Assembly (NCBI GenBank): GCA_013388635.1 | Contig: JACAEX010000032.1 | Location: forward strand, 2,112-66,111 | Length of the DNA stretch: 64,000 bases | Reading direction: 5' to 3' | DNA from: Syntrophaceae bacterium | Lineage (GTDB): Bacteria; Desulfobacterota; BSN033; UBA1163 | Shown: positions 1 to 64,000 of the stretch, piece by piece | Numbering within the stretch: position 1 is the stretch's first letter | Layout: every line of letters begins with the position of its first letter | Made by a program: the position numbers and the translations under genes | Notes under the pieces: model-generated | Seen by the model: only the letters and a program-made list of their open reading frames with translations | Databases searched by the model: none | Told to the model about the DNA's origin: nothing

Positions 1-18
1 AAAGTGTTTGGGATTCTT

Positions 19-1932
19 TTAAAGGGAGGGACGATACCGTTCCAACCAGAGTTCCCATATAAGGAGGGTCCAGAGCTGTTTCCTGTTGTCTCTCTTGTTC
101 AGCAAGTGGTCTTGAAGAAGCGTGGCTACGTAGTCAGCATTGAGAAAACCTTCTTTTTTGATTCTCTGGGGTGAGAGAAGGTCAGCAAATAAGTCCTTCA
201 ATGGCCCTTTTACCCACTTTGCAATCGGGACTCCAAAACCCTTCTTTTTTCTTTCGACCACCGCGTGTGGAAGGAATTTCCTCATGGCCTTTTTGAGGAT
301 ATATTTTGAGGTAAACCCTTTCAACTTCAAACCTGACGGAAGTCCCATCACAAATTCAACCAGTTCATGATCGAGGAAAGGCGCCCTGACCTCCAATGAA
401 CATGCCATGCTCGCTCGATCCACCTTTACCAGAATGCTTTCCTGAAGGTAGAGTTTCAGATCGAGGTATTGAACAAGGGTGGTCAAATCTTTTAGCGGGA
501 AGCTTTCTTCATGTCTGGAAATCTCCTCCACCAGTTGGGTGCGATTAAAGTGATCGTTCAGCTGAGGAGAGACCACCTTCTCAATCTCCCAGAAGGGAAA
601 AGAGCCAAGCCAGACAGAGTTGCGGATGCCATCGGGGTATCCGATTCCTGAAAGAAACTTTTTCACCTTAAAATCAAAACTGATATTGTCATCGGAGACC
701 GGAAGCAAATTTCCTAAAAATTGGATAGCCGGATGTAAATTTCCTAAAAACGTCTCATATTGCCGAGCAAACTTGTGGGCCAAGTAGGTTGGATATCCAG
801 CGAAAAGTTCATCTCCTCCATCGCCACCGAGGGCCACTTTGACATATTGCCTGGTGAACCTGGATAGAAGATACGTGGGCAGAATGGAGGCATCTGCCAT
901 GGGTTCGTCCAGGATATCAGGCAGGCTGGGAACGATATTGAGCAGATCCTCGGGGGTCATCGTCTGCTCAAAGTGCTCCGTGCCAAGAAAGTGCGAAACA
1001 GAAGAGGCATATTCTGATTCATCAAAAGAAGGATCTTCAAAACCGATGGAGAACGTCTTTATCTTCCCCGGAACTTCCTTCTGCGCAAAGGCAGCAATGG
1101 CACTGGAATCAATGCCTCCGCTTAAAAAGATACCAAGAGGGACATCACTGATGAGCCTCCGTTTCACAGATTGTCTGAGAAGTTCGAGTATTCTGTTTTC
1201 AACTTCTGCCTCCGGCAGATTCCTTCCACCATATTCCGAAACGAAAGGAGACCAGTATTCTTCAACTTCGATTCCTTTCTTGGTCCAGATGAGGTATGAA
1301 GCGGGCAAAAGCTTCTTTGCATCCTGAAAGATGGTGTGGGGGCATGGAATGAACTCATGGAAAAGATACCTCATCAGCGAAAGAGGAGAAATCTTTCTCT
1401 GGAAATTGGGATGGGCCATGATCGCTTTCAATTCCGAAGCAAAAAGAAAGGTCCCGTTCACAGAGGCATAATAGAGCGGTTTCTTTCCCAGGCGGTCTCT
1501 CGCAAGAACGAGCTGCCGCTTCATTTCATCCCAGATGCCGATGGCGAACATCCCATTGAAATGTCGAAAACAACTTTCCCCATATTCTTCGTATGCGTGG
1601 GCGATCACTTCCGTATCCGAACGCGTCTTAAATCGATGGCCGAGGTTTTCGAGTTCCCTCTTCAATCCCTGGAAATTGTAAATCTCCCCATTGAATATCA
1701 CCCAAACCGTTCCATCCTCATTGCACAGGGGTTGATGTCCACCCTCAAGATCGATGATGCTCAGACGCCGATGCCCAAAGTACACGAATGGTCCCTGATC
1801 ATCCAAATGGCGGAGATACTCTCCTGCATCATCCGGGCCTCGATGGGTCAGGGTCTCCCTCATCCTTGTCAGGATTTCGGGCTCAGGAATATCAGAGACT
1901 TTTGACGTGAGAAATCCCACAATACCGCACAT
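19..1932 (-). CDS. asnB: Asparagine synthetase (glutamine-hydrolysing) family amidotransferase, 637 aa
   Basis: N-terminal MCGIVGF with Cys2, typical of Ntn glutamine amidotransferases. Central PP-loop region SGGIDSS and the full AsnB-like domain order are present. It is longer than E. coli AsnB and sits next to glycosyltransferases, so a glycan-modifying AsnB-family role is possible. Confidence 0.85.
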   Translation of the reverse strand: MCGIVGFLTSKVSDIPEPEILTRMRETLTHRGPDDAGEYLRHLDDQGPFVYFGHRRLSIIDLEGGHQPLCNEDGTVWVIFNGEIYNFQGLKRELENLGHRFKTRSDTEVIAHAYEEYGESCFRHFNGMFAIGIWDEMKRQLVLARDRLGKKPLYYASVNGTFLFASELKAIMAHPNFQRKISPLSLMRYLFHEFIPCPHTIFQDAKKLLPASYLIWTKKGIEVEEYWSPFVSEYGGRNLPEAEVENRILELLRQSVKRRLISDVPLGIFLSGGIDSSAIAAFAQKEVPGKIKTFSIGFEDPSFDESEYASSVSHFLGTEHFEQTMTPEDLLNIVPSLPDILDEPMADASILPTYLLSRFTRQYVKVALGGDGGDELFAGYPTYLAHKFARQYETFLGNLHPAIQFLGNLLPVSDDNISFDFKVKKFLSGIGYPDGIRNSVWLGSFPFWEIEKVVSPQLNDHFNRTQLVEEISRHEESFPLKDLTTLVQYLDLKLYLQESILVKVDRASMACSLEVRAPFLDHELVEFVMGLPSGLKLKGFTSKYILKKAMRKFLPHAVVERKKKGFGVPIAKWVKGPLKDLFADLLSPQRIKKEGFLNADYVATLLQDHLLNKRDNRKQLWTLLIWELWLERYRPSL

Positions 1933-2109
1933 AATATTTGGAAAGTAAAAATACCCTATGATGACCTTGGTATATGGGTAAAGGTTAGGAAGCCCGTTTC
2001 GTTTAAAGTTAAGGGGTTACGGAAAGTCTTTAAGACAAATAACGTAGCCAAAGTCCTTTGACGAAACTGGCATCTTTGCCCTTACCCCTTGGACCAAAAA
2101 CTTTATTTT

Positions 2110-3066
2110 TTAGGAAAGCATCTCTCTGATTTGATAAGTGGGTTTTCCCTGAGATTCGTAATAGGTCCGGATCAGGACCTCCGCAAGGAACCCCATCAGA
2201 ATTGAAACAAACCCAAGTACCAGAAGGAAGACCGTCAGGATGGGCATCGGCGTTAAAATGAAAGAAACCCCCCTGAAAAGCTTGAGATATACGGCATACG
2301 CCCCGGAAAGGATGGAGCCAAAGATCATCAAAAAACCCATTCCCCCAAATATGTAGATCGGCTTCTGGGAATAAGAGAGCAGGAATTTGACGACCATCAG
2401 ATCTAAAATCACTTTGAAGACCCTGTTCACCCCATATTTTGATGATCCGAACTTCCTGGGATGATGGTGCACGGGAATCTCCGCAACCCGGGCTCCAACC
2501 CATCTGGCATAAACCGGAATGAACCGATGCATCTCTCCGTAGAGACGGATGTTCCTCAAAATATCCTTCCGATAGGCCTTGAGCGTACATCCATGGTCAT
2601 GGATCTGGACTCCTCCGATAAAAGAGATTATCTTGTTTGCAATGATGGAGGGCAATCGACGCTTCAGAAAAGGATCTTTCCGATCTTTTCGCCACCCGCT
2701 TACGACATCGTACCCTTCTTCAATCTTACGGAGGAGCACAGGGATATCCTCCGGATCGTTCTGAAGATCACCATCCATGGGGACGATGATCTTTCCCTTT
2801 GAGAAATCGATGCCAGCGCTCAAGGCTGAGGTCTGTCCGAAATTGCGAGAAAAGGAGATGAACTTAATACGTGGATTCTTCATGCAAATGGGTCTCAACA
2901 CACTCAGCGTATCATCAGAGCTTCCGTCGTCAATAAATATGACTTCGTAATCCCTTTTGATATCGTTCATGACAGAAGTCAACTTTTCGCAAAGCGGTGA
3001 GATATTCTCTGCCTCGTTAAAGACAGGAATGATAACTGAAATCATCTCTTTTTCCGTCTGGGACAT
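2110..3066 (-). CDS. Family 2 glycosyltransferase, polyprenyl-phosphate sugar transferase type (GtrB/CsbB/ArnC/DPM1-like)
   Basis: Internal start MSQTEKEMISVIIPVFNEAENI matches the GT2 N-terminus. DxD-like IFIDDGSSDDT motif. Two C-terminal TM helices, typical of GtrB/ArnC. The ORF-track start at 3093 adds 9 residues and has no better RBS. Confidence 0.8.
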   Translation of the reverse strand: MSQTEKEMISVIIPVFNEAENISPLCEKLTSVMNDIKRDYEVIFIDDGSSDDTLSVLRPICMKNPRIKFISFSRNFGQTSALSAGIDFSKGKIIVPMDGDLQNDPEDIPVLLRKIEEGYDVVSGWRKDRKDPFLKRRLPSIIANKIISFIGGVQIHDHGCTLKAYRKDILRNIRLYGEMHRFIPVYARWVGARVAEIPVHHHPRKFGSSKYGVNRVFKVILDLMVVKFLLSYSQKPIYIFGGMGFLMIFGSILSGAYAVYLKLFRGVSFILTPMPILTVFLLVLGFVSILMGFLAEVLIRTYYESQGKPTYQIREMLS

Positions 3067-3135
3067 TGAAGATGAATCTCCTCGAAAAACCATCCGCAGG
3101 ATCGGGTTAAGGTGAAAGCGAAAAGAGCCGCTTAC

Positions 3136-3167
3136 TTAAACCACAAAGGCTATGGTTTGTGGCTTAA
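3136..3167. repeat. Imperfect inverted repeat: 12-bp arms TTAAACCACAAA / TTTGTGGCTTAA (1 mismatch) around an 8-nt spacer
   Basis: Read directly in the divergent intergenic region between the GT2 gene and the PBP1A gene. It is a possible operator or RNA hairpin. Confidence 0.4.
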
Positions 3168-3314
3168 GACCCATTCGAGTAACCCATTGCTAAAACCGGC
3201 CCTCCTGCCTACCGGCAAGCTGGTTCACCTTGACCTTAGCCCGGAGACTTTGTTCTCTTAGTTGAAAAACTTCTATCATTATTATATCCTTCAGTATGGA
3301 AGTCAAGAATTTAA

Positions 3315-5372
3315 ATGGAATCAAATCGGCTCGACAGAACAGTCAAGATCATCATTGCGATCACCATGTTCCTTCTAACCATGGGGATCGTATTTGGTAT
3401 AGTCTCGTATTTCTATTTCATTCACGATCTTCCGAGTATTGAAAACTTAAAGAACTATCGACCTCCTACGGTTACCAGATTCTTCTCAGAGGACGGAGAG
3501 ATCATCGCAGAGTTTTTCCTCGAAAAAAGAGAGGTCGTCTCCCTTGATCGGATTCCCCACCATTTGATCAGGGCCTTTGTTGCAGGAGAGGATGCGAGAT
3601 TCTTCCAGCATAAGGGTTTAGACTACGTCGCCATTGTCAGGGCCCTCCTCAAAAATATCTTTACTGGTGAGATTGTTCAGGGAGGCAGCACCATAACCCA
3701 ACAGGTGGTGAAGTCGCTCCTTCTCTCCTCCGAGAAGAGCTTTCCAAGGAAGATTCGCGAGGCGCTATTGGCTTTCAAAATCGAGAAGTACCTCTCTAAG
3801 GAAGAAATCCTCTACTTATATCTGAACCAGATCTACCTGGGGCATGGGTGCTACGGAGTTGCTGCTGCGGCAGAGGACTATTTTGGCAAAGCCATTGAAG
3901 AAGTGAACCTCGCAGAGGCTGCGCTTCTCGCGGGCTTACCCCAGGCACCCGGAAAGTACTCCCCTTACAATCATCCTGAACAAGCGAGAAGAAGACAGAT
4001 TTACGTCCTCAATCGGATGGTGGAGGAAGGTCTGATCTCCCACGATGAATACATGAAAGCCCTGCAGAGTCCTCTGAAGACGAAGGGAAAGCAGAACCCA
4101 TCTGTTGAGAATTCATCCCACTTTGTGGAGCACGTCAGGAGGTATGTGGAGGAGAAGTACGGTAAAGAAGCTCTATACAAGAACGGCCTCCAGGTTTACA
4201 CCACCATTGAGACCGATCTCCAGAAGGTCGCTCAGGCTGCGATCTTGGCCGGATTGGAGGAGATTGAAAAAAGGCAGAAGTACCCGCCTTCGGATAAATC
4301 GTCTTCTCTCCAGGGGGCGTTGGTCTGTTTCGACTTGGAAACAGGATATGTGAAGGCAATGGTCGGAGGCAGAGATTTCAGAAAGAGCCAGTTCAATCGC
4401 GCAACCCAGGCCCGCAGGCAGACCGGCTCAGCCTTCAAACCCATCGTCTATGCGTCAGCCCTGGACAAGGGTTATCATCCCGCTTCGCTTATTGTCGACT
4501 CTCCTGTCATTTTTGAATGGGAGGACAGAAAATGGAAACCCAAGAATTTTGAAGAAAAATTTTTTGGGCCGACCACGTTAAGAAATGGCCTCACCCATTC
4601 GATCAATATTGTAACCGTGAAGATCGCTCAGGATATTGGCATGGATTACATCAAAGATTATGCCAGAAAACTGGGGATATCCTCCCCCCTTCAAAATGAT
4701 CTCTCTATGGCTCTTGGCTCTTCCGGCGTCTCACTTTATGAACTGACGAAGGCCTATGCTGTATTTGCCAACCAGGGAAATAGCTTCAAACCCATCTTTG
4801 TCAAGAAGATTCTCGACAGGGATGGAAATCTCCTCGAGGAAAATCTTCCTCTGTCACATCCAGGGAGCTCGCGAAACGAAGAGCGTGTGATCAGCCCCCA
4901 AACGGCCTATATCATGACCAACCTCTTGCAAGGGGTCGTTCAGCACGGCACGGGCTGGAGAGCCAAAGCACTCGGTAGACCTATCGCTGCAAAGACGGGT
5001 ACAACTAACCAATTTCTCGATGCCTGGTTCATTGGATACACCCCGGACCTCATCGCAGGTGTCTGGGTGGGGTTCGACGAAGAAAGATCTCTTGGTGAGA
5101 ATGAAACTGGTTCCCGGGCAGCCTCGCCGATATGGGTAAATTTCATGTCGAAGATCTTAAAAGAAAGACCGATCAGAGAATTCCCTGTTCCTGAGGGGAT
5201 CGAGTTTGTGAGGGTCGATCCGAAAACAGGACAGCCCACTTCAGAAAAAGAGGGAACCCTTGAATGCTTCAAAGAAGGGACAGCACCACCTGCAGATAAG
5301 GCCTTTCAGCCACTGAAGATCTCAACAGACTTTTTCAAATCCGATTATAATCTTTCAATTAGGAGCCAATGA
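3315..5372 (+). CDS. mrcA: Penicillin-binding protein 1A (class A PBP: GT51 transglycosylase + transpeptidase)
   Basis: N-terminal TM anchor. GT51 motifs RFFQHKGLD, GGSTITQQ and RKIREA. Transpeptidase motifs SAFKP (SxxK), SIN (SxN) and KTGT. Confidence 0.9.
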   Translation: MESNRLDRTVKIIIAITMFLLTMGIVFGIVSYFYFIHDLPSIENLKNYRPPTVTRFFSEDGEIIAEFFLEKREVVSLDRIPHHLIRAFVAGEDARFFQHKGLDYVAIVRALLKNIFTGEIVQGGSTITQQVVKSLLLSSEKSFPRKIREALLAFKIEKYLSKEEILYLYLNQIYLGHGCYGVAAAAEDYFGKAIEEVNLAEAALLAGLPQAPGKYSPYNHPEQARRRQIYVLNRMVEEGLISHDEYMKALQSPLKTKGKQNPSVENSSHFVEHVRRYVEEKYGKEALYKNGLQVYTTIETDLQKVAQAAILAGLEEIEKRQKYPPSDKSSSLQGALVCFDLETGYVKAMVGGRDFRKSQFNRATQARRQTGSAFKPIVYASALDKGYHPASLIVDSPVIFEWEDRKWKPKNFEEKFFGPTTLRNGLTHSINIVTVKIAQDIGMDYIKDYARKLGISSPLQNDLSMALGSSGVSLYELTKAYAVFANQGNSFKPIFVKKILDRDGNLLEENLPLSHPGSSRNEERVISPQTAYIMTNLLQGVVQHGTGWRAKALGRPIAAKTGTTNQFLDAWFIGYTPDLIAGVWVGFDEERSLGENETGSRAASPIWVNFMSKILKERPIREFPVPEGIEFVRVDPKTGQPTSEKEGTLECFKEGTAPPADKAFQPLKISTDFFKSDYNLSIRSQ

Positions 5373-5375
5373 AGC

Positions 5376-7697
5376 TTACCATTGGACTAATTCGCTCTTC
5401 GGGTAACCTATGGTTGGCGCTCCACGGGAATTTCTCCTTGCAGAAACCCAAATCACCAGGAGTGACGATAGAAGACTTACCACCCCGGCTATGTAGACTA
5501 AGATTGGGCGGTAAATAAACCTTACCATGTGTGTCCCTGGAGGGGCCAACACTCCTCGGAAACAGCCGTTGACTCTGAAGATCGGAACCTTTTTCCCGTC
5601 GATGAAAGCCACCCAACCCGGGTACCACGAATCTCTTAAAACCAACAGACCTTCTAAAGGGCATTCTGTACGCACTAATACCTCTTCTGGGTCATCCAAT
5701 TCGAAAACCGCCTTTCCTTTGCTCGACGGGATCTCAGGGATCACTTCCGGCACGGGATTCCCCATGCCTTCAACCACTGCTACAGCATCGGTATCCCGGC
5801 TCAGAGAAAGTATCTGGTTTACCATGTTTGATCCCTCCTGATATCGGCAAGCCCGCTCAGCAAAGTAGAGTCGGCCGTGCGCTCCCGAAATTGCATAAGC
5901 CGAAAAATGGGTACCTCTGGTGAGCAGTTCCAACGCCAGCGATGGTGATTGGTCAGGCAACAATACAACACTTGCCCCCATGTGACTTAGAACGTTTGGG
6001 GAAAGGAAGTCGAAGAATACGGCTGTGTAGAAAGCGCTCCTCGGATGATGAAACATTGAATAATAATTATTCAGAAAGATAGCGGCGTTTACCTCGACAC
6101 ACCTAACACCATATACCTGGCCGAGGTTTGGTGGAATTGCAAAGTACAGCCTCGGGTCGACCGAGGCCACTCTTGCGTGCGGCCGGTAGGCCTTCAACCA
6201 TTCCACCACGAGGTTCGTTTTGAAATCGATCCTGTTCCATACCAACCTGTTCAATGAAAGAGGGAAGGCAAACGGAGCCAGGATGACCGCAGACATGAGC
6301 AGGGCGAATAGCCTCCCCCCGGCTATACGTAATATTACAAGCGCCAAAAGTCCGAATGCCAATAACAGGAAAGCAGTAGCTGGAAAGGCCGACATATCGT
6401 CTCTTGGCACTGGTGAACGAATGAACTGCCAGGCGCTTACACCTAACATCGTTGTTCCTACGGCAAATACCACTATCGCTTCACTTTTCTTCGATGTTCG
6501 ATAGGCGTCCAAGCCATATGGAGCAAGGAAAGAAATCGAAACCCAAAAGAGACCCTTTAGGTAGAGTGTTGGGAGGCCCATATAACTTAAGAGTCTCGAT
6601 AGCCGGCTTCCAGCCCAAGGCAGGGGAAGGAGAATGAAAAAGGCGATTGCGAGAAAAACGACCCAAACCGTTAGCAGCTTCTTCCGCTCAAAGAGTGCGC
6701 AAGCTAAGAGTGCACCGAGGGCGGGAAGTAAGAACATATCTGAAGGGAGAGTCACGAGTGATTTCCAACTGTAGTCGAATCCAAACCATCCATGTTTCTT
6801 GTAAAGATATCCCGAACTAAGTAACTTCAGAAGAGGAAGCCATAGAGCGGCCAGGCCTATTAACGTCATTCCGCTGACCACCCCCGTTATCTTGATCCTT
6901 TTGGAAAAGCTTTCTTGAATGATGCCAGGCCGTCTCCCGCCAAAAAGATAGGTGGTGAAGGCTACACCCGCCATAATTAGGCATGCTACCGGATGCCCGG
7001 AATGCCCCATAAGGAGGAAACAGAGCACTGCTCGGGCGATGCTTGGCCAATACCTCCATACCGCCTGTTCGAGGGTAAGGAGACACCAGGGAAGAACAAG
7101 GTAGGCTGCAGAATCTGTAAGAACCAAGCGATCAAGGACCCATGGGTTAAGAATGAAAAGGCCTGTCCCAAGAGTCACCGCAGCAGGGGAAATATCGCGC
7201 TTTGAAAGCCAAATGTAAGCACCTGTCCCCCCGAAGAGCAATCCGAGAAGAAGGGTTACTGAGTACATCCAGCTTGTTTGAAAGAGATAGAAGGGTAGCC
7301 GAAACGGATTAAACGGCCGACTTTGTCCGCTATCGAGCGTCGGGATACCTCCACCCGTATAGGGATCCCAAAGAGGCAACTTGCCTCGTTTCAGGTTAAA
7401 CGCGAAATAGAAATTCTCTGCCCAGGTGATCCCAATAGAACCAACTTCAGGGTCTTCAGCCCAGGGCATAAGATTGAACCTTTTAATCGCAGGATAATCG
7501 ACTCGGAGTGTTTGACCGGAACTTTGTGCCAACATGGAACTCCACTGAGGGTACTTTTCAAACGGTATGAAATTCTTGCCAGTAATGAGCGGAAAGAAGG
7601 TCACAGTTAGGAGGAGAAAAAGAAACAGCAGAGAATAAAGTTTCTCTCCTTTTATCGGAAGGGGTAATTTCAAGGTAGATCTCGAGCTGATTTTCAC
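5376..7697 (-). CDS. YfhO-family polytopic membrane protein (GT-C-like glycosyl transferase partner of GtrB/CsbB-type GT2)
   Basis: 773 aa with more than 10 predicted TM helices. The C-terminal beta-rich domain DSWYPGWVAFIDGKKVPIFRVNGCFRGVLAPPGTHMVRFIYRP resembles the conserved YfhO C-terminus. Confidence 0.6.
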   Translation of the reverse strand: MKISSRSTLKLPLPIKGEKLYSLLFLFLLLTVTFFPLITGKNFIPFEKYPQWSSMLAQSSGQTLRVDYPAIKRFNLMPWAEDPEVGSIGITWAENFYFAFNLKRGKLPLWDPYTGGGIPTLDSGQSRPFNPFRLPFYLFQTSWMYSVTLLLGLLFGGTGAYIWLSKRDISPAAVTLGTGLFILNPWVLDRLVLTDSAAYLVLPWCLLTLEQAVWRYWPSIARAVLCFLLMGHSGHPVACLIMAGVAFTTYLFGGRRPGIIQESFSKRIKITGVVSGMTLIGLAALWLPLLKLLSSGYLYKKHGWFGFDYSWKSLVTLPSDMFLLPALGALLACALFERKKLLTVWVVFLAIAFFILLPLPWAGSRLSRLLSYMGLPTLYLKGLFWVSISFLAPYGLDAYRTSKKSEAIVVFAVGTTMLGVSAWQFIRSPVPRDDMSAFPATAFLLLAFGLLALVILRIAGGRLFALLMSAVILAPFAFPLSLNRLVWNRIDFKTNLVVEWLKAYRPHARVASVDPRLYFAIPPNLGQVYGVRCVEVNAAIFLNNYYSMFHHPRSAFYTAVFFDFLSPNVLSHMGASVVLLPDQSPSLALELLTRGTHFSAYAISGAHGRLYFAERACRYQEGSNMVNQILSLSRDTDAVAVVEGMGNPVPEVIPEIPSSKGKAVFELDDPEEVLVRTECPLEGLLVLRDSWYPGWVAFIDGKKVPIFRVNGCFRGVLAPPGTHMVRFIYRPILVYIAGVVSLLSSLLVIWVSARRNSRGAPTIGYPKSELVQW

Positions 7698-7832
7698 CTT
7701 TGACTTAAGAAACTCCTCTACAGGTCAGGAATATAGCTAAATGGTATCCCGGTGTCAACTCAAAAACGACCGCATGTCAATTTCGTCGTAAATCGAATGA
7801 TATGTCGTTCGGAGTATCCCATAGGAAAATGG

Positions 7833-8903
7833 TTAAGATTTTCGAAAGACGAGGATGTGCGATGGCAGAAATGCAGTCTGAGGAAGATCAAATAAAGCAA
7901 GAATCGGGTCCGATAATTTCATCAAAAAACCATATATTTCTATCATTTTCTTCCTTAATTTTGAATCTGTGTCTCCACACCACGATTGGACGCCGACGGA
8001 TAAATCTTTCTTGCGAAACACCTTATTGAGACATACTGCGTCGGGCAACGTCCTTGCAATCTCCCAGTAGGTGCAACCTCGAAAGCCACCGGATAGAAGC
8101 TCTTCCTTGGACTGGCTCGCGAAAACCCTATTCGAACAATGGCGGGCAATAAAAATGGCTATGTCGAGAGGCAAGTAATTTACAAAAAATAGATTCGAGG
8201 TATGAAACTCCTTAAGCCATAATCGATTGGGGGTGCCAAAAATGATCAGTAACCCACCCTTTCTCAAAACTCGCCATAGGTCTCTTAAGACAACCCCCCT
8301 TTGCTGCGGAAGAACATGTTCCATGATAGCTTGAGCCCATACGATATCAAATTCACCATCTGGAAAGGGCATCGAATATTTGCCATCGATATACTCAATT
8401 TTTGCCAATCGATATCCCCTCTGGAAAAAATCATTCAATCTTGATTCGGCAATATCCAAGAGTGTTTGATCCACATCTACACCTGTGATATCGGTTGCTC
8501 CGCATCTGAGAAAGATCAATGTCGAAGCTCCTGCCCCACATCCGAAGTCAAGCATCCTCTTGTCTGAGAGAACAATGCCAAATTCTTTCAAAAGAATCTC
8601 TATCTTCCTCTCGAGGTAATTTTTATTCTCGCTCCGTTCTACCTCGTCCCTGAAATATCTTCCTTTTCTCAAAGCAATCTTCGTTAGCGTATCCAAGGAT
8701 AATAAGGTTTCGAATTCACTATATGGACAGTTATGACGACCTCCCGGCGCGACATGGTTCCCTTTAATGCATACCTTTCTCGAGACTCCAGAGTCTTTTA
8801 CAAAGATCTCCAAATCCTCAAAGGCTGTCGGTAGCTTTACACAACCCTTCAATCCATCTTCATTCGCCATGAGTGATCCTGTGAACCTCCATTGATTTCC
8901 CAT
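7833..8903 (-). CDS. Class I SAM-dependent methyltransferase with an N-terminal Cys-rich region
   Basis: Motif I LDFGCGAGASTL. Acidic post-I motif VDVD and LLIIFGTPN. The start codon is uncertain; MANEDG at 8870 is an alternative. Confidence 0.7.
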   Translation of the reverse strand: MGNQWRFTGSLMANEDGLKGCVKLPTAFEDLEIFVKDSGVSRKVCIKGNHVAPGGRHNCPYSEFETLLSLDTLTKIALRKGRYFRDEVERSENKNYLERKIEILLKEFGIVLSDKRMLDFGCGAGASTLIFLRCGATDITGVDVDQTLLDIAESRLNDFFQRGYRLAKIEYIDGKYSMPFPDGEFDIVWAQAIMEHVLPQQRGVVLRDLWRVLRKGGLLIIFGTPNRLWLKEFHTSNLFFVNYLPLDIAIFIARHCSNRVFASQSKEELLSGGFRGCTYWEIARTLPDAVCLNKVFRKKDLSVGVQSWCGDTDSKLRKKMIEIYGFLMKLSDPILALFDLPQTAFLPSHILVFRKS

Positions 8904-8993
8904 ATAATGTCACAATTTTCATATGGCTTGTCATTACATGCCCATAAGAAATCAAGGCCTTCATCTCCCTTGGTGGAAGTGCCTCGCCGGCAC

Positions 8994-10442
8994 TCACTTA
9001 TGCGGGGCGAATCCCTCTCGCAAAAGAATGTACCTGTCTTGGATATTATAAAGCTGGTAACGCCGAGCCAGTTCTGGTGTTCTCTGTGTCACTTGAAGCC
9101 ATTGTTCCTGGGTTACTTCCACAACGGGTGGAAGGGTTTTCAAAATTTGAATACCCAGCTTCCGCCACTGTTCGTCGCTGTAATATCCGGGCGTGCCAAA
9201 TGGCAAAAAGGTGAAACCCACAGCCGAGCGCCTGATATAGAGATATGATAGTCCGCCAAAAGCAGTGACGATCCGTTCATTCGGACCGAGATTGGTATCA
9301 ATCCAGCGGCCCAGGCCAAGCTTCAGAATCTCACCCCTCCAGCCCTGCATCTGGCGTGATGGCCGATAGGTCATGACAGCCTTTCCACTGAAGTTTGTGA
9401 TGACAAGGATTCCAACGACGATCCATATACTCAACACTGGGAAATGAAAACGAAGTTTCCAGTTCACCAATGACTGGAAAGCAGTGGCCGCACCCCATAA
9501 CCCAAAGCTACCCAGGAAAGCGATATGCACAATATCAACACGCGTAATTCCAAGAAGCAAAGGAGCGGTAGCTGCAACAGCCGCGCTGCCGATTACCAGA
9601 TCGCCATAATCAAATCGTTGTCGCCACTTGTTCACAATAACTCGAACTCCTGCTACGATTGCTCCGAAAATTGTAAATACGGGCAAGAACTTGACGATAT
9701 GAAGTCCAATCGTTCCCAGGCCACGCCAAGGCTGACCAACACTTTTGTGGAGGGCAAGGAATGCGGCAAGATAGGCGCCATAGCCCTGCGTCATCGCATC
9801 GGTTTGGCCTTGAGGGTAGTGATTGAAAACCCATTCGACCGTCCCGTACCACATCTGATCGAGTGCCCCGACCACACCTAAGTAAATGATAAACGGGAAA
9901 ATACTTAGTAGCGCCCCTACGAACAACCTGAATGCACGGATCAAACTCTCCTTCCAGCTTCGCTGGGCGACCCCTGTTATGGCCAGCGCAAGGATAGATC
10001 CAACCAGGACTGGTAGTCCGAGCGATTGAACGGTAAAGGCACTCAGTCCAAGGCTGGCTCCGGCAGCCACCTCTCTGTTTGCCCGGCTTCGGCCTGTCAC
10101 CAATAGATAAATGCCCATAAAAACAAAAGCCTCGGCCAGCCAGTGTGGGGATGTGTAAGGATACATCGGAACCAGGAGGCATGCATGCACTACCGCTGTG
10201 ACTGCACCAGCTAAGGGCCCAAGGCTTCGCCTGACCAGTAATCCAATAAGCGTGGCGCTGAAAGCTGTAATCAATATGTTTAACGCCCGTGCTGCGGCTA
10301 TGGATGGGCCGGTAAAGGCAAACAAGCCCGCATAAACGTAATAGAAAACCGGTCCTTGAAATTGGAAGAAATCGCGGTAGATCACCTCACCTGATGTGAT
10401 ACGAAAGGAATCGTAAAGGACCGTTCCCTCATCGATAACCAA
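8994..10442 (-). CDS. GT-C superfamily membrane glycosyltransferase (ArnT/PMT-like, COG1807-like). The annotated start is a TTG, and the likely true N-terminus lies upstream with no canonical start codon.
   Basis: Many TM helices. The DE motif (VIDEG) sits immediately after a TM helix, LFAVCIFLFAVLVHLPYIA. That helix is encoded in frame upstream (10443..10643) before a TAA stop at about 10644..10646. No in-frame ATG, GTG or TTG precedes it. Confidence 0.55.
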   Translation of the reverse strand: MVIDEGTVLYDSFRITSGEVIYRDFFQFQGPVFYYVYAGLFAFTGPSIAAARALNILITAFSATLIGLLVRRSLGPLAGAVTAVVHACLLVPMYPYTSPHWLAEAFVFMGIYLLVTGRSRANREVAAGASLGLSAFTVQSLGLPVLVGSILALAITGVAQRSWKESLIRAFRLFVGALLSIFPFIIYLGVVGALDQMWYGTVEWVFNHYPQGQTDAMTQGYGAYLAAFLALHKSVGQPWRGLGTIGLHIVKFLPVFTIFGAIVAGVRVIVNKWRQRFDYGDLVIGSAAVAATAPLLLGITRVDIVHIAFLGSFGLWGAATAFQSLVNWKLRFHFPVLSIWIVVGILVITNFSGKAVMTYRPSRQMQGWRGEILKLGLGRWIDTNLGPNERIVTAFGGLSYLYIRRSAVGFTFLPFGTPGYYSDEQWRKLGIQILKTLPPVVEVTQEQWLQVTQRTPELARRYQLYNIQDRYILLREGFAPHK

Positions 10443-10658
10443 GAATAAGGGATTAGGGTAGGCGGCACAGGGACCTCCGGGAGCTATATAGGGCAGATGA
10501 ACAAGGACGGCGAAAAGGAAGATGCAGACAGCGAATAGTCGATGTTTGGCAAAAAACTTCCGTATCGTTCCGTTCCTTAACGTAGCTATCTTGAGCTCCG
10601 TTCCTGAAGAACACCCCAGTGATGTCTCAAGGGAGAACCTGAATTATCAGAGCAGCTT

Positions 10659-10747
10659 TGGTGCCGAAGAGGGGATTTGAACCCCTACGGGAGCAATTTC
10701 CCACTAGACCCTGAATCTAGCGCGTCTACCAATTCCGCCACTTCGGC
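10659..10747 (-). tRNA. tRNA-Leu(CAG), type II tRNA with a long variable arm, 89 nt including CCA
   Basis: Reverse complement reads GCCGAAGTGGCGGAATTGGTAGACGCGCTAGATTCAGGGTCTAGTGGGAAATTGCTCCCGTAGGGGTTCAAATCCCCTCTTCGGCACCA. Acceptor stem GCCGAAG/CTTCGGC. Anticodon stem CTAGA/TCTAG with loop TTCAGGG, giving anticodon CAG. T-loop GGTTCAAATCC. Close resemblance to E. coli leuT. Confidence 0.85.
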
Positions 10748-10844
10748 TTCTCCAGATCCACCGGTTGAAAATCTTAAAATATTATATTATATTTTTTTGA
10801 GATAAGTCAAGTTTCGAAAATTTATAGATTTTTCTCCTACCCGG

Positions 10845-11789
10845 ATGGAAATCATTTTCGGAATTGATCAACTGAAGAAACCCTTCATCAATCCTGTGGT
10901 GACCCTCGGTAATTTTGATGGTGTTCATCTGGGTCACCAGAGAATTTTTGAAAGATTGCGAGAGGAAGCAGAAAGAATCCGCGGGGAGGCTGTGGTCATC
11001 ACCTTTGAGCCTCACCCCCTAAAAGTCCTCTTCCCTGAGCATCCTTTTCCGCTCCTCACCCCTTTTAAAAAGAAGATGTTCCTGATTGAGAGAACAGGAA
11101 TTGAAAGGGTTCTCTGTATCGAATTCTCCTCAGCCTTCGCAGAAATCTCTCCTGAGAAGTTTGTAAGAGACATTCTCATTCAAAAGGTGAATGTTAAGAA
11201 GATTGTTGTCGGATATAACTACCGTTTTGGCAAAGGGAAGAGCGGGGACATTCAGACTCTGAAACAGATCTGCGAGCTCTTCCATATCGGGTTGGAAGTG
11301 GTAGAGGCGCTGACAGTTGAGGACACGATTGTCAGCAGTTCGAAGATCAGAGATCTGATCAAAAAGGGTGAGGTGGAGATGGCCTCGAAACTGTTGGGGA
11401 GGGATCACCTGATCATCGGCAGAGTGATCGAAGGGTCGAAGAGAGGACATGGTCTCGGTTTCCCGACAGCGAATCTTGAAACAGCAGATGAATTGTACCC
11501 AAAGGTGGGGGTGTATGCGGTCGATGTGATCTGGAAAGATCTATCTTTCAACGGAGTTGCCAACGTTGGATTTAATCCCACCTTCGCTCCAACGCCAGCA
11601 GCAAAGAAGAACGACTTGACCTTGGAGGTCTACCTCTTAGATTTCGATCAAGACATCTATGGTGAAGAGATTCAGGTCGGTTTCAAAAAGAGGATCAGGG
11701 ACGAGGTTCGCTTTGACTCCCCTTCCCATCTGATTGATCAGATTCGGAAGGATATCCAGTGGGCCAAAGAGAACGTATTCGCTACTTAA
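10845..11789 (+). CDS. ribF: Bifunctional riboflavin kinase / FAD synthetase
   Basis: N-terminal VTLGNFDGVHLGHQ nucleotidyltransferase motif. C-terminal riboflavin kinase domain (GRDHLIIGRVIEGSKRGHGLGFPTANL). Confidence 0.9.
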   Translation: MEIIFGIDQLKKPFINPVVTLGNFDGVHLGHQRIFERLREEAERIRGEAVVITFEPHPLKVLFPEHPFPLLTPFKKKMFLIERTGIERVLCIEFSSAFAEISPEKFVRDILIQKVNVKKIVVGYNYRFGKGKSGDIQTLKQICELFHIGLEVVEALTVEDTIVSSSKIRDLIKKGEVEMASKLLGRDHLIIGRVIEGSKRGHGLGFPTANLETADELYPKVGVYAVDVIWKDLSFNGVANVGFNPTFAPTPAAKKNDLTLEVYLLDFDQDIYGEEIQVGFKKRIRDEVRFDSPSHLIDQIRKDIQWAKENVFAT

Positions 11790-12402
11790 TCAGCTTCCCA
11801 AACCTCGTCCACCTGATCTTACCTAATATGTCCTCGGCACTCCGATCCCATGAAAAGTAGATGATGAAGGCTTTCCCCCGGACCGCATCGGTATTGACAA
11901 ATCCCCAGAAACGACTGTCCTGGCTGTTATCACGGTTATCTCCGAGAACGAACAAGGAACCCTTTGGAACAACGACAGGACCGAACCTCTCCACGGTCTG
12001 AAGGTATCTTAACCAATCGCTCTTCTCGCTATAGTGCCCCCATGGATCATCGATCACCTGGTTATTGATGTAGATCTTGTCACGGATGATCTCGACTTTA
12101 TCACCTTCTGTTCCAATCACCCTTTTGATAAAGTCCTTCGATCGATCCTTCGGATAAACAAACACGATGACGTCCCCTCTCTTCGGATTCTTAAACTGAA
12201 AGAGTTTAATATCGGTGAAGGGAATTTTCACCCCATAAATGAACTTGTTGACAAGAATATGGTCACCCACCAGAAGGGTCGGCTCCATCGAACTCGACGG
12301 GATCTTAAAGGCCTGCACCACAAAGGTCCGAATAAAAAGAGCGATCAGGACTGCGATGACGATCGGCTCTACATACTCCTTGATAAACTTTCTCTTTTCC
12401 AT
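11782..12402 (-). CDS. lepB: Signal peptidase I
   Basis: N-terminal TM helix. Catalytic Ser box SSMEPTL. Lys box and GDNRDNSQDSRFWGFV box E. The start is taken at MEKRKF; the ORF-track start at 12441 adds 13 residues. Confidence 0.85.
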   Translation of the reverse strand: MEKRKFIKEYVEPIVIAVLIALFIRTFVVQAFKIPSSSMEPTLLVGDHILVNKFIYGVKIPFTDIKLFQFKNPKRGDVIVFVYPKDRSKDFIKRVIGTEGDKVEIIRDKIYINNQVIDDPWGHYSEKSDWLRYLQTVERFGPVVVPKGSLFVLGDNRDNSQDSRFWGFVNTDAVRGKAFIIYFSWDRSAEDILGKIRWTRFGKLIK

Positions 12403-12498
12403 TCTCTCCTCTTGCCTTAAATCGCAGAGCGCATGGCGCATAGCGGATTCTTTAGATTCTTTTTTACACGCACTTTATCGCTATGCTCTGAGTGAGGT

Positions 12499-13314
12499 TT
12501 ACTCCTCTGCAATCTGTCTGTAAGCTCCTGGCCTTCTGTCTTTGAGAAATGGCCATTCCTTCCTGACCCTATCGATCATCTTAAGGTCGATGTCAACCAG
12601 TGCAATGCCCTCTTTCATTCCAGAGGGCCTGTCGACCAGTTCTCCCTCGGGCGAGACACAGAAAGACATTCCATAAAAATCCTGCTTCTCCTCGCTGCCG
12701 ACACGGTTCACCCGAAAGATGTAGACACCATTGGTAATGGCATTGCTCGATATTACGGTCTCCCACCTTTTCTGGGATGCAAACGCAGCCGCAGTTGGGG
12801 AAAAAATGATCTGAGCACCTTTTAACGCAAGTATCCTCGCCCCTTCCGGGAAGAAATTGTCCCAGCAGATCTGGACACCGATCAGAGCAAATCTTGTTCT
12901 GAAGACAGGGAACCCTGCATCTCCAGGGAAGAAATAGTACCTCTCTTCCCAGAGAGGGATCTGTGGAACATGGATCTTTCGATAAGACCCTAAGATCTCT
13001 CCGTCTGCATCGATGACGACCGCAGCATTGTAAAAGCGCCCTTCTCCCTTCTCAAAGATCGGGCAGATCAGAACGACCTCGTGCTCCCTTGCCAGTTTCT
13101 GCATCCCTGTTATGGAGGGGCCATCGACCGGTTCAGCCAGGGAAAAATGGCTTTTCTTCATCTCCCATGGAAACCAATGGGTCGTAAATAACTCCTGGAA
13201 ACAGATGATCTTCGCCCCTCTCTCGCAAGCGATCTCAGCAAATTTAGCCGCCTTTTCCAGATTTTTCTCTTTCTCTTCACTGCACGAGATCTGAATACCT
13301 GCCAATTTTATCAA
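12499..13314 (-). CDS. Carbon-nitrogen hydrolase (nitrilase superfamily) amidohydrolase
   Basis: IKLAGIQ...KIICFQELF matches the start of a CN-hydrolase (Glu of the catalytic triad). Later FRKIHVP (Lys) and a GVQICWD-type Cys motif. A probable TTG start at 13314 sits behind a GGAGAGGA RBS; the ORF-track ATG at 13437 adds about 41 non-conserved residues. Confidence 0.7.
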   Translation of the reverse strand: MIKLAGIQISCSEEKEKNLEKAAKFAEIACERGAKIICFQELFTTHWFPWEMKKSHFSLAEPVDGPSITGMQKLAREHEVVLICPIFEKGEGRFYNAAVVIDADGEILGSYRKIHVPQIPLWEERYYFFPGDAGFPVFRTRFALIGVQICWDNFFPEGARILALKGAQIIFSPTAAAFASQKRWETVISSNAITNGVYIFRVNRVGSEEKQDFYGMSFCVSPEGELVDRPSGMKEGIALVDIDLKMIDRVRKEWPFLKDRRPGAYRQIAEE

Positions 13315-13549
13315 TGCCCAGTCCTCTCCATGGCCAGAAAATATCGAAATGCTAACAGAGCAGCGATCCGGTGTCAAGATTCGGCATTGAAAATAGCAAA
13401 CCAGCACATCTCTGTCTTGAATATTTCTCTGTTGCATTTTTTTGCGGTGAATTTATAATGTGATTAACTACTTTGGCCGCCTAGCCCAAAGTGAAGCCCC
13501 TTGCCAACAAGGCCTGGCTTTCAGGGCACATTCCAGTCATGGGAAAGTA

Positions 13550-14263
13550 ATGAGAATCCTGATTGTCGAAGACGAGAAAAAAGTCGCCAGCTTTATTAAG
13601 AAAGGCCTGGAGGAAGAACATTATGCGGTGGACGTTGCCTATGATGGTGAAGTGGGCCTCTATATGGCCGAGGTGAATGAGTATGATTTAGTAGTGCTCG
13701 ACCTGATGATCCCCAAGGTCGATGGTTTAGAGGTATTGAAAAGGATCCGGAGGGAGAAGAACAATGTTCCCGTACTGGTCCTGACCGCAAAGGATAGCGT
13801 GGAGGATATTGTCAAGGGGCTTGATTCAGGATGCGATGACTATCTGACCAAGCCATTCAATTTTTTGGTTTTTTTGGCCAGGGTTCGTGCGCTCCTCCGC
13901 CGCGAGAAAATGGAGAAGGAACCCCTCTTAAAGATAGCCGACCTAACCTTATCCCCTGTCACCCATAAAGTGGCAAGGGGGGGGAAAGAGATAGAGCTGA
14001 CAAGCAAGGAGTACGCCCTCCTGGAGTACTTTATGAGAAACCCGGATAGGGTCCTCACGCGTACTATGATCGCCGAACATGTGTGGGACTACCATTTTGA
14101 TTCAATGACCAACGTGGTCGACGTATACGTCAATTACCTTCGAAAAAAGATCGATAAGGATTTTGAACCCAAACTGATTCACACGCTTCGGGGGATCGGT
14201 TATATTCTTTCTGCGGGCAAGCAGACAGCCCCTGAGCCTAACATGGCACAGGGCAAACCGTGA
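13550..14263 (+). CDS. OmpR-family response regulator (REC + winged-helix)
   Basis: MRILIVEDE with DLMIPKVDG (phospho-Asp). C-terminal trans_reg_C helix with YVNYLRKKID and TLRGIGY. Confidence 0.85.
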   Translation: MRILIVEDEKKVASFIKKGLEEEHYAVDVAYDGEVGLYMAEVNEYDLVVLDLMIPKVDGLEVLKRIRREKNNVPVLVLTAKDSVEDIVKGLDSGCDDYLTKPFNFLVFLARVRALLRREKMEKEPLLKIADLTLSPVTHKVARGGKEIELTSKEYALLEYFMRNPDRVLTRTMIAEHVWDYHFDSMTNVVDVYVNYLRKKIDKDFEPKLIHTLRGIGYILSAGKQTAPEPNMAQGKP

Positions 14264-14274
14264 AAAGAGGATAG

Positions 14275-15786
14275 ATGCCTTTCCATAATCTCCGATTTAG
14301 GCTGACGCTTTGGTATGTCCTGATATTGGGAGTTCTATTAATCTCCTTCAGCAGTTTTTTGTACCTGACCCTCTCGAAAAGCCTCCATCGGGATGTCGAT
14401 AATAGATTGCGGTCCCTGGCTGAATTGATCGCTTCGGAATCATCTTCCCCGCTATCTAAGTTCGGTTTCGGAAATTTCGATCAGGCACTTGAAAGATCCC
14501 TGAATCTGAGACCCGTTGGGAAATTCATACAGGTCCTGGACGAATCGGGCAACATTGGTCGAAAATCGGATAACTTGAGAAACGTCCAGCTTCCAATCAG
14601 CCTCACCGCGTTGAAGAACGCCTCGAAGGGAGTGGTCACTTTCGAGACGAATCGCTCTTTCTCCAACAGTCCTCTGCGAATCATCACGTTCCCCGTTTTA
14701 GAGCAGAATCATATGAGTAAGATCATCCAGGTGGCCTCGTCATTAGAAGATGTGGAGGATGCCCTGAACACCCTGTTCATTATCCTGATGGTCGCTGTCC
14801 CTCTGGCGCTTCTGGTTGCCAGTTTGGGCGGCCAATTTCTCGCCAACAAGGCGTTGGGCCCCGTCGATCGGATTACTCAGACGGCCCGGATCATCACCTC
14901 CCAAAGCCTGAATCAGAGGATTGAACCACCAAAGGCAAAGGACGAGATTTCAAGGCTGATTGAGACGTTCAACGACATGATCTCCCGTCTGGATCAGTCC
15001 TTTCGTCAGATCAAACAGTTCACTGCTGACGCCTCGCATGAATTGAAAACCCCTTTGACCATTCTGAAGGGAGAGGTGGAGGTGGCGCTGCGCAGGAAGA
15101 GAACTGATCAGGAGTACATCCAGGTCTTAAGGAGTAATTTGGAAGAGATTAACCGCATGTCCAAGATTGTAGAAGACCTTTTGCTCCTTTCAAGGGCCGA
15201 TTGCGGGGAGGTCCGTCTCGAGAGGGAGGATATCAATTTGACCGAGATCTTGACCGAGGTGGTCGCTCAGATGAGCTTTCTGGCCCGGACGAAAAACCTG
15301 CGTCTCGAGATGTCAAACCACTCTGGAGAGATGCATATTTTTGGGGATCGGTTGCGAATCAGAGAGCTATTCATAAACCTGATTGAAAATGGAATCAAGT
15401 ACACGGAGGCCGGAGGAGCTATCCGCATCCACCTTACAAAGGAATCGCTGCGGGAAGAAGGGGGCCTTTTGACTTGGGCGAAAGGAGACCAGGCCGAATT
15501 TGCCAAGGTGACTGTTTCCGACACTGGTATTGGCATTGCCGAAGAGGATCAGGGAAAGATATTTAACCGATTTTTTAGGGTCGATAAGGCACGGTCTCGA
15601 GAAGAGGGCGGAAGCGGCCTTGGACTTAGCATTTGTAAGTGGATTGTAGAGGCTCACCACGGTGAGATTCGAGTGGAGAGCCAGCTGGGAAGTGGAAGTT
15701 CCTTCATTGTCAGGCTGCCTCTCTATTCTGTTAACCATGAAAAGCTAAGGCCAAAAAAGGTAATCGCAGTTGCACAATCAGGGTAA
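14275..15786 (+). CDS. Sensor histidine kinase (2 TM + periplasmic loop, HAMP, HisKA, HATPase_c), cognate to the upstream OmpR-type regulator
   Basis: H-box ADASHELKTPLT. N box, G1 DTGIGI and G2 GGSGLGLSI. Two TM helices flank a roughly 130-aa loop. Confidence 0.85.
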   Translation: MPFHNLRFRLTLWYVLILGVLLISFSSFLYLTLSKSLHRDVDNRLRSLAELIASESSSPLSKFGFGNFDQALERSLNLRPVGKFIQVLDESGNIGRKSDNLRNVQLPISLTALKNASKGVVTFETNRSFSNSPLRIITFPVLEQNHMSKIIQVASSLEDVEDALNTLFIILMVAVPLALLVASLGGQFLANKALGPVDRITQTARIITSQSLNQRIEPPKAKDEISRLIETFNDMISRLDQSFRQIKQFTADASHELKTPLTILKGEVEVALRRKRTDQEYIQVLRSNLEEINRMSKIVEDLLLLSRADCGEVRLEREDINLTEILTEVVAQMSFLARTKNLRLEMSNHSGEMHIFGDRLRIRELFINLIENGIKYTEAGGAIRIHLTKESLREEGGLLTWAKGDQAEFAKVTVSDTGIGIAEEDQGKIFNRFFRVDKARSREEGGSGLGLSICKWIVEAHHGEIRVESQLGSGSSFIVRLPLYSVNHEKLRPKKVIAVAQSG

Positions 15787-15913
15787 ATTTCTCTCGAAAA
15801 GTGGGTAATTATTAGCCAGCAGAGGCCCCTTTTTTTCACTTTTTTCTCATGTGAAAAAATCAAATTACAAAATAACCAATTAAAATCAGCCGATTAAGAA
15901 AATTGTCAAAATT

Positions 15914-15929
15914 TGGCACTCATTTTGCT
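15914..15929 (+). promoter_or_regulatory. Sigma-54 (RpoN) -24/-12 promoter: TGGCAC-N5-TTGCTA
   Basis: Exact GG/GC spacing: TGGCAC tcatt TTGC, about 72 nt upstream of the pilB start. It lies in an AT-rich 214-bp intergenic region. A sigma-54 activator (pilR) is encoded in the same cluster. Confidence 0.55.
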
Positions 15930-16000
15930 ATTAACATAACAATCCAGTGTCCTCAAATATCCACTAAAATAAATATTGTTCGATTCAGAGGGGACTTCTC

Positions 16001-17797
16001 TTGGCAGAACGTCTGACTGATTTACTCGTCAAGAAAAACTACATCACACCCGACCAGCTTAAGAAAGCGATTGAAGACCAGAAGTTTAAGGGAGGTCGCT
16101 TAGAATCGAGCCTGGTCCGCTTGGGATATATCAAGGAAGACGACCTCCTCGCTCTCCTCAGCGCATATTATAGAGTCCCTTCCATCAAGCTCTCCAAGAT
16201 CGAAATCAATCCGAATGTGATCAAACTGGTTCCATCCAGCGTAGCCAAGAAGCACTTTATCATTCCCACGAATCGGGTCGGACCCAAATTGACCCTTGCA
16301 ATGGTCGACCCCAGCAACATTGTGGTGATTGACGAAATCAAATTCATGACCGGCTTCAATGTCGAACCCGTGGTCGCCTTGGAGACCGAGATCATCGATG
16401 CTATTAAAAAGTATTACGGAGGGGGTGGGAGCGTTGCTGGAAAGGGAACAGTCTCATTCAATGCAGCGGATTACACCATGGAGGAGAGGGAGGCTCCTCT
16501 GGACGGCGGAGCACTGCTCGAGGATGACCTCGTCGATGTCGATGACTTCGATTCCCTTGTCCACGGAGCTGTGGACAATGTGGAGGTGATCGAAACTCAG
16601 GCCGCTGCCGACGAATCAGGAGAGATCGAGGGTCCCATCATCAAAATTGTCAACGGGATCCTGATCAAGGCGATCAAAATGGGGGCAAGCGATATCCATT
16701 TCGAACCTTATGAGAAGACTTACCGGGTCAGATATCGGGTGGACGGAGTGCTGAGACGGGATATGCTGCTACCTCCCCAGCTGAAAAATGCGATCACCTC
16801 CCGGCTAAAAATCATGGCCAAACTGGATATTGCTGAAAAAAGGCTTCCGCAGGATGGGAGGATAAAGCTGCGCATGGGGAAGGCAAGAGAAATGGACTTC
16901 CGGGTTTCCTCGCTCCCTGTCCTTTTCGGTGAGAAAGTGGTCCTCCGGTTGTTGGACAAGTCCGCATTGCAACTGGACATGACGAAGCTTGGCTTTGAAG
17001 AAGACTGTTTGGCTGAGTTTCAGAGCGCTATCCACAAACCCGTGGGGATGATCCTGGTCACAGGTCCAACAGGAAGCGGAAAGACGACGACCCTCTACTC
17101 TGCCTTATCTGAATTGAACAAGGAGACCGAAAACATCATGACGGCAGAGGACCCCATTGAATATAACTTCATGGGGATCAACCAGGTCCAGATGCACGAG
17201 GAGATCGGCCTCACCTTTGCCTCTGCCCTCCGATCCTTTCTGCGTCAGGACCCGGATATCATTATGGTTGGTGAGATCCGGGACTTTGAGACAGCGCAGA
17301 TTGCGGTTCAGGCAGCCCTGACCGGGCACCTGGTTCTGAGCACGGTTCACACCAATGACGCTCCTGGAACGATCACCCGTTTGATCGATATGGGGGTCGA
17401 ACCCTTTTTGATCTCCTCTGCGGTCATTTTGATCCTCGCTCAACGCCTCGTCCGCAAGATCTGTTCGGAGTGCAAGGAGCAGATCAAACCCAATCCCCAG
17501 CTCTTGATCGATTTAGGAGTGCCGCCAGAAGAGGCAAAATCATTTCCGGTCTATAAAGGAAAGGGATGTACCATCTGCAACAACACGGGCTATAAGGGCA
17601 GGCTCGGTCTCTATGAAGTGATGACCATGAAGGAGGAGATCAAGGACCTCGTCCTGGCACGCGCCTCAGCCTCTGAGATCAAGAAAGAGGCTATCCGTTT
17701 AGGGATGAAGACCTTAAGACAAAGCGGGATCAATAAGATCAGGGATGGATTGACGACCATCGAGGAGGTCCTCAGAAGCACGATGGAAGACCGATGA
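16001..17797 (+). CDS. pilB: Type IV pilus assembly ATPase PilB (GspE family with N-terminal T2SSE_N/MshEN-like domain)
   Basis: Walker A GPTGSGKTT. Asp box. His box. Tetracysteine motif CSECKE...CTICNNTG. N-terminal GSPII_E_N-like helices. TTG start behind a GAGGGGA RBS. Confidence 0.85.
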   Translation: MAERLTDLLVKKNYITPDQLKKAIEDQKFKGGRLESSLVRLGYIKEDDLLALLSAYYRVPSIKLSKIEINPNVIKLVPSSVAKKHFIIPTNRVGPKLTLAMVDPSNIVVIDEIKFMTGFNVEPVVALETEIIDAIKKYYGGGGSVAGKGTVSFNAADYTMEEREAPLDGGALLEDDLVDVDDFDSLVHGAVDNVEVIETQAAADESGEIEGPIIKIVNGILIKAIKMGASDIHFEPYEKTYRVRYRVDGVLRRDMLLPPQLKNAITSRLKIMAKLDIAEKRLPQDGRIKLRMGKAREMDFRVSSLPVLFGEKVVLRLLDKSALQLDMTKLGFEEDCLAEFQSAIHKPVGMILVTGPTGSGKTTTLYSALSELNKETENIMTAEDPIEYNFMGINQVQMHEEIGLTFASALRSFLRQDPDIIMVGEIRDFETAQIAVQAALTGHLVLSTVHTNDAPGTITRLIDMGVEPFLISSAVILILAQRLVRKICSECKEQIKPNPQLLIDLGVPPEEAKSFPVYKGKGCTICNNTGYKGRLGLYEVMTMKEEIKDLVLARASASEIKKEAIRLGMKTLRQSGINKIRDGLTTIEEVLRSTMEDR

Positions 17798-17828
17798 TGG
17801 AAAAGAGTGAAGAATCAGGAGGGAAAAA

Positions 17829-18935
17829 ATGGTTGAATTACAGAAACTGCTTGAAACCGTGATCGAAAAGAAGGCTTCCGACTTGCATATCACCACAGGG
17901 TCTCCCCCGCAATTTCGGATCGATGGAAAACTGGTCACCTTTGATACGACCGCCCTGACCCCTGCCGATACGAAGAGGCTTTGCTACAGCATATTGACCG
18001 ATGCCCAGCGCCATAAATTTGAGGAGGAATGGGAACTGGACTTTTCGTTCGGAGTGAAGGGCCTGAGCCGTTTCAGAGGAAATATCTATATGCAGAGGGG
18101 CGCGGTCAGTGGCGCCTTCCGGGCGATTTCCTTTGACATCCTCAACTTCACTGAACTGGGAATCCCTCCTGCTGTCAATGAATTGATCAAAAAACCCAAG
18201 GGCCTGGTCCTTGTCACCGGGCCTACCGGCACGGGAAAATCGACCACCCTGGCAGCGATGATCGACAAGATCAATAAGGAACAGAATGCCCATATCATGA
18301 CCATTGAGGATCCGATCGAGTATCTTCATTATCATAAGAATTGCATGGTCAACCAGAGAGAGGTGGGCGCGGATACGAAGAGCTTTGCCTCTGCCCTTCG
18401 CCATGTCCTCAGGCAGGATCCGGATATCATCCTGATCGGCGAGATGAGGGATCTGGAAACGATCGAGGCTGCCCTGGTGACAGCGGAGACAGGCCATTTG
18501 ACCTTTGCCACGTTGCATACCAACTCCTGTGTGGAAACGATCAACCGGATCATCGATGTCTTTCCTCCGCACCAGCAACAACAGATCCGGACCCAGCTCT
18601 CCTTTGTCCTGGAAGGCGTCCTGGCCCAACAGCTGATCCCGAAGATTGGCGGAAAGGGCCGCGTCCTCGCCATGGAGGTGATGATTCCAAACGCTGCAAT
18701 TCGAAACCTGATCCGAGAGGATAAGATCCAGCAGATCTATTCCGTTATGCAGGTCGGCCAAGCGAAATTCGGGATGCAGACCATGAACCAGGCCCTTCTT
18801 TCGTTGGTTGAACGCCATCTGATCTCATTGGAGGACGCCATGGCGAGGAGCCATAATCTTGATGAATTCCGGCAGATGCTCTCCACCTCCAATATCGCCG
18901 CAGCGAGAAGGGAAAGGCCGATGAGAACAGCCTAA
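17829..18935 (+). CDS. pilT: Type IV pilus retraction ATPase PilT
   Basis: 368 aa. MVELQKLLETVIEKKASDLHITTGSPPQFRIDG matches the PilT N-terminus. Walker A GPTGTGKST. AIRNLIRE motif near the C-terminus. Confidence 0.9.
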   Translation: MVELQKLLETVIEKKASDLHITTGSPPQFRIDGKLVTFDTTALTPADTKRLCYSILTDAQRHKFEEEWELDFSFGVKGLSRFRGNIYMQRGAVSGAFRAISFDILNFTELGIPPAVNELIKKPKGLVLVTGPTGTGKSTTLAAMIDKINKEQNAHIMTIEDPIEYLHYHKNCMVNQREVGADTKSFASALRHVLRQDPDIILIGEMRDLETIEAALVTAETGHLTFATLHTNSCVETINRIIDVFPPHQQQQIRTQLSFVLEGVLAQQLIPKIGGKGRVLAMEVMIPNAAIRNLIREDKIQQIYSVMQVGQAKFGMQTMNQALLSLVERHLISLEDAMARSHNLDEFRQMLSTSNIAAARRERPMRTA

Positions 18936-18959
18936 AAGCCAATAAGGGAGGGATGAGCG

Positions 18960-20171
18960 ATGCCGGTCTATCGATGGGAAGGGAAGACGACGAAAGGGGT
19001 TGAAAAGAAGGGCGAGATGGAGGCTCCCAACGAAGCTGCCATCCGGACCCATCTTCGACAGCAGAACATCATTCCGACAAAAATCTCTCCCAAAGGAAAA
19101 GAGATCACCATCAACCTCCCCTTTTTCAAGCCGAAGGTAAAACAACGAGCGATCGCCATCTTCACCCGGCAGCTGGCAACGATGATCGATGCCGGATTGC
19201 CTTTGGTTCAATCCCTTGAGATTCTGGCCTCCCAGCAGGAGAGCAAGGTATTCAAGGATATTATCAAGACCATCCGGGAGGATGTGGAAGGAGGTTCGAC
19301 CTTTGCAGGGGCGCTCAAGAAACACCCCACTGCCTTCAACGAATTGTACACCAACCTGGTCGTGGCCGGCGAGGAAGGAGGTATTTTAGATACCATCCTA
19401 ACCCGGCTGTCCAACTACATCGAAAAGGCCGAGGCACTGAAGAAAAAGGTGAAGTCAGCCCTCATCTATCCGTCCACGATTGTGGGCGTGGCGGTCATCG
19501 TGGTGGTCATCCTCATGGTCTTCGTCATCCCTGTCTTTGAAACGATGTTCAGGTCCGCAGGCCAGACACTGCCCCTTCCCACCTTGGTCACGGTCACGAT
19601 AAGCAAGCTTATCAAGAAATACTTTCTTGCCATGTTCTTTGGGTTAGTCTTTTTATTTATCGCGCTAAGAAGATATTACAGGACCGAGAAAGGGAAGTTG
19701 ATCATTGATGGCCTTATTCTGAGATTGCCAGTCTTCGGGCCGCTCTTCCAGAAGATTGCAGTCGCCCGCTTCTCCCGAACGCTGGGGACCCTGGTCAGCA
19801 GTGGGGTTCCCATCCTGGATGGACTGACCATTGTTTCCAAGGCCTCTGGCAACAGACGGATTGAAACAGCGATCATGAATGCAAGGGCAAGCATCCGAGA
19901 AGGGGAGACGATTGCAGAACCGCTCAACCGGAGTGGAAACTTCCCTCCCATGGTGATCCAGATGATCTCTGTCGGCGAATCGACAGGCGCATTAGATAAC
20001 ATGCTCTCCAAGATCGCGGACTTCTATGAGGAAGAGGTGGATGTCGCCGTGGGCAATTTGACCTCGCTTCTGGAGCCGTTCCTGATGGTCTTTTTGGGAG
20101 TGGTCATCGGTGGGGTTGTGATCTCGATGTACCTCCCCATCTTCCAGATGGCATCTGCTGTAGGCCATTAA
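18960..20171 (+). CDS. pilC: Type IV pilus inner-membrane platform protein PilC (GspF family)
   Basis: Two T2SSF repeats, each followed by TM helices. 403 aa. Lies directly downstream of pilT. Confidence 0.9.
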   Translation: MPVYRWEGKTTKGVEKKGEMEAPNEAAIRTHLRQQNIIPTKISPKGKEITINLPFFKPKVKQRAIAIFTRQLATMIDAGLPLVQSLEILASQQESKVFKDIIKTIREDVEGGSTFAGALKKHPTAFNELYTNLVVAGEEGGILDTILTRLSNYIEKAEALKKKVKSALIYPSTIVGVAVIVVVILMVFVIPVFETMFRSAGQTLPLPTLVTVTISKLIKKYFLAMFFGLVFLFIALRRYYRTEKGKLIIDGLILRLPVFGPLFQKIAVARFSRTLGTLVSSGVPILDGLTIVSKASGNRRIETAIMNARASIREGETIAEPLNRSGNFPPMVIQMISVGESTGALDNMLSKIADFYEEEVDVAVGNLTSLLEPFLMVFLGVVIGGVVISMYLPIFQMASAVGH

Positions 20172-20197
20172 TTCTTTCTCCTCAGGTGGTTATATTG

Positions 20198-21907
20198 ATG
20201 GACCCAAATCCAAATCTCTCCGTTGAGAGTCATCAAAAGATGTTGAAAAACGTGAAGGGTCTGATGCTCTGCAGGATCATCATCCTCACTTGCCTTCTGG
20301 CGATCACCTTCCTCTTTCAGCTCTCCAAAAAGAATTATTTCTTTATCCCCATGACAAATCATTTTTACTATTTTCTCATCCTCTTCTATCTCGTCACGAT
20401 CGTTTATGCCTTCGTCTTGAAGAAAGTAAAGGACCTCCGGAAATTCAGCTTCATCCAGATCCTTGGAGACCATCTCTTTATCACAGGCCTGATCTATTTC
20501 ACTGGAGGGAGAGAAAGTTTCTTTCCGATCACCTATGTCTTCTCAATCATCGGAAGCAGCTTCATCTTCTACCGGAGGGGCGCCTTCTTCTCTGCTTCCC
20601 TTTCGACCTTCCTCTATGGCCTCCTTCTATTGCTCCAGCTCCACCAGGTGATCAATCCTCTGGGACAGATCTCCCTTCCCGATGCGAGCCGGACCTTCTA
20701 TTCCCTGATCCTCTACATGGCTGCCTTCTATATCGTCGCCTTTTTGAGCAGCATCATCTCTGAGGAGCTGAAAAAGGAGAAGAAGGAACTCATTCAGAAA
20801 CAGGTTGACTACGATCAGCTGGAGACATTCAATCGAAACATTGTCCAGAGCCTGGACAGCGGCCTCCTGACGATCGACCTCTCGGGAGAGATCAATTTCT
20901 TAAACCGAACCGCAGAAAAGATCTTGAGCCGCAATGCGGAAGAGCTGAGAAATGTCTCAATCTACGATCTCTTCCCAAAAATCGGTCAGGTGATCGATGA
21001 AGTGAAGTCGAAGGGACCCGACTCCTCCGATTATCAACGTTATCAAACGCTCTTCACAAATCACGAAGGCAAGAATATCTACCTCGGATTCTCCATCTCC
21101 CCGCTGACCGATCCAGAGGGATCGTTGATCGGCCACACCCTGATCTTTCAGGACATCACCAAATTCAAAGAGATGGAAGAAGAGATGAAACGCCTGGATA
21201 AGATGGGCGCCATCGGTTTACTGGCCGCGGGCATGGCCCACGAGATCAGGAACCCCCTGGCTTCCCTGAGTGGATCGATCCAGATGTTGAAGTCAGAACT
21301 GCGCTTGAAGCGCCACCAACAACAACTCATGGAGATCATTCTGAGAGAATCGGAGAGGCTCAATGCCCTGATCACCGATTTTCTTCTTTTCGCCCAGCCT
21401 CCGCAGATCAACCGAAGGCCTTATGAGATTCAGAAGGTGATTGAGGAGACCGTCGACCTCTTGATCCACTCCCCTTCCTTCCATAACGGTATCCGTATCC
21501 AGACCCCGGAGCCCCCAAAGGGTATTCAGGCGATGATCGACCCGGATCAGATGAAGCAGGTCTTCTGGAACCTTCTGCTCAATGCTGTTCAAGCGATGTC
21601 AGACGGAGGCGAGATCCGCATCGAACTGGAAAGACAGAACGGCACCCGCTGGGAACCGAGATTTCCGGTCTTGGCTCAGAAGAGAGGCAAAGAATGGGTG
21701 AGGGTTTCCATCACCGATTCGGGTTGCGGGATCCCTCCCGAGGAGAGAGAGAAGATCTTCGAGCCCTTCTTCACGACCAAGGAAGGTGGGACCGGCTTGG
21801 GCCTGTCGATCGTCCATAAGATTATTGAAAATCACAATGGCATCATTCAGGTGAAGAGTGAGGGGGCCAAGGGGTCGACCTTTACGGTCTTCCTGCCCGT
21901 CGAGTGA
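20198..21907 (+). CDS. pilS: Sensor histidine kinase PilS-like (polytopic membrane N-domain, PAS, HisKA, HATPase_c)
   Basis: Six N-terminal TM helices. H-box [12 protein letters not shown]-lid GTGLGLSI. Immediately upstream of a sigma-54 activator. Confidence 0.75.
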
Positions 21908-21917
21908 GAGGGAATCT

Positions 21918-23312
21918 ATGCCGAAGGAGAAGATTCTGGTTGCGGATGATGAACAGAGCATGAGGGAGTTTCTCGATATCATGCTCAGGAAGGAGGGGTA
22001 TAAGGTCTCCCTGGCCTCGAACGGGGAAGAGGTGCTCAGACTGGTCGAGAAGGATATTTTCGACCTGGCCCTCCTCGATATTCGGATGCCGAGGCTGGAT
22101 GGGATCTCAACGCTCAAAAAGGTCAAAGAGATCTCACCTGAAACGATCGCCATCATGATCACGGCCTATGCGTCTGCCGATACTGCGATCAAGGCGATGA
22201 AGGAGGGCGCCTACGACTACATCACCAAACCGTTCAAGGTCGAAGAGATCAAACTGGTGATCAAGAATGCCCTGGAAAGGAAGAACCTTCAGAAGGAGAA
22301 CATCCTTCTCAAGGAGGTGGTCAAGGACCGGTATCACTTTGAGAATATCATCGGTCAGAGCCCTAAGATGCTCGAGCTGTACAGACTTCTGGAGAAGGTG
22401 GCGCCTACCAAGACCAATATCCTGATCACCGGAGAGAGCGGAACTGGAAAGGAGTTGGTCGCAAAGGCGATCCATTATAACAGCCCGCGAAGGGAGAAGC
22501 CCTTCGTCACACTGAACTGCGGTGCGATCCCCGAGACCCTGATTGAGAGCGAACTCTTCGGCCACATGAAGGGTGCCTTTACAGACGCCATCGCAACCAA
22601 AAAAGGGCTGTTCGAGGTGGCCGATGAAGGGACGATCTTCCTCGATGAGATCAGCGAACTCCCTCTCATGATGCAGGTGAAGCTCCTGCGTGTATTGCAG
22701 GACAGGGAATTTAAGAGGGTGGGAGGCACCGAGGATATTCGGGTCGATGTCCGCATCATTGCAGCGACGAACAAGGATCTGGAAGAGGCGGTTCGCGAAA
22801 AACGTTTTCGAGAAGACCTCTTCTATCGACTCAATGTCATTCAGATCAAACTTCCTTCGTTGAGGGAGAGGAGAGAGGACATTCCTCTTCTGACCGCCCA
22901 TTTCTTGAAAAAGTACTCCGAGGAACTGAATAAAAATATCTCCACAGTCTCTCCGGAGGCGCTTCAAATTCTGATCAACTATGATTATCCAGGAAACGTG
23001 AGGGAGCTCCAGAATATCATCGAAAGGGCGGTGGCCCTCGAGGGCTCCCATCAGCTGTCGGCACAGAACCTCGGCTCTTATCTCAACGAAAGAATCCCTG
23101 TCAAGATGGGGACCTTCGACCTCGACATTCCAAACGAGGGGATCGACCTTGAAAAGATCGTGGCGGATATTGAAAAGACCCTTCTGCTCAAGGCCCTGGA
23201 CAAGACCAAAGGGATTAAGAAGAGGGCCGCGGAGCTTCTCAACATCAACTTCCGCTCCATGCGTTATCGGTTAGAGAAATATGGACTGAATCAGGAATCC
23301 AAACCCGAGTAG
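21918..23312 (+). CDS. pilR: Sigma-54-dependent response regulator PilR-like (REC + AAA+ sigma-54 activator + Fis-type HTH)
   Basis: REC domain with Asp in LLDIRMP. AAA+ Walker A GESGTGKE. GAFTDA close to GAFTGA. C-terminal HTH. Start taken at MPKEKILVADDE; the ORF-track start at 21858 overlaps pilS. Confidence 0.8.
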   Translation: MPKEKILVADDEQSMREFLDIMLRKEGYKVSLASNGEEVLRLVEKDIFDLALLDIRMPRLDGISTLKKVKEISPETIAIMITAYASADTAIKAMKEGAYDYITKPFKVEEIKLVIKNALERKNLQKENILLKEVVKDRYHFENIIGQSPKMLELYRLLEKVAPTKTNILITGESGTGKELVAKAIHYNSPRREKPFVTLNCGAIPETLIESELFGHMKGAFTDAIATKKGLFEVADEGTIFLDEISELPLMMQVKLLRVLQDREFKRVGGTEDIRVDVRIIAATNKDLEEAVREKRFREDLFYRLNVIQIKLPSLRERREDIPLLTAHFLKKYSEELNKNISTVSPEALQILINYDYPGNVRELQNIIERAVALEGSHQLSAQNLGSYLNERIPVKMGTFDLDIPNEGIDLEKIVADIEKTLLLKALDKTKGIKKRAAELLNINFRSMRYRLEKYGLNQESKPE

Positions 23313-23329
23313 AAATGCCTCTCAGGTGA

Positions 23330-25069
23330 TCAAGACCTCCGTTTGAACTGTCTGTTTAAATCGTCCAGATGGAGCTGGAAGAAGATCGGCCTCCCATGTG
23401 GACAGGTGGCGTGGAGATCGATCGGCCAGAGGGTTCGGAGCAGCTCTTCCATCTCTTCTCTCCTCAATGTGCAGTTCGCTCGTATAGCAGAATGGCAGGC
23501 CAAGGTTATCAGAATGGTGTCGAACACACCCGCTCCTCGTCCCTCTCCCTTTAAAGCAGGGAGCGCATCCAGTATCTCCCTCACCACTCCCTTCGCATCT
23601 TTTTCATCGACAAAGGATGGCCTGGAGCGAATGGCGTAGGTCCTCCCACCGATCGGGTCAATTTCAAACCCCATCGACTGGAGCTCTCCAAGGTGTGTTT
23701 CTAAAATGAACGATTCCTCCGCGGAGAGTTCCATCGGGATGGGGAGAAGAAACCTCTCCGCGACGATGGACCTGGTCTCATGTTGATCTCTGTATCGATT
23801 AAAAAGGACACGCTCATGGGCAGCGTGTTGATCGATGATGATCAATCCTTCCTCCCCCTCACAGAGGATGTAGGTCCTCTGGAGCTGGCCCAAGATCCGG
23901 AACGGAAGCTTAGACTCTGCCTTCCACTCCTCAGGCATTGGCTCGCTGACCCCTGCCACCGGCTCCTTCTTTTCCTGGGGTTGATCGAGATACGTGGCTA
24001 AGACGGCCGGTACCGAAGCCTCATTCTCGGAGTCCAACCCTCTTTCTGCTCTCCCCGAGGCCTCTAACGTGACCGAGACCCTTCGGCCATGGAGAGAACA
24101 CAGGGCCTCGGTCACAGCAAGGAAGACTCTTTCCGGATCACGGAATTTCACCTCGGCCTTGGTGGGATGGACGTTCACATCCACGGTGGATGGAGGGACC
24201 GATAGAAAAAGGATAACGATCGGAAACCTTCCGGTCGGGATCAGGTGACGGTAGCTTTCCATGACCGCCCTATGGATCATCCGATCCCTGACAAATCGGC
24301 GATTGACATAGAGATAGATCCCGTCGGCATTTCCCTTTGAAATCGTAGGAAGGCTTGCAAAACCCGAGAGGCCAATATCCTCGAGATGGATTTCGTACGG
24401 CCGGAGATGGTCCACCAGATCCCTCCCCAACACCGCCTCGACTCGAACCAGAGGCGATTCTGTTTTTGGATACTGATAGAGCATCCGATGGTCATGGATC
24501 AATTTGAAAGAGATGAACGGGTGGGAAAGACTCAATCGGAGAAAATAGTTCAAGGAGTAACGAAGTTCTGAACGGATCGATTTTAAGAATCTCCTCTTCA
24601 CCGGAATGTTATAAAAGATTTGCCTCACCTCAACCTCTGTCCCGATGGGGCACCCGACTTCAGAAATACTTTTGATCTCACCTCCTTCGCACACGGCTTT
24701 TGTTCCGGTGATCGATCCCTGGACCCGAGTTTTGATCGTCATCTTTGAGACGGAGGCGATACTGGGAAGGGCCTCTCCCCTGAACCCTAAGGTATGAATC
24801 GCATAGAGATCCTCCGCCTTTCTGACCTTGCTCGTGGCGTACCTCTGGAATGCAATGGGAAGGTCCTCCCGATCGATCCCTTCTCCGTCATCATAGACGC
24901 GGATCAGCTGAAGCCCGGCTCTCTCCAGCTCGACCACGATCTCTGAACTCCCGGCATCAATCGCATTCTCCACCAACTCCTTAACCACAGAGGCAGGTCT
25001 CTCAATCACCTCTCCTGCCGCAATAACCTGGGCCACCTCTTCTGGCAAGACTTGAATCTTTGATGGCAT
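23330..25069 (-). CDS. mutL: DNA mismatch repair protein MutL
   Basis: N-terminal GHKL ATPase (VVKELVENAIDAG, DDGEGI). C-terminal dimerisation domain. 579 aa. Confidence 0.9.
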   Translation of the reverse strand: MPSKIQVLPEEVAQVIAAGEVIERPASVVKELVENAIDAGSSEIVVELERAGLQLIRVYDDGEGIDREDLPIAFQRYATSKVRKAEDLYAIHTLGFRGEALPSIASVSKMTIKTRVQGSITGTKAVCEGGEIKSISEVGCPIGTEVEVRQIFYNIPVKRRFLKSIRSELRYSLNYFLRLSLSHPFISFKLIHDHRMLYQYPKTESPLVRVEAVLGRDLVDHLRPYEIHLEDIGLSGFASLPTISKGNADGIYLYVNRRFVRDRMIHRAVMESYRHLIPTGRFPIVILFLSVPPSTVDVNVHPTKAEVKFRDPERVFLAVTEALCSLHGRRVSVTLEASGRAERGLDSENEASVPAVLATYLDQPQEKKEPVAGVSEPMPEEWKAESKLPFRILGQLQRTYILCEGEEGLIIIDQHAAHERVLFNRYRDQHETRSIVAERFLLPIPMELSAEESFILETHLGELQSMGFEIDPIGGRTYAIRSRPSFVDEKDAKGVVREILDALPALKGEGRGAGVFDTILITLACHSAIRANCTLRREEMEELLRTLWPIDLHATCPHGRPIFFQLHLDDLNRQFKRRS

Positions 25070-25125
25070 ACGACAAAAAAGTCAATCGCTTTAGGTTTTG
25101 AATTTTGACATTGAACTTCAGCTGA

Positions 25126-26106
25126 TCATCCGGATCCATCCTCGACAAAGGCTCCCATCCTCCTGAACTTCTCATATCTCAGGGCAAGGAGTTCTTCGAT
25201 GTCCTTACTCTCCAATTCCCTTAGGTGGCGTTCCACCACTTGCTTTAAAGACACCGCCATTCCCTGGGGGTCGCGATGGGCGCCTCCCAATGGCTCTTTG
25301 ACCACCTCATCGATCACTCCCAGCCGGAACAGATCAGCCGCAGTCAGCTTTAACGATTCGGCTGCTACCTCCTTCTTTCGTCCATCCTTCCAGAGAATGG
25401 CTGCACATCCCTCCGGACTGATCACGGAATAGATTGAATATTCAAGCATCAGGATCCGGTCACCAACTCCTATGGCCAGGGCTCCTCCACTTCCTCCTTC
25501 TCCGATCACGATGGCGAGGATGGGGGTCCGGAGCAGGATCATCATCTTAAGATTTCTTGCAATGGCCTCAGCCTGACCCCTCTCCTCGGCTCCCACACCA
25601 GGAAATGCGCCAGGGGTGTCGATCATTGTCACAACCGGCTTCCTAAACGTCTCTCCCATCCTCATCAGCCTCAGTGCCTTTCGATACCCCTCTGGGTGCG
25701 GCATCCCCGCGTTCCGCTGCGCCATTTCCTTTGCATCCACCCCTCTCTGGTGCGCCACCAGGATCACAGACCGGCCGTTAAGCTTCGAGAGCCCTCCCAC
25801 GATGGCTGGATCATCCCCATAGACCCGGTCCCCGTGAAGTTCAACAAAATTCTCAAACATCCACTGGATGTAATGGGATGCCTTTGGCCGGTCGATGTGC
25901 CTTGCCATCTGTGTGATCTGCCAACGGGTTAAATTGGAGAATATCTCCTTTTGGAGACGACGATACTTATCCTCCAGATTTTTCAGCTGTTCATTGAGAT
26001 GAAGCTGTTTCCCCTTCGAAAACCTTTTGAGATCTTCAATCTCTCTTTCCAACTCGAGCAGAGGTCTTTCGAAATCTAAATAGTGTCTCACCATATCGAT
26101 ACCCAC
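25126..26106 (-). CDS. accA: Acetyl-CoA carboxylase carboxyltransferase alpha subunit
   Basis: DFERPLLELEREIEDLK matches the AccA N-terminus. Crotonase-fold CT domain. The true start may be MVRHYLDF at 26091. Confidence 0.9.
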   Translation of the reverse strand: MGIDMVRHYLDFERPLLELEREIEDLKRFSKGKQLHLNEQLKNLEDKYRRLQKEIFSNLTRWQITQMARHIDRPKASHYIQWMFENFVELHGDRVYGDDPAIVGGLSKLNGRSVILVAHQRGVDAKEMAQRNAGMPHPEGYRKALRLMRMGETFRKPVVTMIDTPGAFPGVGAEERGQAEAIARNLKMMILLRTPILAIVIGEGGSGGALAIGVGDRILMLEYSIYSVISPEGCAAILWKDGRKKEVAAESLKLTAADLFRLGVIDEVVKEPLGGAHRDPQGMAVSLKQVVERHLRELESKDIEELLALRYEKFRRMGAFVEDGSG

Positions 26107-29100
26107 CTATTCAAGCGAGAGGACCGGAGATCCAAAGAGACTGGCCACCTGACTTCGAAAGTCCGGATTGGGATCCACCCGGTATTCGTCTGACAGGGCG
26201 ACCACCGTCTCCCCCTCCCTGCCATTGGACAGATGGAGCAAGACCCTGTACATCCCCCTATGTGCGATGATAATCTTTTTCAGGTCGATCAGCTGGGATG
26301 GCGTCAGCGAGGAGGTTGGGATCCTTAAATGGAGGGTCTTTTTGGAGGGAGAGGCAACCTCTGAAAGAGGCCGAACCTCCGAGGCCTTGATCTTCGGATG
26401 TTCCTCCGAGAGATCCAGGACGCCCCGAACGAGGACGGGGTCCGTTCCTCTCAAACAGGGCAGAGCCGCTTTGAATACTTCGGGGAAGAGGATCACCTCC
26501 ACAAACCCTTTCATGTCCTCCAAGCTGAGGAAGGCCATGCGATCGCCCTTTTTGGTCGTGATCTCCTTCAGTCCGCTGACCAGACCGCAAAGCTTCACTT
26601 CAGCCCCATGCTCTAATCTCGTAAGCGTCGAGGTGTCCTCAGGCGTGTGCCTCCTGATCTCCTCCTGATAGCTCGCCAAAGGATGGCGGGAGATGTAGAA
26701 TCCGATCGTCTCCTTTTCAAACGCAATCAATTGATTTTCGGCAAATTCGTCAATCTCCGGATAGCTCTCCCCTTCTTCCTTCTGGAGGGAGCCCCACATG
26801 CTCATCTGAATCTCCTCCTTCCTGCGTTGGAGCGACTGGCCGCGTTCCAAAAACTCCTCCAAGGCGGTCAGCATCTGAGACCGGTGAACATGTGAGAAGT
26901 CGAAGGCGCCACATTTGATCAGACTTTCGATCACCCTACGATTCACCTTTCTTAAATCGACCCTCTTACAAAAATCGAAGAGGGATTTGAACCTGCCTCC
27001 CTCCTCCCTCTCGCTAAGGATGGCCTCCACAGCCGCATCCCCGACGTTCTTCACCGCAGCTAAGCCAAATCGAATCTGCCCTCCCCTCACTGCAAAATCT
27101 CTATGGCTCTCATTGATATCCGGTGGCAATACCTCGATCCCCATCTCCCGGCATTCCGCAATATATTTAACGATCTTGTCCGGATTCTGAACCTCGCTGG
27201 TCAGGGAGGCGGCCATGAATTCGATGGGGTAATTCGCCTTCAAAAAAGCCGTCTGGTAGGCGATGAGGGCATAGGCCGCGCTATGCGATTTGTTAAAACC
27301 GTATTCCGCAAATTTTGAGATGAGGTCAAAGATCTTCTCCGCCTTTGCCGGATTGATCCGATTTCTTCGGGCCCCTGCGAGGAACTTCTCCTTCTGCATC
27401 TCCATCTCTTTCGGATCCTTCTTGGACATCGCCCTCCTCAGAATATCGGCATCCTCCAGGCTGAAATTGGCGAGTGTACTCGCAATCCTCATCACCTGTT
27501 CCTGATAGACAATCACTCCATAGGTCTCCCCCAAAATCTCTTTTAACTCTGGAAGGTCGTATCGAATCAGTTCCTTCCTATGCCTTCGCTTCGTAAACTC
27601 CTCAACCATACCACTGCCCAGCGGTCCCGGCCGGTAAAGAGCCACCAGAGCGATGATATCCTTAAAGCTTTCCGGCTTCAGTTTCATCAGCAAATCTCTC
27701 ATGCCGGAGCTCTCCAGCTGGAAGATGCCGAGCGTCGATCCCGATGCCAAGAGAGCAAACGTCTTGGGATCGTCCAGCGGGATCTGAGAGATCTCGATCT
27801 TCACCCCCTTCTCCTTCTCGATCAGCCGGATCGCATTGTTGACCACGGTGAGTGTCTTGAGCCCCAGGAAATCGAACTTGACCAATCCGATCTTCTCCAC
27901 ATCCTTCATGGAATACTGAGTCATCACCTCCCCGTTCTGTCCACGGTAGAGGGGCAGATATTCCATAAGCGGCTTGTTGGAGATGACCACGCCAGCCGCA
28001 TGCGTCGAGGCATGCCGGCTCAATCCCTCCAAGGCCTTTGCGATCCCGAATAAAGAGGCCATTCTGGCGTCCTTCTGAATCATCTCCTCCAACCTTGGCT
28101 CCTGTCGGAGCGCCTGGTCCAGCGTGATATTTAATGTATTGGGGATCAACTTAGCTATCCGGTCTACCTCGGCATAAGGGATGTCCATCACACGGCCGAC
28201 GTCTCGGATCACAGCCCTCGCCTGCATCTTGCCGAAGGTGATGATCTGGGCCACGTTTTCCCTTCCATACTTATTCATCACATACCGGATCACATCCTCC
28301 CTTCCCTCCATGCAGAAATCGACATCCACATCAGGCATGCTGCTCTTTCTGCCGGGATTCAAGAACCGTTCGAAGATGAGATCATATTCGATCGGATCCA
28401 GATCGGTGATGTTTAAGGCATAGGCGACCAGGCTCCCTGCTGCTGAACCTCTTCCCGGGCCGACGGGGATCCTCTGCCCTTTCGCAAAATTGATGAAATC
28501 CGCCACGATTAGGAAATATCCTGAATACCCCATCGATCGGATGACCTTGAGCTCCTCCTCTAAGCGGGCCCAGTATCGGGCAGATCGTTCTTTAAAGTCC
28601 TCCCTGTCACGATGGGCGATCAGTCTTCTCTCCAGCCCTTCCCTCGAGAGCCTTTCCAAGTAACTGTCCAGGGATTCGCCCGAGGGAACCGAGATCTTGG
28701 GTATGTGCTTCTCCTCAAATTTCAACTCCAAATTGCATCGATCTGCGACCTCCATCGTATGGGTCAAGGCCTCCGGCATGTCTTTGAAGAGATCGGCCAT
28801 CTCCTCCGGCGATTTAAAATAAAACTCATCCGACGAAAACTTCATCCGATCGCTATCCGAGAGGGTCTTTCCTGTTTGAATGCAGAGGAGGACCTCATGG
28901 GCCTTGGCATCCGTCCGGTGAAGGTAGTGACAGTCGTTTGTGCCTACAATCGGAAGGGAGAGCTGTTGCGCAATCTCCAAAAGCCTGCCATTGATGAGCG
29001 ACTGGTTCTCCACACCATTATTCTGGATCTCGATGAAGAAACGCCGATCATCAAATATCCTTCCGTACTCTTCTGCGCATTGGACGGCTTTCTTCATCTC

Positions 29101-29559
29101 TCCCCGGCTGACGAGAACCGCGATCTCACCCTTGAGACAGCCGCTGAGCGCGATCAGTCCCTCGTTATATCGGCTCAGAAGCTCCTTATCGACCCTCGGT
29201 TTATAATAGAACCCTTCGAGGTGGGCCAGACTGACCAGCCGGATGAGATTGAAATAGCCAACCCTGTTCTTGACTAGAAGCGTGAGATGATACGCGCCCT
29301 CGGCCTCCTTGACCATCTTCTTCTCAAAGCGGCTTCCGGGTGCCACGTAAACCTCGCAACCGACGATCGGCTTGATCCCATGCTTGATCGCCATCTGATA
29401 GAATTCGATCGCTCCGAACATGTTCCCGTGGTCGGTCAGGGCAACGGCTGGCATCCGGTATTTCTTGGCCAGATCGAAGACCTCCTCGAATCGGATGGCC
29501 CCGTCCAGAAGGCTGAACTGGCTGTGGACGTGAAGATGAACAAAATTAGCGTGTTCCAT
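26107..29559 (-). CDS. dnaE: DNA polymerase III alpha subunit
   Basis: PHP domain (HLHVHSQFSLLDG). Polymerase core. Fingers. OB-fold tail. About 1150 aa. Start taken at MEHANFVHLHVH. Confidence 0.95.
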   Translation of the reverse strand: MEHANFVHLHVHSQFSLLDGAIRFEEVFDLAKKYRMPAVALTDHGNMFGAIEFYQMAIKHGIKPIVGCEVYVAPGSRFEKKMVKEAEGAYHLTLLVKNRVGYFNLIRLVSLAHLEGFYYKPRVDKELLSRYNEGLIALSGCLKGEIAVLVSRGEMKKAVQCAEEYGRIFDDRRFFIEIQNNGVENQSLINGRLLEIAQQLSLPIVGTNDCHYLHRTDAKAHEVLLCIQTGKTLSDSDRMKFSSDEFYFKSPEEMADLFKDMPEALTHTMEVADRCNLELKFEEKHIPKISVPSGESLDSYLERLSREGLERRLIAHRDREDFKERSARYWARLEEELKVIRSMGYSGYFLIVADFINFAKGQRIPVGPGRGSAAGSLVAYALNITDLDPIEYDLIFERFLNPGRKSSMPDVDVDFCMEGREDVIRYVMNKYGRENVAQIITFGKMQARAVIRDVGRVMDIPYAEVDRIAKLIPNTLNITLDQALRQEPRLEEMIQKDARMASLFGIAKALEGLSRHASTHAAGVVISNKPLMEYLPLYRGQNGEVMTQYSMKDVEKIGLVKFDFLGLKTLTVVNNAIRLIEKEKGVKIEISQIPLDDPKTFALLASGSTLGIFQLESSGMRDLLMKLKPESFKDIIALVALYRPGPLGSGMVEEFTKRRHRKELIRYDLPELKEILGETYGVIVYQEQVMRIASTLANFSLEDADILRRAMSKKDPKEMEMQKEKFLAGARRNRINPAKAEKIFDLISKFAEYGFNKSHSAAYALIAYQTAFLKANYPIEFMAASLTSEVQNPDKIVKYIAECREMGIEVLPPDINESHRDFAVRGGQIRFGLAAVKNVGDAAVEAILSEREEGGRFKSLFDFCKRVDLRKVNRRVIESLIKCGAFDFSHVHRSQMLTALEEFLERGQSLQRRKEEIQMSMWGSLQKEEGESYPEIDEFAENQLIAFEKETIGFYISRHPLASYQEEIRRHTPEDTSTLTRLEHGAEVKLCGLVSGLKEITTKKGDRMAFLSLEDMKGFVEVILFPEVFKAALPCLRGTDPVLVRGVLDLSEEHPKIKASEVRPLSEVASPSKKTLHLRIPTSSLTPSQLIDLKKIIIAHRGMYRVLLHLSNGREGETVVALSDEYRVDPNPDFRSQVASLFGSPVLSLE

Positions 29560-29570
29560 ATATCGTTTAT

Positions 29571-31136
29571 TCACTCCCATTCGATCGTGCTGGGTGGCTT
29601 CGAACTGATGTCGTAAACCACGCGGTTCACCCCTTTTACCTCGTTAATGATCCGATTGGCGATCTCTCCCAATACAGGATGAGGCAATCTCGCCCAGTCT
29701 GCTGTCATTCCATCCTGGCTTCTGACCACCCTCAATGCGACCGCGTGCTCATAGCTCCGTTCGTCTCCCATCACTCCAACCGTCTTCACTGGCAGCAGAA
29801 TGGCGAAGGACTGCCAAACCCGATCCAGCCAGTGCGCCTTCTCCATCTCCTGGATGACGATCTCATCCGCTGCCCTGACGATCTCCAACCTATCCCTGGT
29901 GACCTCTCCGATCACCCGAATGGCGAGCCCAGGACCAGGAAAGGGTTGGCGACCGACCACCTCCTTTGGCAACCCCAACACCCTGCCCAGCTCTCTCACC
30001 TCGTCCTTGAAGAGCTCCCGGAGCGGTTCCACTAATTTTAACCTCATCCTCTCCGGCAGGCCTCCCACATTGTGATGGCTCTTAATCTTGGAGGAAGGGC
30101 CTTTCGTCGAAACGCTTTCGATCACGTCCGGATAGAGGGTCCCCTGGGCCAGGTACTCCACTCCACCGATCTTTTTCGCCTCCCTCTCAAAGACGGAGAT
30201 AAATGCCCTTCCGATCCTCTTTCTCTTCTCCTCCGGATCGGTTATCCCCCTCAACCTCTTCAAAAAATGGTCTTCCGCATCGACATAGATCAGGGGGATA
30301 TTGAAATGGTGCTGGAAGAGCCTGACCACTTGAGAGGCCTCGTTCTTCCTCAACAGGCCGTTGTTCACAAAGATGCATTTCAGCCGATCACCGATCACTC
30401 GGTGGAGGAGAAGGGCAACGACCGTGGAGTCGATGCCGCCGCTTAAGGCACAGATCACCTTCCGGGACCCAATCCTCTTGCGCAGATCACGGGCCGCCTC
30501 CTCTAAAAAGGATTGCATCGTCCAAAGCCTGGAGCACCCGCAGATCTCGAAGAGGAAATTCCTGATGATCTCCAGACCCTTGGGAGTATGAACCACCTCA
30601 GGATGGAACTGGAGCCCGTAGATTCTCTTCGCGGCATCCTCAATCGCAGCAAAAGGGGTGTTTCTTGAATGGGCAAGGCCACGGAATCCAGAAGGCAATC
30701 TGCGAACCTGATCCCCATGGCTCATCCACACCTCAAGCGCGCCTCCCTCTGTGCCGATCTTTTTAAAGAGTCTGCCGGGTCGATCAAGGATCAACCTGGC
30801 CTTCCCATATTCTCTCCTCTCCGATCGGACGACCTCGCCACCTAATAAATGGCTGATCAATTGCATCCCATAGCATATCCCAAGAACAGGGATGCCCATC
30901 CTGAGGAGATAGGGGTCGCAGAGCGGTGCCTCCTTCTGATAGATGCTCGCAGGTCCGCCTGAAAAGATAATCCCTTTCGGAGAAAGAGCCCTCACCCTTT
31001 CCACAGGGATATCGTAAGGATGAATTTCGCTATAGATCTGGCATTCCCTCACCCTTCGGGCGATCAACTGGGTATACTGGGAACCAAAGTCAAGAATGAG
31101 TATCCTGTCAAATTGGGCTTTTGAAGCATACTTCAT
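29571..31136 (-). CDS. guaA: GMP synthase (glutamine-hydrolysing)
   Basis: GATase1 ([20 protein letters not shown], Cys in GICYGMQ). ATP-PPase SGGIDS. C-terminal dimerisation domain. 521 aa. Confidence 0.95.
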
Positions 31137-31180
31137 CTAAGTTGAGGACCTTAAATTCTTTTCCTGTCTGGGTTTTGAAT

Positions 31181-32293
31181 TTAGTGTTTCAAGAGATACT
31201 CCTCACCCCTTAACTCATATTGATAAGCGATCCCTTTCCCGTAGAAGAGTTCTTCCTTCCGGAGCAACTGGGCGGAGACCAGGTTTTCGAGCTGGCTGGG
31301 ATAGGTTCCTGTCTCCAGGTAGTAGATCTCCAGGGCGTTCTTGATTCGGTCGACCCTTGCTTTTTGAATCAGGTGGGTGGGGACCTCGACCTCCACGCGC
31401 TCTATTTTCGACTCTAAGAGATGGCTGAAAAAGTCCGGTCTCAAATAGGCGAGGAGCAAAAAGAGGAGGATGGCAACGCCTGCGAGAGAGGCGACGGAAA
31501 GGATCTCTCTAAGATTGATCGTCCTCACCCTGGTCATCAGGCTCGGGGTCAAAACGCCTGCGATCTCGATCATTCCGGCGTCCAGGAGGGAGGCCAAGAT
31601 CTCACTCGCATTAAATCTTCCGAAGAGGCTCCGGTCAATAATCTCCTGGACCGTCCGGGTTCCGTCCACCAGACCGTAGACCAGTTCCTGCTCAGGGGTG
31701 AGCCTCTCCTTCACTCCCTCGAGAAGAGCGAGTCCTCCGGCCGATCCCTCTCCTTTCTCCTGGGTTTTTCGAAAGACCAGGTAAGGGGAGAAAATCTTCT
31801 TTTCGATCTCCGACCACTCATCCGCCATCCTCAAAATGTTCAATAAGACCTGTTCCGTGCTCAGGGCAAAGGGGATCTTCTTATAAACCTCCACCGTCTT
31901 CAGGTCAAAATAGAACTCACCTTCTTGCCACCAGAACAGGTCGTAGATCGTCTCATAAGCCTGCGTCGAAATGACCTTTAACACATCCTCCTTGGTCAGC
32001 AACTGGAGCTCGACGAAAATCTCCCCTAAGTACTTGCGCGTCTCCTTCTGAATCCTCAACACTCGCTCCAGCTGCTCCTGGGTGATCAATTGAACCTTCA
32101 CAAAGATCTCACCGATGAGATCCTTCTTCCCGCGGTAATTGGAGTAGACATGGACGATCATTCCATCTGCAAAATAGATTTCGACGACCTTTTTTCCCTG
32201 ACGGATCCTGAGAACTCCGGTCTTCAGCTGCTGACCGATCAGTTGGAGAACATCGGTGATGCTGAAGTCCTTCAAATTCCCTTGAAGTGCCAT
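31181..32293 (-). CDS. Fusion protein: DUF4388 domain + tandem MshEN/T2SSE_N-like motifs + one TM helix + GspG-like pseudopilin globular domain. Function unknown.
   Basis: N-terminus NLKDFSITDVLQLIGQQLKTGVLRIRQGKKVVEIYFADGMIVHV fits DUF4388. Two 24-aa LGEIFV..Q..T.E..L...L..Q motifs are separated by a 5-aa linker (KETRK), the MshEN c-di-GMP-binding geometry. TM helix ILSVASLAGVAILLFLLLAYL. C-terminal ARVDRIKNALEIYYLETGTYPSQLENLV...GKGIAYQY matches the GspG/T2SSG core. There is no prepilin-peptidase site. A good RBS (GGAGAGG) precedes the ATG. Confidence 0.5.
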   Translation of the reverse strand: MALQGNLKDFSITDVLQLIGQQLKTGVLRIRQGKKVVEIYFADGMIVHVYSNYRGKKDLIGEIFVKVQLITQEQLERVLRIQKETRKYLGEIFVELQLLTKEDVLKVISTQAYETIYDLFWWQEGEFYFDLKTVEVYKKIPFALSTEQVLLNILRMADEWSEIEKKIFSPYLVFRKTQEKGEGSAGGLALLEGVKERLTPEQELVYGLVDGTRTVQEIIDRSLFGRFNASEILASLLDAGMIEIAGVLTPSLMTRVRTINLREILSVASLAGVAILLFLLLAYLRPDFFSHLLESKIERVEVEVPTHLIQKARVDRIKNALEIYYLETGTYPSQLENLVSAQLLRKEELFYGKGIAYQYELRGEEYLLKH

Positions 32294-32302
32294 GGTCCTC
32301 TC

Positions 32303-34201
32303 CTACAATTTCTTAATCTCGACTCTCGGTCTGAATTGAAATATCTGCCAGAGCGATACCAAATAGAGAAGTGCGAAGAGGCTTATCCATGAGACCACCT
32401 CCCCCGGAGCCCGGGGCAGGCCCGGCGCTGCTGAAGGGACGACCCCGTCCAGATAGATCAACCTCAAAAGGAGGACAAGGAACAGGAAGAGAAGGACCGA
32501 TCCTCTGACGAATTGCTCCCTCCATAAGTATCCAAATCCGAGAAAGAAGAAGGAGAGAAATCGCATGATCAGCTGGTCCTCTTTCTGAAATTGCTTGACC
32601 TGGAAAGATTTCCTCTCCAGGATCCTCGGATGGAGCTTCTCTTTCTCCGTAAAGATGCGATGGCAGTTGAAACACCTGATCTCCTTTTCCACGGTTCCCG
32701 TGTAGAGCCGGTAGGTGGGGACCCCGCACATCGGGCACCGGGCCAGAAATCGCCTGGTCCGGCTATAGCCAAACATCCCTGCTAAGAACCCGAGGAAGAG
32801 GATCGGAATCAGAGGAAAATTCCTCGACGGCACCTCTTCAAACCAGCCCCTCAAAAGGCTGAGGAAGAACTCCTCTTTTACGATCGACTCACTCACAAAC
32901 CTCTTCCAGAGTCTGCTCGTCGTCAACCACTGATCGATCACCAGGCGGTTGATGTTGGCCGAGTCGATCCCCGAGTAGTAGTCCACCAGGGCCGGGTCCA
33001 ATTCTCTTGCCTTTTGAAAGATCTGGTCTGTCTCACTCGAAAGAAAGGTCTCCTGGGTACGCGCACGGTAAAGGTTATAGTAATAAGCGCCTCTCTTCGG
33101 ATCGATATGGATGGCCCGTTGATAGGAGGCAATCGCCGGCTGGATCTGTTTCTGGGCCATATAGACGTTCCCGAGATTGGAAATCGCTTCGCTGAATTCA
33201 GGCTCTCTTTGAATAGCCTTCTTATAAAATTCCTCCGCCTGGGAATACCGACCCCGCTTCTTTTCGATCAATCCGAGGGTGAAAAGGACCTCCGCGTCAT
33301 CTGGCCGGGCCGACACCCACTCCTTCAACCTCTCCACCGTGGTTTTATCCCACTCCTCATGGTTGGCCTGATACATTCGCAGAAGGACGTCCGAGGAGGG
33401 GCTGTTCAAAAAGGAAGAAAAGGTGCGAAGGAAAAGGGGGAGATAAACCAGCACGATGAGAAAGACCAAGATATATCGCTTCTCCCATCTGGTTACGTAG
33501 CCCCAGAGCAATATCGACCAGAACAGGATCGCCCATAGCATGTCAAGACGGAAGAAGAATGGGATGAAGAGGATAAGAATCTTGAGGCCCATCAGAAATC
33601 CCTTGGGGAGCATTTGAGGCACGGCCCTTCGGACATCGTGGAGATAGAGGGGGAGATATTTGATCATCACCACAATCCCGAAGATCATAAAGGTCAGAAG
33701 GATGGCATTCGAAAAGATATAGAGGGTGTCGTAAAAAAGCCGGACTGAACTAGGGTAGTGCTGGAGCCGAGCCTTCTGACCCTTGATGAGGATGGAAAGG
33801 ACCTCGAAGAATTCGAAAGGACCCTCGTGCCAGCGGGCCCGTGCCAGCTCGAAATAAGGCTGCGGCAGATCAGGTGAAAACTGGATGGCGTATGTGGCCA
33901 GCTCAAGGCCTCGGTTGGGGTCTCCATCCTGGATCGCCTTTTCAGCCTCCCGGATCAGGGCGTAAGAGAGGATGGGAAGGTTTCGGATTCCCCTGTCCAG
34001 TTTTGCTTCGTGGAGCGAATCCACTGTTTTTTTGCTCAGCGGGAAGATCTTCTTAAGCTCCCATCCCCGTTCTGATGGAGAAGGGCCTTCGACTGAAAAA
34101 AAGTCTTTGGAAAAAGGAAGGGGCTCTCGCTTCGTCAGAAAGCCCATGGAGTAGAAGACAGAAAAGACGAGAATGATCAGGATGAAAACCACTTTCTTCA
34201 T
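32303..34201 (-). CDS. Polytopic membrane protein with TPR repeats and a C4 zinc-ribbon (CPMCG...CFNCH)
   Basis: Several TPR-like repeats (AEEFYKKAIQREPEFSEAISNLGNVY, AIASYQRAIHIDP). Multiple TM helices in the N-terminal, middle and C-terminal regions. Likely start at MKKVVFIL. Lies 9 nt upstream of the DUF4388 fusion gene on the same strand. Confidence 0.6.
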   Translation of the reverse strand: MKKVVFILIILVFSVFYSMGFLTKREPLPFSKDFFSVEGPSPSERGWELKKIFPLSKKTVDSLHEAKLDRGIRNLPILSYALIREAEKAIQDGDPNRGLELATYAIQFSPDLPQPYFELARARWHEGPFEFFEVLSILIKGQKARLQHYPSSVRLFYDTLYIFSNAILLTFMIFGIVVMIKYLPLYLHDVRRAVPQMLPKGFLMGLKILILFIPFFFRLDMLWAILFWSILLWGYVTRWEKRYILVFLIVLVYLPLFLRTFSSFLNSPSSDVLLRMYQANHEEWDKTTVERLKEWVSARPDDAEVLFTLGLIEKKRGRYSQAEEFYKKAIQREPEFSEAISNLGNVYMAQKQIQPAIASYQRAIHIDPKRGAYYYNLYRARTQETFLSSETDQIFQKARELDPALVDYYSGIDSANINRLVIDQWLTTSRLWKRFVSESIVKEEFFLSLLRGWFEEVPSRNFPLIPILFLGFLAGMFGYSRTRRFLARCPMCGVPTYRLYTGTVEKEIRCFNCHRIFTEKEKLHPRILERKSFQVKQFQKEDQLIMRFLSFFFLGFGYLWREQFVRGSVLLFLFLVLLLRLIYLDGVVPSAAPGLPRAPGEVVSWISLFALLYLVSLWQIFQFRPRVEIKKL

Positions 34202-34327
34202 AGACCCACCGTTCCGTCGGACTCCCCGGAGGCTCCTGGACGTGGCCAAGGCTTGGCCGCTCTCTAATAGAATGGAGGATTTTTTCGGACCCCACCTTTA
34301 CAACAGATCTGCAGAGGAACCCCTTGC

Positions 34328-35806
34328 TTATTCCAGCCGATAATTCGGGGCCTCTTTGGTAATGATCACATCGTGGACATGGCTCTCCCTCAAGCCGGAG
34401 GATGTGATCCGAACAAATCTTGCCTTCGCCTTCAATTCCTGAAGATTCCTCGCACCCAGATAACCCATGCCGGATTTCAGCCCTCCAATGAGCTGTTGAA
34501 TACAGAAGGAGAGCGCCCCACGGTAAGGAACCCTTCCCTCAATCCCTTCGGGCACCAGCTTGGCCTCGTTCTCGACATCGCCCTGGAAGTAGCGATCCCG
34601 GCTGCCTTCTTTCATCGCCTCCAGGGAGCCCATGCCCCTGTAGACCTTGTAGCTCCTGCCCTGAAAAAGTACGATCTCACCCGGGGTCTCATCCGTCCCT
34701 GCAAATAGATTTCCGATCATCACGCACTGCGCCCCTGCCGCGATGGCCTTCGTAATATCTCCTGAAAATTTGATCCCGCCGTCTGCAATAATCGGCACCC
34801 CATACTTCTCTGAAATCTCAGCAGTCTCCAGGATTGCGGAGAGCTGTGGAACCCCCACTCCTGCAACGATCCGCGTCGTGCAGATCGATCCTGGTCCGAC
34901 ACCCACCTTGATCCCGTCGGCTCCAGCCTTGACCAGATCAAGGGCCCCCTCTTTCGTCGCCACATTCCCTGCGATGACCTGGAGATCCGGGAAATTCTCT
35001 TTTGTATCGCGAAGAGACTCCAATACATCCCTCGAGTGGCCATGGGCGGTGTCGATCACCAGGACATCCACACCCGCCTTGACAAGTGCTTCGGTCCTGG
35101 CCTCCCGGTCTTTTCCGGGACCGATCGCAGCCCCGACACGGAGACGGCCGAGGGCATCCTTGCAGGAGTTGGGATACTTTCTCATCTTCTCAATGTCTTT
35201 GATCGTGATCAGGCCTTTGAGATTGTTGTGTTGGTCCACGACCAGCAATTTCTCGATCCTGTGCCGATGGAGGATCTCCTTGGCCTCTTCCAGTGTGGTC
35301 CCCACCGGAACGGTGATCAGATGATCCTTGGTCATCACCGTAGAAATCTTTTCGTCCAATCTTTTCTCGAATCTCAGGTCCCGGTTGGTCAGAATGCCCA
35401 CCAGCTTGCCTTCTTTTGTGATCGGAACGCCTGAGATCCGATACTTCTTCATGATCTCCACAGCCTCAAAGATCTTCTGATCGGGGTGCATCGTAATCGG
35501 GTTGGTGATCATCCCACTTTCAGATTTCTTTACCTTATCGACTTCCAGGGCCTGATCCGAAATCGATAGATTACGGTGGATGATGCCGATCCCCCCCTCT
35601 TGGGCCATGGAGATTGCAGTCCTCGACTCCGTGACCGTATCCATCGCTGCGCTGACCAGAGGGATGTTTAACTGGATCGTCCTCGTCAACCGGGTGCTGA
35701 CATCGACATCCCGAGGCAACACTGCTGAGAAAGCCGGAAGGAGTGACACATCATCAAAGGTCAGACACTCTTCAGGGCTCATGATGCTCGCCATGGTCTC
35801 CCTCAC
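34328..35806 (-). CDS. guaB: IMP dehydrogenase
   Basis: [12 protein letters not shown]-terminus. Tandem CBS domains. Catalytic loop [28 protein letters not shown]. Confidence 0.9.
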
Positions 35807-35820
35807 TCTCTTTCACTAAT

Positions 35821-37485
35821 TTAAAGTGATATATCAGACGAAACCCCATTTGTCAATCGGTCTCGGGCCATCCCATTCCACAGCTTCTTCTCGATGGCCG
35901 CAAAGAGCTTGTGAAGGCTCTCGGGTTGAAGCGCACTGATGGCCACCCCTCCATATTTCCTGCAAATCGCCTCCGCCTCCTCCGGGTTCAGTTTGTCCAC
36001 CTTATTGAAGACCCTCACCGTGGGCAGACCGCTCAGTTTTAACTCAGAAAGGGTCCTCTCAACGGCCTCGATCTTCTCTTCAAGAAATCGACTGCTGATA
36101 TCGATGAGATGGATCAACAGGTCCGATTCCTGCAACTCCTCAAAGGTCGGCCGGAAGGCGCCGATCAGATCCTCGGGTAAATCCCTGATGAAGCCGACTG
36201 TATCGGTGATCACCACCTCACGGATCCGGCTTCCGATTGGCGACGAGGCTGGAAAGCGCAATCTCCTCGTTGCCGTATCCAGGGTGGAAAAGAGTCTGTC
36301 CTCCACCTGAAACTGACTCCTGGTGAGAAGGTTAAAGAGGGTGGTCTTTCCCGCGTTGGTATATCCAATAATCGAAACCGTCGGGATTCCGGTCTTTGCC
36401 CGTCTTGCCCTGCCCTGCTCTCTTCTCATGCTCAGCCTCTTGAGCTCCCTCTCCAGGAGATGGATGCGGTCTCGCACCCTTCGGCGGTCGATCTCCAGCT
36501 TCGTCTCTCCCGGGCCTCTTCCACCGATCCCACCGGTCAGTCTTGAGAGGGCCAGTGTCTTTTTCGCCAGTCGGGGCAGGAGGTATTTCAGTTGAGCCAG
36601 CTCCACCTGGATCTTTCCATCCAGTGTATGGGCGCGCTGTGCAAAGATATCGAGGATCAACTGTGTCCGATCAATCACCCTCAGTTCCGTGAAATCGGAG
36701 ATGGAAGCCATCTGCCCGGGTGTCAAATTCTGGTCAAAAATGATGAGGTCCACGCCTAACTGCATACATTTGACCAGCAGGTCTCTTAATTTTCCCTCCC
36801 CCATCAGGGTGGCAGGGTAGATCTTCTGAGGTCTCTGCACAACGGTGTCGACCACGAAGACGCCGCTCGACTCCGCCAGCTCTCTCAACTCCTCCATGGA
36901 CCTCTCGACACTGTCCCGACTCTCTCTGCTGACACTGATGAGAATCGCCTTCTCCTGAGGCCCCCGGAGCGGAACCGATCTCTGCCCCTTTTGAAATTCG
37001 TCCTCCAGAGATTGAATCCATTTCAAAAAGTCGATGTCCAAAAACATCGGCGAAGAAGGAGGAAGGATCTCCCACATCTTCTCTTCCGGGTTGTCAGGAA
37101 GGAGGTGGGCCGAATAGATCGGCCCAGGCGACCCATCGCCATCGAGCCCAATGGCAACGATCATGTCCAATCTCAAAAGAGCCAGGTCTGCCAGATCTTC
37201 TTCTGTCAGCGGCTCTCCCTGGAGGTGGGTATGAATGAGGCGCAGCCCCCTCAGACGTAGCAGACCGCTTCTATACCGAGAGAGGTCAGGGATCGTAATC
37301 CCCTTCTGATCTCCTACCATGACGATCTCGATCGATCCTCTACGGCCAACGAGGATGCCGATCTGGCGCCGAATTTCGCTGGAAAGATGAGAGAGAAGCC
37401 TGAGGAGTTCAGGCGTGGCAATCTTTTGAGGAGGAATTCTCCTCCGGTAAAGGCGTTCGATTCTCTTCACTTGGCTCGGTTTCAA
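35821..37485 (-). CDS. hflX: GTPase HflX (long form)
   Basis: HflX N-domain (VSRESR...LTPGQ). G1 GYTNAGKTTLFN. G3 DTVGF. N-terminal extension of about 130 aa. Confidence 0.85.
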   Translation of the reverse strand: MKPSQVKRIERLYRRRIPPQKIATPELLRLLSHLSSEIRRQIGILVGRRGSIEIVMVGDQKGITIPDLSRYRSGLLRLRGLRLIHTHLQGEPLTEEDLADLALLRLDMIVAIGLDGDGSPGPIYSAHLLPDNPEEKMWEILPPSSPMFLDIDFLKWIQSLEDEFQKGQRSVPLRGPQEKAILISVSRESRDSVERSMEELRELAESSGVFVVDTVVQRPQKIYPATLMGEGKLRDLLVKCMQLGVDLIIFDQNLTPGQMASISDFTELRVIDRTQLILDIFAQRAHTLDGKIQVELAQLKYLLPRLAKKTLALSRLTGGIGGRGPGETKLEIDRRRVRDRIHLLERELKRLSMRREQGRARRAKTGIPTVSIIGYTNAGKTTLFNLLTRSQFQVEDRLFSTLDTATRRLRFPASSPIGSRIREVVITDTVGFIRDLPEDLIGAFRPTFEELQESDLLIHLIDISSRFLEEKIEAVERTLSELKLSGLPTVRVFNKVDKLNPEEAEAICRKYGGVAISALQPESLHKLFAAIEKKLWNGMARDRLTNGVSSDISL

Positions 37486-37538
37486 ACCGAGAACGTTCCC
37501 GTAGATCCTATTAATTTAGCTCTCCTTTAAAGAAAATT

Positions 37539-38579
37539 TTACGATGGCGACCCCGTGATGTCAACCCTTCCCACCTCTCCTCTCTGCCCGCATCTTGAAA
37601 TCTGCACATCAAGAAAATGCCCAACCACCCAGAGATTGGTCACGAGATGATCCGTGACCTCCGTGGTCGTAAAAGAGGAACACCCTCTGGCTATGGACAT
37701 GAAGGGTATCAATTGGTCAGCAAGATGGGGATCGATGCAGCCATCCCTTTGGACATACCTCTTTAAAGAATCCACAGCCTCTCCGGCGACGTCCTCTGCC
37801 CTCTTCCCCCTTTCACCCAAAGAGGAGAAGCCTGCGATCGCCTTCTCAGATTCCGCCATCAGAAAAAGGAAGGAGCCCGGGCTGTTGGCAGGGGCATCCT
37901 CGATCAGTTCGATCTCAGCCTCCAGATTCAGCTCTGCCTCAATCCTTCTGATAGCCCAATCTCTCTGCCTCCGCACCACATGTTCAGGGAGATGGGAACT
38001 TGCAGAGATCCCACGAATCCTCTTCAGCCTGCCCCGATCGATCAAAACGACCGGCTTCAATTCCGAAGCGGGCTCAACCTCTACATGGACGATCCCGCCT
38101 CCCCTGGGGTACCAACCCCATCGTTCCAGTGTTGCCTCCAGGGATACCCCCATGGAGTTAAGGGTCGGGAAGAGAACCTGGTCAATGTAGTGGAAGGGAG
38201 GGCTCCAGGAGACATGCGTCCCTCCGACCAGAGTCAATCTGGATCGCTCTTTGGCGAGAGAGAGGGGAAGAAGGAGTCCCTGCATAAGAAGCGAAACTGA
38301 CCCCGCAGTTCCCACTTCGAATCTGTGGTTTCCGGGGACGATCTCTTGGGGGATGAAGGTGATCGTCTTTGAACCGATATGAAGGCCTTCTGTCCGCGCA
38401 CCGGTCATCCGCGCCAAGGCCTGGGCTCCTCTCAGGTGCTGGGGCTGAAGCCCGGGATTGCTCCGGCCTCCCCTGATGCTGTGAACCCTGACCGGTCTCC
38501 TCAAGACCGCTGAAAGGGCAAGGGAGGTCCTCAAGATCTGGCCACCGCCCTCTCCATAAGACCCATCGATCTCGATCAT
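37539..38579 (-). CDS. rtcA: RNA 3'-terminal phosphate cyclase
   Basis: MIEIDGSYGEGGGQILRTSLALS matches the RtcA N-terminus; His-adenylation site context. About 347 aa from MIEIDG. Confidence 0.85.
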   Translation of the reverse strand: MIEIDGSYGEGGGQILRTSLALSAVLRRPVRVHSIRGGRSNPGLQPQHLRGAQALARMTGARTEGLHIGSKTITFIPQEIVPGNHRFEVGTAGSVSLLMQGLLLPLSLAKERSRLTLVGGTHVSWSPPFHYIDQVLFPTLNSMGVSLEATLERWGWYPRGGGIVHVEVEPASELKPVVLIDRGRLKRIRGISASSHLPEHVVRRQRDWAIRRIEAELNLEAEIELIEDAPANSPGSFLFLMAESEKAIAGFSSLGERGKRAEDVAGEAVDSLKRYVQRDGCIDPHLADQLIPFMSIARGCSSFTTTEVTDHLVTNLWVVGHFLDVQISRCGQRGEVGRVDITGSPS

Positions 38580-38719
38580 CCCCTCTTCATGAGGTGTCAT
38601 AAAGATAGGTTATTGGAAAGATAATCCTTTGTCAACGCACCAAAAGGAGAGCAAAAATGGAGATTTGAAATCTATCCGATTCATGTTAGTCTTATAACAG
38701 AGTCTTTTAGGAGAAAGCA

Positions 38720-39475
38720 TTGTCCGAGTTGATCATTTTGGGTTCTGGAACGGGTATCCCGTACTTGAGAAGGGCATCTCCAGCACTCCTCTTAATATCT
38801 CAAAGCTCTGTGATGCTCATCGACAGCGGGTCTGGAACATTGAGGAGGATGCTGGAGGTGGGGATGACCTATCAAGATATCGACCTTATCCTCTACACGC
38901 ACATCCATCCGGACCATGTCTCAGAACTCGTCCCGATCCTGTTTGCCTCTAAGTATGCAGAGCTTCCGCGGAAGAAAGGCCTCACCATTTTGGCTGGACC
39001 TGGATTTAACTCCTATTTTGCTCAACTTCGGGAAATCCATGGACGCTGGATCGAACCTCAGTCCTATGATCTGACCGTGCACGAAACTTCCAAGGCCCCC
39101 TTTCTTTTCAGAGATATGAAGATTTTTTCAAAACCAATGGTCCATATGCCCGAGAGTGTGGGATTCCGCATCGAGTTTGAGGACGGAAGATCGGTGGTTG
39201 TCTCCGGCGATACCGACTATTGCCAGACCATTGTTGACCTCGCCTCGGAGACCGATCTCCTCGTCTTGGAGTGCTCCTTCCCCGATGGGAAGAAGGTCGA
39301 AGGCCACCTGACCCCGTCCCTCGCTGGAAGAATCGGGCTTGAATCCCGCTGTAAAAGGTTGATCCTGACCCATCTCTACCCTGTTTGTGACCAATTTCAA
39401 ATCGCGAAACCCTGCAAGGAGATTTTTGGAGGCGAGGTCATCCTGGCCGAAGACCTGATGAAGATCAGGATTTAG
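38720..39475 (+). CDS. MBL-fold metallo-hydrolase (RNase Z/ElaC-like short form)
   Basis: HIHPDH metal-binding motif. LIDSGSGT. Downstream Asp and His ligands. 251 aa. Confidence 0.7.
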   Translation: MSELIILGSGTGIPYLRRASPALLLISQSSVMLIDSGSGTLRRMLEVGMTYQDIDLILYTHIHPDHVSELVPILFASKYAELPRKKGLTILAGPGFNSYFAQLREIHGRWIEPQSYDLTVHETSKAPFLFRDMKIFSKPMVHMPESVGFRIEFEDGRSVVVSGDTDYCQTIVDLASETDLLVLECSFPDGKKVEGHLTPSLAGRIGLESRCKRLILTHLYPVCDQFQIAKPCKEIFGGEVILAEDLMKIRI

Positions 39476-39494
39476 AGGAGCGGGGTCTGATAAT

Positions 39495-40838
39495 TTGACA
39501 ATCAGTTCGTTTTGGGATATTTTAGTCGATGGAGGTAAGACTTTGAAAAGAAAGAAAGTGTTAATATCTTCCCTTTTTGCCTTATGCTTATTTGTCTCCG
39601 CCATCCAAGGAGGTGCTCAGGAGAAATCGCCTGTCTACGCCGTCGAGGTGGACGGGATCATCAACCCTGCCACAGCCAAATTCATCGTGGAGGCGATCGA
39701 TCAGGCCACCGAGCAAGGCGGCCAGTGCCTGATCATTCAGCTCGATACCCCTGGAGGCCTGATGGAGTCGATGAGGATCATTGTGAAAAAGATCCTCGCC
39801 GCCCATATCCCGATCATCGTCTATGTCGCGCCGAGCGGGGCGAGGGCTGCCTCCGCGGGTGTCTTCATCACCTTGTCCGCACACATTGCTGCGATGGCTC
39901 CCGGTACCCATATTGGAGCCGCCCATCCGGTCACGCTCGGAGAAGGTAAGGAGAGCAAGACCATGTCGGAGAAGATCCTCAACGACACCGTCTCCTATGT
40001 CAAGACCATTGCGAAGACGCGGGGGAGAAACGTGGATTGGGCTGAAAAGGCGGTGAGAAAGAGCGTCTCCATCACCGAGGAGGAGGCGGTCAAACTGAAT
40101 GTGGTCGATTTCATCAGCCCCGATCTTCAGGATCTCCTCACCAGGATCGATGGGAAGGTGGTCAAGTTCGATGGAGTTTCACGGACTCTTCTGACCAAGG
40201 GGGTGAAGCCCCGTTCGATGCAGATGAGCTGGCGCTATCGCCTTCTCGATATCATCTCCAACCCGACGATTGCATACATCCTTCTGATGCTTGGAATCTA
40301 CGGAATCTTTTTCGAACTCTCAAATCCGGGGGCCATCCTTCCCGGAGTGGTGGGCGGTATCTTTCTGATCCTGGCCTTCTATGCGTTGCAGATGCTTCCG
40401 ATCAATTTTGCCGGCCTGGCCCTCATCCTCTTTGCCATCGTCCTCTTCATTGCAGAGATAAAGGTGGTCAGTCACGGACTGTTGGCTGTTGGAGGGGTGA
40501 TCTCACTCTTATTAGGTTCGCTTATGCTGATTGAAACACCAACCGAATATATGAAGATTTCTCTGAGCGTGATCATCCCTGCGGTTCTGGTCAGCGCAGG
40601 ATTCTTCACCTTTGCCGTGACCAAGGCCGTCAAGGCTCGACTATCAAAACCGACGACCGGCATGGAGGGCCTGATTGGCGAGACTGGCGTCGCGGTGACA
40701 AACCTCGCCCCTGAAGGGAAAGTTTCCATCCATGGGGAATACTGGAATGCCATCAGCGAGGAGCCGATAGAAAAAGATCAAAAAGTGGTTGTGGTCTCGG
40801 TGAAGAATTTAAAACTTCAGGTGAAAAAAATAGAATAA
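39495..40838 (+). CDS. NfeD family membrane-bound ClpP-class serine protease (stomatin operon partner)
   Basis: Signal/TM. ClpP-like domain (GGLMESM, SGARAASAG). Four or five TM helices. C-terminal OB-fold (VTNLAPEGKVSIHGEYWNA). Lies immediately upstream of an SPFH gene. Confidence 0.8.
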   Translation: MTISSFWDILVDGGKTLKRKKVLISSLFALCLFVSAIQGGAQEKSPVYAVEVDGIINPATAKFIVEAIDQATEQGGQCLIIQLDTPGGLMESMRIIVKKILAAHIPIIVYVAPSGARAASAGVFITLSAHIAAMAPGTHIGAAHPVTLGEGKESKTMSEKILNDTVSYVKTIAKTRGRNVDWAEKAVRKSVSITEEEAVKLNVVDFISPDLQDLLTRIDGKVVKFDGVSRTLLTKGVKPRSMQMSWRYRLLDIISNPTIAYILLMLGIYGIFFELSNPGAILPGVVGGIFLILAFYALQMLPINFAGLALILFAIVLFIAEIKVVSHGLLAVGGVISLLLGSLMLIETPTEYMKISLSVIIPAVLVSAGFFTFAVTKAVKARLSKPTTGMEGLIGETGVAVTNLAPEGKVSIHGEYWNAISEEPIEKDQKVVVVSVKNLKLQVKKIE

Positions 40839-40850
40839 GGAGGGAACGAG

Positions 40851-41609
40851 ATGGGTGTGACAGGTTTGCCGTCCGGTCTTTTTTTCTTGATCGTCTTTCT
40901 TATCATCTTAGCTGCCTCAGCGATCAAGATCCTCAGGGAGTATGAGCGCGGGGTGATCTTCCGACTGGGAAGGTTGATCGGCGCCAAAGGTCCCGGAATC
41001 TTCTTCATCATCCCCGGCGTGGATAAGATGATCAGGGTCAGCCTGAGATTGGTGACGATGGATATTCCGCCGCAGGATGTGATTACCCGGGACAATGTCT
41101 CCATCAAGGTCAATGCCGTGGTCTACTTCCGCGTCATCGACCCGAACAAGGCGGTGGTGGAGGTGGAGAATTATCTCTATGCCACCTCTCAGCTGGCCCA
41201 GACCACGCTTCGAAGTGTTGTGGGCCAGATGGAGCTGGACGATCTGCTTGCGCACCGGGAGAAGATCAATATGCAGCTTCAGGACATCTTAGACAAACAT
41301 ACCGATCCATGGGGAATCAAGGTCTCGTTAGTGGAAACCAAGGCAGTGGATCTCCCTGAGGAGATGCGGAGAGCGATCGCCCGTCAGGCTGAGGCCGAAA
41401 GGGAAAGGAGAGCCAAAGTCATTCACGCTGAGGGAGAGGCCCAGGCCGCAGAAAAACTGGCTCAGGCGGCCAATGTGATCAGTGTCAATCCTGCTGCCCT
41501 CCAGTTAAGGTTCCTTCAGACCCTGACCGAGGTCGCTACGGAGAAAAATTCGACAACGATCTTCCCTGTTCCGATCGACCTGCTCAAACCGTTTCTCGAG
41601 AAGAAATGA
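40851..41609 (+). CDS. SPFH/band-7 (stomatin-like) protein
   Basis: N-terminal [15 protein letters not shown] and the SPFH core. Coiled-coil [23 protein letters not shown]. Confidence 0.85.
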
Positions 41610-41621
41610 CCTCATCGGATT

Positions 41622-41653
41622 GTGAAGCCCCGACCACCAGGCCGGGGCTTCAC
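41622..41653. terminator. Strong GC hairpin (11-bp perfect stem GTGAAGCCCCG/CGGGGCTTCAC) between convergent genes. No U-tract.
   Basis: Read directly 13 nt after the SPFH stop codon. It could act as a bidirectional terminator or stabiliser, but it lacks the T-run of a canonical intrinsic terminator. Confidence 0.3.
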
Positions 41654-41713
41654 GCCAAGGCAGTATCATTTCAGGGCGAGAACGGACTTGCAGCATACAA
41701 TACAAAATTGATA

Positions 41714-42487
41714 TTACCTTGCCGGGAAGCCCTCGCCCTGTGGGCGAGGAGCTTCACTATTCGACCCCTTGAGGCACCAGTCCACCCTGCTCCATATCCC
41801 CTGTAGGATCCGCACCTCCCTCTCTTCCAGGCCGCTCCTTCCGAAGAGGCGTCTCAGGACCCTCATGATTCTCTTCGGGTTTCTTGCATCCAGAAACCCG
41901 ATGTTGACAAGCGTCTGCTCCATATGTTCGAACATCCCCTCAAGTTGTTCGGCTTTTGCCAGCTCCACAGCAGGCTCCTGACCCGTCACCGTGGACTGAA
42001 AGAGTTCATAGCAGACCACCATCACGGCCTGTGCAAGATTGAGGGAGGGGAAAAGGTTGGATGAAGGGATCTTCGCATAGAGATGGCAGAGGGAGAGCTC
42101 CTCATTGGTCAATCCCTCCTTTTCAGAACCGAAGACCAGCCCGATCAAATTCCCATGAGAAATGGGAACGACCCTCTTCATAAGGGACTTTGGGGTCAGA
42201 AGCGGTCTTCTCTCCTTTCCGGTCCGTGAGGTCGTCCCCACCACGCATCCCATCTCAGAAATCGCTTCTCTCAGGGTTGGAAACTCTTCAGCCCTCTCCA
42301 GGATCTCCTCCGCACCTGAAGCTAACTTATAGGCATTGGCCTGGAGCGGAGAAGGTCCGCCAACCAAGACCAGCCGGTTCAGGCCCATGTTCTTCATCGC
42401 CCTTGCGACCGAGCCGATGTTCTCAGGAAATCTGGGCCTGACCAGGATGATCGAGACGGAATCGAGATTGGCCTTCATGTTTGCCAT
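41714..42487 (-). CDS. SpoU/TrmH-family RNA 2'-O-methyltransferase (TrmJ-like)
   Basis: VILVRPRFPENIGSVARAMKNMG motif 1. SPOUT knot motifs GSEKEGL and LNLAQAV. Confidence 0.75.
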   Translation of the reverse strand: MANMKANLDSVSIILVRPRFPENIGSVARAMKNMGLNRLVLVGGPSPLQANAYKLASGAEEILERAEEFPTLREAISEMGCVVGTTSRTGKERRPLLTPKSLMKRVVPISHGNLIGLVFGSEKEGLTNEELSLCHLYAKIPSSNLFPSLNLAQAVMVVCYELFQSTVTGQEPAVELAKAEQLEGMFEHMEQTLVNIGFLDARNPKRIMRVLRRLFGRSGLEEREVRILQGIWSRVDWCLKGSNSEAPRPQGEGFPAR

Positions 42488-42507
42488 TATATCGTTTTCA
42501 ATCGACC

Positions 42508-42536
42508 TTGACTATCTATATTTTTTATCTTATCTT
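42508..42536 (+). promoter_or_regulatory. Putative sigma-70 promoter: TTGACT - 17 nt - TATCTT
   Basis: Lies in the divergent intergenic region upstream of the DegT-family gene. Spacing and the -35 element are good; the -10 element is moderate. Confidence 0.3.
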
Positions 42537-42568
42537 CAACTCCACAGTTTTGATGGAAAGGACCGTGG

Positions 42569-43705
42569 ATGAGAGTCCCTTTTTTCGACCTCAAAGCCCA
42601 GTTCTCTTCGATCGAGGGGGAGATCAAGGCCGCTCTCGATCAGGTCTTTCAGAACCAGCAGTTCATACTGGGACCAGAGGTAGAGGCCCTCGAACGCACC
42701 ATCGCCCAGTACTGTGGGACGAAATATTCCATTGGCGTAGCCTCTGGCTCCGATGCCCTCCTGCTCTCGCTCATGGCCCTGGGGATTGGAAGTGGGGATG
42801 AAGTCATCCTGCCCCCGTTTACCTTTTTCGCCACTGCTGGATCTGTTTCGCGCATCGGAGCCATTCCCGTCTTTGTCGACATTGATCCCGATACCCTCAA
42901 CATCGATCCCTTTAAGATCGAGGAGAAGATCACGCCCAAAACAAAAGCGATCATCCCTGTCCATCTCTTCGGACAGTGTGCAGATATGGGACCTCTTCTT
43001 GAGATCGCCAGGGCAAAGAACCTCTTTGTAATCGAAGATGCGGCTCAGGCTCTGGGAGCTGAGTATAAACCCAATCTTCATGCTCCAGGAAGAAGGGCCG
43101 GGCAGATGGGTGATCTGGGCTGCCTCTCCTTCTACCCGACAAAGAACCTTGGGGCCTTCGGAGATGCCGGGATGATTGTGACCGACGATCGCCAGCTGGC
43201 CGAGAAGATTCGCCTCCTGAGAACCCATGGAAGCCAGCCCAAGTACTTTCACAAATGGGTAGGAATCAACAGTCGGCTCGATACGATCCAGGCAACCATC
43301 CTTCTGGTCAAGTTCAGGTATCTCGAGAAATGGACTGGAGAAAGGCAGAAGAGGGCGAGGAGATATGGAGAACTCCTCCAGGATCTCCTTCCTTCAGTGC
43401 CGGGTTTTAGGCTCCCGACGACTCAGTATCAGAACCGCCACATCTTCAACCAATACGTGATCCGGGTGCCGGAGAGAAACCGGCTCAGGGAATTTCTCAC
43501 CGAGCATGGGATCGGAACGGACATCTACTATCCCCTGTCGCTCCACCTTCAGGAATGTTTCTCCTCTCTGAAGTACCATCGGGGAGACTTCCCCATATCT
43601 GAGAAGGCCTCGGAAGAGGTCCTGGCCCTGCCGATCTTTCCTGAGTTGACCGAAGACCAGCAGACATACATAGTTGACCGGATCAAGGCGTTCTATAAAC
43701 GTTAG
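42569..43705 (+). CDS. DegT/DnrJ/EryC1/StrS-family PLP-dependent sugar aminotransferase (ArnB/WecE-like)
   Basis: FEQ...YCG N-terminal region. PLP lysine context in LSFYPTKNLGAFGDAG. 378 aa. Confidence 0.85.
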   Translation: MRVPFFDLKAQFSSIEGEIKAALDQVFQNQQFILGPEVEALERTIAQYCGTKYSIGVASGSDALLLSLMALGIGSGDEVILPPFTFFATAGSVSRIGAIPVFVDIDPDTLNIDPFKIEEKITPKTKAIIPVHLFGQCADMGPLLEIARAKNLFVIEDAAQALGAEYKPNLHAPGRRAGQMGDLGCLSFYPTKNLGAFGDAGMIVTDDRQLAEKIRLLRTHGSQPKYFHKWVGINSRLDTIQATILLVKFRYLEKWTGERQKRARRYGELLQDLLPSVPGFRLPTTQYQNRHIFNQYVIRVPERNRLREFLTEHGIGTDIYYPLSLHLQECFSSLKYHRGDFPISEKASEEVLALPIFPELTEDQQTYIVDRIKAFYKR

Positions 43706-43764
43706 CCCGACCGCATCCTTCCCTCCCTCGTGGGAACGGAAGGGACAGAGGTGAAAACCCACAT

Positions 43765-45093
43765 ATGAAAGGAAAGACCCTCAAGCAACTTCTTGAAAGG
43801 ATCCTTGAGAAAAATGCGCTCGTGGGAATTATCGGCATGGGTTATGTTGGTCTTCCTCTGGTCCTGAGGTTCTGTGAAGAAGGGTTCCGCGTGCTGGGAT
43901 TTGATGTAGATTCGGTGAAGGTAGATCGATTGAGGAAAGGAAGAAGCTACTTAAAGTCGATCCCATCCTCTCGGATTTCTCAATTTCTTCGGAACGGCCT
44001 TTTCGATGTGACCGCCGACTTCTCACGCCTCAGCGAACCCGACTGCATCCTGATCTGCGTCCCAACCCCGTTAACTGAGAAGATGGAACCCGATTTACAG
44101 TATATTGAGAAGACGACAGAGGCGATCAGGGCCCGTTTGAGGAAAGGACAATTGATCATATTGGAGAGCACCAGTTACCCGGGAACGACCGAGGAGCTGA
44201 TCCTCCCGCGATTGGAATCGACCGGGTTGAGAGTGGGAAAGGACTTCTCTCTCGCATTCTCTCCGGAAAGGGAGGATCCGGGGAATAAGCGATTCACCAC
44301 CCAACTGATTCCAAAGGTGGTGGCCGGCGTGACGGCCTCCTGCCAGAAAGCTGCAGTCTCTCTCTACCGGCAGATCATCCAGAAGGTAATCCCAGTCTCA
44401 TCCACACGGGTGGCTGAATTGACCAAATTGCTCGAGAATATCTATCGCAGTGTCAATATCGCTCTGGTCAACGAATTGAAGATGCTGACCGACCGGATGG
44501 GGATCGACATCTGGGAGGTGATCGAGGCGGCGAGCACCAAACCTTTTGGGTTTTCACCTTTCTATCCGGGGCCAGGCATGGGCGGCCACTGCATTCCCAT
44601 CGATCCCTTCTATCTTTCCTGGAAGGCCAAGGAATATGATTTCACAACCCGATTTATCCAGCTGGCCGGAGAGATCAATGTCTCGATGCCTTATTACGTG
44701 GTCTCCAAAATTCTGGATGCCCTGAATGAGAGGAAGAAAAGTATCCGGGGGTCAAAGATCCTGATCCTTGGTGTGGCGTATAAGAAGGACGTGGACGATG
44801 CCAGGGAATCGCCTGCCTTGGCCATCATGGACCTCCTCCAGCAGAAGGGGGCCAACATCCTTTATCACGATCCCTATATCCCTGTTCTCCCCCCTTTCAG
44901 GAAATACCAATTCAAATTGAAATCATCTTCGCTCACAGAACGACTGCTTCGCGCCATGGATGCGGTGGTCGTGGTTACAGACCATAGCCAGATTGACTAT
45001 CCGTGGGTGGTCAGGCATGCCCCGCTCATCATCGACACCAGGAATGTAACAAAGAATATGAAACAATGGAAGAAAAAGATCGTCAAGGCCTGA
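43765..45093 (+). CDS. Nucleotide-sugar dehydrogenase (UDP-N-acetyl-D-mannosamine/glucosamine dehydrogenase family)
   Basis: Rossmann GIIGMGYVGLP. Central catalytic Cys context (GGHCIP). C-terminal UDP-binding domain. Confidence 0.85.
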   Translation: MKGKTLKQLLERILEKNALVGIIGMGYVGLPLVLRFCEEGFRVLGFDVDSVKVDRLRKGRSYLKSIPSSRISQFLRNGLFDVTADFSRLSEPDCILICVPTPLTEKMEPDLQYIEKTTEAIRARLRKGQLIILESTSYPGTTEELILPRLESTGLRVGKDFSLAFSPEREDPGNKRFTTQLIPKVVAGVTASCQKAAVSLYRQIIQKVIPVSSTRVAELTKLLENIYRSVNIALVNELKMLTDRMGIDIWEVIEAASTKPFGFSPFYPGPGMGGHCIPIDPFYLSWKAKEYDFTTRFIQLAGEINVSMPYYVVSKILDALNERKKSIRGSKILILGVAYKKDVDDARESPALAIMDLLQQKGANILYHDPYIPVLPPFRKYQFKLKSSSLTERLLRAMDAVVVVTDHSQIDYPWVVRHAPLIIDTRNVTKNMKQWKKKIVKA

Positions 45094-45177
45094 TCAAATA
45101 TTTTAAATCCTGAGTAGAACAAAACCAACCATCGACCTCTTTCCCCAGAGACCAGCGCTCTCTCACTCTTAACCTGA

Positions 45178-45615
45178 TCACATCGCCTCCAGTACGATCG
45201 TCACCTTGCCATCAGGAAGAATCTGAGGAGAGGCCTTTAACTTCATTCCGACCCGGATCTTCTGGATCTCCATCTTTGGCATCCAGCCCATGATCCGTAA
45301 ACCTTCCTCCACCTCCAAAATCCCGATTGGACAGGGCTCGAATTGGACGGTCGAAAAGGGCATCAGAGGCTGCCGAAGAGCGAAGTGTTCGGGCGGCACA
45401 TAAATCTTTGTGAAGGTCACCAGGCTCCCTTCTCCCTTGATCGGTTTCCACTCCATCTCGCTTCCCATACAGTGTGAACAATCAGCCCTCGGTGGATAAT
45501 ACTTCTTTCCGCACCCCCTGCAAACGGTCATCATGATCCTTCCTTCGGCAAGGTCCTTGGCAAATCGGCCCACCTTTGTCTGGCTGAAAGCCAGAGAGAA
45601 GTCCTTGAACTCCAT
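45178..45615 (-). CDS. DUF35-family Zn-ribbon + OB-fold protein (thiolase-associated scaffold subunit)
   Basis: CRGCGKKYYPPRADCSHC zinc ribbon followed by an OB fold. Start codon is 1 nt after the stop of the upstream thiolase. Confidence 0.7.
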   Translation of the reverse strand: MEFKDFSLAFSQTKVGRFAKDLAEGRIMMTVCRGCGKKYYPPRADCSHCMGSEMEWKPIKGEGSLVTFTKIYVPPEHFALRQPLMPFSTVQFEPCPIGILEVEEGLRIMGWMPKMEIQKIRVGMKLKASPQILPDGKVTIVLEAM

Positions 45616-45616
45616 C

Positions 45617-46774
45617 TCATTCCCTCCTGAAGATGTGAACGGCAGCCACCTGGCCGGTCCCTCCCACATTATGGGTAAGGCCGATCTCCGCATCCTTCAC
45701 CTGTCTCTGACCGGCCTCTCCTCTCAACTGCTTTGTGATTTCGATAGCCATCGAAACCCCGGTCGCTCCAAGGGGGTGGCCCTTCGATTTCAATCCGCCA
45801 TCCACATTGACCGGAGTCCTTCCATCGACATACGTCTCCTTCGCCTCGATCAGCTTTCCCCCTTCCCCCTTCTCGCAAAAGCCGAGATCCTCGTAGGCAA
45901 CAATCTCTGCAATCGTAAAACAGTCATGGACCGTGGCCACATCGATGTCCGCCGGACCCACACCTGCCATCTGATAGGCAATTCTGGCAGCCTCCCGGGA
46001 CGCTGCGATTGAAGTCAAAGACTCTCTCTCAGTGATTCGCATCGTGTCCGTGGCAAGGCCAAGGCCTGCGATCCAGACCGGCTTTGTCGAGATGGTTTTC
46101 GCCCTCTCTTCAGATGCAAGAAGAACCGCTGCTGCCCCATCCGTGATCAAACTGCAATCAAAAAGCTTCAACGGGTGGGCGACCGTAAAGGAGGTCAGCG
46201 CCTTCTCCAGGGTGACCTCCTTTTGCATGTGAGCAAAGGGATTGAGATGGCCATAGTAATGGTTCTTAACCGCAACCATGGCCATCTGTTCCTCTGTGGT
46301 CCCATATTCAGCCATGTGGGCATTTGCCATCATGGCATAATAACCCGGGAAGGTCGTTCCAAAAGGGTATTCCCACATGGAATCGCCACCCCTTCCCATA
46401 ATCTCTGTGGCCACGCTGGTCGGAACCTCGGTCATCTTCTCCACGCCCACCACGAGAACGAGATCGGCCAGGCCCGAGGCCACATTCATCCACCCTGTCC
46501 TCAAAGCCATGCTTCCAGTGGCGCAGGCACCCTCGACCCGAAAATTGGGTTTGGGATAGAATCCGATATAGTCGTGCACCTGGGCAGAGGGCTGAAGGGC
46601 AAGAGAAAATTCATCTCCTGCGATGCCTGTCACCATGCTGTCCACTTCTTTCAGGGAAACACCCGCGTCGTCCAAACAGGCCTTCACTGCCTCAAAAGTC
46701 AGTTCCCTGAGGGAGGCATCCGATCTCACGCCGAACTTTCCATGACCGATTCCAACGATTGCCACCCGTTTCAT
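45617..46774 (-). CDS. Thiolase-family protein (SCP-x/archaeal acetoacetyl-CoA thiolase type)
   Basis: VAIVGIGHGKFG N-terminus. Active-site Cys in EGACATGSMAL. C-terminal His and Cys (GHPLGATG). 385 aa. Confidence 0.85.
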   Translation of the reverse strand: MKRVAIVGIGHGKFGVRSDASLRELTFEAVKACLDDAGVSLKEVDSMVTGIAGDEFSLALQPSAQVHDYIGFYPKPNFRVEGACATGSMALRTGWMNVASGLADLVLVVGVEKMTEVPTSVATEIMGRGGDSMWEYPFGTTFPGYYAMMANAHMAEYGTTEEQMAMVAVKNHYYGHLNPFAHMQKEVTLEKALTSFTVAHPLKLFDCSLITDGAAAVLLASEERAKTISTKPVWIAGLGLATDTMRITERESLTSIAASREAARIAYQMAGVGPADIDVATVHDCFTIAEIVAYEDLGFCEKGEGGKLIEAKETYVDGRTPVNVDGGLKSKGHPLGATGVSMAIEITKQLRGEAGQRQVKDAEIGLTHNVGGTGQVAAVHIFRRE

Positions 46775-46845
46775 ACCTTCTTCTATCCTCTCTTTCCGAT
46801 CGCCACGCTGGCGATTTCATTCTTTTGAATGCGGGGCTTGCCTTC

Positions 46846-48363
46846 TCAGGCCTGCCTGCCACCATAGAGCGTCTTCACCTTCTCTCGATCGATCGAACCA
46901 TCCTCTCTCTTCGGAAGGGATTCCACAAATTGAACATAGCCCGGTTTTTTATAGCGTGCGATCCGGCCTCCCACAAAATCGATCAATTCCTGCTCTGTCA
47001 ATCTCATATTCGGTTTTAAGACGCAGACCGCCTTAACTCCTTCGCCGAACTTGGGATCGGGCACCCCAAAAACTGAAACCTCCTTGACGCTCGGATGCTC
47101 AAGGATCACCTTCTCAACCTCCACGGGATACACATTTTCACCGCCGGGCTTGATCAATTCTTTTTCAGCCTTTCTCCCTGCAAACCATAAATAGCCATCC
47201 TCATCGAGGCGGCCCGTATCTCCTGTATGATGCCAGCCATCTCGAAAAGTATGCCTGCTCAACTCCTCCTCTCCCCAGTATCCCAGGAAAACCAATGGAC
47301 CTCGGACCACGATTTCACCCACCTGACCAGTCTCGACCTCATGGTCAAACTCATCCACGATCTTCATCCTCACCAGAAGGCCGGCTTTTCCTGCGCATCC
47401 TGGCCTTTCCCGATTTGAACAGACGCTGGTCAGGCCCATGGTCTCTGTCTGGCCATAGGCCAGCCAGAATTGGCCATGGCCAAGGCTTTCAAATCTCTTG
47501 ACGGTCTCCTGAGAATCGACACCGAATATGTGCTTCAGGGAGAAGAGGGTGAACTCGCCCTTGGCCTGTTCATCGAGCAGCTGCAGGAGAATCGGTGGAA
47601 AGTCGCCGATCAGGGTGATCTTCTCCTGATCGATCATCTTCCCTGCAGCCTTCGGATCGAACTTTGAAATCATCACATTTCGGCCTCCCGCATGCATCAT
47701 CATCAGGGCCCCGATCATCCCTCCGATATGAAAGAGAGGAAGGATATTCAGATACGAGTCTTCAGGCGTGAGGCCCATGAGAGCGATATTTTGAATGGTA
47801 CAGAAGATCAGATTATGTTGGCTGATCATCGCCCCGCGAGGTCTTCCCTGAACTGCAGCGGTGTGCATGATCACAAAGGGATCATCGCCACTCAGTTCAA
47901 CAGGGTCTGCTGGCGAGGCCTTCAGCAACGAGTCGAAGGCGATGAAGTCTGCCCCTCCAGGTCCGAAGGTCACAAACTCCCTGAGGGAAGGACATCTCCC
48001 TCGAATTTCCGTAATCATCTTCTCGAAATCCGGATCCACCACCATCATCACCGGTTGGGTATTGGTCAGATTGTAGATCACCTCCTCAGCCGAGAGCCGG
48101 AAGTTGATCGGAACCATGGTAGCTCCTGTGCAGGCGATGCCGCCCATTAAAGGAAAGAACTGGGGGTAGTTCTTGGCCAAGATAGCGATCCGGTCGCCTC
48201 TCTTTATCCCTCTCTGAATCAAGCCTCCTGCCACCCGGTTGGCCTGGTCAAAAAGCTCTCCGTATGTGGTCTGCCTGCTCTCTGCCACGATGGCTGTTCT
48301 GTCTTTATAGAGCCTCGCATTCCTCTTAAAAATATCATAGATCGTAAAATCACGAATATTCAT
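46846..48363 (-). CDS. AMP-dependent synthetase/ligase (acyl-CoA synthetase)
   Basis: AMP motif region. TGDTGRLDEDGYLWFAGR. C-terminal lysine. 505 aa. Confidence 0.85.
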   Translation of the reverse strand: MNIRDFTIYDIFKRNARLYKDRTAIVAESRQTTYGELFDQANRVAGGLIQRGIKRGDRIAILAKNYPQFFPLMGGIACTGATMVPINFRLSAEEVIYNLTNTQPVMMVVDPDFEKMITEIRGRCPSLREFVTFGPGGADFIAFDSLLKASPADPVELSGDDPFVIMHTAAVQGRPRGAMISQHNLIFCTIQNIALMGLTPEDSYLNILPLFHIGGMIGALMMMHAGGRNVMISKFDPKAAGKMIDQEKITLIGDFPPILLQLLDEQAKGEFTLFSLKHIFGVDSQETVKRFESLGHGQFWLAYGQTETMGLTSVCSNRERPGCAGKAGLLVRMKIVDEFDHEVETGQVGEIVVRGPLVFLGYWGEEELSRHTFRDGWHHTGDTGRLDEDGYLWFAGRKAEKELIKPGGENVYPVEVEKVILEHPSVKEVSVFGVPDPKFGEGVKAVCVLKPNMRLTEQELIDFVGGRIARYKKPGYVQFVESLPKREDGSIDREKVKTLYGGRQA

Positions 48364-48390
48364 CTGGCCTCCGCCTCCCTTCTCTTTACG

Positions 48391-49248
48391 TCAATAGACG
48401 ATCCCAGCGTACCCCACAAAGCTGCTGTCCGGCATGATGTCATAACTGGTGTAGTAATCGAGGAGAATCCCTTTTTCCGCACCCATTGCCTTGCAAGTTG
48501 CTATGGCAGAGGCTGCTGCACCTGCGCTACAGGCGCTGTCATTCTCCAGTGTGTGGTTGATCAGACCTTCCGCATCCATTCTTAATGCACGATCGATAAA
48601 TCCTTTGTCATTCTCCCTTTTCACCCAATCGACTGCAGAGGGCCCGGTCCCCTTCGAGAGAAACCCGTAGTTCGGACCGTAATGCGTCAGATCGGTCGAT
48701 CCGATCGCAAGGATCGAAATCCCCTCCTTATTTGCAACCTCAGCCACTGCCTCTCCTAAGGCCCTGGCCCTCGGTGAAAGCGGCGATCGGACGGCGAGGA
48801 GCCTTGCTTCAGGGAAGAAATGCTTGACCATGGCCAGCTGGATCTCAATGGTGTTGTCACCGCTGGACGGGTTCTCCTTTTTCGTCTCAATCTCCTTCAT
48901 CACCTTCTCTACCAAATCGGTGGCGATCTCGATGTCGCCCAATGGGGTCTCCCATCTCTCCTCGGTCACAACCCGGGGAAGGTCCTCAGAAGAGAGGTGG
49001 CCTCCGTAGAGGACGACCACATCGACCTCCCTTTTTCTCTTCAATAGATCGAAGACCCTCGCAGCCAGTTTTCCGGAAAAATACCAGCCCGCATGGGGAA
49101 CAATTCCACCCAGACCTTTAACCGGTAGGTCAGGAGGTGACCATTCTTCTAAGAAGGAGACGATCTCCCGTTCACAATCCCTTCTATCCCATGGATACCA
49201 TCCCCTTGGCAAGCTCCTCTTTCTACGGTTCATCTTTCTCACCTCCAC
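48391..49248 (-). CDS. MEMO1-family protein (AmmeMemoRadiSam system protein B-like)
   Basis: GIVPHAGWYFSG and GSTDLTHYGPNYGF, the hallmark Memo motifs. No AMMECR1 or radical-SAM partner genes are adjacent. Confidence 0.7.
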   Translation of the reverse strand: MEVRKMNRRKRSLPRGWYPWDRRDCEREIVSFLEEWSPPDLPVKGLGGIVPHAGWYFSGKLAARVFDLLKRKREVDVVVLYGGHLSSEDLPRVVTEERWETPLGDIEIATDLVEKVMKEIETKKENPSSGDNTIEIQLAMVKHFFPEARLLAVRSPLSPRARALGEAVAEVANKEGISILAIGSTDLTHYGPNYGFLSKGTGPSAVDWVKRENDKGFIDRALRMDAEGLINHTLENDSACSAGAAASAIATCKAMGAEKGILLDYYTSYDIMPDSSFVGYAGIVY

Positions 49249-49308
49249 CCTCTGAGTTATCAGTTCGGAGTTCAGAGTTTGGAGCTCAAAAGGAGAAACA
49301 CCGAACTG

Positions 49309-51270
49309 TTATATCTTTTCAAGCGTGGCCATTCCCAACAGCCTGAGAAGATTCGCCATCACATTTTGAAATGCCCTGACCAGCGAAAGCCGGAAGGTTC
49401 GAAGCCCGTTGTCCTGAAGGTGGATGAACAGGGTTTGGACCTCTGCCTGCGGGTCTGGATGTTCATAAAAATTGGTGAATGAGCTGGCCAGGTCAAAGGC
49501 ATATTCAGCCAGTTGAGATACCCTCAGGGTCTCACCCGTTCTGGCAACGACTGAGGAAAAACTTGAGAGGACATCCAAAAGACCCCTCTCGGTCTCCGTC
49601 AAATCAGCAGGGATGCAATCCCTTCGCCACTCGAGATCGATCATCCGCTCTTCAGCCTTTCTCAGGATACTGCATGCCCTGGCATGGGCATATTCCAGGT
49701 ACACCCCTGTGTCACCCGTCGTCTTCAGCGCCTCATCAAAGTCGAAGACGATCTGGCTCTCCAGCGTAAACTTAAGCAGGTAGTAGCGGATGGCAGCAGA
49801 GGCCAGTGACGACGCCACACCCTCCTCCAGGGGATGATCTGCCTTCTCGATCACCTTCTGTTTCACCATCCGGATAAAGTCATTTGCCTTTACCCCTGTT
49901 CCTGATCGACCCGACATGGCAAAGGCCTTCTTCTCATTCGTCTCCTCCATGCCAAGAAGCCGTGCGGCCTGTGCAGAGAGGTTGACCACTTCATAAGCTA
50001 AGTGGATCGACTCCTCAGCCTCTTTCTCAAAACCGATCTGCCGAAGGCACTCGCCGACCACCTGCTGGGGATAGCTCTGCCGTCTGTCGATCACATTGAT
50101 CACCCGATCGGCATGGCCAAAACGGCGAGGAAGCCGATCTGCCGGCTCCCCCTGCTGCGCCGTTGTCCAGAGCATCTCTCCATTGTTCTGAATGCCCCAC
50201 GGCCTGTAGAGGAAATCCCTCTGAAGCAGGCCGAACTTCCAGAGCTGGTAAGCCACATCCTTTCCCGTATAGGTGACGCTGCCGTTCGAGCGGACCAGGA
50301 TCTTATCCAGACTCTTCACCCCTTCATCGGTCTCAACCAGGCCACCGAAAGGAACGACCCAGCATCCTTTGTTCGGGCCATCGGTCTCAAATCGGATCGC
50401 CTTCCTCTCCTTGAGGAGCTCAAACGTGGCCTCCCAGAAACCCTGACGGATGATGTCCGACTCCCAGTTGAGAAGGTCATAGAATATGGAAAGTTGAGCG
50501 ACCGTCTCCAGATGCGCCTGAACAATCTTCCTGGCCAACTCCTTTGCAAAGGAAGAAATGGGATGCTTGCCACCCTCGATCTGATGGAGCACCTCCTCTC
50601 TCTTCTGAAGAAGGGTTGGGTTTGCTTCGACCTCATTCTGAAAACGGGCGTAGAGATCCCAGCAGAAGTAGTCGAGCGGCTGATCCTCCGGGACCTTTTG
50701 CCATATGTCTTCGAATCCAGAGCTGCCTGGTGTGAAGCGAGGAGGATCAAGATAGAGCAACGCGGTCACCACATCGACCACTTGAAGACCTGTATCGTCG
50801 ATGTAGTTGCAGACCTCCGTGGAAAACCCCAGCCACTCGAGCACCCTGGCCACGGTATCTCCCAGGACCGCGTTCCTCAGGTGACCGATGTGCATGGCCT
50901 TGTTCGGATTGACGCTGGTATGTTCGATGAAGACCTTCTCTTTTCGGGTTGAGGCCGGACGGCCAAAGGCATCCCCTTTTTCGAGGATTTGCGGAAGGAG
51001 GTCCTCTGCCAGAGCCCGCCAATCCACCTTGAAGTTTATATATCCAGGAGGGCTGGACGTCACCTCCCGGATGTAGGGAGGAAGATTGGATCTCAATTTC
51101 TCGACCGTCTCTTTTGCGATCTCTAAGGGAGGCCGGCGCCTCTCCTTTGCAAGGGAGAGGCAGATCGCGCTTGAGAAGTCTCCGATCTCCTTCTGTGGGG
51201 GCACGTTGAAAGGTATCTCCTCAACGGTCAGAAGTTCTTTCAGTAATGTCGCAACCCCGTCCCTGATCAT
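49309..51270 (-). CDS. argS: Arginine--tRNA ligase (long form)
   Basis: Arg_tRNA_synt_N region. HIGH motif (HIGHLRNAVLGD). DALR anticodon-binding domain (YLEYAHARACSILRKA). 653 aa. Confidence 0.85.
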   Translation of the reverse strand: MIRDGVATLLKELLTVEEIPFNVPPQKEIGDFSSAICLSLAKERRRPPLEIAKETVEKLRSNLPPYIREVTSSPPGYINFKVDWRALAEDLLPQILEKGDAFGRPASTRKEKVFIEHTSVNPNKAMHIGHLRNAVLGDTVARVLEWLGFSTEVCNYIDDTGLQVVDVVTALLYLDPPRFTPGSSGFEDIWQKVPEDQPLDYFCWDLYARFQNEVEANPTLLQKREEVLHQIEGGKHPISSFAKELARKIVQAHLETVAQLSIFYDLLNWESDIIRQGFWEATFELLKERKAIRFETDGPNKGCWVVPFGGLVETDEGVKSLDKILVRSNGSVTYTGKDVAYQLWKFGLLQRDFLYRPWGIQNNGEMLWTTAQQGEPADRLPRRFGHADRVINVIDRRQSYPQQVVGECLRQIGFEKEAEESIHLAYEVVNLSAQAARLLGMEETNEKKAFAMSGRSGTGVKANDFIRMVKQKVIEKADHPLEEGVASSLASAAIRYYLLKFTLESQIVFDFDEALKTTGDTGVYLEYAHARACSILRKAEERMIDLEWRRDCIPADLTETERGLLDVLSSFSSVVARTGETLRVSQLAEYAFDLASSFTNFYEHPDPQAEVQTLFIHLQDNGLRTFRLSLVRAFQNVMANLLRLLGMATLEKI

Positions 51271-51363
51271 CTCACCTTCCTTCCCTGCCCTGCTCCATTA
51301 TTATGGGTTACTGGAACAAAAGTCAAGAAGCCTCCTTTACCCCGTCCCGCCTTTATCACGGGC

Positions 51364-53001
51364 ATGAATCCCTTCTCCGAAATTGACACTGTGAAACTCT
51401 GTGGATATAATGGAAAAACTTACGCAACCGATGATCGGTCGAAAAAGGATCTCAAATTGAATTGCCAGAATAAAACCTCTGTTAGAGAGAATATCCTCGA
51501 CCTCTTCAAACCGTTCCCGATCGACCTCATAAAGATTTACCCAAAGTCCTTCTCCTCTGACAAAGGATTGACTTATGGATTGATCAGAACGTCTCAGGGA
51601 AAGAAACTGGCGGTCTTAGGAGAGGCCAGCCTTGTCCTGAAGGACCCCTTCAGAGGGGAATGCTACCGTAACCCCTCGGCACTCAAGGTCTGCGATCTCA
51701 CGGCTGAAAACACTCAGTGCCTGATGGAGCTCTTCCCTTACACGAGACCGTGCTCCCTTCGGAGCCACCCAATCACCATCGGAACCGGGGATCGCCTGGG
51801 CCTGGCCACTCCTGGCCATATCCGGGCGATCCGGAAATTTGATGTCCGTCCGGTCCTGGCCCAGCAGTCTACTCGCGAGAACAGGCAGACCGGAAGGACA
51901 TTTGAAGAGGTGGTCCGCGATGCTGCGTGGGCTGTCTTCCAGGAAGATTATCGGGACGGATATGGAGCAGATGGGGATCATCTCAAGTCCCTTGAGGAGG
52001 TGAAGGACAGCCTCAATTCAGGCGTCTCCATGGTCACTCTCGATCTCTCCGAAAAATTGATCTCCGAAGCCTTTGGCCTTCCAAAAGAGACCATTGATCG
52101 CCGATTTGAGAGGGAGATCGATGTCGGAGATAGGGAGGTTTTCTCCCATATGTTCCTCGGTAAAGAATTCTCATTTCAGACGCTTCGCGGAGGATTTTCT
52201 ATACGGTTTGATGAAGAGACCCTCAAACGAAATGTCCTGCTCTTTCACAAGGCCCTTGACTTTACAGAGGAGGTTTACGAATCTATCCGGTTTCGATCGG
52301 GAGGGGCGCATATCGATTTCGAAATCTCAATCGACGAGACACCCTTTCCCACTTCTCCGGAAAACCATCTCTTCCTCATCATCGAACTGAACCATAGAGG
52401 GATCAGAATCGATTCTCTCGCCCCCCGTTTCGTCGGCGACTTTCAAAAGGGAGTGGACTATCGCGGTGATTTATCAGAATTTCGTCAACAGCTCCGGAAA
52501 CATGTCCGCATCGCAGAAGAGTATGGACATTACAAGATCTCCGTGCACTCAGGAAGCGATAAATTCTCAATCTTCCCTGACTTAGGAGAATTGGCAAGGA
52601 AGGCCCTTCATCTAAAAACAGCCGGTACGAGCTGGCTTGAGGCGATGCGCCTGATCGCCCTTGTCAACCCTTTGCTCTACAGGGAGATGCATCGTTTCGC
52701 GTTTTCGGCATTCAAAGAGGCATCCAAGCTCTACCATGTGACCACAGAGCTTGATCAGATTCCAGACCTTGAAAGCCTTCAGGACGAGGAGCTTCCAGCC
52801 CTTTTGGATCAAGATGACTCAAGACAGCTTCTCCACATCACCTATGGATATCTGCTTAACGCAAGGAATGAGACGGGGAGGAATTTTTTCAGAGAGCGCC
52901 TCTTTCAAACGCTCGCCCGGTATGAGGAAGACTACTGGTCTCTTCTTGAGACACATATTGAAAAGCATTTGACCTCCATTGGGCTAAAGAAGATTAATTA
53001 A
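51364..53001 (+). CDS. Hypothetical 545-aa protein. Possibly a TIM-barrel sugar epimerase/aldolase-accessory-like enzyme (UxaE/GatZ-like), very uncertain.
   Basis: Real gene: long ORF, 59 nt upstream of the next gene, coding-like composition. I recognise no diagnostic motif. IGTGDRLGLATPGH and VHSGSDKFS hint at a metal-dependent sugar enzyme. The functional guess is speculative. Confidence 0.3.
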   Translation: MNPFSEIDTVKLCGYNGKTYATDDRSKKDLKLNCQNKTSVRENILDLFKPFPIDLIKIYPKSFSSDKGLTYGLIRTSQGKKLAVLGEASLVLKDPFRGECYRNPSALKVCDLTAENTQCLMELFPYTRPCSLRSHPITIGTGDRLGLATPGHIRAIRKFDVRPVLAQQSTRENRQTGRTFEEVVRDAAWAVFQEDYRDGYGADGDHLKSLEEVKDSLNSGVSMVTLDLSEKLISEAFGLPKETIDRRFEREIDVGDREVFSHMFLGKEFSFQTLRGGFSIRFDEETLKRNVLLFHKALDFTEEVYESIRFRSGGAHIDFEISIDETPFPTSPENHLFLIIELNHRGIRIDSLAPRFVGDFQKGVDYRGDLSEFRQQLRKHVRIAEEYGHYKISVHSGSDKFSIFPDLGELARKALHLKTAGTSWLEAMRLIALVNPLLYREMHRFAFSAFKEASKLYHVTTELDQIPDLESLQDEELPALLDQDDSRQLLHITYGYLLNARNETGRNFFRERLFQTLARYEEDYWSLLETHIEKHLTSIGLKKIN

Positions 53002-53060
53002 GACTGAGAAAAAAGGAGCCCGGGTGTGAAGCTCAACCTTTTGAGAATTTTGGGAGGAGG

Positions 53061-55214
53061 GTGATGGCAGAGATAACACAAGAGGTGATTCAGAGGATCG
53101 TAGATTCCAGTGTTCCTGAAGAGCTTTCCCTTGAAAAAATGCAGCCGATCACGGACGATCATGCCAGCCATATCCTCCAACTCATTCAGATGGGTCAGAC
53201 CTGCCTGGCCGCAGACCACGTCCTCTTTCCTGAGATAAACGGAGCTCTGTCAAAAACGGTGGGTGGAGTGATCCAAAGGCTCAACATTCTCTTCACCCAA
53301 TCCAGACTGAAGAAAGAGGAGCCAAAAACATCCCTTAGCAAGGCGGTCAATCTCCGGCAATATGCCTACGAAGCCCTGTTGGAGATGGCCCTGAACTTTT
53401 ATGGTTTGGAGAGTCGCTGGCTCATCGAAGATGAGAAGTCCGAATGCCTCGAATATATTTTGAACGTGCTGGACGAGTGGGAGAATGTCGAACGAAAAGA
53501 GGGAGGGATTTCGGTCGGCGAGGCGGTCATAAGAAAATGGCTCTCAACGATGAAAAGGGTTCAGAGGGGCCACAGCATGGCGGCAGAAACTGCGCGCCGG
53601 ATTGAAGAGAGCCTGAGCGTTCAAAAAAATCTCTCAATCCACTTCCTGAGGAAGGCTGAAACCGAGATCAAAGGGAATATCTATTATCGGATCGTTAAGG
53701 AAGGGAAATGCAAGTTTGGCAATGACTATGCCCTAGGCCTGAGATGGCTCAGGCATCTCGGTTTTGAACAGGTCTCCACCAACCCTGTTCTGGCTGCCAG
53801 GGCTTATCAGGATGAACCCGGTCTGATTGAGAGGTTTCGAGAAGAGGCACAAAAACATCCAAGCTTCAAGCAGTGGATCTCCAGGCCGTCCCAATATGGA
53901 GAAGAGATCGCCCTTTTCGCAACGCTTCTGGCCCTCTGGGATAACCTCTACGTCTTTCGACCAATCTTCTTCAACCTCGGTGAGACTTCTGGAGGGGGAG
54001 TGGTCAGCTTTCAGCTCAATCCAAACATCGCCCACCTTGTCGAGGAGAGCATTCGAGATGTCTTCAGGGCCTTTTCGCTTGCGTCGGAGAAACTCTCTGC
54101 CTATGACGCCTATCTCTTAGCAGGCTATCGGATCCAGGAAAACAGAGGCAGACCGAACATGGTCATCAAGGTAGCGGCCACGACCCCTGCAGCGAGACAT
54201 ATCACTCGAACCATCAACGCCTTTGGTTTCGGATCCAACATCACGGTCGATTTCAGCCTCAGCCAGGAGGCGACGCTCATTCTCGAAGAAATGGACGGAA
54301 TGGCCAGAGCGGTAAGGAAGGGAATCCACCCAACCCAGCTCTATATGACCAACATGGGAGGACGTCTGGAGAGCCACCTGAGAGAGGTGAAGCTGGAAGA
54401 GCTTTTTCAGGAGTTAAGGAGAAAGATCGGCGAAGAAAGAGCGGTTCAGAAGATCGCTGCCCTCTCCGAAGCAAACGGCACGAAGGAATGGGTATCCAGA
54501 GCGAAAACCTACGAAGAGAAGGTTCGGGCTGTAACCCGGTTTGCTCATGGCCAGAGAAGGATCGATCAGCCCATCTTTGAGGCCTTAAAAGAGGTCGCTT
54601 CAAAAGAGCCCCTTCAGACCTGGGAGGAGGCGATCAGCAAATCAGGAACACTGGTGGCAAGAAGGGTCTGGTCAATCTTCTTTTCCTGGGAGAACCGTGA
54701 GAGATGGGTCGCCTACCTGATGAAGAACTATAACCTTACCCATGATCAGGCCAAATTGATCATGGGTCGCATTCACTACCTTCCCGCATCCAAAAGAAAA
54801 CCGCTTGATACCTATTGGACGCTCTCCTCCCGAAACCTGGTCCACACCGAATTTCCAGACCATCAGGAGAATGTGAGAAAGATGGCCGAAGGACCTCAAT
54901 TCGATCTGAAAGAATATGAAGAGTCGATTTCACATACCTTTCCCTCCGGAACTCTCGAGCAGCTGAATCAGATCGACGATTTCCGGAGGGCCTTTGAGAT
55001 CAACTCTGAGTTAGCCGAAATCTTCAAAGGGGTGGGCATTTTGGATGATCTGGGCTCAATGGGTTTAGATCCTGAGGACTGGCCGAGCTTCGGTCCTGTT
55101 CAGAAGACGATTTCTGAATTCAGATCGGCTTACGATGCCTTCCAGAAGGAGATGGTCTCCGCTCTTAGAAAACCTCTCAAGAAAAAGAAGAGCAGGTCCG
55201 TGATGAAAAGATGA
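53061..55214 (+). CDS. Transaldolase-fold protein, atypically long (717 aa), with N- and C-terminal extensions
   Basis: Core transaldolase motifs in the right order and spacing: EQVSTNP (TTNPSL-like), MVIKVAATTP (Schiff-base Lys, cf. ILIKLAST), GSNITVDFSLSQEA (cf. NCNLTLLFSFAQA), TNMGGRL (cf. SPFVGRI). These span residues about 220..440. The remaining roughly 215 aa N-terminal and 270 aa C-terminal are unassigned. Confidence 0.6.
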   Translation: MMAEITQEVIQRIVDSSVPEELSLEKMQPITDDHASHILQLIQMGQTCLAADHVLFPEINGALSKTVGGVIQRLNILFTQSRLKKEEPKTSLSKAVNLRQYAYEALLEMALNFYGLESRWLIEDEKSECLEYILNVLDEWENVERKEGGISVGEAVIRKWLSTMKRVQRGHSMAAETARRIEESLSVQKNLSIHFLRKAETEIKGNIYYRIVKEGKCKFGNDYALGLRWLRHLGFEQVSTNPVLAARAYQDEPGLIERFREEAQKHPSFKQWISRPSQYGEEIALFATLLALWDNLYVFRPIFFNLGETSGGGVVSFQLNPNIAHLVEESIRDVFRAFSLASEKLSAYDAYLLAGYRIQENRGRPNMVIKVAATTPAARHITRTINAFGFGSNITVDFSLSQEATLILEEMDGMARAVRKGIHPTQLYMTNMGGRLESHLREVKLEELFQELRRKIGEERAVQKIAALSEANGTKEWVSRAKTYEEKVRAVTRFAHGQRRIDQPIFEALKEVASKEPLQTWEEAISKSGTLVARRVWSIFFSWENRERWVAYLMKNYNLTHDQAKLIMGRIHYLPASKRKPLDTYWTLSSRNLVHTEFPDHQENVRKMAEGPQFDLKEYEESISHTFPSGTLEQLNQIDDFRRAFEINSELAEIFKGVGILDDLGSMGLDPEDWPSFGPVQKTISEFRSAYDAFQKEMVSALRKPLKKKKSRSVMKR

Positions 55215-55224
55215 GGGAGTTGCC

Positions 55225-56061
55225 GTGAAGATCTCAATCTGCAATGAGCTTTTTCAGGGTTGGCCCATTGAAAGGGTCTTTGAGTATGCCAGCCGATTGG
55301 GCTACGAAGGCGTTGAGATTGCCCCTTACACCCTGGCCGATTCGGTTACGGAAATCTCCCTCCCAAGGCGCAGGGCGATCCGCCAGGCAGCGGAGAGGAG
55401 CGGCATCGAAATCGTCGGACTCCACTGGCTTCTCGTAAAACCTGAAGGGCTTCACATCAGCCATCCGGATGAGATCATCCGGATAAGGACCCAGGAGTAT
55501 ATGGAGGCCCTTATCCATTTCTGTGCGGATATCGGCGGGAAGTTCCTGATCCACGGTTCTCCCCACCAGAGGACGGTTCAGGAGAGATGGAACTTTAATG
55601 ATTCTTGGGAAAGGGCCAAGGAGACGTTCCGGGCCTGCCTTGAGACCGCAAGAAAAAGAGAGGTGACCTATTGCATTGAGCCAATCTCACGAGAGGCCAC
55701 CAATTTCGTCAACACCGTGGAAGAAGCGCTTCGCCTGGTCACAGAGATCAGACATCCCAATTTCAAAATGATGTTCGATTGTCGGCATGCGGCTGCTCAG
55801 GAAAAGTCGGTGACAGAAGCCCTGATCCATGCCCTGGATTCCCGGATGCTCTGCCATGTCCACGTCAACGACATCAGTGGAAAGGGGCCTGGTTTTGGAG
55901 AGACCAGGTTCTCGCCCATCCTGAAAATGTTGATGAAAAATAACTATAAGGGTTACCTCTCCGTGGAGGTCTTTGACTTTGACCCGGATCCCCAGACGAT
56001 CGCCAGCCGAAGTATCGGATACCTGAAGGGGATCCTGGAGACCCTTTCCGAGAAGGGCTGA
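55225..56061 (+). CDS. Sugar phosphate isomerase/epimerase (xylose-isomerase-like TIM barrel; ketose 3-epimerase / hydroxypyruvate isomerase family)
   Basis: GTG start behind a GAGGGAG RBS. GYEGVEI. Metal-binding Glu and His positions (CIEP...E, HVHVND). 278 aa. Confidence 0.75.
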   Translation: MKISICNELFQGWPIERVFEYASRLGYEGVEIAPYTLADSVTEISLPRRRAIRQAAERSGIEIVGLHWLLVKPEGLHISHPDEIIRIRTQEYMEALIHFCADIGGKFLIHGSPHQRTVQERWNFNDSWERAKETFRACLETARKREVTYCIEPISREATNFVNTVEEALRLVTEIRHPNFKMMFDCRHAAAQEKSVTEALIHALDSRMLCHVHVNDISGKGPGFGETRFSPILKMLMKNNYKGYLSVEVFDFDPDPQTIASRSIGYLKGILETLSEKG

Positions 56062-56116
56062 TCCCCCTCTCCTCATCCCCGAGCCTGGTCCATCTTTCCC
56101 GGAAGAGCACGGGCTC

Positions 56117-56620
56117 TCAGATCCCATCCCAGTCGAGCGCAACCTTTTCAGATGGCAAAGGTATGATAAAAACCGGCTTTCGGGTTCGACTTAATACTGC
56201 GCTGGAGACGCTTCCAAGAAAGGTGTGGGCCAAGAAACCCTTCCCATGACTTCCGAGGACGATCACATCGCATCCCTCTTTCTCCGCCGCGTTCAATATC
56301 TCTTCTGGAGGATGGCCACGCGGGATGAGAATCTTCGACACCAGTTCGACGCATGGAGGTCCAAACTGGGCCTCTGCCTTTTCGCAAAAGACCTTCAGGT
56401 GCTTTCTGATCTCCTCACGAGCCTCCTCCTGCTGTCTCTGCTTTACATCAGGCGACACGCCTGTATACCACTCCGCATATGGAGGAATGGGTTCAATGGC
56501 ATGTAAGATGACAATCCTTGCCTGATGTTTCTTTGCCAGGTCGATCGCGTAGAGAAACGCATAAGAAGAGTTTTTGCTTAGATCCGTCGCATAAAGAATC
56601 TTCTTGATCTGTGGAATCAT
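56117..56620 (-). CDS. Universal stress protein (UspA family)
   Basis: KKILYATDLS...ILHAIEP N-terminus. GSHGKG ATP-binding motif. Start taken at MIPQIKKIL. Confidence 0.8.
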   Translation of the reverse strand: MIPQIKKILYATDLSKNSSYAFLYAIDLAKKHQARIVILHAIEPIPPYAEWYTGVSPDVKQRQQEEAREEIRKHLKVFCEKAEAQFGPPCVELVSKILIPRGHPPEEILNAAEKEGCDVIVLGSHGKGFLAHTFLGSVSSAVLSRTRKPVFIIPLPSEKVALDWDGI

Positions 56621-56759
56621 CTCTCTCCTCCCTATCCTTTCATGAGCCCTATCAGATCCCTGGGTCACCAATTTAATGCCGACCTCAAAGCTCCTCCCCT
56701 TACCACCTGAATATCGGAGTTTCTACACACGTTCTCTTAGAGGCCCTGATCGTCGCTCC

Positions 56760-57587
56760 TTAATTCTGCAACTCCCTGTAATGTCTCATCGCCTCAGGGA
56801 TATGGGCCCTGATCTGTTCGATCCGTGTCTCCGGCACAGGATGAGTCGATAGAAACTCCGGCACTTTGCTTCCTTCTTTCTTCTTCATTCTTTGCCAAAA
56901 TGCAATCGCCTCTCCAGGATCATATCCCGCTTTTGCCATCAATACAAGACCGATCCGGTCCGCTTCTGACTCATGAAGCCGGCTGTAAGGAAGCAAAAAC
57001 CCCAGATTGGCCGTGACGCCATAGACACCTAAAAAAATCTGTTGCGTCTGACCGGTATGCTTGGCAAGGGCAGCCGACAAACCGATCCCGCCGAGCTGGA
57101 CCAGCAGGGCTTCACTCATCCTTTCGTTCCCGTGCTTGGCCATAGCATGAGCGACCTCATGACCCATCACGACCGCAAGCCCGGTTTCATCCTGAGTTAA
57201 TGGTAGGATGCCAGTATAGACGGCCACCTTTCCTCCTGGCATGCACCAGGCATTGACCACCTTATCATCTTCAATGAGATTGAACTCCCATTTGTAATTC
57301 TTGATGTCGGATTCTAACCCTGACTCCCTAAGAAATTCTTCGCAGGCCCTGGCGATCCTTTCACCAACCCTCTTTACCATCTGAACCTTGACCGGGTCGT
57401 TTGAAAGCTTTGACTTCTGCAAGACCTCTGCATACTGTTGAAAACTCAAGGATAGAAGTTGCGAGTCAGGGATGAGGCGCAGCCCTTTCCTTCCGGTCAG
57501 GGGGACGGTCGCACACGCAATGACCAGAAACAGAGTACCGATCACACCCAACCAGAACCGTCCTGGGGTCAGGTCTTGAAATATCAT
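56760..57587 (-). CDS. M48-family zinc metallopeptidase (YcaL/BepA-like), with N-terminal signal/TM
   Basis: HEVAHAMAKH (HExxH). Downstream E (ESEADRIG). N-terminal hydrophobic segment. Confidence 0.8.
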   Translation of the reverse strand: MIFQDLTPGRFWLGVIGTLFLVIACATVPLTGRKGLRLIPDSQLLSLSFQQYAEVLQKSKLSNDPVKVQMVKRVGERIARACEEFLRESGLESDIKNYKWEFNLIEDDKVVNAWCMPGGKVAVYTGILPLTQDETGLAVVMGHEVAHAMAKHGNERMSEALLVQLGGIGLSAALAKHTGQTQQIFLGVYGVTANLGFLLPYSRLHESEADRIGLVLMAKAGYDPGEAIAFWQRMKKKEGSKVPEFLSTHPVPETRIEQIRAHIPEAMRHYRELQN

Positions 57588-58029
57588 TTTTTACCTTACC
57601 ATCCCTATCAGTTAACTGATGATCGTATAACATAATATACATCAGTCCGCTACGATTTGCCATGTGGGCGTCAAAGGCCTGCCCCTCAAGCATCATCTCC
57701 TGCCTGATCTCAATCTTAACCCATGTCCAAACAGAATCATCCATACCCCAGGAAGGAGACCCAACCACAGAAAGACAGAAAATAAGTTAGTCAAACCTCT
57801 ACCTCCACGTACCCACTCCTTTTTTAAGCCGAAGGATAAAGGTAACCCCAGAGTTATTTAACGCCTTTAAGTACCCCCCCTTACAGAGGCTCCGTTTCTC
57901 TCAAAAAATAAGGAGAGGAGACAAAAATGGTCTCTTTCAAAAACTCACCGCTGGTATTTAGATTTTCTTAACTCCCAGATACTTATTTAGTTTCAAATAT
58001 TTATTTAAACAATCATCCTGGGGTAAGAA

Positions 58030-58045
58030 TGGCATGGATGATGCA
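58030..58045 (+). promoter_or_regulatory. Sigma-54-like -24/-12 element: TGGCAT-N5-ATGCA
   Basis: GG and GC are at canonical spacing. The -12 region sits about 45 nt upstream of the preferred lipoprotein start at 58089. Confidence 0.4.
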
Positions 58046-58088
58046 TTTATTTCCGGGTAAAGAGATCAAAACTTCAGGAGGGATGAAA

Positions 58089-58508
58089 ATGCGGCATGGA
58101 ACAGGAGTTATGGTTTTGATTCTTGTACTGGCTTTCTCAATCTCATTGGTTGGATGCTACAGCACTAAAGTGGTTGTGAAGGAATCGCCTGGATATGAAA
58201 GTGAAAAGAAGGGGCCACCACCATGGGCTCCTGCTCACGGTCACAGAGCCAAGTATCGGTATCATTATTATCCCTCTGCTTATGTCTATTTTGATGTGGG
58301 ACGGCGCCTCTATTTCTATTTTCAAGATGACCAGTGGCGTGTCTCTGCCTCACTCCCGGTAGGAATCCGCATCGCTACCGGGGAGTATGTCGTCTTGGAG
58401 ATGGATACAGACAGACCCTACCAGTTTCACTCGGATGTTGAGAAAAGGTATCCTCCTGGTCAGCTTAAGAAGTCAGACAAAGGAAAAGGCAAGGGCAAGT
58501 GGAATTGA
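58089..58508 (+). CDS. Hypothetical lipoprotein (signal peptide with lipobox LVGC), Tyr/Trp-rich with a C-terminal KGKGKGK tail
   Basis: AGGAGG RBS 7 nt before the ATG at 58089. MRHGTGVMVLILVLAFSISLVGC. The mature part contains PPWAPAHGHRAKYRYHYYP...YFYFQDDQW. The ORF-track start at 58029 would overlap the predicted promoter. Confidence 0.5.
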   Translation: MRHGTGVMVLILVLAFSISLVGCYSTKVVVKESPGYESEKKGPPPWAPAHGHRAKYRYHYYPSAYVYFDVGRRLYFYFQDDQWRVSASLPVGIRIATGEYVVLEMDTDRPYQFHSDVEKRYPPGQLKKSDKGKGKGKWN

Positions 58509-58585
58509 TAGAGGTCTTCCCTTCAAAAAATTTTCATCCTGAGATCCAATAACTTATTTCCACCTCCTTAAATTGCTAAAAAGCC

Positions 58586-58614
58586 TTGCAAGAAATCATC
58601 CTTTTGTGTAATAA
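58586..58614 (+). promoter_or_regulatory. Putative sigma-70 promoter: TTGCAA - 17 nt - TAATAA
   Basis: Ends 8 nt before the ATG at 58623. This implies either a leaderless transcript or use of the downstream Met at 58641. Confidence 0.3.
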
Positions 58615-58622
58615 ATGCTGGC

Positions 58623-59093
58623 ATGGAAAATGAAAAAGGGATGGTTCTTGATCGAGAATCTCCCGAGACTTGCAGGCGAAATCTTAAAGACCGGAGAAAG
58701 AGACCAACCGCTCCTCTGAGCTGGTATGCCTTTTTTGGCCGGAGGCAGGACTTTCGAAGAGATTTAGATAGAGGGAAGGGAGGATATGTAGACCGTTACA
58801 GTCCAAAATTGTTCTTCTTTCTCGTGCTGATCTTGGGCCTGAACGTCCTCGATATCCTGTTCACCATGATGATCTTAGATCATCAAGGATGGGAGTTCAA
58901 TCCAATTGTTCGCTCTGTCATGGCTCTTCATCATGACCTATTCTGGGTATGGAAATTTGGAATCGTCTCTGCGTGTCTGACCCTTCTATGTCTTCACAGC
59001 AAGTTTAGGTCCGTCAACAAGATTATTGTAGGGATCAGCATCGTCTATTTTTTAAACATTCTTTATCAGGTATTTGTCTTCACCTGTTTTTAA
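58623..59093 (+). CDS. Small membrane protein with an Arg-rich N-terminal motif (DRRKRP...GRRQDFRRD) and 3 TM helices. DUF5658-like; function unknown.
   Basis: Hydrophobic segments LFFFLVLILGLNVLDILFTMMIL, FGIVSACLTLLCL and IIVGISIVYFLNILYQVFVF. The family name is from memory and not verified. Confidence 0.4.
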   Translation: MENEKGMVLDRESPETCRRNLKDRRKRPTAPLSWYAFFGRRQDFRRDLDRGKGGYVDRYSPKLFFFLVLILGLNVLDILFTMMILDHQGWEFNPIVRSVMALHHDLFWVWKFGIVSACLTLLCLHSKFRSVNKIIVGISIVYFLNILYQVFVFTCF

Positions 59094-59276
59094 CTTCAAA
59101 AATATTTTTCTTTCAACGGGATACCTCCTCTCAATCCACAAGGGATGTTGATTTGTTGTGGAATTGTGTGCTTCGCGCCTTAGTGGAAGCCAGTTTCATT
59201 GCTTTGCTTAAAGAATGGGCACAGATAATCCCTGAAATTGATTTAGAAATCCTATTTTTTATGCTGAAAACAGAAT

Positions 59277-60983
59277 CTAATGTCCAAGTTCATACCGGAG
59301 AATCCTCTTTTCCCCGAGGCGCATCGGGATCAGGAGAGCGGCCGCACAAAGAACAAGAACCAAGGAGAATGAACCGACAAGCCATAGCCACTGAAACCCT
59401 GAGAGAGTCGCCCTCCGGATATCTGTCATGAAGACATCATAAATAGGCCCAGCCTCGAGCACGATCACAGCAGCGATAAAACCGATGCACAAAGTCATAT
59501 AGATCAGACCGCCCAGGCTGGTCACAGATTGGGTCGGATTCTCAGAGTGGAAATCGGGATAGATGGCACCCAGACCTATTCCCATTGAAACGATCCCCGG
59601 GACCATGAGGAAGATCGTGATGACAGAAACGGCCATTATGAAAGGAGTGGCGTTGAGAAGGATGTTCGTCAATACAATCAACAACTCGGAGAGGAGAAGA
59701 AGGGGAAGAAAGTAGACGAAGAATTTGATCCAGAGGAATGTCCGAATTGATATAGGCGAAGATCTCACGATCCAGAAGGCGTCCCCTTCCATGCTGACAG
59801 CAGGAAAGACAAACCTTGCCGACACAGCACTCAAGACAAAAGCAGCCAGCCCCATGTTCAAAAAAGAGAGCAGATTCTGGAGATACTCTAACCTGATCGG
59901 CCCCCTCTCCAGAGGCAAAACCGAAAAGTTGTAGAGATAGATGATCACCAGGGCCACGATGAGAAAGAGTTGTGACCACTGGGTCTGATCGCGGAAAAAG
60001 GTCCTCATCTCCTTCATGACAAAGGCCCTGACAGGCCCGGAGAGAAGGTCCGGGAAAAATCCATTTCCTTTTCTCCTTCGAGCGAAAAAAGGGTAGAACC
60101 TTTTGGAAACAACCTCTGCTTTGGACAAGCCTCTGAAGTAGAAAACAGATGAAACCCATGTCGTGACAAAGATCATGCTGATCGCACCACTCCAGGAGAG
60201 GGCTGAGTGAAAAGAGGCAATTTTCACAGACCCTGAAAGGGAAGCCCTCAAGCTATCAAAGAACCATGTCGTTGGAAGAAAGGGGGAGTGAGACGTCTCC
60301 AGGTTCTTCAGGTAGAGAACCACTGGCACAAAAGAGTCCGGCCGGACAAATCTCTCTGGCCTGACCAGGCGAAAAGAGATGACGAGCAGGAGGAAGAGAA
60401 AAAGCGCCAGGAATATGAAGACGCTCCGGATCCGCCCAGCGGGTAGAATCGAGGCAGCGACCATGACGATGAGGGAACTGAGGCTCGATGCAATCAGGCA
60501 GAAGGGGATAAGATTGATACCCAGCATTCCATAATAGAAGGCTCCGCTCCTGTAGACCATGCCATAAGCCAGAAAGAAGGGAAGGCTGTAGATGAGGACC
60601 ATCCAGGAACTGTCGACCGTGCTTTCGATCCAGCGGCTGAGAAAGATCTTCTCTCTTGGGACAGGCATGGAGTGGATCAGGGAGAGGTCCTTGCTCAGAT
60701 ACAACTTGGAGAGGAAGGTCAGGATCGAGCTGAAGATAAGAAGGGAGAAGAGGATGATCAATATCATGGAAAGAAGCTTGTAGGCAAGAATATCGCCAAT
60801 GGCCTCCAGACCTTGAAAGTAAGCCAGAACCCGGTAGAAGATGGAGAAGGTGCCTCCCCAGAAGGCAAGACCGATTGTGCCGAAGGCGAGGAGTCTCAGT
60901 CTCCGGCCTCCCCGGGTTCTGGATCGGCGTCTGTTTTTGAATGATAAGAAACGGGGCTTCAGAAGCGTGAAGATCTCTTTCAC
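59277..60983 (-). CDS. Large (about 12 TM) ABC-exporter permease, single-polypeptide putative ABC exporter family
   Basis: 568 aa with hydrophobic helices throughout. Its start overlaps the stop of the upstream ABC ATPase by 4 nt. Confidence 0.65.
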   Translation of the reverse strand: MKEIFTLLKPRFLSFKNRRRSRTRGGRRLRLLAFGTIGLAFWGGTFSIFYRVLAYFQGLEAIGDILAYKLLSMILIILFSLLIFSSILTFLSKLYLSKDLSLIHSMPVPREKIFLSRWIESTVDSSWMVLIYSLPFFLAYGMVYRSGAFYYGMLGINLIPFCLIASSLSSLIVMVAASILPAGRIRSVFIFLALFLFLLLVISFRLVRPERFVRPDSFVPVVLYLKNLETSHSPFLPTTWFFDSLRASLSGSVKIASFHSALSWSGAISMIFVTTWVSSVFYFRGLSKAEVVSKRFYPFFARRRKGNGFFPDLLSGPVRAFVMKEMRTFFRDQTQWSQLFLIVALVIIYLYNFSVLPLERGPIRLEYLQNLLSFLNMGLAAFVLSAVSARFVFPAVSMEGDAFWIVRSSPISIRTFLWIKFFVYFLPLLLLSELLIVLTNILLNATPFIMAVSVITIFLMVPGIVSMGIGLGAIYPDFHSENPTQSVTSLGGLIYMTLCIGFIAAVIVLEAGPIYDVFMTDIRRATLSGFQWLWLVGSFSLVLVLCAAALLIPMRLGEKRILRYELGH

Positions 60984-61714
60984 GGAACGGACTCTCCCTC
61001 TGTGAGAATCATGAATACCTCTTCGAGGTCACCTTCCCGTACCTGAGCTCTCACCCTCAACTCTTCCACTGTTCCCGTGGCGATCAATCTCCCCTTGTGG
61101 ATGACCCCGATCCGGTCGCAGACATCCTCTGCCACGGCGAGGGTATGGGTGGACATAAATATGGTCGTTCCCTTCTTTGCCAGATTCCGAAAGAGGCCTT
61201 TGACCATCCTGATCCCTGCGGGGTCGAGTCCGACCATGGGTTCATCAACGATGATCACCTTCGGATCATGAAGGATCGCTGCGCATATGATCAAGCGCTG
61301 CTTCATGCCGTGGGAATAGGATTCGATCAGCTCGTCAGCCCAATGAGAAAGGGAGAATTGGTTCAAGATCTTTTTCGATCTTTCAGCAAAGAGACCATCC
61401 TCCATGCCGTACAGATCTGCCGTGAACTTCAAAAACTCGATTCCGGTCAGCTTCTCGTAGAGAAAGGGCCGATCCGGTATGAAACCGATCCTCTTCTTGG
61501 CACTGGACGGATCCTCCGCCATAGAGATCCCGTCGACGATCACAGAGCCTTCGGTGGGGGCGATGACCCCGGCCATCATCCGGAGTGTGGTTGTCTTGCC
61601 TGCACCATTGGGGCCGATGAACCCAAAAACCTCTCCCTCTGGCACAAAGAGATTGAGCCGGTTGACCGCCACAATCTCTCCAAACCGTTTGCTGAGATTC
61701 CTGATCTCAATCAT
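60980..61714 (-). CDS. ABC transporter ATP-binding protein
   Basis: Walker A GPNGAGKTT. Signature YSHGMKQRL. Walker B IIVDEP. Start taken at MIEIRNLSKRFG; the ORF-track start at 61768 adds 18 residues. Confidence 0.9.
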   Translation of the reverse strand: MIEIRNLSKRFGEIVAVNRLNLFVPEGEVFGFIGPNGAGKTTTLRMMAGVIAPTEGSVIVDGISMAEDPSSAKKRIGFIPDRPFLYEKLTGIEFLKFTADLYGMEDGLFAERSKKILNQFSLSHWADELIESYSHGMKQRLIICAAILHDPKVIIVDEPMVGLDPAGIRMVKGLFRNLAKKGTTIFMSTHTLAVAEDVCDRIGVIHKGRLIATGTVEELRVRAQVREGDLEEVFMILTEGESVP

Positions 61715-61770
61715 GTCAATTCTACCCCAACCATGTCGAAACCAATTTAGATTCCAAATCCCAAACAATT

Positions 61771-63252
61771 TTACTTTTTTTGTGACAGGATTTCTATCTT
61801 CACCTTTCCAACCAGGCGAACCAGGTCGACCTGCTGCTCCGCGCCCCGAACAAATCGAATGTGAGTGACATCAGCAGGTAACTGGTCCATGACAGAATCG
61901 GCAGTGACCCACGTGCCGAGATAAAGTGCATTCCATGCATGGTAGTAAAATCTTCCCCTTTGATAGACGAGGCCAGCCTCCACCTGGGCCGGGATCCCGG
62001 ATGCCCTGGCAAGGGCTGTGAGCAGCACAGCATGCTCATTGCAATCGCCAACCCGATTTCGAAGCGTCTCCAGCGCATTGGGAATGGAGAGGACAGGTCT
62101 CTTCTGAATGTTTTCATGGACCCATGCCATAAGTTTCTTCGCTTTTACAAGAGGAGCGTCATCCGGCGAGACAATCTCACGGACCCTGGCCTGAATCTCA
62201 GGATGATCGGACTGGATAAAAGGTGTGGATTCCAGGGATGTCTTCCCATTTTCAAACAGCCCATCTCTTTTGATGGATGAAGGAAGATTCGAAATGGACT
62301 CCCTCCGAATGGTCAAGACGTTCCTTTCAAATGACTGACGGCCACCGTCCAAGAAAATCTCTCCCTCCTGTACACCTTCCAGCCTGACTTTCAATTCTTT
62401 AATTTGATCGACATCCTGAAGAGTCTTATTGGCAGGTACTGAGACAATCTCTGTAAGGTCTGCTCCTGATGAGAGCGCAGCCTTATGCAATGCCTCTTCC
62501 TTTGAGACCTGCTCCAATCTGATCCCTAAGGCCCCCTCTTCCTTTAGAACGGTCCCATCTTCTCCGATCCATGCAAAATGCGGAACTCCCATAAAATCGA
62601 CAGAGACCTTTTTTGCCCTTTCCTGACGTCCCATGACGGATATCGTCTCTTCCTTGAGGATGGCAACCTTTACAGGCTGTTGAACCATAAGGGTGGGGTC
62701 AAAAATACGGAAGGTTCTGCTCTCTCCCGGCTTCAGATCTTCGTTCACCAACCTCTCCAGCAGGCTCATGGAGAGCTGCGTTTCCTTTTCGAAAGGGAAG
62801 TCGATCTTCTGCTCCGCACCAGATCCTCCGGCAACCATGCTGAGCACCTTGCCTCTAACCCTTCCCCGCGCAGCGAAGCGGAAGAGATTCGATCGGAGCT
62901 CAAAATCGAAGGAGGATAGGGAGAGATGGCGATCGAAGTTCCCCTCTGTCCTGAATCCGAGATCCTGGACCATGCCCATGATGTTCATCTGCATGGAGAC
63001 CGATTCGATAATCCTGTAACCTTCGAGGGTCTTAAGAAACTGCCGGTGGACATAGCCTATCTTCTCACCCTGTTGATAGATATTCATCCACGTCTCCCGG
63101 TCCTTTCGCATCTGGAGATTTGGACCGCGGTCACCTCTCTGGTCCACTTCACCCTCGTCAAAAATCCCAACGCGAAGAAGGAGGAGGAGGGCAAAGGTCA
63201 GGATGAATAGGCCTCCGATGATCCAGTTTCGTTTTAACCTGAAGATGCTCAT
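61771..63252 (-). CDS. Transglutaminase-like cysteine-protease-fold domain protein with N-terminal TM anchor and a large extracytoplasmic domain
   Basis: C-terminal TGase core GDCNEHAVLLTALARASGIP (Cys), YHAWNALY (His), downstream Asp. N-terminal TM IIGGLFILTFALLLLL. Stop is 2 nt before the ABC ATPase ORF. Confidence 0.75.
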   Translation of the reverse strand: MSIFRLKRNWIIGGLFILTFALLLLLRVGIFDEGEVDQRGDRGPNLQMRKDRETWMNIYQQGEKIGYVHRQFLKTLEGYRIIESVSMQMNIMGMVQDLGFRTEGNFDRHLSLSSFDFELRSNLFRFAARGRVRGKVLSMVAGGSGAEQKIDFPFEKETQLSMSLLERLVNEDLKPGESRTFRIFDPTLMVQQPVKVAILKEETISVMGRQERAKKVSVDFMGVPHFAWIGEDGTVLKEEGALGIRLEQVSKEEALHKAALSSGADLTEIVSVPANKTLQDVDQIKELKVRLEGVQEGEIFLDGGRQSFERNVLTIRRESISNLPSSIKRDGLFENGKTSLESTPFIQSDHPEIQARVREIVSPDDAPLVKAKKLMAWVHENIQKRPVLSIPNALETLRNRVGDCNEHAVLLTALARASGIPAQVEAGLVYQRGRFYYHAWNALYLGTWVTADSVMDQLPADVTHIRFVRGAEQQVDLVRLVGKVKIEILSQKK

Positions 63253-63316
63253 GATCTATATTATTATACAACGGAAATTCCAGGCAGGTAAAACGGAGGA
63301 CGACGAAAAACGAGGG

Positions 63317-64000
63317 TTAAGAATACTTCTCCAGGATCTTTTTGCCTACGATCAATCCGCTGAGGACCTCTCCTTCCGTGCCAAGGTAGGGGAGGCTCTC
63401 CCTTCCAGTCAGGTAGAGGTTTTTTGAGATGCGGTGCGGAACGATCCCTTCTCTCCACTCAAATCCCGAAGCTGTCTCATAAAGAAAATGGGGATAGGAC
63501 CAGCACGAGATCTGTTCCCTTGCCCAATCCCAGCTGGAGAATTCGATATGTTCCTCTAAGAATGGAAAGAGATGGGAGAGATGTCTCATCACCCCTTTCC
63601 GATGCTCACCCAGTAGATCCAAATCGTATTGGTCAGAGCCTACCAAGCTTTCCACCGTTACCGCTCTCCTTCCCTCTGGAGCCTCTCTCTCATCTCCCTT
63701 CTCGCTGAGCCTGAGAAAGAGGAGATTTCCTCCTTCGTATGGCTTGTTTAGGTCCAGGATGGAGACGAGTAGGTTTTTCATTCCCACCGGAACCACATTT
63801 TCACGGATCCCTAAAAAAAGAGGCAGAACCATGTACCGGGTTTGGATCCGATTCGTCCATTTCGATAGAAATCTTGCCCTTCTGCCCAGAAAGGCGGAAA
63901 GCCGCTGAAGAGGAGAATTAATAATGAGGAATTTGGATCGAAATACCTGGCCATCCCCTCTCCCCGTCAGGGTGAATCCTCTCCTCAACCCCCTGTGGAT
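63317..64000 (-). CDS. NAD(P)/FAD-dependent oxidoreductase (phytoene-desaturase/amine-oxidase family). C-terminal part only; the 5' end lies beyond the window edge.
   Basis: C-terminal NLYLTGRESLPYLGTEGEVLSGLIVGKKIL is the typical FAD-binding tail of COG1233 proteins. The ORF runs to the window boundary. Confidence 0.5.
   Translation of the reverse strand: MHRGLRRGFTLTGRGDGQVFRSKFLIINSPLQRLSAFLGRRARFLSKWTNRIQTRYMVLPLFLGIRENVVPVGMKNLLVSILDLNKPYEGGNLLFLRLSEKGDEREAPEGRRAVTVESLVGSDQYDLDLLGEHRKGVMRHLSHLFPFLEEHIEFSSWDWAREQISCWSYPHFLYETASGFEWREGIVPHRISKNLYLTGRESLPYLGTEGEVLSGLIVGKKILEKYS

Follow-up and report, generated by a model that had tools for sequence, protein, structure and literature searches.

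A long transaldolase-fold protein encoded with two epimerase-type proteins: a possible module for cleaving 2-keto-hexuronic acids

Introduction

What reaction might an unusually long transaldolase-like protein carry out when it is encoded between two epimerase-like proteins? We addressed this question for three genes in a stretch of 64,000 nucleotides from a Syntrophaceae bacterium (contig JACAEX010000032.1 of assembly GCA_013388635.1), which we refer to as the window. An earlier note on this DNA, made from the letters without database searches, had read the trio as an aldol-transfer enzyme combined with an epimerase/isomerase and a partner of no assignable family, and had taken this combination for an uncharacterised route of ketose or sugar-acid conversion.

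Results

As the earlier note had it, the three open reading frames are closely packed and co-directional on the + strand (Table 1), the gaps measuring 62 nt (genes 1 and 2) and 10 nt (genes 2 and 3). Terminator-like sites on the + strand are absent from these gaps. Each has strong homologues, and the three are therefore real genes and not chance ORFs; they form a single co-transcribed operon. It had also been remarked that no kinase or transporter is encoded alongside, and indeed none adjoins the trio in the window. The 64 kb contain no other transaldolase or FSA gene, and no homologues of IolG, IolM or IolN anywhere. In the window's clade the trio is surrounded by housekeeping genes, with argS adjoining, and no adjacent uronate isomerase, Iol feeder, reductase or kinase was seen in that clade.

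Table 1. Positions in the window of the three genes and of the features discussed in the text.
Feature	Position	Strand	Basis
Gene 1 ORF, 545 aa	51364-53001	+	longest ORF
Epimerase gene of the UxaE (tagaturonate/fructuronate) family, 545 aa	51364..53001	+	Pfam PF16257
Perfect sigma-70-type consensus (TTGACA, 17 nt, TATAAT), candidate promoter	51383..51411	+	promoter scan, 12/12 matches
Gene 2 ORF, 717 aa	53061-55214	+	frame of the earlier note
Long transaldolase-fold protein gene (TAL717), 716 aa	53064..55214	+	public gene call, Shine-Dalgarno
N-terminal all-helical domain, TAL717 residues 1-215	53061..53705	+	AF2 secondary structure
Transaldolase-type (beta/alpha)8 barrel, TAL717 residues ~216-600	53706..54860	+	AF2/DSSP, Foldseek, hhalign
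Q318 codon (TalB catalytic Glu96, FSA Gln59)	54012..54014	+	hhalign; invariant
K370 codon, predicted Schiff-base lysine, strand 4 (TalB K132)	54168..54170	+	hhalign; invariant
M432 codon (TalB Phe178, FSA Tyr131)	54354..54356	+	hhalign; invariant
Helical insertion between barrel strands 6 and 7, TAL717 residues ~436-570	54366..54770	+	AF2 secondary structure
ASKRKP motif, TAL717 residues 576-581	54786..54803	+	hhalign to TalB
Gene 3 ORF, 278 aa	55225-56061	+	GTG start
Xylose-isomerase-like TIM-barrel gene, ketose-3-epimerase/IolO-like group, 278 aa	55225..56061	+	Pfam, NCBIfam

The product of gene 1, for which no family had been assigned, is by its sequence a full-length member of the UxaE family (EC 5.1.2.7). 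A comparison with PF16257, which had been proposed as a check, was strongly positive: the match covers profile positions 1-473 of 475 at 570.4 bits (E 3.7e-171, cutoff 27.1). Against the solved Cohnella laeviribosi UxaE (6ila/6ilb) the protein scored 438 bits, and against 9lhw 353 bits. Since this family is known but related, the reading of the locus as an aldol-transfer enzyme with epimerases is not overturned by the assignment. The start of the gene may lie downstream of the annotated one, at an in-frame TTG at 51457 that has a AAAAAGGA Shine-Dalgarno sequence 7 nt ahead of it. No Shine-Dalgarno sequence precedes the ATG at 51364, and homologues reach at most 503-520 aa, compared with 545 aa for the ORF. 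The sigma-70-type consensus lies inside the annotated uxaE ORF, among its first 50 nt, and is, by consensus match alone, a candidate promoter for the operon.

Gene 3 had been recognised correctly as a xylose-isomerase-like TIM barrel of the ketose 3-epimerase type. Its GTG start is preceded by a GAGGGAG Shine-Dalgarno sequence, and the product matches AP_endonuc_2 (PF01261) at 133.9 bits (E 1e-38, cutoff 31.1). The best PDB match is TM0416 (2zvr), with which it shares E152, D185, H213 and E248 (motifs CIEP, FDCRH, HVHVND and LSVEV), residues that we take to be the metal/catalytic set. The best NCBIfam model is IolO, 5-keto-L-gluconate epimerase (NF041099), at 107.6 bits. This lies far under the equivalog cutoff of 300; the protein could instead be hydroxypyruvate-isomerase-like.

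The middle gene encodes the long protein, here called TAL717. Its public start is the ATG at 53064, which, and not the GTG at 53061, is preceded by a GGAGGAGG Shine-Dalgarno sequence; residue numbers below refer to the 717-aa frame starting at 53061. The exact protein is on record as a hypothetical protein of a Syntrophaceae MAG (P0001). An AF2 model of high confidence (pLDDT 90.9, pTM 0.90) was compared with the PDB by Foldseek, and all of the top 37 matches were transaldolases (target TM 0.69-0.72, E down to 8.6e-10). Profile-profile alignment to TalB with hhalign, by way of bridging TAL_FSA proteins, gave a probability of 99.9% and an E of 1.9e-33. The window protein itself scores 22.9 bits against Pfam TAL_FSA (PF00923), under the gathering threshold of 27, and archaeal orthologues carry a precomputed PF00923 match. 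The hhalign result and the archaeal matches together make the homology secure, though the protein lies outside the curated Pfam model, and TAL717 is a very divergent barrel of the transaldolase/FSA superfamily.

The eight barrel strands of the model (AF2/DSSP) span residues 218-221, 235-240, 314-318, 367-372, 391-397, 427-431, 571-575 and 593-597. The barrel had been placed at residues of about 220 to 440 between extensions of about 215 and 270 aa, and of these only the N-terminal one holds as a domain of its own. Modelled alone it reached pLDDT 88.5, no significant match to it was found among PDB folds (best E 0.056, TM < 0.3), and it is specific to the family; D52 in its LAAD motif is invariant in 69 sequences. 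The C-terminal extension is no simple one. Strands 7 and 8, near which lie the motifs LPASKRKP and HTEFP, follow a helical insertion, and the supposed 270 aa are thus this insertion, the end of the barrel and helices at the C-terminus that align with the TalB ones. Most of the insertion of ~135 aa lacks a TalB counterpart, residues ~446-520 and 541-570 being unaligned by hhalign. The structure prediction that had been suggested as a check thus resolves the extensions into extra structural elements around a transaldolase barrel.

The transaldolase motifs reported for the long protein, STNP (239), IKVAA (369), SNITV (392) and TNMGGR (430), are all present. We assigned equivalences to TalB by hhalign and counted invariance over 69 full-length members from three clades. 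K370 corresponds to K132, N393 to N154, T395 to T156, T430 to S176, R435 to R181, S577 to S226 and R579 to R228. The residues tabulated, which are all of these but N393, are invariant in the 69 members; T395 is nearly invariant in alignment A1. Q318, M432 and K578 are likewise invariant. R435, S577 and R579 form a predicted anion site, by their alignment with the phosphate-binding Arg181, Ser226 and Arg228 of TalB. D222, directly after strand 1, is invariant as well; hhalign pairs it with D20 of TalB, three residues off the catalytic Asp17 (FSA D6), in an ambiguous alignment. Of the Lys/Asp/Glu constellation that the earlier note had looked for, the Lys is present and invariant in the 69 members, as is D222 as the candidate Asp, and at the Glu position all carry Gln, the residue also found there in FSA. 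The catalytic Glu (E96) and Phe (F178) of classical transaldolases are both absent, Q318 and M432 standing in their places, and the FSA pair of Gln and catalytic Tyr131 is incomplete, with Q318 present and Met432 at the Tyr position. Since TAL717 has neither of the known acid/base residues (Glu96, Tyr131), its chemistry may differ from both the TalB and the FSA models.

Proteins of the TAL717 type occur in 322 species genomes, in phyla that include Thermodesulfobacteriota, NC10, Chloroflexota, Armatimonadota and Thermoproteota; all loci listed come from MAGs, and the source annotations read "hypothetical" or "transaldolase family protein". At least 873 homologues of gene 2 had E <= 0.001 among the 8000 candidates scored, and identity was 69-100% among the 120 matches listed. 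The sole partner that recurs across clades is a UxaE-family gene. In Thermodesulfobacteriota, the window's clade, it adjoins the TAL717 gene upstream in 25 of 26 loci, and a homologue of the gene 3 TIM protein is present in 20 of the 26. Of 33 NC10/Armatimonadota-type loci, 12 have a divergent UxaE-family gene on the downstream side, in most of them directly; the other 21 of these NC10/Chloroflexi-type loci showed no downstream UxaE-like gene or other widely shared neighbour. An Aerophobetes locus has the UxaE-family gene upstream, and Thermoproteota loci have it nearby on either strand. The co-occurrence asked for by the earlier note is thus found in the window's clade and, for UxaE and the long protein, in other arrangements in unrelated phyla.

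Further neighbours point to uronate and inositol catabolism, the putative feeder enzymes varying from locus to locus around the UxaE and TAL717 pair. A canonical UxaC gene lies directly downstream of TAL717 in one locus (L018), and a homologue of the BH0493-like uronate isomerase adjoins it in three (L079, L084, L085). Genes of the IolB-like kind are found in 10 of the 26 delta loci. Two archaeal loci (L073, L078) surround TAL717 with complete IolG (372 bits, cutoff 355), IolM (521, cutoff 450) and IolN (241.5 bits, cutoff 245), an IolO-like protein (223 bits; 223.5 bits for L073:3990-4820) and UxaE. The IolG/IolM/IolN set is partly present in L081, L086 and L089, the last with IolM-like and IolN-like genes followed by TAL717. 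In L073, L078, L079 and L087 the gene immediately downstream encodes a glyoxylate/hydroxypyruvate reductase (600 bits, cutoff 455); a 2-hydroxyacid dehydrogenase gene occurs in L018 and a glycerate kinase gene in L088. UxuA, UxuB and KdgA were not seen among the TAL717 neighbours annotated, in an annotation that is not exhaustive. In some archaeal loci the classical route may run side by side with TAL717, since these loci also encode a kinase of the IolC type together with an aldolase of class I or II.

Discussion

What is established here is the identity of the genes, the fold of the long protein and the conservation of both its active-site residues and its neighbourhoods. On this basis we propose that the trio is an operon-encoded module that degrades 2-keto-hexuronic acids by splitting them into a dihydroxyacetone unit and tartronate semialdehyde, a reading to which we give an even chance. 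Which bond is cut, where the C3 unit goes and what each epimerase does are inferred, as is the substrate of TAL717, which comes from gene context only. The fold, the UxaE match and the co-occurrence support the original idea that an aldol-transfer enzyme with epimerases constitutes an uncharacterised route, and they narrow 'ketose or sugar-acid' to inositol- or uronate-derived keto-hexuronates. The neighbourhoods in bacteria and archaea suggest an undescribed way of splitting such keto-sugar acids; our literature search found no paper describing a TAL717/UxaE module of this kind.

The 2-keto-hexuronates would come from inositol, through a Thermotoga-type pathway, and from glucuronate and galacturonate, through uronate isomerases. 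IolO has been described as a 5-keto-L-gluconate 4-epimerase yielding D-tagaturonate (PMC12632266, citing Rodionova 2013). The IolO-like protein of gene 3 would be expected to act at C3 of the ketose, beside the keto group, and to convert 5-keto-L-gluconate to D-tagaturonate, which UxaE would epimerise at C4 to D-fructuronate. TAL/FSA enzymes are 3S,4R-specific. The two epimerases could channel stereoisomers to D-fructuronate, whose 3S,4R (D-threo) configuration is the one that enzymes of the transaldolase/FSA type require. TAL717 would then act as a class I (lysine Schiff-base) enzyme, K370 forming an imine with the C2 keto group while R435, S577 and R579 grip the C6 carboxylate where classical enzymes hold phosphate. 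Cleavage between C3 and C4 would give tartronate semialdehyde and an enzyme-bound dihydroxyacetone unit. This unit might be freed, as in FSA, or passed to an aldehyde in the manner of a transaldolase; with glyceraldehyde 3-phosphate as the acceptor, for example, fructose 6-phosphate would result. Reduction of tartronate semialdehyde or of its isomer hydroxypyruvate would then yield glycerate, a step for which the glyoxylate/hydroxypyruvate reductases that often neighbour TAL717 in other genomes could serve. Several observations speak against this scheme, among them the housekeeping surroundings of the trio and its lack of adjoining feeder, reductase and kinase genes in the window's clade, the 21 of 33 NC10/Chloroflexi-type loci with no UxaE-like gene downstream, the replaced acid/base residues, the archaeal loci that may keep the classical route and the low IolO score of gene 3.

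The anion site can also be read in favour of phosphorylated substrates: it is the phosphate site of TalB, fully kept, and a sugar phosphate fits it at least as well as a carboxylate. TAL717 might then be a true transaldolase or F6P aldolase acting on ketose phosphates, with the UxaE partner epimerising ketohexose 6-phosphates at C4 (from tagatose-6-P to fructose-6-P) and the TIM protein epimerising ketose phosphates at C3, so that rare ketose phosphates would enter the pentose-phosphate/glycolytic pool. FGGY (XylB-like) or PfkB kinases adjoining TAL717 in several archaeal loci fit this view, as do the NC10-type loci, where TAL717 and a divergent UxaE-like gene stand without uronate genes, and the window's lack of another transaldolase or FSA gene. 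We nevertheless consider it unlikely. The most informative neighbours (UxaC, the BH0493-like isomerase, IolG/IolM/IolN/IolO-like proteins and hydroxypyruvate reductase) act on uronates or inositol derivatives that carry no phosphate. The UxaE of the window matches a solved tagaturonate/fructuronate epimerase at 438 bits, its operon has no kinase, and TAL717 has other residues in place of the Glu and Phe that are catalytic in true transaldolases.

Slightly less likely still is a kinase-independent inositol bypass, in which TAL717 would cleave 2-deoxy-5-keto-D-gluconate, the IolB product (5-deoxy-fructuronate), to dihydroxyacetone and malonate semialdehyde and so replace IolC and IolJ. This compound shares the C3/C4 configuration and the C6 carboxylate of fructuronate, the absence of a kinase from the window is consistent with the bypass, and uxaE is directly preceded by an IolB/KduI-family (IolB-like) gene in 10 of the 26 delta loci, such a gene being present also in the archaeal loci L058, L060 and L075. 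However, that IolB-like neighbour scores 105 against an IolB cutoff of 205, L058 has an IolC-like kinase and a class I aldolase beside the long protein, and signatures of IolD, IolE and IolA were not seen. The constant partner UxaE has no role in the classical inositol pathway, and the hydroxypyruvate reductase and glycerate kinase neighbours suit tartronate semialdehyde better than malonate semialdehyde.

A biosynthetic or non-catalytic role is improbable. The trio could join C3 units into a keto-uronate or a rare sugar acid, for instance for a cell-envelope or compatible-solute component, or TAL717 could be a scaffold or regulator that is no longer catalytic. The housekeeping surroundings by argS and the 69-100% identity among the 120 homologues listed would suit a core function passed on vertically, the large extra domains match no known fold, and glycosyltransferase genes lie near TAL717 in L081, L085 and L086. 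Yet the invariant Lys and the full set of active- and anion-site residues oppose a loss of catalysis, and the genes that recur beside TAL717 encode catabolic enzymes, transporters and glycoside hydrolases; because aldol reactions are reversible, direction is not readable from sequence. Most improbable is that TAL717 opens the ring of a keto-inositol (inosose) by retro-aldol cleavage, in reverse of the inositol-phosphate synthase cyclisation, with the epimerases taking the open-chain product: TAL717 directly follows IolM and IolN-like genes in L073 and L089, IolG-like genes adjoin it in several loci and L083 has an inositol-1-phosphate synthase gene close by, but the known ring-opening hydrolase IolN already covers this function in the same clusters, the window's clade and L018 carry uronate genes without IolG, IolM or IolN, and the transaldolase active-site geometry suits open-chain 2-ketoses.

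Keto-hexuronate cleavage, our preferred reading, can be set against known systems. The (beta/alpha)8 barrel is shared with the transaldolases of N. gonorrhoeae (3clm/7bbx) and C. glutamicum (3r5e) and with E. coli TalB (1onr/1ucw). With long (subfamily-3 type) and classical transaldolases TAL717 also shares the strand-4 Schiff-base Lys, the Asn/Thr of strand 5, the Ser/Thr of strand 6 and the Arg/Ser/Arg anion site, whereas it is twice as long, through its N-terminal domain of 215 aa and the insertion between strands 6 and 7, has Gln for Glu96 and Met for Phe178 of TalB, and occurs in a context of sugar-acid/inositol catabolism and not of the pentose-phosphate pathway. E. coli FsaA (1l6w) belongs to the same superfamily and has Gln59 where TAL717 has its Gln at the TalB-Glu96 position; it uses, as TAL717 would, a non-phosphorylated dihydroxyacetone C3 unit and an anionic aldehyde fragment. 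FSA is, however, a decamer of 220-aa subunits, compared with 716 aa for TAL717, its catalytic Tyr131 is Met432 in TAL717, and its substrate is a sugar phosphate.

The outcome proposed for TAL717 is also like that of GarL (5-keto-4-deoxy-glucarate aldolase) and IolJ (DKGP aldolase), which cut a C6 sugar acid into two C3 units, one of them a semialdehyde acid (tartronate or malonate semialdehyde) that is later reduced or oxidised. These are metal-dependent class II aldolases of other folds that release pyruvate or DHAP, and IolJ requires prior phosphorylation by IolC. In T. maritima inositol passes through IolG, IolM, IolN and IolO, then UxaE, UxuB, UxuA, KdgK and KdgA (Rodionova 2013, as cited in PMC12632266 and PMC3750489). 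The IolO-like and UxaE pair of the window corresponds to the IolO and UxaE steps, the last two of that inositol pathway. T. maritima sends fructuronate on through the mannonate/KDG route, whereas at TAL717 loci the transaldolase-fold enzyme and hydroxypyruvate reductase take that place. A Thermotoga-type cluster with IolG, IolM and IolN surrounds TAL717 in L073 and L078, not in the window.

The best functional analogy is the sulfo-TAL pathway with its 6-deoxy-6-sulfofructose transaldolase (PMC7491151; BmSF-TAL 8bc2-8bc4). The SF transaldolases are small (~220 aa) and only remotely similar to TAL717 in sequence (E ~0.6); sulfoquinovose genes are absent here, the proposed anionic group is a carboxylate and C3 transfer by TAL717 is putative. 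The logic is alike: an isomerase supplies a 2-ketohexose whose C6 bears an anionic group other than phosphate, and the enzyme cuts C3-C4, hands the C3 unit to GAP to form F6P and sets free an anionic C3 aldehyde, to be reduced or oxidised afterwards. Its reaction, sulfofructose + GAP to F6P + sulfolactaldehyde (PMC7491151), provides a precedent for a transaldolase acting on a non-phosphorylated ketohexose that is anionic at C6.

Results

The long protein is encoded between two epimerase-like genes

The three open reading frames that the earlier note had called were all present (see table), with gaps of 62 nt between genes 1 and 2 and 10 nt between genes 2 and 3, and no terminator-like site was found on the + strand between them. 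Gene 1, for which that note could name no family, turned out to encode a full-length member of the tagaturonate/fructuronate epimerase (UxaE) family (Pfam PF16257, 570 bits, E 3.7e-171), scoring 438 bits against the solved fructuronate-tagaturonate epimerase of Cohnella laeviribosi. Gene 3 encodes a xylose-isomerase-like TIM barrel (PF01261, 134 bits) whose best named relatives were ketose 3-epimerases and the 5-keto-L-gluconate epimerase IolO, the latter at 107.6 bits and so well short of its equivalog cutoff, 300. Its closest solved relative was TM0416, which is IolO, and the Glu-Asp-His-Glu positions are kept. Upstream of the gene 3 start lies GAGGGAG, and the publicly called start of gene 2 is preceded by the ribosome-binding site GGAGGAGG. 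A public record from a Syntrophaceae MAG (P0001), labelled hypothetical protein, is identical to the gene 2 product, the long protein.

The annotated uxaE start (ATG 51364) lacks a Shine-Dalgarno sequence; an in-frame TTG has AAAAAGGA upstream. A perfect consensus match to a promoter falls inside the ORF as annotated, in its first 50 nt, and homologues are 503-520 aa long at most. Taken together, these observations suggest that the annotated start may be ~31 codons too far upstream.

The 64-kb window is ordinary chromosome, with argS, memo-like, acyl-CoA ligase and thiolase genes upstream of the trio, usp and an M48 peptidase gene downstream, and dnaE, mutL, guaA, hflX and pilB elsewhere. A mobile or foreign island was rejected because base composition near the trio was unremarkable and housekeeping genes lie on its flanks. 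The divergent upstream block of argS, a Memo-like gene and an AMP-binding ligase gene, extended in the window by a thiolase and a ChsH2-like gene, was syntenic in most Thermodesulfobacteriota loci (L001-L022 compared), so the position of the trio looks vertically inherited in that clade. The first 16 kb of the window have a G+C content of ~0.46-0.50; from 16000 to 56000 it is ~0.50-0.54, and it dips to 0.45 at 58-60 kb, where two small ORFs lie, one of them DUF5658. A 773-aa ORF that had no Pfam match at E <= 1e-5 has a PBP1-type transglycosylase/transpeptidase gene on one side and other ORFs on the other.

Positions of genes, structural elements and active-site residues (residue numbers in the 717-aa frame; structural elements from the AlphaFold2 model)
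Feature	Sequence	Position	Strand	Remark
Gene 1, uxaE	window	51364-53001	+	
Gene 2, long protein	window	53061-55214	+	public start ATG 53064, 716 aa
Gene 3, TIM barrel	window	55225-56061	+	GTG start
Candidate promoter	window	51383-51411	+	TTGACA-17-TATAAT
In-frame TTG of uxaE	window	51457-51459	+	
argS, Memo-like, AMP-binding ligase	window	45178-51270	-	
773-aa ORF	window	5376-7697	-	
LarA, Fe-alcohol dehydrogenase	locus L001	13084-15938		
LarA, Fe-alcohol dehydrogenase	locus L085	4921-7557		
427-aa protein	locus L079	8299-9582	-	
427-aa protein	locus L084	11191-12474	+	
427-aa protein	locus L085	7600-8886	-	
myo-Inositol-1-phosphate synthase	locus L083	3242-4417	-	
N-terminal domain	long protein	1-215		all-helical
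Barrel strands 1-8	long protein	218-221, 235-240, 314-318, 367-372, 391-397, 427-431, 571-575, 593-597		
Insertion, strands 6-7	long protein	~436-570		helical
C-terminal helices	long protein	599-703		
Active site	long protein	S239/T240/N241		TalB T33/T34/N35
Active site	long protein	Q318		TalB E96; Gln also in FSA
Active site	long protein	K370		TalB K132, Schiff-base lysine
Active site	long protein	N393/T395		TalB N154/T156
Active site	long protein	T430		TalB S176
Active site	long protein	M432		TalB F178; Tyr131 in FSA
Anion site	long protein	R435		TalB R181
Anion site	long protein	S577/R579		TalB S226/R228

The long protein is built on a transaldolase barrel

AlphaFold2, given 18 aligned family members, produced a confident model of the long protein (pLDDT 90.9, pTM 0.90). 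Its strand map showed that what had earlier been read as a C-terminal extension is an insertion inside the barrel. When the model was searched against the PDB with Foldseek, the top 37 matches were all transaldolases (best E 8.6e-10, target TM ~0.7). The N-terminal domain modelled alone (pLDDT 88.5) had no significant fold match in the PDB (best E 0.056, TM < 0.3). A transaldolase/PGI fusion was rejected, since that model gave 12 bits only and the N-terminal domain is all-helical.

The long protein scored 22.9 bits against Pfam TAL_FSA, below the cutoff of 27, matched a solved transaldolase marginally among PDB sequences (E 0.077) and reached a transaldolase at E 1.8e-4 in a family-profile search. 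Aligned by hhalign with E. coli transaldolase (TalB, identical to 1ucw) or fructose-6-phosphate aldolase (FsaA, identical to 1l6w) alone, it gave a partial alignment at E 0.005. An exhaustive search of 1.84 billion representatives returned 143 matches only, among them ~14 full-length 50%-identity clusters and shorter proteins that align to residues ~215-450 and are bona fide TAL_FSA members (60-108 bits). A profile built from TalB and these bridging proteins matched the family profile with a probability of 99.9% (E 1.9e-33), spanning residues 190-702 of the long protein and 2-317 of TalB. Kinship with transaldolases is clear only with the AlphaFold2 model and with the profile that includes the bridging proteins.

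We took residue equivalences from this same profile alignment. In 69 full-length members from three distant clades, S239, T240, N241, Q318, K370, T430, M432, R435, S577 and R579 were invariant, as were D222, N320, Y428, H439, R441, K578, E597 and D52; T395 was almost invariant in an 18-sequence alignment (A1). D222 comes after strand 1, like the catalytic Asp17 of TalB, and its equivalence to that residue is only probable because the profile alignment places it opposite D20. With its active-site residues invariant, the long protein looks catalytically competent. A distant full-length relative (P0153, 27% identity) has Gly for the Schiff-base lysine, Arg for Q318 and a degenerate strand-6 motif, and may be an inactive paralogue. 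The bridging set of 320-590 aa (P0212, P0220, P0238, P0240, P0246, P0248, P0250, P0258 and P0262) consists of clear Pfam TAL_FSA members, yet these are closest in likeness to the long family. The consensus of its profile with TalB has Gln at the E96 position and Met at the F178 position, and the set may be a sister group with the same unusual Gln/Met signature.

UxaE and the long protein recur as a pair

Scanning a single genome for each species with a pattern, we found relatives of the long protein in 322 genomes. The 80 loci that we fetched, all from MAGs, fell into three groups, given here with their identity to the window protein: Thermodesulfobacteriota/Syntrophaceae-like MAGs (64-75%); NC10/Methylomirabilota, Armatimonadota and Chloroflexota (50-63%); and Thermoproteota (Thermofilaceae, Ignisphaera, Pyrodictiaceae), Bathyarchaeia, Aerophobetes and Dehalococcoidales (40-44%). 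In source records the protein goes by 'Transaldolase', 'transaldolase family protein' or 'hypothetical protein', and our literature searches found no paper on the family or on a fructuronate/tagaturonate (trans)aldolase.

Neighbourhoods were read by tblastn, clustering and Pfam/NCBIfam, and the GC-rich NC10 ones were re-examined with stop-to-stop ORFs and tblastn because the ORF caller was poor there. Within the window's clade, the UxaE gene lay directly upstream of the long gene in 25 of 26 loci; the TIM gene was present in 20, in 16 of which it lies no more than 400 nt downstream, an IolB/KduI-family gene lay upstream of uxaE in 10, and a GFO/IDH/MocA dehydrogenase gene occurred in 4. Locus L018, which has no TIM gene, runs Zn-dehydrogenase, 2-hydroxyacid dehydrogenase, UxaE, long protein and canonical glucuronate isomerase UxaC (276 bits). 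For the NC10/Armatimonadota-type group (33 loci), the sole widely recurrent neighbour was the gene for a divergent UxaE-family protein of 416 aa (173 bits in Pfam), downstream in 12 loci and in most of these directly so, often overlapping the stop codon.

Among archaea and other deep lineages, L073 and L078 run IolO-like, IolN, IolG, UxaE, IolM and long protein, followed by glyoxylate/hydroxypyruvate reductase, with IolG, IolM and the reductase above NCBIfam equivalog cutoffs and IolN at 241.5 against 245. Locus L089 (Bathyarchaeota BA1) has IolM-like and IolN-like genes and then the long gene, and L087 a divergent UxaE gene followed by consecutive genes for a TIM protein, the long protein and a 2-hydroxyacid dehydrogenase. 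The window's order of long protein then TIM gene is repeated in L088, with glycerate kinase close by; L081 and L086 bring in genes for a PfkB kinase, a glycerophosphodiesterase and an ABC sugar transporter. At three archaeal loci (L079, L084 and L085) the long gene also adjoins a gene for a 427-aa protein that had no Pfam or NCBIfam match and is homologous to the uncharacterised amidohydrolase 4i6v (E 4e-39) and, more distantly, to the uronate isomerases BH0493 (E 5e-12) and TM0064 (1j5s, E 3e-6). It probably represents a new uronate-isomerase-like subfamily.

UxaE together with the long protein makes up the constant core across loci. Would-be suppliers of keto-uronates differ by locus (UxaC, the BH0493-like isomerase, IolB-like genes, IolG/IolM/IolN/IolO), and genes whose products could process a C3 acid onward, for hydroxypyruvate reductase and glycerate kinase, recur. 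The analysis confirms what the earlier note observed and supports its reading of an aldol-type enzyme combined with epimerases in a ketose or sugar-acid route, corrected in two points, the family of gene 1 and the insertion in the gene 2 product.

A LarA-family gene (nickel-pincer racemase/epimerase, Lar_N) was seen together with an Fe-alcohol dehydrogenase gene near the long gene in one Thermodesulfobacteriota and one archaeal locus, a pairing that hints at a further 2-hydroxyacid epimerisation step tied to the module. In a Thermofilaceae MAG, a myo-inositol-1-phosphate synthase gene lies <5 kb from the long gene, beside genes for a DeoC-type aldolase, a TIM-barrel protein and an MFS transporter.

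Discussion

In ketose numbering the IolO step is a C3 epimerisation, and UxaE interconverts D-tagaturonate and D-fructuronate by C4 epimerisation. Transaldolases and FSA show specificity for 3S,4R substrates, a configuration that D-fructuronate alone has among 5-keto-L-gluconate, D-tagaturonate and D-fructuronate. According to a published account, IolO converts 5-keto-L-gluconate to D-tagaturonate (PMC12632266). Since only D-fructuronate has the required configuration, we propose that the two epimerases, IolO-like and UxaE, would funnel keto-uronate stereoisomers to it. In the chemistry that we infer, the long enzyme would then form a Schiff base at fructuronate C2 through K370 and cleave the C3-C4 bond, with the C6 carboxylate held in the R435/S577/R579 anion site, yielding tartronate semialdehyde and a dihydroxyacetone unit. 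That unit would either leave the enzyme free, the FSA mode, or be passed on to an acceptor aldehyde, the transaldolase mode. Sulfofructose transaldolase transfers its C3 unit, forming F6P and sulfolactaldehyde (PMC7491151). We lean towards transfer because the FSA tyrosine is absent from the long protein, although the invariant Y428 and H439 might take over its role. What the analysis establishes is which genes these are, how the long protein folds, which residues it conserves and what surrounds it in genomes; the chemical steps are all proposals.

The main rival is a phosphosugar version of the module. In its favour, the anion site conserved in the long protein is of phosphate type, FGGY or PfkB kinases occasionally lie near the long gene, and the NC10 loci are bare; against it, a phosphosugar substrate fits poorly with the neighbouring uronate and inositol genes. 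We consider it less likely that the long enzyme cleaves the IolB product 2-deoxy-5-keto-gluconate, that it opens the ring of inososes, or that the module has a biosynthetic or non-catalytic role. A sulfoquinovose pathway was rejected, as related genes were absent among the neighbours.

If the keto-uronate proposal is true, the catabolism of hexuronates and inositol gains a new branch, which would account for the use of abundant plant- and osmolyte-derived compounds by many uncultured anaerobes and archaea and bears on MAG-based metabolic models. It would also give a function to a family known from at least 322 species genomes, whose present labels are 'hypothetical' or, misleadingly, 'transaldolase'. 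For enzymology, the family offers a protein of transaldolase fold whose active-site signature is new and which carries two large accessory elements, and for biocatalysis a possible C-C bond-forming enzyme that takes carboxylated aldehydes. Variants of FSA and TalB already serve synthesis of that type.

A bolder, joint reading, which we hold tentatively and think doubtful as a whole, is that the long protein is a fructuronate:glyceraldehyde-3-phosphate transaldolase, the carboxylate counterpart of sulfofructose transaldolase. With UxaE it would form a kinase- and ATP-free route, unknown until now, that leads directly from inositol- and pectin/glucuronan-derived keto-uronates to fructose 6-phosphate and glycerate. 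In energy-limited anaerobes (Thermodesulfobacteriota, NC10) and hyperthermophilic Thermoproteota, this route would take the place of the mannonate/altronate-KDG (Ashwell) branch. The Gln/Met pair, backed by a fold-orphan N-terminal domain, would then be a new catalytic solution.

An ordinary pentose-phosphate transaldolase was rejected on two grounds: other residues stand in for the catalytic Glu and Phe, and the genomic context is sugar-acid catabolism. The description that suits the long protein best is that of a new subfamily of elaborated architecture, for which we predict a new class of substrate. It is homologous to transaldolases, yet it has the defining catalytic features of neither transaldolase nor FSA: its Gln/Met signature is neither the Glu/Phe of transaldolases nor the Gln/Tyr of FSA.
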